Shown here: piece by piece, positions 1 through 33,125 of the stretch
Layout: the number at the start of each line of letters is the position of its first letter
Position numbering within the stretch: position 1 is the stretch's first letter
Origin: Octopus bimaculoides
Lineage: Eukaryota
Direction of reading: 5' to 3'
Length of the DNA stretch: 33,125 nucleotides
NCBI RefSeq assembly: GCF_001194135.2
Contig: NC_068983.1
Span: 90,606,265 to 90,639,389, forward strand
Notes under the pieces: model-generated
Databases searched by the model: none
Seen by the model: the letters and a program-made list of their open reading frames with translations, nothing else
Told to the model about the DNA's origin: nothing
Program-made: the position numbers and the translations under genes

Positions 1-180
1 ATATATATATATATACGATGGACTTCTTTCAGTTTCCATCTACCAAATCCACTCACAAGGCTTTGGTTAGCCCGAGGCTATAGTAGAAGACACTTACCCA
101 AAGTGTCATGCAGTGGCACTGAACCTGGAACAACTTGATTGGGAAGCAAACTTCTTAGCACACAGCCATACCTGCACCTA
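1..180 (-). mobile_element. tRNA-derived SINE (Octopus-type family 1 head) with (TA)n tail
   Basis: Reverse complement reads ggtatggctgtgtgctaagaagtttgcttccc...ggttcagtgccactg...ttgggtaagtgtcttctactatagcc...gtggatttggtagatggaaactgaaagaag. The same head recurs at 9808, 13150-13310 and 15961. Confidence 0.8.
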
Positions 181-182
181 GT

Positions 183-3100
183 TTATCCCATTTTATAACT
201 ATGAAGATTAAGCGAGTTATGCGCGTATTTCTGTGTGTATTTGGTGGGGAGGAGGGTAGCTGGTGGAAATAGAGGTAGGAATGGTAGTTATAATGGGATA
301 GAGGTGTGTGTGTGGTGGTGTTGCTATTCATTCAGCAGATGTTAAGGATGGGTGGTACATTCTTTGATTTCATTTACGGCATGACTATCTTCAATAAATT
401 CTGAAGACAACAGCTCATTTGATACTGCTAATATCTATCAGTTGTTGGTGTTTATTGACTGAATTGATAAATGATACTTTCTTATAATGACCTTATCATT
501 GTTTCTGGTGGTATAGTATATAGCATCTTAAATATTGGTTTGTTTGTTTATTTGTTTGGGTTCCTTCCCTGTTCTATACTTTGTTATTTTGTTTCAAAAT
601 ATTTTTTTCAAATTTCAGAAATGATGTTTTTTTTCATATGTTTACATGATATGATCACCTAAGAGTGTTTCTTTATCATGTTTTCCCTGGTTTTCCCAGG
701 GTTTCTTCTTGGCATAGGTTGCATACCCATGATGTTCCATTAAATGGTGCAGCATTTTTCATAGTGGGTCGTATGTTCCACTCCATTCTGTTTGAGTCTG
801 CAGACAAGGTTCAGTAGAGCTGTGGAATGTCTTTTATTTATATTGGGTCATCCATAAATAATGTGGTTTTTGCATGAACTAAAAGTCAGAGGGGGACGGG
901 ATAAACTACCTGCATCAATTTGCTATAAAAGCTGGTAGTAATTTTACCTTCTTAGTGCAAGTTTTGAAGAGTGCAGTTTGGTTTTAATAGTTATTTTTTC
1001 AAAGCTATAATGGAAGTGACAAAGGAGCACATTTTACTTTATGAGTTCAATAAAGGCAACAATGCAACAGAAAGTGAGAGGAATATTAGTGCAGTATATG
1101 GGGATAGGACAATAAGCACAAACCAGTGTCAATGGTGGTTCCAGAAATTCCGAGCTGGAAACTACAGCCTAGAAGATGAGCCTTATCCTGGAAGATTTGT
1201 AGAATTTGACGTGGATGTCCTGCATACCCTGGTGGAACAAAATCTTATCATAACTGTTGAGGAACTAGCAGAGAAGCTTGGATTTGGCCATTCAACTATT
1301 CATTGACACCTGTGTGCCATTGGAAAAGGCAGCAAATTGGGTTGATGGGTTCCGCATAAACTTTCTTGAGTCTAATCACATGCAGAGAGTGAATGTGTGC
1401 TCTTCTTTGCTATCATGTCTCACGAATGAACTTTTTTTTTGGATAAATGGGCTCTCTATAAAAATGTCAAGAACCAAGGACAGTGGGTAGGGAAAGGAGA
1501 AACACCAGCACCCCAGTCTAAAGAAGATCTTCACCCAATGTAAGGTGCTGTTATCTGTTTGGTGGGATACGAAAGGTTTAGTTCATTTTGAACTTTGAAA
1601 CCCAAACCAAACAATAACAAAGGAGATCTACTGTGATCAGCTTGAGTGGCCTAAGTCAGTGTGAGAAGAAAAATGACCATCTTTGATTTCAAGATGAAAG
1701 GTGTTCTTCAATTAGGATAAAGCTCAGCTACATACAGCGAGGATGACATTCCAAAGGCTGGACCAGTTTGAATGGGAAATGATACCTCACCCAAGATTTT
1801 CGCCAGACATTGCCCCATCTGATTATCATTTATTCCATTCAAAATCATTTGAATGTAAAAAATATGAATTCTCTAGACATCAGAACAGTACTGGTGGAGT
1901 ATTTTTTGTCACAGACAAGTGAATTTTAGAACAGGGGCCTTGGAAGTATACCAGATAGAAGGACGAGCATTGTAGGAAATCAAGGAGAGTATATTTTAGA
2001 TTAAAAAAGAACTTTGTTTATCTTCATTTGGAAAAATAAAAGAAATATAAAAAAGCCGTATTATTTATGGGATAACCCAGTACTTGAAATTGATGAGAGA
2101 TGGTTATGGAGACGATTTTTCATAGTGTCTCCGGTGTCACCAATGTACGTGTATTTCTGTGTACATGTATCCACCTCATATTTTACACTACACTCCTTAT
2201 CATGCAGTTGTTATTAAATCTGCTTTCCTCGTTACGTATTCAGTTGCATATAATATTGTTTTTTTCCGTTCTTTTGATGGAGTTACTATTGGTGGACCTC
2301 TTTCTTTTTTCCTCCTATAATTGTGTACTCATTTTCCTTATGCATGGATTGCACCTTTAATTGTGTGATGTTGTTTGGATCTGTTTTTGCTATTGGTGAG
2401 CTTTTATTACCCTTAATTGCAACCATTCCATTGCTGTATACAGTGTTATTAGCTGCAGTTGCTTTGTATTTCCCCTCTAGTTTTATTCTATTTAGTTTTG
2501 TGTTATTCAGTTTGTATATGTGAGAGGTCACATATACTAGTTTTACATTGTCTTTTGATGATTTTGTGGTATCTGGAAGATCCTGGGAAGTTTCTATCTA
2601 ATGCTGCAAAGAATCCCTGGCTTATTTTGGATTTTGCTTGTGAATTGAAGATCAGGTTAAACCAAATAATTTCATCAATTATTTTTCCATTTCTTTTGAT
2701 AGATCTATTGGGTTTGTTAGTGTATTCTACTGCTTTGTTATCATCATTATTACTATCGGTGTTTAATGGTGTACTTCTTTCTGATTTTGGCTGTAGTTTC
2801 AAGGGTTCTGTTTTATATCTATTGCTTTTAGTGTTTATGGTTTTTTCCCCCTTTTGATCCCTAATATATTCACTATTTTCTAGGTTTTGGTTTCTGCAGC
2901 TATTAATATGATTATCCTGACTATTAATAATGTCCTGTGTGTATTGTGCCTTCTCTTTTTTATTCTGTATATATCCTATTTTATCCTTATATCCCACTAT
3001 AGCTAGTGCTGAGTTGTAATATTCAGTGTGCATATTGAATATCTGTGGATAGTTTGGATATTATCCATGCTTCTTGGGATGCAATGCAGTATATGTTCTG

Positions 3101-3822
3101 GGTGGTTGGATCCTCGGCTCACATATTTTAAGTTCTCATTCGGCTTATGGAACAGTTTGAACTTACCATCAATTGGGCTAAGCTTTATGTCTAGGAATTT
3201 TAGTTTCCTTTGGTGTTTGTTGAGTTTCTTAGGGTCCTTCTTAAATTTGATGTTTTTAATTATATTAAAAAGTTCATCCACGAATGGTGCTAAAGTCCTG
3301 TTTGGTGGTGGATTGTTGAGTGATTTGAATTTTTTCTTCAGTTCTTCGTGCAATTCCGTGTTCTTACATTTGGTCTCATTTTTTCCTGTCAAAGAAATGT
3401 AACTTCCATCTCAACCTGTTAATGAGTACACTAAAGAATTCTATCATCTTCCTCAGGTACTACCTTCTGCTTGGTATAGGGATATCCTTTAGTGATACAA
3501 CCAAGTTTATTTTTTCCATCCTGGATTGTTTGCTTAAAGCAATTCATATTCCCATATAGATCGTACAGGTCTGATATATCTTTTAAATTTGTTTATGGAA
3601 AACATTTTGAATATGCAAATAAAACTCCTATTCTATTATGCCAGCCACTTTCTAATGAAGCTGACTGGTGAACCAGTTTCTCGGGGTTGCATCAAGCTGT
3701 ACTGATAAATATAATAATGACAATAATCTTTGGAAGGAATTTATAAACATTTAATGCATCGTTACATGCATTTCCACAAACCACATGTCTCTTTAGATCA
3801 TAGTCCATATTCCTGGGATTCC
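183..3822 (-). mobile_element. Penelope-like element 1 (decayed, RT core deleted, GIY-YIG endonuclease, nested mariner)
   Basis: Minus-strand motifs: FKSLNNPPPNRTLAPFVDELFNIIKNIKF; KFLDIKL...FHKPNENLKYVSRGSNHP; IIWFN...GFFAALDRNFP; YTYIGDTGDTMKNRLHNHLSS (GIY-YIG); C-terminal AAPFNG and SCKHMKK remnants near 610-760. These are characteristic Penelope-like ORF motifs. Confidence 0.85.
841..2082 (+). mobile_element. Mariner transposon, family A copy a (full length, inactivated)
   Basis: TA duplications at 841-842 and 2081-2082. TIRs ttgggtcatccataaataatgtggttttt and aaaaagccgtattatttatgggataacccag. Transposase remnants LLYEFNKGNNATE, WVPH and FSPDIAPSDYHLF, with stops and frameshifts. Confidence 0.95.
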
Positions 3823-3835
3823 TCAGGTAATATAG

Positions 3836-4110
3836 CTCCTCCCCACCAAATACACACAGAAATACACACATAACTAGCTTAACCTTCATACTTATAAAAT
3901 GGAATAATCATCCCTCTGTTGTACATCCATTAATGTAATATCGCCTGAAGAAATGAATCCATGAAGATGATCAACCCGATACCCATGGAGACTATGGACT
4001 GCACTGTAATCATCCCAGGAATATGGACTGTGATCTTAAGTGATATGTGGTTTGTGAAAATGTGTGTAGTGATGCATTAAATATTTATAAGGATTATTGT
4101 TATTATTATT
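3836..4110 (+). repeat. Inverted terminal segment (pLTR-like) of Penelope-like element 1
   Basis: 3836-3907 is the reverse complement of 183-254 (~6 mismatches). 4012-4110 is the reverse complement of ~3712-3819. Confidence 0.75.
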
Positions 4111-4112
<2 letters not shown>

Positions 4113-4165
<53 letters not shown>

Positions 4166-4197
4166 GATATATTGTATGAATGAGGACAGCTGCATAC

Positions 4198-4233
<36 letters not shown>
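4113..4233. repeat. (CA)n and (TG)n microsatellites
   Basis: Seen directly at 4113-4159 and 4203-4233. Confidence 0.95.
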
Positions 4234-4238
<5 letters not shown>

Positions 4239-4960
4239 AGGACAGCTGCATAAAAAAGTGTCGATCACTGAAAGTAGATGATACCCATGGAAGAGGGGCA
4301 CCCAGGAAAATGTAGGATGAAGTGGTAAGGACCAATCTCAGGATGTTCAGTCTCATGGAGGAAATGATAATGGACCAAGATATCTGGCAACATGTATTTC
4401 CTTTGTGGCAGCGCATCTGTTTCTCTCTTCATTCCTGATCTCTCTCTCTCTCTCTCTCTCTCCAGCCAGGTAATCTTGTACCTCTTCTACAGCAAGACAC
4501 CTGTTTNNNNNNNNNNTCTCTCTCTCCAGCCAGGTAATCTTGTACCTCTTCTACAGCAAGACACCTGTTTCTGTCTCTCTGTCTCACTATAACCTTTCAT
4601 CATCCAACACAAGAACACCTCCTCCAATGCTCCCTCCTCTCTCAAAAAAGTTTTTTTTGTCTTGCAAGTACTTGGTGACCCTGTCAGTGCAGGTGCCACT
4701 CAGAAGCACTCAGTCCACACTGTAAAGTGGTTGGCATTTGGAAGGGCATCTAGCTGTAAAAACTTTGCCAAAACTGACCTCGTCTGTGTTTGTGCCACGT
4801 AAAAAGTACTAAGCCCACTCTGCTGAGTGGTTGGTGTTAGGAAGGACATCCAACTGTAAAAACCCTGCCAAAACAGTTACAGCAGTCTTGTGCAGGCTTC
4901 TGTCATTCCACCCATGCCAGCATCGAAGGCAGATGTTAAATGATGCTGATGATGATGATG
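4177..4960 (+). mobile_element. RTE-type LINE 3' fragment (ORF C-terminus and 3' UTR with (GAT)n tail), interrupted by SSRs and a gap
   Basis: Translates KKCRSLKVDDTHGRGAPRKM*DEVVRTNLR. The 3' UTR motif gtggttggtgttaggaaggacatccaactgtaaaaacc and the gatgatgat tail are shared with the LINE at 28700-30717. Confidence 0.8.
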
Positions 4961-5856
4961 ATATTAGACAAGATGGACCACACCTTGTCGATAAATTCCA
5001 TTTGCAGCACAGTTTCTACTGCTGGATGTCCCTCTTAACATCAGCCATTTTACAGAATATACTTGATGCATTTTGTGGGACCTCTGATTGGTAGGATACC
5101 TTTTCCTCAACAGGACTGAGGACTCTTCTACCCTATGCTGCCAGCTACTTTATAGTATGTACTAAGCACATGGCACCAACATCATCTGATTCCTTTTATA
5201 TTCATTTTTTTTTCAGCTTATCTGTGCTCATAGAGAGAAAGCAACTGAATAGAATCATTAGTTGGTGTGCAATTATTATTGTATACATATGTATGTAATA
5301 ATTAGGGATGGTGGAAACTGTCTAAAATTATTGTAGTTAGATATATCTTGCAGTTGGTTTGGCACCAGACAGCTATGATTAAAGGTCTGATCAATGCATA
5401 CCAGCACAGAGAAGCAAAATAATAAGGTTGATGAATAAAAAGAGAAACTGAAATACCATTGCATTATTTTCTATCATATTAAGTACAGTTCAGTGGCAAG
5501 TAATGGTAAATCCACTATTCCTATAAAACAGTAAAGTCTCTGGGATCTGGAGAAATTGTAGACAACAGCAGTTAGTCCATAACTGAGTTTGATATGTTCA
5601 GTTGCATCAAAAAGTAAGTATAGCATTCTGAGCTTTTCTCTTCATCTGAGAGTGATTTTGTAATAATGTTGATGATTATTGATGTTAATATGAACCCTTA
5701 ACTTACAATAGCCTCAAAATGTAACCTACAGTTCTCTGGTCATCATCAAATACATTGCAAAAACTTACTTGATGCATAGGGAGAAGTGAGATGAAGAAAA
5801 GCAAAAAAAGAAAGATGACAGAAAGAACGATGGTGACAACAATAAAGGAAAAATTT

Positions 5857-5885
5857 ATGATGATGATGATGATGATGATGATGGT
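5857..5885. repeat. (ATG)n microsatellite
   Basis: Seen directly; it produces the spurious poly-Met ORF 5791-5976. Confidence 0.9.
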
Positions 5886-5968
5886 GATAATGATGACAAT
5901 GACAAGGCTGCTGCTACAAGCACAGTTAATAATAACATGTAGTAAAAAAAATCTATTGTCTTTTTCAG

Positions 5969-6075
5969 GGACATAGTGAAGAGATTATTTCTATTGCATT
6001 CAACTGCACAGGTACACAACTAATCACTGGATCATTTGACCATACAGTAACTCTTTGGGATGTTAACAGTGGCAG
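5969..6075 (+). CDS. DAW1: Internal coding exon of dynein assembly factor with WD repeats 1 (WDR69/ODA16 orthologue)
   Basis: Acceptor tttttcag at 5961-5968, donor gtaagt at 6076. Translates [35 protein letters not shown]+AG (107 bp, phase 0 to 2). Closely matches human DAW1 as recalled ([36 protein letters not shown]). Too short for the ORF track. Confidence 0.93.
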
Positions 6076-6638
6076 GTAAGTTACTCCTACACAAGCTTAT
6101 TTTCATGATGAAGCCATGCGAACTCAATGCAAGTGCCAAAAGTGACTGAAACCAATTTCTTTCAAGCTTTGCATACTAAATGGCCTTCATATGAAACTCT
6201 TAAACATGAAATATTTTTTTACCTGACTCTAATATCTGCTGAGTTATGACCATTTGAAATTTTCAAAAAAGAAGTGTCATTTTTACAGTTACTCAATTAC
6301 TTTGAGAAGTCATATCTCAGCTACTAGTTGAGCTATAAAACTCTTTTTTTTTTCATTTTAAAGCATTTAAATAGATCTACAACATATGTTTAGTGTATTT
6401 TTTCCTTATGAAAAAAAAAGTTGACCTAAAATTTGACCTTTGACTTTCACAAGTCAAAAGACGCGGTCATCAATTTTTTCGAAATTTTGTCAAAATATTG
6501 CCCTACTTAGTTACAACTCACATACAAAAATTCATGCTGGGATCTCAGTGAAAACTGTAGTTATAAGGTCTATTAACTATGGTTCATGTTATACAGCCTA
6601 ATTAAATTACTTAATTCTTATTTTTTTCAAAGTAGATA

Positions 6639-8116
6639 TATTAGATCAGCCAATAAATATACTTCTTTCATTTTTCAATTAAAATAAACAAAGTTCTTTT
6701 TTAATCTAAAAATACTCTCCTTCATTTTCTACAATGCTTTTTCATCAATCTGGTAGACTTCCAAGACCCTCTTTCAAAATTCACTTGTCCGTGAAAAATA
6801 CTCCTCTAGTACTGTTCTGACCTCATCTACAGAATTCATATTTTTTTCATCCAAATGCTTTTGAAGACTGCAGAATAAATGATAATCAGATGGGGCAATG
6901 TCCGGCGAATATGGTGGGAGGGGCATCATTTCCCATTCAAACTGGTCCAGCCTTTGGAATGTCATCCTCACTGTATATGGCCAAGCATTATCCTAATTGA
7001 AGAACACTTTTTCTCTTGAAACCAAAGATGGTTGTTTTTTTTTTCTCACATTAACTTAATGCAGTATATGGGTATTGGACAATAAGCGTAAGCCTGTTTC
7101 AACAGTGGTTCCAGTAATTCCAAACTGGAAAACTACAGCCTAGAAGATGAAGCTTATCCTGGAAGATTTGTAGAAATCAACGAGGACGTCCTGCAAACCC
7201 TGGTGGAAAAAAATCCCATCGTAACTGTTGAGGAACTAGCAGAGAAGCTACTGCTCAAGCTGCTCACAGTAGATTTCCTTTGTTATTATTTGGTTTGGAT
7301 TTCAAAGTTCAAAGTGGACTAAACCTTTCATGTTCCACCAAACAGATAACAACACCTTACATGGGTGAAGACTTTCTTTAGCCTGGGGTGTTGGTGTTTC
7401 TCTTTTCCCTACCCACTCTCTTCAACACTTGACATTTTTATAGAGAACCCATTTCCTGTCACCAGTTACTACTATTCGGTCCCAAAAAGGTTCATTAAGT
7501 TCATTCATGAGATGTGACAGCAAAGAAGAGCACACATTCACTCTCTGTGCATGATTAGACTTGGAAAGTTTGTGAGGAACACATCGACCCAATTTGCTGA
7601 CTTTTCTGATGGCATGCAAGTATTGATGAATGGTTGAATGATCAAAACCAAGCTTCTCTGCTAGTTCCTCAACAGTTACGATGGGATTTTTTTCCACCAG
7701 GATTTGCAGGACATCCGCGTTGATTTCTACAAATCTTCCAGGACAAGGTTCGTCTTCTAGGCTGTAGTTTCCAGTTTGGAATTTCTGGAACCACTGTTGA
7801 AACAGGCTTATGCTTATTGTCCAATCCCCATATACTGCATTAATATTCCTCACACTTTCTGTTGCGTTGTTGCCTTTATTGAACTCATAAAGCAAAATAT
7901 ACTGAATGTACTCCTTTGTCACTTCCGTTATAGCTTTGAAAAAAATAACTGTTAAAATCGAACTGCACTCTTCAAAACTTGCACTAAGAATAAGTACAAG
8001 GTAAAATTACTATTAGCTTTCATAACAAGTTGATGCAGGTAGTTTATCCCATCCCCACTCCAATTTTTAGTTCATGCAATTGAAAAAACTGCATTATTTA
8101 TGGGATGACCATTTTA
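6639..8116 (-). mobile_element. Mariner transposon, family A copy b, with an internal inverted duplication
   Basis: Minus-strand ORFs 7422-7922 (LLYEFNKGNNATE...CVPHKL...VVTGDRKWVLY) and 6774-6971 (PPYSPDIAPSDYHLF). 5' TIR at ~8087-8112 and a degraded 3' TIR at ~6641-6660. Nested inside the Sola2 element. Confidence 0.92.
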
Positions 8117-8133
8117 GTAATTTCTGGTTACAG

Positions 8134-10454
8134 ATGGATGTAAAAGAAAGATTTTTAGCTGAGCAAGAAAAGTGTTGTGACCCATTTAAAAAGCATAAAG
8201 CACCCGTGAAAAAGGGTTTAAGAACAATAACAGCAGATTTTGCAACAAAATATCCTAAAGCAAGCCTAATTCCTGGACAAAAAATATGTGACTCTTGCAG
8301 AAAAACTTTGCCCACATTTCAAGTTGAACTATCATCAGAAGATATGAGAGATGATACATCAACTACCACTGAAGTGACTTCATCATCAACAGATGTCTTC
8401 ATAGAAGAAAATGCAGAATTAGATATCCTCAACAATGCTCTGTCTGAAATTGGAGAATCTCCAATAAAAAAAAAAACTAAAGATAGATACTACCTTCATG
8501 TATGCTGAGAAAAAAAGAAAAGAAATCGAAAATACTTTTGGTCAAAAGATGTAAATGATTTCCCCTAGAAGGGAAGTTGGAATCATCACCCTGAAATTGA
8601 AATAATCAAACAGTTAAAAGAAAAATTTCCAACAGAAAAAAAGATTAAAAAAAAACTGCAAGTTTTAACAATTCTGCCAAAAATTGGTCTCTGAGAAAAC
8701 TCCATAAGGAATTTGATGTGCCTGATTACATGGCTAGACAAGCTAAAAGGCAGGTCAATGGCCAAGGGATTTTATTACATCTTAGCCATAGAAAAAGTAC
8801 ATTTCCTCAAAAAAACTGCCAATTGTGTTTCTCAGTTTCATAAAAATGAAGTAAGCAGAGTTATGCCAGGAAAAAAGGATTATAAATCAGTAACAAAAGA
8901 TGGCAAAAGAGTCCATGAGAGAAAGTACTGCCATACTTTGTAACTTCAAGGAAGCCTTCCAATTGTTTAAATCAAAAACATGCTGAAATCAAAATGAATT
9001 TCTCAAAATTTGCAGAGACAAGGCCAGAAGAATGCATACTTGCAGGTAGTGCTGTTACACATAATGTATGTGTATGCACCATTCATCAGAATGTCAAACT
9101 AATGATTTCTGGCATGAAACTATTTGATTTAACCAAGGAAATGAAGTTTCACTTGATTGATTATAAACAATGTTTGGAATCAATTACTTCTAACCCAACA
9201 ACAAACAGCTGCTACATGGATAACTGTACAAATTCTAATTCTTTGCTAGAAGAGCTTGGAAAATTGTTATATGAAATGTTTAATGTGAATATGATTGATG
9301 AAGTACAGTATAAGCAATGGCTAACAACAGACAGAACAATCCCAAAAATATATATCAAAATCAACAGATGATTTTGTTGAAATTTTCTGTCAAAAGCTTA
9401 AAGCACTTAAAGTACATGATTTCATTGCAGAAGAACAATCTAAATTTTGTACTTCAAGAAAAGGATATTTAAGTGAAGGAGAAATGTTAATCATAGCAGG
9501 TTTTTCAGAGAGTTATTCATTCATCTTGCAAGATGGAGTACAAGGATTTCATTGGAACAATGCCCAAGCCTCTATCCATCTGTTTGTCTGTTATTGTAAA
9601 CTAAACAATAATGTGACTAACATCAGTGTTGTTGCTATATCTGATTGTATGAAGCATGATACAGTAGCAATCCATCTCTTCCAAAAAATAGCTGATAGAT
9701 TTTCTTAGAGGCAAAGCCTTTAATATCAACAAAATTATCTATTTTTCAGATGATGATGCTCCACAATATAAAAATTGTAAGAATTTTATAAATTTATGCT
9801 ACCATATAGGTGCATGAGTGGTTGTGTGGTAAGTAGCTTGCTTACCAACCACATGATTCCAGGTTCAGTCTCACTGCGTTGCACCTTGGGAAAGTGTCTT
9901 CTACTCTAGCCTCGAGCCAACCAAAGCCTTGTGAGTGGATTTGGTAGACGGAAATTGAAAGAAGCCTGTTGTATATGAATACGTATGTGTGTGTGAGTGT
10001 GAGTGTGTCCTCAAATGATGAAATACAGAATGAGAAAAATCTATTGAGAGAGAGATTTAGAAATGCAAGGATAATTCCAGGGACACAAAAATTGCATTGC
10101 TTTATCCCAAACTTACCTTCAGAAATGATATCTACAATAGATAATTATACTAAAATTAGAATCTCCATACAAGCGACTATTCAATTTGGGGATATAAAAG
10201 AGTTTGAAGCTGCAATTTATGGTGGTGACTGGTGGTCTGTGTTCTAGAAACATACCCAGAAACTATGCAAGTAAAACTCACCTTTCTTATCATCATTTCA
10301 GTATCCTAGAAAGTCAGATGTTTTAACAGTGGGTTATTTAGACATGCTTTGTAAATTTGACCCCAGAACTGCTACAGGAAGAACATATACCTTGACAGAA
10401 AAAGAAATGAAAAATGCATCACAATTATTAATTTCAAGAAAATTGTCTCATTAA
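8134..10454 (+). pseudogene. Sola2-like transposase pseudogene
   Basis: Frameshifted segments include CCDPFKKH...KICDSC, SRVMPGKKDY, FSKFAETRP...HNVCVCTIHQN, QYKQW, GFSESYSFILQDGVQGFHWNNAQ (DFSENY-type motif), KHDTVAIHLFQ, IYFSDDDAPQYKN and IPGTQKLHCFIP. These match the Sola2 motif pattern as recalled. Confidence 0.75.
9808..10008 (+). mobile_element. tRNA-derived SINE (family 1 head) inserted in the Sola2 transposase
   Basis: gagtggttgtgtggtaagtagcttgcttacc...ccaggttcagtctcactgcg...gaaagaagcc followed by a (TG)-rich tail; homologous to 15-180. Confidence 0.85.
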
Positions 10455-11735
10455 ATTTCGAAGAATTTAGAATTTCATGTAACAAGTACCTAATCATTTA
10501 AAGCAAGGCAAGAGTTGGAGGTTGAGACATGTGGCTTCATCTGCTGAGCTATCAGGAGTGGCCCCTAAGGCGATGGGGATGCCAACAATTTGTTTGATGA
10601 TTCTAAGTGTTGGCAGTGGCATTTTCACCATTGACCATAGCAGAGATGAAAAGTAGTTACAATTAAAGTAGACATTATTATTGAAATAATAAAAATGCTT
10701 ATTTTGATTATCAGCACTGTGTTTTCTCCTTCAAGCTCAAATTGTCTTGATTAGTAAGCGATTTTTGATAATTTGTCACTACTTTTCAGTATAATTATAT
10801 TTATTAAAAATACTTCCCATTGAGATCATAGTATGAAGTTTTTATGTGAGCTGTGACTAAGTAGGGCAATACTTTGACAAAATTTCATAAAAATCAATCT
10901 TTAAAGTCAAAAGTCAAATTTTAGGTCAACTTTTTATTTTTATCACAAGGAACAAAAATACACTAAACATATGTTGTAGATCTATTTAAATGCTTTAAAA
11001 TGAAAAAAAAAAGAGTTTTCTAGCTCAAATAGTAGCTGAGATATGACTTCTCAAAGTTATTGAGTAACCAAAAAATGTCACTTTTTTGAAAATTTCAAAT
11101 GGCCATAAATCAGCAAATACTAGAATCAGGTAAAAAAAATATTTCATACTTAAGGGTTTCATATGAAGGCCATTTAGCATGCAAAGTTTGAAAGAAATCG
11201 GTTTTGGTCACCTTCAATTTTTAAAAAAACTGCGTTGCTTTCATATGCACTCCATAACCTCCTTTTCCTTTTATAACTTTCACCATAACTTCCTTTTCAT
11301 TTTATAACCTACTATTGAGCAATTTCTTTATCTGTACCAAATAGCAGATAGTGAACTCAGATGAACTTTGTTACCCTTTTCTATTCAACTTTACTTTTCC
11401 TCCTTCTGAGATACATAAAATAAAAAGGAAATACAGTAAGATGTATCAATCAATTATATCACTTCCTACCATAAATAACTTAGCAAACATATTTATGTTT
11501 CTGTGTATGTGTGAAAGCTTAATCTGCATAACACTAGTGTAAAGCATTGTGTTGTGTAGGTGTTTTCTCTTAGAATGCCATTTGTTGTTGAAACTCCTGG
11601 TATTGGGAATGCATAAGCTTATCTCTTTATCATTTTGCCAATTTGACTATCCATTCCTCTGCGTCTAGGTGCATGTCTGTTTTTCTATTAATTTGAATGT
11701 TCAAATTCTCTCTCTTACTTTTCTTGAAATGTATT

Positions 11736-12007
11736 GTCATCAACATCATTTAATGTCTTCCATGCTGGCATGGGTTGGACTGTTTGACAGGAACTGGTGA
11801 GCCAGAAGACTATGCCAAGCTCTACTGTCTGCTTCAGCATGATTTTGCAGCTGGATGCCCTTCCTAATGCTAACCACTTTACAGAGTGGATTGGGTGCTT
11901 TTCACATAGCACAAGTAAGATCTGCTTTGGCATGTTTTTTACAGATGGATGTCTTTCCTAACACCAACCACTTTACAGAGTGGACTGGGTGCTTTTTATG
12001 TGGCATC
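11736..12007 (-). mobile_element. RTE-type LINE/SINE 3' UTR fragment with an internal ~60-bp duplication
   Basis: Contains ctggatgcccttcctaatgctaaccactttacagagtgg twice, plus catgctggcatgggttgga and a catcaacatcat tail; reverse complement of the 30515-30660 type of sequence. Confidence 0.75.
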
Positions 12008-12262
12008 AGCTTTGCATTAATACCAAATTTTTTACTCTCATTGCAAGTGTGATTTTAATTAGTTTAACATTTTTTTGTTCATTACATTAGATATGTGAGC
12101 CTGCAATTAACTAACTCTCTAAATACACAATACCTTTCAATCTATTTCTTTCTCCATTTGCTTGTCTATCTCTCCATTAGTCAGTTTGTCTATATAGAAC
12201 TGTATTTATCTGTCTACCTAAATTTCCTTCTGTCTAACTGTCAGTATTGCTGTTTCCACTAG

Positions 12263-12384
12263 ACGTATCCACAAGTTAATTGGACACAAAGCTGAGGTTA
12301 GCAGCTGTCAGTTTAACTGGGACTCTTCCTTGGTTGTTTCTGGCTCCATGGACAAGACATGCAAATTATGGGACATAGCCTCAG
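12263..12384 (+). CDS. DAW1: Internal coding exon of DAW1 (WD40 repeat)
   Basis: Acceptor tttccactag ending 12262, donor gtaata at 12385. Translates A+[40 protein letters not shown]+G (122 bp, phase 2 to 1), in frame with both neighbours. Matches recalled DAW1 [33 protein letters not shown]. Confidence 0.93.
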
Positions 12385-12654
12385 GTAATATAGTTCATTA
12401 GTACAGCAGCTAAACACCAGGTATAAGAGTTATTACAGAAATATCTTTATATTTTCTAGGTGCATATACGAGTACAAATACTTATAAGAACACACAGAGA
12501 TGTGTAGCACCCTCATCATATTCATTGTTGAAAATATAGATGCACATATGCACTTATACATGCACACAAATATACTCACAAACACATACACAAGTCAGCA
12601 CAGTAAAAGTAACATTAGTAGTGTGTGTGTGTGTGTGTGTGATAGATCTGCCAC

Positions 12655-12860
12655 AAGCTTACAGGTTTATTAAGTTGGAGCTTGTCCCAAATTCCATGAG
12701 TACAATATGCCTCCTCAGAATGAGATGCTAATCCATTCCATGTTAATGCCCAGCTGTTGCTGGCACTCATTCCTAACTGAGTAGACTGGAGCAATGTAAC
12801 ATGAAGTGTTTTGCTCAAGAACACAACATTCTAATGATTGTGAGCTCAACCCTTCTAGGC
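12655..12860 (-). mobile_element. Old SINE remnant (family 2)
   Basis: Reverse complement has gagctcacaatcat...tgttgtgttcttgagcaaaacacttcat...ctccagtctactcag, similar to the SINE at 23480-23745. Confidence 0.5.
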
Positions 12861-12879
12861 CCTACACACACACACACAC

Positions 12880-13310
12880 ATCATCATCATCATCATCATT
12901 CTTTTAATATTCAGTTTTCCAGGCTTGCTTGGATTAGATGGAATTCACCGAGACAGATTTTCTATGGCTAAATATCCTTCTTGTCTTTAATCTTCACTTG
13001 TTTCCAAGCAGTGTAATATTTCTCCATGATTGAACTTATTTTCACCAAAGATTAGGAACAAATGACACTTTGTATAACATAATGGTGATGCTCACTCACC
13101 ATTATCACGCAATGTCACGACAAAGAGGCACAGGTACATACATGACAAGCTGCTTTCAGTTTTTGTCTACTAAATCCACTCACAAGGTTTGGTTAGCCTG
13201 TGGCTATAACAGAAGACACTTGCCCAGTGTACCATGAAATGGGATGCAACCCAAAAGCATATAGTTAGGAAGTGAATTTCTTAATGACATGGCATTGCTA
13301 GTGTTTGTAT
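12880..13310 (-). mobile_element. SINE: family 1 head with a body ending in an RTE-like (GAT)n tail
   Basis: Head at 13150-13310 (aaatccactcacaagg...gaagacacttgccc on +); (cat)n at 12880-12899 preceded by an RTE-like terminal motif. Confidence 0.65.
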
Positions 13311-13372
13311 CCATGACTACACCTATAATCATACCAGCACTTATAGCCATGCCCATGCCTATTATATTTATA

Positions 13373-14257
13373 TACAGAGTGTCCCAAAAGTCACTAATGG
13401 CTTTCAATTTTTAATAACTTCCTTAACTTTACAAATAAATGCATGACATTTTGATACAATATAAAGGACATAGTGGAAATTAACATGCACAAGTCAAATT
13501 TTGCAACACCACTATATCACATATGAAAAATGACATCGCTTAAATCACAGCTATTTTTGGCTTTGCACACCTGTGCTCTTTCCAAAACTTGCACCATAAC
13601 ACCCTCAAGAATTTCAAACCCCACTTCTCTGATTTCTCTATTGATGTTCTTCAGTTGCACTAGGGTCTCCGGTTTGTTGATGTAAACCCTCTCTTTCAGG
13701 TATGCCCACAAGAAAATATCAAGGCTAGTCAAGTCTGAAGAAATGAAGGCCATTCAAAGTAGATCTCACACATGGTTCCAGCAAGATGGGACAACTGCTC
13801 ATATCGCAAGAGAAACAATGCAGTTGCTACAGCAGTGCTTTGGAGAGAGAATAATCTTCTGCTATGGCTATGTCAATTGACCTTCATGTTACCCAGATTT
13901 GACTAACCAGAATTTTTTCTTGTGGGGATACCTGAAAGAGAGGATTTAAGTCAACAAACTGGAGACCCTGATGCAACTGAAGAACATCAATAGAGAAATC
14001 AGAGAAGTGGGCTCTGAAACTCTTGAGGGTGTTATGATGCAAGTTTTGGAAAGAGCATAGGCATGCGAAGCTGAAAATGGCTACCATTTAAGTGATGTCA
14101 TTTTTCATATGTGATGTAGTGGTGTTGCAAAATTTGACTTGTGCATATTAACTTCTTTTATGTCCTTTATATTGTATCAAAATTCCATGCATTTATTTGT
14201 AAAGTTAAGGAAGTTATTAAAAATTGAAACCCCTCAGTGACTTTTGGGACACCTGTA
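13373..14257. mobile_element. Fold-back non-autonomous Tc1/mariner (maT/DD37D-like) built from two inverted 3' ends
   Basis: TA-cagagtgtcccaaaagtcact ... agtgacttttgggacacctg-TA. Arms 13375-13752 and 13877-14255 are mutual reverse complements, each encoding a degenerate DLT.LDFFLWGYLKERVY...RAQ.C...HLSDVIFHM*. The centre encodes WFQQDGTTAH. Confidence 0.9.
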
Positions 14258-14701
14258 TCTGAACAGTATACAGTGAAAAGATTCAAGATATATCAGTTGC
14301 TGCTAGTTTCACCTACTCAGTTACATTTTAATTGGTAATACAATTTTTCCAATCAAACCCATAACTAACTTTATAGATCTGGCAATAACTGATACTTANN
14401 NNNNNNNNATATATATCTTTATCTTTAATTTTATCCTTTCCTTTTGCCAAACCTCACTTCCTTCCATGTTCTCATGGAAAACTGAGAACAAGGCACATCA
14501 CTTGTCTGACAGTGGCGTTCATTTCCATCTAACATGATGTCAAAATGTGGTGACATAAGTATACAGACACACACACACACACATTCCAGGGAATGATATC
14601 TTCTAACCATCTTCATCTCCACGACGGTCAATTCTGTTGTCTTTTCAATCCAGTAATGTTATGCATAAAACTTACAAGTCTCTTACACTTTATATTGTAA
14701 T

Positions 14702-14760
14702 TCAGTATATGGGGATTGGACAATAAACATAAGCCAGTGTCAACGGTGGTTCCAGAAATT
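14702..14760 (+). mobile_element. Short mariner family A fragment
   Basis: cagtatatggggattggacaataaacataagccagtgtcaacggtggttccagaaatt matches 21395-21451. Confidence 0.7.
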
Positions 14761-14994
14761 TGCATTTGTACCTAATAATCAGCTTATGTTAAGGATGCAT
14801 ACATGAGACAATGTAACTAACTATCTTATAAATAATCTCTCATGTTTTATTTCATTTTCTACATATACTCTGTATAATATTCAAACCTGGATTTCATAAG
14901 TAGGAATACTATTGCAATACTTAAATAGAAATACACATGGAGTTCTAAATACTAGTTATTTGTCACACAACCAAAGGTTTAAATTGCATTGGAG

Positions 14995-15031
<37 letters not shown>

Positions 15032-15036
<5 letters not shown>

Positions 15037-15951
15037 GGTGTTTCAAAAACTTTGATATCATTTGAGATGTAAATATCACAGAAACTACATAGTCAAAGCA
15101 AATGGAACTAAACAGGCTTAAGGTTGAGCAACATAACATTTATTCCTCCAAATTTGAATGAGAAATTCAAAGGTATGTGGATTCCATGAACAAAAAGAAA
15201 AATGGCCCATGAAGATGTTTCTTGGAGATGGTGCAGAACACATTTACTTTTGGTGAGTCCTCATGCTCAACTGTGGCATGGGGATTTTCTTTGCCTCAAA
15301 TGTGAACATTATGCTTATTGACTTTGCCATTCATATGAAATGTGGCCTCATCACTGAAAACAAGACGTTCTTTGAACTTGGCTTCTTCAAGTTTCTCTTG
15401 TGTATCAACACAGAACTGTTTGTGCTTTTGCTTGTCATTGGCTGTTATGGCGTGAATGAGCTTCAGCTTGTGGGGTTTCATTAGCAAGCATTTCCTCAGG
15501 ACACACCAGACTGTCGTTGGAGGAATTTAGGTTTCCAGACTTGTTCTTCTTATGGATTTCTTAGGGCTTCGCAAAAGTTTTTGGTGAACCAGCTCGACCA
15601 TCTCTTCCGATGTTAGCGGTTGTCCAGATCCTTTTGCCCTGCACATACAGCCTTCCTCTTTGAATTTTTTGTGCCATGTCCAAATCTGCATTGCCATTGG
15701 TGACTTTTTAGAGAACTCTCACAAATGCATGCTGCACAGTCTTGTTCGACTGTGTTCGAACATACTGTGTTTGAGCATACTCCAACACACAAAACACCTT
15801 TTTTCTTCCTGTCAATGCCATTTCTATACCTGAAAAGATACACATATCAAAAATTAAACATAAAATTTTAACCTGTTTGAAGTCATTTGAACAAGAACTA
15901 GCAAAGTTATTAGATTGTGAAATTATATCAAATGTTTTGAAACACCCTGTA
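15032..15951 (-). mobile_element. Internally deleted Tc1/mariner (maT/DD37D-like) element inserted in (TA)n
   Basis: TIRs cagggtgtttcaaaaactttgatat and atatcaaatgttttgaaacaccctg, each flanked by TA. The minus strand encodes MALTGRKKVFCVLEY..., RLVFSDEATFHMNGKVNKHNVHI and PKVNVFC...GPFFF, then is truncated. Confidence 0.9.
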
Positions 15952-15960
15952 TATATATTT

Positions 15961-16715
15961 ATAGGAGTGGCTGTGTGGTAAGAAGCTTGCTTACTAACCA
16001 CATGGTTTTGGGTTCAGTCNNNNNNNNNNNNNNNNNNNNNNNNNNNNNNNNNNNNNNNNNNNNNNNNNNNNNNNNNNNNNNNNNNNNNNNNNNNNNNNNN
16101 NNNNNNNNNNNNNNNNNNNNNNNNNNNNNNNNNNNNNNNNNNNNNNNNNNNNNNNNNNNNNNNNNNNNNNNNNNNNNNNNNNNNNNNNNNNNNNNNNNNN
16201 NNNNNNNNNNNNNNNNNNNNNNNNNNNNNNNNNNNNNNNNNNNNNNNNNNNNNNNNNNNNNNNNNNNNNNNNNNNNNNNNNNNNNNNNNNNNNNNNNNNN
16301 NNNNNNNNNNNNNNNNNNNNNNNNNNNNNNNNNNNNNNNNNNNNNNNNNNNNNNNNNNNNNNNNNNNNNNNNNNNNNNNNNNNNNNNNNNNNNNNNNNNN
16401 NNNNNNNNNNNNNNNNNNNNNNNNNNNNNNNNNNNNNNNNNNNNNNNNNNNNNNNNNNNNNNNNNNNNNNNNNNATATATATATATATATATATATATAT
16501 AGATGTATGTATTTGTGTGTCTGTGTTTGTCCCTCCACAATCACTTGACAAATGATGTTGGTGTGTTTATGTCCCCGTAATTTAGCAGTTGAGCAAAAGA
16601 GACTGATAGAATAAGTACTAGGCTTACAAAGACTAAGTCCTGGGGTCGATTTGATTGACTAAAGGTGGTGCTTCAGCATGGCCGCAATTAAATGACTGAA
16701 ACAAGTAAAAGAGTA
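15961..16715 (+). mobile_element. SINE (family 1 head, gap, microsatellite, 3' tail ending gactgaaacaagtaaaagag)
   Basis: Head ggagtggctgtgtggtaagaagcttgc...gggttcagtc lies before the N gap. Tail gataagtactaggcttacaaag...ggtcgatttg...cagcatggccgc lies after it. Joining across the gap is inferred. Confidence 0.65.
16020..16474. other. Assembly gap (others at 4507-4516, 14399-14408, 17773-17929, 26940-27093, 29384-29723, 32203-32212)
   Basis: Runs of N, mostly abutting microsatellites. Confidence 1.
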
Positions 16716-16731
16716 TATATATATAAATATA

Positions 16732-17772
16732 TATCAGGTTGAGTAAAAAGTAAGCAATGTTTAGAACCATGAAGAATGTGTACCAGATTTTTGCAGAGTT
16801 TTGAATTTTAAAAAAATATTTTTTTGAAATTGTCTGATAATACAAACAAAGGCTTGCCAAAATGGCATGAATAAATTAACATTGATATTTTTTCACTGTT
16901 GTTACAATCATCTGAAATGGAATTGTCAAATTTGAGCAATTTTGCTATTCAACTTCAAAAAAGGACATAAAGCATCTGAAACTGCTTGCAATATCAATGA
17001 AACATTTGGTGAGGAAATGACCAGTGATTGGTCAGCTTGAAATGGTTTAAATGATTTTGCAGTGGAGACCTGAGCCTTGAAGATCTTGAGCATAGTGGAT
17101 GCCCATCTGTCATCCATGACGGTCAATTAAAGACTGTCATTGAGAAAGATCCACATAAAACCACTCGAAAACTGGCAAAAGAACTTCAAGTTAGCCAGAA
17201 AACTACCTTCAACCACTTGCTGGCAATTGGAAAATCAAAATAGCTCAACAAATGGGTACTACACAATTTGACTGCAAATCAGAAAATGTGCAGATATGAA
17301 ATTTGCTTGTCACTTCTCCATAACCTGACCGATCCATTTATTCATCTTGTGATGAAAAGTGGATTCTGTACAATAACAAAAAACATTCTTCACAGTTGTT
17401 GGACCAAAATGAAGTACTGAAAACCTTCCCTAAACCTGAACTCTTCAAAAAGAAGGCTATGGTGACTGTTTGGTGGTGTACTGCTGGACTCATCTACTAT
17501 AACTTCTTAAAACCTAGAAAAAACATTACTGCAGAAACATTTTGCCATGAAATTTGCCAAAATGAATGAAAAACTGCTACTCTTCCGTCCCAGAGGGCCA
17601 ATCAATCTTCATGACAATTCTTGACCACACATTTTACTAGTGACGCTCCAAAAGTGAGGGAACTTGGCTACGAAGTTCTCCCACCCCCCAGCTTATTCCC
17701 CAAACCTTTCTCCTACAGACTACCACTTTTTCAAGTACCTTGATGGTTTCCTGCAAGAGGAGTTAAAAAATC
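16732..17772 (+). mobile_element. Mariner transposon family B (decayed, 3' end in gap)
   Basis: TA followed by the TIR-like tcaggttgagtaaaaagtaagcaatgttt. Remnants include FNFKKGHKASETACNINETFG, KWVLHNL, DEKWILY and PPAYSPNLSPTDYHFFKYL. Confidence 0.88.
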
Positions 17773-17929
17773 NNNNNNNNNNNNNNNNNNNNNNNNNNNN
17801 NNNNNNNNNNNNNNNNNNNNNNNNNNNNNNNNNNNNNNNNNNNNNNNNNNNNNNNNNNNNNNNNNNNNNNNNNNNNNNNNNNNNNNNNNNNNNNNNNNNN
17901 NNNNNNNNNNNNNNNNNNNNNNNNNNNNN

Positions 17930-17985
<56 letters not shown>

Positions 17986-18137
17986 GAGTGAGTAGATAAA
18001 CGAAAGGAAAAGGCACTCAACACATTTAGTAGGGGGTTACATGGTATCATTATTTAAAACAGTTTGATTTGGTTTCATGCAACTTAAAGTTTTATAGGCT
18101 TCTAACAGAAACCTATCTCATTCAGGCCCAGATTACT

Positions 18138-21127
18138 GAATGGAGGAATACAGGAAATCCAAGATGGTTACTGGAAATTGGGCTAATTTCTTGAACCATG
18201 TGACTTGACAGCAAGCTGGTGGTGTCTAGGTGTCTGGCAGGCCTTTGAAGGGACTTGGAAACTTACAGAAGCAAGGCTGGTGAGTGTATGTGTGTGTGTG
18301 TGTGTGTGTGTGTACGCATGTGTGTGTGTGAGTGTGTATGTGTGTGTGCATATTTGTGTATGTATGTGTGTAGACCAGATGTGACTCTATACTAGGCATA
18401 TGAGTGCATGAATGTGGATGTGTTATTGGCTGTATTAATGTATGTGCATGTGTATGAATATGTGTGAGTTAGTCCTACTGTATATGCTTGCATATGCAAG
18501 CATGTTTAGGATGCATCTATGAGTGTTTGTACATTCTGGTAATTGTGTATAAATGTATAAGTGTGTGTGTTTGTCTAGAAGAACATATGTGTGCATATGA
18601 TTTTGTCTGGTGTGTGCATGTGTATGTACATATATGTGCATGCTTTTGGTATGTATGTGTGCAGGTGTGACAGATGTATGTTAGTGTAGTGCAATAGTAC
18701 TGCTGGGGTGAGGGTGGGGGAATTAGGCATTGGACTGAAGTTTGGTGGAATGAGGGGTAAAGAGAGGACAGGTGAAGTATATGTATATAGATGTGTGTGT
18801 GTGTGTGTGTGCATGTGTGTGTGTGTGATTGTATATGTATGTGATTATACATAGATGTGTATATGTGTGTGTTTGCATGCATACCCCATGTTTATGGGGG
18901 TGAATGTAGGAGGTTATAGGGGTGCATAAGGTTGTGAGGTTGGCCTGTGATCTGTGTAAGTATTGGTGGTTAGGAACTCTGTTCTTGGTTGTTGGCCAGC
19001 CAATACTAAGATGGTATATCTGAGTTACCAGCAGCCAGTGCATTGAAGTACACCTTGAGGTCATACCTCTGATGGCAGTGGCAGCAATAACATAGTTCAT
19101 ATTTCCTGTTGATAGATACTACAGGTTGGTGGAGAATGTGCAATCTTTTGCAGAGACAGAGCTGGCAATTGAGAGTGCTAGAGTGGGGCCTTGTTGATGA
19201 TAGTCCATTCACTGTTGGAGGTTTTATTCCAGAGATTACAAATGTTTATGCAGACCGCAGGTTGACCTCACAACCTTATACATTCCCTATAACCCCCATA
19301 CATTCACTGCTATAAATTGGTGTGCGCACACAAACACATACATGCACACACATATGTGCACACATGCATGTGCGCGCACGCACACACGCACATACACACA
19401 CATATCTATGTATATATACTTCTCTTCCCTCTTCTCCCCTATACCACCAAACCTCAGCCCAATACCTATTCCCCACCCCTCAGCAACACTGTTGCCACTA
19501 CACTAGCATATATCTGTCATGCCTGTACACATAAATACCAAAATCACGAATATATATGTACACACACATGCACATACCAGATAAAAACAAGCATATATGT
19601 TCTTCCAGACAAGCACACGTATGTTTATGTACCAATACAAGAATGTACACATGTACACACATCCATACATGCATCCTAAACATGCTTGTGTGCATCTGTG
19701 TACAGTAGGCACTAATGTATGTGTTCATACTGATACATGCACACACACACACACACACATATACAAACACACTTGTACAATTACATATGCACATCCACTT
19801 ATACATCTGGCATACGCACATACATACACACACACATACTCTTGCTGGCCTTGGTTCTGATGACTTTTATGTTCCTTCAGAGGCCTGTCAGACACCTAAA
19901 TACCAACTTCCTGTGCAACCAAAGAGTCTGAGAAATTCTCTTTTCTCAAGCATCTAGTATTGCTGGAATGCTGATCTCACTTCTAACAATATCATGTGAC
20001 CTGCCTTTACTAATAGTAGTTCATTTTCCAGTAGCCATCTTGGACTTTCCGTATTCCTTTCTGTTCATCTCTGATTTTTTTTATGTGGTAGGCTTAAATA
20101 ATTGTTGAGCTATTCCTTAACATAAAACCAATGGTAGCTTTAAAATACAAATAAAGAATCTTTATCTACCAATGTGGTGTTGAACGCTCATTCTCATTGT
20201 TTGATATTTATTTGATATTTATGTATGTATAGATGACAGCTTTACAAATCGAGGACCCCAAGGATTACTTTAAAGGATCACAAGCCTAACTTTACCCCTA
20301 AACCCATGGTCAGGCTTATATACCTGTTCAAGTTGGAGTTAGGAAGATTAAGTAAACTGATTATTGAGAGGCACATACCCACCCTTAGGAATATGATCAA
20401 GCTAGATTCATAGTCTAATTCATTTGAGGTACTGCACTGGTTTAGAGACATTAAGGATAAAGGGAACACAAAGTTTATACAAATAGACATTTCCAGTTAT
20501 TACACTTCCATAAATCCCATACTGTTAAATACTGCTAGGAAAAACACTAGGATGACAAGGGAAGAAATAAATATTATAATAGAGGCTAGAAAAATGATTA
20601 TAGAATATTATGGAAAACTGTGGATGAAGAAAGACAGATCTAGTAATTTCAACATAACCATGGGTTCAAATGACTTGGTTCAAGTTACAGATCTTGTAAG
20701 CATTTACATCTTAAGTTGTATAGGGGTGGAGTTTCTGGAACTAGTGGGTGAATTATATAGGGATAACACACTCTTTACAGTACAAAATTGTAACATTTGC
20801 ATATTAGAGAAGTATAGGAAGCAGCTAATAAAATTCTTTAAATAATTAGAACTTAAGATATCAATAGAAACAGAGTATAGTAAAGTTAATTTTCTTCATA
20901 TCACACTCAAGTTTAGCACTGGACTACATCACCCTTTCCATAAGCAAAATGAAAATCTAAAGTATGTAAGTTGAGGATCTCATCATCTGAAAAGTAACAT
21001 AAACTTTATCCCCAAAGGGGTGTTTGCTAAAATATCTAGGCTGTTGACAAATAGGAACACATTTAAAAGACATGAGGGATACTACAACATGGCATTAATA
21101 GAGACTGGTTATTGTGGAAAAATCAAA
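18138..21127 (+). mobile_element. Penelope-like element 2: inverted pLTR-like pair followed by a decayed RT; truncated by a mariner
   Basis: RT on + from ~20235: RITLKDHKPNF...VRLI, FIQIDISSYYTSI, FNITMGSNDLVQVTDLVSIYIL, ELYRDN, VNFLHITL, FHKQNENLKYVS. Arms 18138-18960 and 19245-20066 are inverted. The spacer encodes, on minus, a Penelope-type C-terminus (CQLCLCKRLHIL...SINRKYEL...CHCHQRYDL). Confidence 0.85.
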
Positions 21128-21942
21128 TATTGGGTCAATCCATAAATAATGTGGTTTTTTTCAATTGCATGAACTAAAAGTTGGAGGGGATGGGATAAAT
21201 TACCTGCATCAACTTGCTATAAAACCAGGTAGTAATTTTATCTTGTACTTATCCTTAGTGCAAGTTTTGTATAGTACTGTTCAATTTTAACAGTTTTTTT
21301 ACTATAATGGAAGTGACAAAGGAGCATATTTGGCATATTTTGCTTTATGAATTCAATTAAGAGAACAACGCAATTGAAAGTGGGAGGAATAATTCAGTAT
21401 ATGGGGATTGGACAATAAGCATAAGCCAGTGTCAACGGTGATTCCAGAAATTCTGAGCTGGAAACTAAAGCCTAGAAGATGAACCTTGTCCTGGAAGATT
21501 TGTAGAGCTCAACGAGGACATCCTGCAAACCCTGTTGGAACAAAATCCCATCATAACTGTTGGGGAACTAGCAGAGAAGCTTGGATTTGGTCATTCAGCC
21601 ATTCATCTTCTCTTGCATACCATTGGAAAAGTCAAATTGCGTGCAGAGAGTGAATGTGTGCTCTTTCTTGCTGTCACATCTCATGAATGAACCTTTTCTG
21701 GACCAAATAGTGACTGGTGATGAGAAACGAGTTCTCTATAAAAATGTCAAGTGTTGAAGAGAGTGGGTAGGGAAAGGAGAAACACCAGCACCCCAGGTTA
21801 AAGAAGGTCTTCATCCATATAAGGTGTTGTTGTCTGTTTGGTGTTATATGAAAGGTTTAGTTCACTTTGAACTTTTGAACCCAAACCAAATGATAACAAA
21901 GGAGATTTATTGAGAGTCAACGCTAGAGGAAAAATGACCATT
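21128..21942 (+). mobile_element. Mariner family A copy c (3' truncated)
   Basis: TA followed by TIR ttgggtcaatccataaataatgtggttttt; colinear with 841-1680 apart from deletions. Confidence 0.9.
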
Positions 21943-21949
21943 TTAAAAC

Positions 21950-22400
21950 ACATACAGATGGATAGGCACATAGGTTATATGAACAGACAAGCACATATAC
22001 ACAAATGAAGACTGAAACACATGACCATTTTTACACACACTTCACTTTGCACAAGGACACATATGGAGATATACAACCATACATACAGACACAGTACATA
22101 GTCACAAAAACCCATACACACACACTCAGACATGTACACACAAGGAGACAGAGATCCACACACACACACACACACACATGCAAACACACACACAAACACA
22201 CACACATTCAAGCACACACACATATAAAAACACACAGACACAAACACCCAAGCACATGAATATGCAGAATACATACATACAAACGTATGCATATACATAC
22301 ATATATACATATGCATGCACACACATACATACATGCATACACTTACATGCAGGCATAAACACATACATACATGTGTATGTGCACATACACTGTCCCCCAC
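21950..22400. repeat. Degenerate (CA)/(CATA)-rich microsatellite field
   Basis: Low-complexity CA/TA-rich composition seen directly. Confidence 0.85.
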
Positions 22401-23089
22401 ACATGTGGACAAACAAACAAAACGAATACAGCTTGAATAATGGACAGAGTCAACAACTATTGAAAAGGTTGCAAGATGCAACAAAACTTTTAGAAATATG
22501 ATAAGTAAATGAGTGGAAATTTTACCAGTGTTAAATTATAGGGTACCAAAAGAGAATAACTCTCCACAGACACAACAGAATATGCTTCAACACACTAACT
22601 CACATAAAGAATCTTGCAAACCAAATCCAAAAATGAAATTTGGAGAATATCTAACCTAAAACACTGCAAATATGTTCATGTGTGTTGACCTGATTACAAA
22701 CATTAATGTTTTATGACTGTCCTTTTCCCAGATTTTGGCCATCCTATCTGCTCCCCACATCTGCATCTAAGTGACCCCTTTCTCTATTCTTTCTATTCCT
22801 TCCTCTATTCTTTCTATTTCTTCCTCTATTCTTTCCTTCCTTCTCTTCACCTTATTGCAGTGTTCTGCTTTGTTATAACCAGAAATGGCTCTGATGAAAG
22901 TAGCATTAATTCTTTTAGGTGGTTCAGTTTTCTCAATTGATCAACAGACCAATTGAGTAAACCTATCAGTAATGTATCTATAATGACTACTGGAAACAGC
23001 AGTAAGCCAAATTTATTCTAATAAAGGAAAAATATGTAATGACCATTATTTACAAGCAGAGATTGCTTGGGATTAAAATGGCATAGTTT

Positions 23090-23150
23090 TTTATTCTTTT
23101 ACTTGTTTGTCATTTGACTGTGGCCATGCTGGAGCACTGCCTTTAGTTGA
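23090..23150 (-). mobile_element. SINE 3' tail fragment followed by a purine-rich SSR (23150-23300)
   Basis: cttttacttgtttgtcatttgactgtggccatgctggagcactgcctttagt is the reverse complement of the tail at 16655-16712. Confidence 0.75.
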
Positions 23151-23438
23151 ACAGAAAGAAAGGAAGCAAGAGGAAGAAAGAAAGAAAAGGGATAGAAAGA
23201 AGAAAACAAAGAAAGAAAAAGGAAGAAAGAAGGAAAGAAAGAAAGAAAGAAAGGAAAGAAGGCAGGAAGGAAGGAAAGAAGACAGACTGAAAGAGAAGAA
23301 CTATTACAGAGGCTAAGCAAGAAAAACAGAGAATGAGAAAAAGGAGAGAATCAGTTGAAAACTGTAGAAATGGATACATATTACACACACAGACACACAT
23401 ATAGACAGCCTTTGTTTTATAGATATAGATACCTTGTC

Positions 23439-23479
<41 letters not shown>

Positions 23480-23480
<1 letters not shown>

Positions 23481-23745
23481 CCCCTTCAGTCATGAATGAC
23501 CATAGGATTACCCCTCCAAGGCACAAGTCCAGGCAAGATTGTTTATGGAAGATCAGCAGTTGCCCAAGTATACTAGTTTTCCCTCTCCATGCCACCAATG
23601 TTATCCAAAAGAAAAGCAAGTGAACTGGATAAACGTGAAATAAAGCGTCTTGCTCAAGAACACAACATACAGCCTGGTCTAGGAATTGAAGTCACTACCT
23701 CATGATTGTGAGCCTGACGTGATAACCACTGAGCCATGCACATTC
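23480..23745 (-). mobile_element. tRNA-derived SINE (family 2)
   Basis: Reverse complement begins gcatggctcagtggttatcacgtcaggctcacaatcatgaggtagtgacttcaattcc (A and B box-like), then tgtgttcttgagcaagacgctttatttcac. Confidence 0.75.
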
Positions 23746-23806
23746 GCACGCGCGCACGCACGCACGCACACACACAAACACACATGCACACACACACATA
23801 CACGCG

Positions 23807-23848
<42 letters not shown>

Positions 23849-23989
23849 ATCAACAGTCCCAGCATCACTTTGAAAAGGAATTTTTAAAACAAGATTTCAT
23901 GGCTGGTGTTTTATTCTACTTGTATTTACATGTAGTTGTTGGGTGTCATTGATTAATTTTTTCATGTCATCATCACTCAGTTTGAAAAG

Positions 23990-25990
23990 ACAACATTTGA
24001 TGTCCAAATTAAAGCATTATGACAGTGAAAGCAGAAGGACAAACTGGCTCATAAAGCATGCAAAAAGTGCTGTTCTCAGCAAACCATGATTAAGTATGCA
24101 GACTTTCAAGCAAACACAAATACAAAACTTTGATGTGGGGCCAACTAGATATTGTACACAAGCCACAAACCACACAGAATTAAAAGTACCGGGAAACTAT
24201 TATTAAAACTCTATTGTTTGCTGTCCAACAAAACATAAACCATCAGGACATTGAGAGGACTACCATATTTGTGAAATTTGTATATCTTAGGTCAAAGGAT
24301 ATTCCTTGGCTAGGAGAAAAACTGAAAAGTCAGTTACAATACATATGAAGTGGACCTCACCTATTGCCCAAAATGCAATTCTTGATATAATGGCTGAAAT
24401 TGTTTTAAGCACATTAGTAAATGATGTGAAAAAGTGTTCAGGATATTCTGTTATCATTGATGAAACGTCAGACATCAACAGGATTGAGCAATACCTAATA
24501 TACGTCAGATTCATCCCTGAAGGAAAATTCATGAATTTTCATTGGTTTCATGTAATGCTTTCTACTGAAGGCAGTGTTTTATGAGTTGGTCAAAAATATA
24601 CTTGACAAAATTGTTGGAGAATGTATTAATAGTACAATGAATATGAATGATGTTCATAGATATTGGGCAACAAAAATAAAGAAGTATTCTCTGTTTCTCA
24701 TCTATGGCCATGATTACAGGTGCTTCTTAAATTTTGATAATAGATACTGAGCCACTTTGAAATACCTTAAGAACAACTAAATATATGTACAATTTTAAAG
24801 GCTAGTCCCAAATGCCATGCACCCTTATTTATCGAAGTGTAATTAGATGATATAGATATGAAGAGGTAAAAGCCATAGTAGTGATTACCTCATATATGGA
24901 CAGCAGGATATTATTAATTCTTGATTTTCACTTCTTTAAATTTTCACTTCTTTAAATTGGTAATGTTGCAAACAATACAATCAAATACAAACAATCTTAG
25001 AAAATACCTCCAGGGAAATACTGTAGATGTTATAACAGCTAGAACAGCTACAGCAACCTGGAAAACTCTTGCTGATCGCAAAAATAAAGAAAGAAAAAGG
25101 GAGCAAGAGTTCTATTGAGATAAAGGGGATCTTCCAAATTATAAGTAGGGTTTGTGAAGCAGTAATGAAAGTGCCACTGGTTCAAACTGTCAAAGACTGC
25201 CATAACATATCGACCTACTATTTAAGTTTGAATAAGATTAATGTAATCTTGATTTAATGCAATCATGATTTAATGGTAGTAACCAGTTTACAACACTACC
25301 ACTCACATTCTATGTTCAAAACTGGAAGGACATGAAGGAGAAATTTCAAAAGTAAATTCTTATAATTAGAATTTTTTTTTGCATAGGTTTGTCCTTGCAT
25401 AACAAAAGTAAGATGTGATGTTCATGCTTTTAACTAAAAGGTATTTTCAATGTAGGCAAATAAGTATTTTTCACAGTGACACATGACAAAAAAGTTATTG
25501 ATTTAATAGGCCCTAATGTATTATTATAATAATTTGTGTACTCAGTTATATAATCTTTAATCAAATGCTTCAGATGACTTAGATGAGCACTATTAACTTG
25601 TTTCATCACATTGTAATGTTGATCTAGATGTCTTAAAAGTGGGAAAAGCAATTTACACAAAATTTGCCACATATTATATGGTGCCATCAGGTTTACAGGC
25701 AACTACAGCCAGTGTTGTTGAAACTATTTACATGAATGGCCTTCATGACATGACCAGTTTTCAACAAAACTGCTGATATTTTGTAATAATTTCTGCTGCA
25801 TTGTGTTTACAGTAGACATCAAGGGGAAAAAAAGACACATCTAAGGAGTCAATTGGGTCAAATTCAACAAAAGGGTGTGACATTTCTAAATACTAGGGGC
25901 AAAGTACACTAGCATATCTTTTTGGCAAAAATGTTAACTAAATGATAGATATTTTTACCGCTAAGAAAGACAGCAAACAATACTCCTTTT
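23990..25990 (+). mobile_element. hAT-superfamily (ZMYM1/DUF4371-like) transposase fossil, interrupted by the DAW1 duplicate
   Basis: IIKTLLFAVQQNI, WTSPIAQNAILDIMAE...YSVIIDETSDINRIEQYLIYVRF and YLQG lie before the duplicate. VDLDVLKV, KTHLRSQLGQ and MIDIFTAKKDSK (hAT dimerisation-domain-like) lie after it. Confidence 0.72.
25286..25530 (+). repeat. Perfect 245-bp duplicate of the DAW1 exon 3' part, donor and intron start
   Basis: Base-for-base identical to 28286-28530 by line comparison; offset is exactly 3000 bp. Confidence 0.97.
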
Positions 25991-26520
25991 CAATTTCATA
26001 TTGTGTGGTTTGTCCTGTGTATCATCAACTGATAAAAAATACTTTTTATTGGGAATTAGTATTAGTTAATTTTATCAGTATAAAATTATGGGCAAATCTG
26101 CCTCTTTAAACAATGAATTCCATATGCCCTTGGAGGTGAATGTTCTGGAAAAAAAAAACCCCCAAATAAGCATAGAGTAAGAAAAGTGTAAAAAAAATTC
26201 ATTGAGCTATTAATTCTGCTAGAAACAAATGGAATCTCTCTCTGAGTAAAGAGAAGGTAATATGATACTTGTGAATGAAGTGCAAGGTAGCAAAAGAGGG
26301 TAACCTTGTTCTGCTGTATGTGTAATGTGTGATTGAACAGAACATAAGTGACAAGTGAAAAACTGAGTATAAGAGGAATCAAGCATGTAATATGCAAGAC
26401 TGTGTTGGTACAAACATGTGATGTTTATAGAAGATAGTTGTTGTTTAAAGGTCTACCAAGTATTCCATGTGGAAGGAACCCATGGAAGATGAAGGCCAAT
26501 AAAAACATAAGTTTTATATA

Positions 26521-26574
<54 letters not shown>

Positions 26575-26618
26575 TGCGTATACAGTATTATAGATTTATT
26601 TCAGCTGATTTTCAACAA

Positions 26619-26880
26619 TCATTATTTACATTATTTACATTCGATGGATATATGTCATCTTGTTTGTTGTTAACACAACGTTTTGGCTGATATACCCTCC
26701 AACCTTCTTCAGGTGTCTTTGGGAAATTTTGAACCTAGGTTTTCATTCCTAAGGTATTTTTCGATGTTGTTGTTGTTATTATTATTGTTGTTGTTGTTAT
26801 TGTTCAGGTCACTGCTTGGAATCAAACTCGGAATCTTGGGGTTAGTAGCCCGCACTCTTAACCACTACACCATACACCAT
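26619..26880 (-). mobile_element. tRNA-derived SINE (family 3) with a hammerhead-like 3' domain and (AATGTAAAT)n tail
   Basis: Minus strand: A box tggtgtagtgg (26872-26862), anticodon-like arm gggctactaaccc, B box gtttgattcc (26827-26818), an (AAC/AAT)n spacer, the hammerhead fold, and a tandem tail at 26621-26641. Confidence 0.8.
26672..26717 (-). ncRNA. Minimal type I hammerhead ribozyme motif (Penelope-like, dimer type), probably inactivated by G12A
   Basis: GACAC-CUGAAGA-A-GGUUG[gagggtatat]CAGCC-AAAA-CG-UU-GUGUU. Stem I is GACAC/GUGUU, stem II is 5 bp, stem III is the palindrome ACGU. GAAA reads AAAA in this copy. Confidence 0.6.
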
Positions 26881-27093
26881 ACACAAATATTTGCTAAGTT
26901 GAAGACTAGATACTACCCCATATTTATTTAAATATTTATNNNNNNNNNNNNNNNNNNNNNNNNNNNNNNNNNNNNNNNNNNNNNNNNNNNNNNNNNNNNN
27001 NNNNNNNNNNNNNNNNNNNNNNNNNNNNNNNNNNNNNNNNNNNNNNNNNNNNNNNNNNNNNNNNNNNNNNNNNNNNNNNNNNNNNNNNNNNNN

Positions 27094-27127
<34 letters not shown>

Positions 27128-27455
27128 ACATATATATGCATATATGTATATAAATAATGGATGGTAAAATGCTAGTTTAAATGTGATATAGACAGTTACC
27201 AGGAGAGATCAGTATCTTAAATTTCAGCTGAAGAGAATGCAATGACTTTGCTGCACAGAGATATCAAAATCTGTACTCGTTGATATTTTGCTTTCATTTT
27301 ATGTATACATGCAATATTGCTCAGTATTGCACCTGCTTTCATAATATGCATTGTTGCATCAACCATTCATTGAATCATTTGAAACAGCTGTAAAGGTAAG
27401 ATTTGATTACATCATGTAAATTGTATATGCAGCATTTCATGTGTGTGTGTGTATG

Positions 27456-27509
<54 letters not shown>

Positions 27510-27514
<5 letters not shown>

Positions 27515-28050
27515 CATCATCACCATTTAATGTCCATTTTCCATGCTGGCACGGATTGGATGGTTTGACCATACTGGAATAGTTTGGATGGTTCAAACTA
27601 GAGAGCTGCACCGGGCTCCAGTCTGATTTGGTATGAACTCTACAGCTGGATGCCCTTCTTAATGCCAACCACTTTACAGAGTGTGCTGGGTACTTTTATG
27701 TGGCACCAGCACAGGACTTTGCAGGTCAATCCTCTTCACCAGGGGTGGGGGGACAAACCTTATCATTTCTGCTGTGGAGCACGGATCTTCTTCAGTACAG
27801 CAGAGTGCCAGGCATCTTGATCTTTGTCATTTTTCATGAAAGATTCAGCGTCTTGTGGTTGTCCTTCACTATTTCATCCCATGTCTTCCTGGGCCACCTC
27901 TACACATTCCATCTACTTTGAGAGATCGGCACTTTTTTATGAAGCTAACGGCATCCATCTTCATCACATGACCAAACCAGTACATTCTTCTCTCTTGCAC
28001 ACAGCATCTAATTCCTCTTATGCCTAACTTCTCTCTCAATACATTCTTCA
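27510..28050 (-). mobile_element. RTE-type LINE 3' fragment
   Basis: Minus-strand ORF LREKLGIRGIRCCVQERRMYWFGHVMKMD...KKCRSLKVDG, then the shared 3' UTR and gat tail at ~27512-27525. Confidence 0.85.
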
Positions 28051-28178
28051 TGCCTGCTATTGTTTGTCTTTCTCTCCCCCTCTCTCTCTATATATATAGA
28101 TAAAGATAGATAGATAGACAGACAGATATGTGTGTGTGTATAAATGTTCTATATTTTTCCTCTTTTTATTTTCTCCAG

Positions 28179-28351
28179 GAAAATGTATTGGAACGTTCCG
28201 TGGTCACAAGGACGAAGTTCTAGATGTTGGCTTTGACCTGGCTGGTCAATATTTATTGACTGCCTCTGCTGATGGCACTGCTCGTGTTTACAACACTACC
28301 ACTCACATTCTATGTTCAAAACTGGAAGGACATGAAGGAGAAATTTCAAAA
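28179..28351 (+). CDS. DAW1: Internal coding exon of DAW1 (WD40 repeats)
   Basis: Long polypyrimidine tract with ctccag ending 28178, donor gtaaat at 28352. Translates GA+[57 protein letters not shown] (173 bp, phase 1 to 0). Matches recalled DAW1 TASADGTAR...[11 protein letters not shown]. The three exons total 402 bp = 134 codons without a stop. Confidence 0.95.
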
Positions 28352-28699
28352 GTAAATTCTTATAATTAGAATTTTTTTTTGCATAGGTTTGTCCTTGCAT
28401 AACAAAAGTAAGATGTGATGTTCATGCTTTTAACTAAAAGGTATTTTCAATGTAGGCAAATAAGTATTTTTCACAGTGACACATGACAAAAAAGTTATTG
28501 ATTTAATAGGCCCTAATGTATTATTATAATTATTTTATTACTTTAATGATCTCAGAGAAATGGAAGACAACATTGATTCCTGTAAGATGTGAAACTAAAT
28601 ACTTCTGAAACAATAACAATGATAACAATTTACTCTTTGGGAGAGGCTTGATTATCTCAATGCTACATTTCCATATTTTTTGTTAAATTTGAAGCAGAT

Positions 28700-30659
28700 A
28701 GGATGGCCATGGAAAAAGCTTTTGACAGGGTCCCCTGTTCCCTTATCTGGTGGTAAATGAGGAAACTAGGGATAGATGAATGGTTAGTGAGAGCTGTGCG
28801 TGCCATGTACAGGGACGCTGTCAGTAAGGTGAGGGTTGGCAACGAGTATAGCGAAGAATTCCGGGTAGAGGTAGGGGGTCCACCAAGGTTCAGTCCTCAG
28901 CCCCCTCCTATTTAACATAGTCCTCCAGGCAATAACAGAGGAATACAAGACAAGATGCCCCTGGGAGCTCTTCTATGCTGATGACCTTGCACTAATTGCT
29001 GAGTTACTATCAGAAATAGAGCAGTTTCAGGTGTTGAAGCAAGGACTAGAATCAAAGGGCCTTAGAATCAACCTAGCTAAAACCAAAGTCCTAATAAGTA
29101 GGAAGGTAGACAAAACACAAACCCCTACAGGTAGATGGCCCTGCTCGATATGTAGAAAAGGCATAGGTAGAAACTCTATAAGATGTACCCAGTGTAAGCT
29201 ATGGACACATAAGAGGTGTAGCAATATCAAAGGAAGGCTAACTAGGAAGATAGTTTTTGTATGTGTCAGATGTTCAGGAGCAATAAACACTGAAAATGTG
29301 CAGAAAACAACTTTTGCTACATTCCAGGGAGAAAAACTAGAAGTAGTTGATAGCTTCCATTATCTAGGTGACCAAGTTAGTAGNNNNNNNNNNNNNNNNN
29401 NNNNNNNNNNNNNNNNNNNNNNNNNNNNNNNNNNNNNNNNNNNNNNNNNNNNNNNNNNNNNNNNNNNNNNNNNNNNNNNNNNNNNNNNNNNNNNNNNNNN
29501 NNNNNNNNNNNNNNNNNNNNNNNNNNNNNNNNNNNNNNNNNNNNNNNNNNNNNNNNNNNNNNNNNNNNNNNNNNNNNNNNNNNNNNNNNNNNNNNNNNNN
29601 NNNNNNNNNNNNNNNNNNNNNNNNNNNNNNNNNNNNNNNNNNNNNNNNNNNNNNNNNNNNNNNNNNNNNNNNNNNNNNNNNNNNNNNNNNNNNNNNNNNN
29701 NNNNNNNNNNNNNNNNNNNNNNNACCTAAGAAGCATCAGTTGTGGTGTGCAAGAGAGACGATTGCGCTGGTATGGTCATGTGGCGAGAATGGATGAGGAT
29801 AGCTGTGTGAAAAAGTGCCACACCCTAGCAGTTGAGGGAACCTGTGGAAGAGGTAGACCCAGGAAGACCTAGGATGAGGTGATGAAGCACGACCTTTGAA
29901 CATTAGGCCTCACCGAGGCAATGACTTCTGACCGAGACCTTTGGAAATATGCAGTGCGTGAGAAGACCCTGCAAGCCAAGTGAGACCACAATCCGAGGCT
30001 TCTGCCAAGAGTGTAGCCAGCCCACTTATGCATACCTTTCCTTCATTGGACACTAAACTCTGCTTGCGAAGACCTGTTGAGACAAGTGAAATCGAAATCA
30101 AGCCAAATTCGACGACTAGCACCCATGCCAACCTCTCTTTCATTGGACACTAAACTCGACTTGCGAAGACCTGTTGGGTCAAGTGAAATCAAAATCATAA
30201 TTGAACCAATTTCAATGACTGGCACCTGTGCCAGTGGAGCACCATCCAAGCATGATCATTGCCAGAGCAGCTGTCTGGCTTCTATGCTGGTGGCACATAA
30301 ATAGCACCATTTGAGTGTGATCATTACCAGCGTCACCTTACTGGCACTTAGGCCAGTGGCACCTGAAAAAACATTTGAGCGAGGTTGTTGCCAGTGCCGC
30401 TGGACTGGCTGCTGTGCAGGTGGCACGTAAAAAATACCTTTTGGGGTGTAGCTGTTTCCAGTACCGCCTGACTAGCCCTTATGCCGGTGGCATGTAAAAG
30501 TACCCACTACACTCAGAGTGGTTGGCATTAGGGAGGGCATCCAGCTGTAGAAACTCTGCCAGATCAGATTGGAGCTTGGTGCAGCCATCTGATTCACCAG
30601 TCCTCAGTCAAATCATCCAACCCATGCTAGCACGGAAGGTGGACGTTAAACGATGATGG

Positions 30660-30717
<58 letters not shown>
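28700..30717 (+). mobile_element. 5'-truncated RTE-type LINE (RT with embedded PHD-like finger, long 3' UTR, (GAT)n tail)
   Basis: MEKAFDRVP, VHQGSVLSPLLF, FYADDLALIAE, GLRINLAKTKVL, FHYLGD, RLRWYGHV and RGRPRKT. A ~55-bp direct repeat occurs at ~30042 and ~30141. The (GAT)n tail spans 30652-30717. There is a gap at 29384-29723. Confidence 0.92.
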
Positions 30718-30718
<1 letters not shown>

Positions 30719-31597
30719 AAAATACATTTAGCTTAAATATAAAGAGATTTGGGGTTAAAAGAACGCAGACACACTTGTTCCACTACTGCTAAAACTTTTC
30801 TGTTGCCAGTTTTTAACAACTTCTATTAATTTGTAATAAACTCTATATGTAGGTATAGATTCAACTAAATGCTGGAAAGACAATTCAGATTTATCCTTAG
30901 AAGCTTAACAAATAAATTATATTACTTATATTTGATTTCATTTAACCTTGCTATATAGGAATTTTTTTTAAGTGAAACTCAAATTTGTTACAAGATGATA
31001 TCTTATATCTTCAAACTGTGGCATTAAGTCCAGTTGTTTTCTGACCATTTCTAGTGCCGCTAAAATGTGATCTTTAATTAGTTTTGAATGTACATTTATA
31101 TTGCCAAACTCTTATTCAACAAGATTAAATATATATTAATATATGTGTGGTTGGTTTACCATTTTGAGTTATTTTACGCTGATTTTATTGTTTCTAGTTA
31201 AATGTAGATATTTCATAGCTTGTGTCTTAAGGTGTTTCCATTTTAGATCAAGAACATACTGTCTTTACTTATCAATGTAACAAAGAACAATTGAATGAAC
31301 TGTATGATAGATAAAAAAAATTCAAGACTTTACGTACTACACCTGGAAATAGTCAGCTTATCAAACTCCATCCCAAAAGTGGTTAAACTCAGCATTTTTT
31401 TTAATGCATTAGTCAAAGGAGGGGTAGCATGTTCACAGTGATGAAATTAAAGCAGTTAATGTTTACTATGGGCTTCTGTAGATTGACAGCCATAGGGAAA
31501 ACAGAATGGAATTTTTGTGCAATCTCTGAAAATGTCAGAAATACCAACAAAATCTCCCTCATATCATATTCTAGCACTTTAATGAAGAATGGGCACA

Positions 31598-31800
31598 TCT
31601 ATAATAATAAATGCAAAATTCTGTCTGTCTGTCCGGGGCCCCTGTATCTCAGTCTACATTTGCTCTACATAGACATATTATACCTTTTTGGAATCAAGAT
31701 GATTCTGGGATTGAAAATTTTCCCTTCATTTGGTTCTTGAACCTCCAAATTGGGATCAAGTCTGGATGAGGATTTGATATATGCTAACAATTGAAAATTC
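31598..31800 (+). mobile_element. Possible Helitron-like non-autonomous element, 5' end (3' end not found)
   Basis: A|TCTATAATAATAAATGCAAAATTCTGTCTGTCTGTC resembles Helitron 5' ends; no matching hairpin-CTAG|T end located. The end coordinate is arbitrary. Confidence 0.35.
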
Positions 31801-32131
31801 AAATTTTAAAAGAACTCCAAAAATTTGTGAACTTACACATTTTCATTTATACTGAATTTAAAGAAATGCCATATTCGTAGGGTAATACCATATCTGTAGG
31901 ATACCAATATATGCTTTCGGCTGCAGGTCCAATTAGCCCTCCGTAGGTGCTAGCTTAAAATCTTTATGGAGTGTGGCTTTTAAGCTGGTAAGATTGAGAA
32001 AAGAACCTTTTTAGAAAGTCAAAAGACATTAACCATTGAGAAGAGATTTTACAAAATGTGTGTAGGCTTTGCTTCTATAAATATGCAAGCGCTTTCAGTT
32101 CTTAACATTTTCAAGTACATATTATTATATA

Positions 32132-32300
32132 CTAGCAGAGATACCCGGCGTTGCCCGTGTTACATGCAATTGAAGGATGAGACACATATATACATGCATA
32201 CANNNNNNNNNNCATGTGTTAATTTCAAATGAAATTGGTTGTGTAGTTCTCGAGTTTTATGGATTCACACAGACACATATTCTCATCTTTATGTATCTGA
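32132..32300 (-). mobile_element. Small non-autonomous Helitron-like element
   Basis: Minus strand reads A|TCAGATACATAAAGATGAGAATATGTGTCTGTGTG ... CGGGCAACGCCGGGTATCTCTGCTAG|T: TC start, GC hairpin near a CTAG end, and an A/T target. Confidence 0.6.
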
Positions 32301-33125
32301 TATTTATGTGCATATTTGAAAATTCTAGTGTTATGGACCCTGTAAAAAGGATTTTGCTCATGAAGAATGGAGCTCTTGGAGCTGAAAAATGTAGGAGTTA
32401 AGGCCCCTATTGGGGGTGGGTGTGTTAATGTCAACCAGAGAAGTTGAATTGTTGGGAATGTTTTTAACTTGGGTGTAATATGTATTGTTTGAATTTCTTT
32501 GAAATAGGAAATATATGTATGTTCACCGGGTTTGTAAAAGAGAGTAAAGCTACAGGAAACCAAAAGATGAATGATCACGATAATCAGTTGGCTACCCGAG
32601 CATAGTCGTTATTACTCCCCAATGTAGGATTCTTCACCATACAGGTGACAGGCACAGCTGTAAGATGCATTACGGATCTATAGCAACTGGAAGGGCATGA
32701 CCCAATTCAAATAAGAACGTGTGACGTGTGGAGTAAAGGGAAAGGAAAGTGTCGCCTCTGGAGTTTGCAAATGACCAGTATACCAATAGGTAACTGTAGA
32801 AAAAATTTACAATCAATAAATGTCTTAGAACAACCAGTCACTCATCTGTGAAGGCCTTGAAATCAATGTTACCAACTGGGGACTATGTGTGACTCAGTGA
32901 TAATAAAAAGACTCAAAGGAGGTCTGCAGCGAAATAATTTTACTCAACACTTTGCAAGTGAATCAGTGGAGGCAAAGATGCGTCTCATTTACTTGACAAT
33001 CTATGCATCACATTGCAGAAATCACAATGTAAGTATATCTGAAAGGATACTCTTACACTGTTGTACCGTTGAATTACAAATAATGCTCATCTGTTATGTT
33101 CGGGTGACCCTATAGGTTCCAATAG

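What the first reader, a model, noticed from the sequence alone, without database searches (positions are those of the whole stretch)
25286..25530. Perfect copy of a DAW1 exon end inserted in a hAT fossil creates a potential in-frame mini-exon
Seen: 245 bp identical to 28286-28530 (last 66 nt of the exon, its GT donor and 179 nt of intron) lie exactly 3000 bp upstream. hAT transposase motifs continue on both sides, so it reads as an insertion, with no TSD. The left junction forms an AG (25285-25286). Splicing 12384 to 25287 would give G+TT = Val and then [21 protein letters not shown] in the native frame, ending at the copied donor (25352). Inference: used instead of the true exon, this 65-nt exon would delete 36 aa, most of one WD40 blade. 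Used together with it, it would frameshift as a poison exon. The acceptor is weak (no pyrimidine tract, competing AG at 25278-25279). The 100% identity and round offset mean either a very recent templated insertion or an assembly or sequence artefact.
Basis: partly seen in the sequence, partly recalled or inferred. Interest (0 to 1): 0.72.

Follow-up and report, generated by a model that had tools for sequence, protein, structure and literature searches.

The report
Young copied patch inside DAW1 intron
A 245-base copy of an exon-intron boundary of the cilia gene DAW1 really sits about 3 kb upstream in the same intron; it is a recent, species-specific scar of DNA repair, and nothing shows it is used as an exon.

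Summary
Bases 25286-25530 are identical to 28286-28530.

It is not an assembly artefact. In the DNA read graphs of four samples of this species, the 245-nt block is its own node at about twice the depth of its four flanks. All four junctions are present. Eight samples from five sequencing studies carry the left junction.

Three related species have the transposon fossil uninterrupted: ...AACCA-AGAC-ATAATTTG. So the block is a derived insertion. It cost 4 bases (AGAC), left no target-site duplication and no poly(A), and has 0 and 2 nt of microhomology at its junctions. It is young: 0 differences in 245, against 1.7-2.4% divergence of the flanks between species.

This is a cis "copy-paste" patch made during break repair or by replication template switching. 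That is a known kind of mutation.

The round 3000 offset means nothing, because it includes a 154-N gap of estimated size.

The mini-exon arithmetic is right (65 nt, in frame, open). But the acceptor is poor (9/20 pyrimidines against 19/20). Five RNA assemblies show only the normal splice, 12384 to 28179-28351 to the next exon, with no branch. Rare use cannot be excluded.

Ordinary, low interest.

The parts
25286..25530 (+). Inserted copy: 66 nt of exon 3' end, the GT donor and 179 nt of intron. Derived in this species.
   Evidence: Identical to 28286-28530. Absent from the orthologous site in organisms B, C and D. Both junctions are in DNA contigs of organism A.
28286..28530 (+). Donor (original) copy at the end of DAW1 exon 28179-28351 and the start of the following intron.
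   Evidence: It is the only copy in organism C, with orthologous exon-left and intron-right flanks. It is the part used in mRNA.
25282..25286 (.). Left junction (25285/25286). It is blunt, with 0 nt microhomology. The ancestral AGAC that followed 25285 is lost.
   Evidence: Related species read ...25285 + AGAC + 25529.... A 1490-nt contig and raw reads of X21 and X22 cross this junction.
25529..25531 (.). Right junction (25530/25531). The AT at 25529-30 is shared by the block end and the ancestral site (2-nt microhomology).
   Evidence: the joint resumes at 25529. Single contigs run 25286->25900 in X1, X3, X4 and X9, and contigs of 657-1038 nt start at 25501 in X6, X7, X8 and X12.
24100..25285 (+). 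hAT-superfamily transposase fossil (DUF4371 / FAM200-ZBED5 type), part left of the insertion. Frameshifted and full of stops.
   Evidence: collinear tblastn hits at 24100-24339, 24369-24732, 24951-25058 and 25186-25239.
25531..25989 (+). Same fossil, part right of the insertion (C-terminal dimerisation region, badly decayed).
   Evidence: Only a weak collinear hit (aa 244-380, E 2.2). Continuity with the left part is shown directly by the uninterrupted orthologues.
12263..12384 (+). Upstream DAW1 exon. Its donor at 12384 is spliced to 28179.
   Evidence: RNA contigs in X17, X25, X27 and X29 continue from 12384/85 into AAAATGTATTGGAACG....
28179..28351 (+). Canonical 173-nt DAW1 exon (GKCIGTF...GEISK). 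Its polypyrimidine tract is strong (19/20).
25287..25351 (+). Hypothetical 65-nt in-frame mini-exon. No evidence of use.
   Evidence: Open frame and weak acceptor, 9/20 pyrimidines. No RNA junction or branch.
26940..27093 (.). 154-N scaffold gap between the two copies. It makes the 3000 offset an estimate and leaves the cis linkage resting on the scaffolding.

Best explanation
In the lineage of this species, after it split from three close relatives, a break or stalled fork occurred in a dead hAT transposon inside a DAW1 intron. It was repaired with a 243-245-nt patch copied, not cut, from the exon-intron boundary about 3 kb downstream on the same strand. Four bases (AGAC) were lost. One junction is blunt and the other shares 2 nt. 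There is no target-site duplication, no terminal repeat and no poly(A). The patch is homozygous in every sample examined. It brings a working 5' splice site and 66 nt of exon into the intron, but as far as the RNA data show the spliceosome ignores it. Shown here: the block is real, it has two copies, it is derived, the junction anatomy, and the canonical splicing. Inferred: the repair mechanism. I favour end-joining capture of a locally copied fragment or a template-switch copy from DNA. A cDNA of nascent pre-mRNA remains possible.
For: Two-copy graph. In X6, X7, X8 and X12 the block is a separate 245-nt contig at depth 25.3/57/105.5/114. The exon-left flank is at 15.4/28.9/41.1/55, hAT-left at 16/30.2/51.8/58.4, intron-right at 17.7/31.4/51.9/72.7 and hAT-right at 13.6/28.6/46/56.1. 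The hAT-left contig runs into the block without a fork in X1, X3, X4, X6, X7, X8, X9, X12 and X41, so there is no empty-site allele. Raw 2026 reads cross the left junction. The empty site ...25285+AGAC+25529... lies in one contig each in organisms B, C and D, and organism C holds only the exon copy. Age: 0/245 differences against 1.7-2.4% flank divergence gives P = 0.003-0.014 if the insertion were as old as the split. Both copies carry C at 25403/28403 where B and C have T. The features match 'class 2' templated sequence insertions: donor intact, no TSD, no poly(A), microdeletion and microhomology (PMC5110952). RNA: searches show only the canonical path, including an unbroken 1632-nt contig at depth 93.8 in X27.
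Against: Cis linkage of the two copies rests on the scaffold across a 154-N gap and repeats. No long reads were available. The right junction is seen only in k=31 contigs; no raw read happened to be sampled there. Logan contigs dropped one of the right-hand branches in several runs: 28536-28700 is missing in X1-X5 and X9, and hAT-right is missing in X41. Absence in contigs is therefore weak evidence, and this also weakens the negative RNA result. A 245-nt patch is much longer than typical polymerase-theta inserts. The blunt left junction does not fit microhomology-primed switching well. The template is near, not 'distant' as in the described human class 2 events.
Confidence: 0.85

Rival explanations
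1. Assembly or sequence artefact: the block was pasted into the hAT fossil by mis-assembly or gap filling and does not exist in the genome.
For: 100% identity, a round 3000 offset, and a draft assembly with seven N gaps, including one clear gap artefact at 4453-4570.
Against: Both hAT/block junctions are in read-derived contigs of eight samples from four studies (2015, 2022 twice, 2025), and the left junction is also in raw reads of a 2026 study. The block has twice the depth of its flanks. The 3000 includes an estimated gap.
Confidence: 0.01
2. The copy works as an alternative in-frame mini-exon (deleting 36 aa of a WD40 blade) or as a poison exon that tunes DAW1 expression.
For: It carries an authentic donor and 66 nt of real exon sequence. 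AG at 25285-86 gives an open, in-frame 65-nt exon. Every upstream AG gives stops.
Against: The acceptor has 9/20 pyrimidines against 19/20 for the true one, and T at +1. Five RNA assemblies have one unbranched canonical path, no contig on 25100-25285, and no loose end at 25287. Losing most of a propeller blade would probably destroy the fold (inference).
Confidence: 0.07
3. The patch was reverse-transcribed from nascent, unspliced DAW1 pre-mRNA and ligated into the break (an RNA-derived class 2 templated insertion), rather than copied from DNA.
For: The template is a transcribed, sense-oriented, unspliced exon-intron stretch of the same gene whose transcript passes over the break site. Human class 2 events are enriched for transcribed sequence and are reduced by RT inhibitors (PMC5110952). 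Blunt and 2-nt junctions fit end joining.
Against: Nothing in the sequence distinguishes RNA from DNA as template. There is no poly(A) and no splice. Proximity and same orientation are explained equally well by a DNA template switch.
Confidence: 0.25
4. The duplication is old and was kept identical by gene conversion, and the other species lost it.
For: Gene conversion can homogenise nearby repeats.
Against: Organisms B, C and D share one clean empty site with 4 extra ancestral bases (AGAC). The hAT reading frame spacing fits the empty state. A precise loss would have to recreate that.
Confidence: 0.02
5. A transposon or LINE machinery moved the fragment (transduction, or a class 1 L1-ORF2-mediated insertion).
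For: The site lies in a transposon fossil, and the window is rich in transposon remains.
Against: There is no target-site duplication, no terminal inverted repeats, no poly(A) tail or AATAAA signal, and 4 bases of target were lost rather than duplicated. The hAT fossil is long dead.
Confidence: 0.02

Closest known systems
Class 2 templated sequence insertions / polymorphisms (Onozawa & Aplan, PMC5110952)
   Same: A copy-paste patch with the donor left intact. No TSD and no poly(A). Microdeletion (4 nt) and microhomology (2 nt) at the junctions. The template is transcribed sequence. The event is germline-transmitted.
   Different: The template is about 3 kb away in cis in the same intron, not a distant locus. 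An RNA origin is untested. The host is a non-mammalian animal.
Templated insertions from replication template switching (FoSTeS/MMBIR; e.g. PMC8421209)
   Same: A short stretch copied from a nearby template on the same chromosome, in direct orientation, with a return close to the starting point.
   Different: The left switch point has no microhomology. This is a single simple insertion rather than a complex rearrangement.
Polymerase-theta end joining with templated inserts (PMC7165422, PMC2943611)
   Same: Break repair with small deletion, short microhomology, and an insert copied from nearby flanking DNA.
   Different: Such inserts are typically a few to tens of bases and copied from within tens of bases of the break (general knowledge). 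Here it is 245 nt from 3 kb away.
Alternative splicing born from exon duplication (tandem exon duplication giving mutually exclusive exons)
   Same: An intragenic duplicate of exon sequence with a splice site lies in the neighbouring intron.
   Different: Only the 3' third of the exon plus the donor was copied. There is no native acceptor and no RNA evidence of use.

Membership tests
Class 2 templated sequence insertion | Donor site intact, so the insert is an extra copy | tested here: met
   Block at 2x depth and both loci present.
Class 2 templated sequence insertion | No target-site duplication, no poly(A) tail or signal | tested here: met
   Junction sequences compared with the empty site.
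Class 2 templated sequence insertion | End-joining marks: microdeletion, microhomology or non-templated bases | tested here: met
   AGAC lost. 2-nt AT overlap on the right, blunt on the left.
Class 2 templated sequence insertion | Template from a distant genomic region | tested here: not met
   The template is about 3 kb downstream in the same scaffolded intron.
Class 2 templated sequence insertion | Derived from RNA by reverse transcription | not testable with these tools
   The unspliced sense sequence is compatible with either RNA or DNA as template.
MMBIR/FoSTeS templated insertion | Microhomology at each template switch | tested here: inconclusive
   0 nt at the left junction and 2 nt at the right.
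MMBIR/FoSTeS templated insertion | Template close by on the same molecule | tested here: inconclusive
   True in the scaffold, but the linkage crosses a 154-N gap and no long reads were available.
Transposon or L1-mediated insertion | Target-site duplication plus element termini or poly(A) | tested here: not met
   None present; the target lost 4 nt.
Cassette, poison or alternative exon | Splice junction reads joining it to neighbouring exons | tested here: not met
   No such junction or graph branch in five RNA assemblies. The raw RNA runs were uninformative, with 2 reads.
Assembly duplication artefact | Junctions absent from reads and single-copy depth | tested here: not met
   Junctions present and 2x depth.
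DAW1 (host gene) | Best collinear match to DAW1 rather than other WD40 proteins | tested here: met
   5nnz and 5mzh, residues 254-350, 282 and 265 bits, against 162 bits or less for WDR5. P0031 is named DAW1 by its source.

The most novel reading that the evidence does not exclude
The patch is a newborn splice element caught at birth. In tissues not sampled here (testis, ciliated epithelia), the copied donor plus the chance AG is used at a low level as an in-frame or poison exon. That would give a dated, species-specific example of alternative splicing arising from a repair-templated partial exon copy, possibly templated by the gene's own nascent pre-mRNA.
Probability: 0.07. Interest if true: 0.5.

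Novelty: new member of a known kind. Interest (0 to 1): 0.2.

Why it matters
The main value is as a clean, fully resolved example. Donor, recipient, empty site in three sister species and base-level junctions are all in hand for a germline cis-templated repair patch in a non-model animal. It also shows how such patches can seed introns with ready-made splice donors. For annotation, the duplicate is real and should not be 'fixed', and gene predictors should not call a mini-exon here. It has no evident effect on DAW1.

Tried and rejected
- **Missing 28536-28700.** The first contig lay (X1, X3, X4) seemed to show that 28536-28700 does not exist and that the exon copy runs into the hAT right flank. 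This was rejected after one search showed that X6, from the same sample as X1 and X2, holds it, and one search showed the full four-flank graph. The missing branch is a by-product of contig simplification next to a repeat of 10^5-10^6 depth.
- **Long reads.** None are listed for this species.
- **Raw RNA reads.** X24, X38 and X39 gave only 2 reads on the block, too few to say anything.
- **Pfam on whole stop-ridden frames of the hAT fossil.** This found nothing. Fragments gave only a weak DUF4371 hit, E 0.1. A homologue search and an intact relative (L001) were needed to confirm the family. The right flank alone stays statistically insignificant.
- **Raw reads on the right junction.** No raw Hi-C read was sampled there.
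- **Planted or edited sequence.** I considered that the window had been altered, because of the round offset. This is rejected because public reads contain the junctions.

Full report
**Observation.** Bases 25286-25530 and 28286-28530 are identical over 245 nt. Identity stops sharply on the left (25285 A against 28285 T) and at 25531/28531. After that, only AT-rich chance matches let the repeat finder extend to 257 nt at 98%. It is the only long exact repeat in the window apart from a 54-nt duplicate flanking a 10-N gap.

The block is the last 66 nt of exon 28179-28351 plus 179 nt of the following intron. The host gene is DAW1. The two exons translate to WD40 repeats. Their best solved-structure matches are 5nnz and 5mzh, 'Dynein assembly factor with WDR repeat domains 1', collinear over residues 254-350. 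The window is a draft scaffold with seven N runs. One of them (26940-27093, 154 N) lies between the two copies. The 'exactly 3000' spacing therefore depends on an estimated gap size and is a coincidence, not a clue.

**Is it an artefact?** No. I laid Logan contigs (k=31 graphs of public read sets) of the same species on both loci.

In X6, X7, X8 and X12 the picture is the textbook two-copy repeat:

| Contig | X6 | X7 | X8 | X12 |
|---|---|---|---|---|
| Block, 245 nt, exactly 28286-28530 | 25.3 | 57 | 105.5 | 114 |
| Exon-left, entering | 15.4 | 28.9 | 41.1 | 55 |
| hAT-left (1490 nt), entering | 16 | 30.2 | 51.8 | 58.4 |
| Intron-right (250 nt), leaving | 17.7 | 31.4 | 51.9 | 72.7 |
| hAT-right (657-1038 nt), leaving | 13.6 | 28.6 | 46 | 56.1 |

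- X41 shows the same block node at 65.5, against about 38-44 for the three flank contigs that were laid.
- In X1, X3, X4 and X9 the hAT-left contig reads 30 nt into the block, and a single contig runs from 25286 across 25530/31 to beyond 25900.
- Raw 150-nt reads of a 2026 study (X21, X22) cross the left junction.
- In total the left junction is seen in eight samples from five studies (contigs from four, raw reads from a fifth). In the contig runs the hAT-left contig never forks at 25285, so no empty-site allele was seen.

An early scare is resolved. Bases 28536-28700 had zero contig depth in X1, X3 and X4. But X6, from the same biological sample as X1 and X2, holds that stretch completely, as do X7, X8, X12 and X41. 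The loss is a by-product of contig simplification next to a repeat of 10^5-10^6 word depth at 28700-29300.

**Which state is ancestral?** In three related species (organisms B, C and D), one contig each crosses the orthologous hAT fossil without the block. The sequence reads ...25285, then AGAC, then 25529.... In organism C the only copy of the block carries the exon on its left and the true intron on its right.

- The ancestral site was ...GTAGTAACCA-AGAC-ATAATTTGTG...
- This species has ...GTAGTAACCA-[GTTTACAAC...TTATTATAAT]-AATTTGTG...
- So the event inserted 243-245 nt and deleted AGAC. The left junction is blunt and the right one shares AT. There is no target-site duplication, no terminal repeats and no poly(A).

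Flank divergence from the relatives is about 1.7-2.4% (12-18 substitutions in about 680-760 nt). With zero differences in 245 nt, an age equal to the species split has P = 0.003-0.014. Both copies also share C at 25403/28403, where organisms B and C have T. The copy was therefore made from this lineage's own version of the donor.

**The surroundings.** The left flank is a decayed hAT-superfamily transposase of the DUF4371 / FAM200-ZBED5 type.

- Homologues match at E 1e-17 to 7e-10.
- A nearly intact relative (L001) carries DUF4371, the RNase-like domain and Dimer_Tnp_hAT in order.
- Its proteins hit the window collinearly at 24100-24339, 24369-24732, 24951-25058 (E 2e-5) and 25186-25239 (E 0.73). 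After the block they hit 25585-25989, but only at E 2.2.
- The 345 nt between the last two hits correspond to 30 residues in the intact protein. Removing 245 nt restores the expected spacing.

The continuity is proven independently by the uninterrupted orthologues.

**Mechanism.** This part is inferred. A copied, not moved, patch with a small target deletion, 0-2 nt microhomology and no retroelement marks is the signature of break repair.

- It meets every junction criterion of 'class 2' templated sequence insertions (PMC5110952), except that the template is near rather than distant.
- The nearness and same orientation also fit a replication template switch (MMBIR/FoSTeS type, PMC8421209). The blunt left junction fits that less well.
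- 245 nt is far longer than usual polymerase-theta inserts.
- Because the template is an unspliced, sense stretch of the very gene being transcribed across the break, a cDNA of nascent pre-mRNA is a live alternative. The sequence cannot decide between these.

**Mini-exon.** The arithmetic is right.

- The upstream exon ends in phase 1 at 12384. G + 25287-25351 reads [22 protein letters not shown] with no stop, and the copied donor is identical to the real one.
- Replacing the true exon would remove 108 nt (36 aa). Including both would shift the frame.
- Every AG further upstream within 350 nt runs into stops.
- The acceptor has 9/20 pyrimidines in -23..-4, against 19/20 for the true exon, and a T at +1.

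RNA contigs of five runs (X17, X25, X26, X27, X29) each pass through the 66 nt with the true exon sequence upstream (...GGCACTGCTCGT). In four of them the next exon follows downstream (CATTCAACCC...). The same contigs join 12384 to GAAAATGTATTGG (28179). In X27 this is one unbroken 1632-nt contig at depth 93.8. No contig touches 25100-25285 or 25356-25700.

So there is no sign of use. The caveats are that contigs discard rare paths, the tissues are unknown, and the three raw RNA runs gave only 2 reads.

**Caveats.** The two copies are linked only through the scaffold, across a gap and repeats, and no long reads could be found. The right junction is supported by contigs only.

**Verdict.** This is a real, young, lineage-specific, cis-templated repair patch inside a DAW1 intron. 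It is a new instance of a known kind of mutation, with no demonstrated function.

Noticed in passing
window 4453-4570: A perfect 54-nt direct repeat (4453-4506 = 4517-4570) flanks a 10-N gap at 4507-4516. This looks like an unclosed overlapping gap, so a genuine assembly artefact, unlike the 245-nt block.
   Followed up: partly
window 28700-29300 (also 27950-28135): Extremely high-copy repeat, with word depth of 10^5-10^6 in DNA contigs. It sits just downstream of the donor intron. It is probably why Logan contigs dropped 28536-28700 in X1-X5 and X9 while X6 (the same sample) kept it.
   Followed up: partly
window 1026-1835, 6873-7903, 21186-21916 (and 14698-14772): A dispersed repeat family, 84-92% identical, present in both orientations. 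By eye it encodes a transposase-like frame (mariner-like). Family not checked.
   Followed up: no
window 13379-14252: A large inverted repeat with 359-nt arms, 89% complementary, separated by 156 nt. It looks like a foldback or MITE-like element.
   Followed up: no
window 25403 / 28403 and the T-run at 25364-25372: Both copies carry C where organisms B and C have T, and the T-run is 3-6 T shorter than in B and C. So the donor had already acquired lineage-specific changes before it was copied.
   Followed up: partly
window 12384/28179 junction, run X17: X17's RNA contigs break 26 nt past the exon-exon junction with a 30-nt overlap, as expected if unspliced pre-mRNA (intron ...CAG|G) is also present. 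X17 also holds 18% of the sampled words of 24700-26100, although nothing lies on 25100-25285. This could be intronic reads or transcripts of other hAT copies.
   Followed up: no
run X41, window 25541-25720: Here the hAT-right contig is missing, although the 245-nt node is still separate. This is the opposite loss to that in X1-X5, and a reminder that these contigs show presence, not absence.
   Followed up: no
L001 3447-5618: A nearly intact hAT element of the same family (DUF4371, FAM200-ZBED5 RNase-like and Dimer_Tnp_hAT ORFs) sits on a 370-kb ENA contig, about 40% identical in protein to the fossil.
   Followed up: partly
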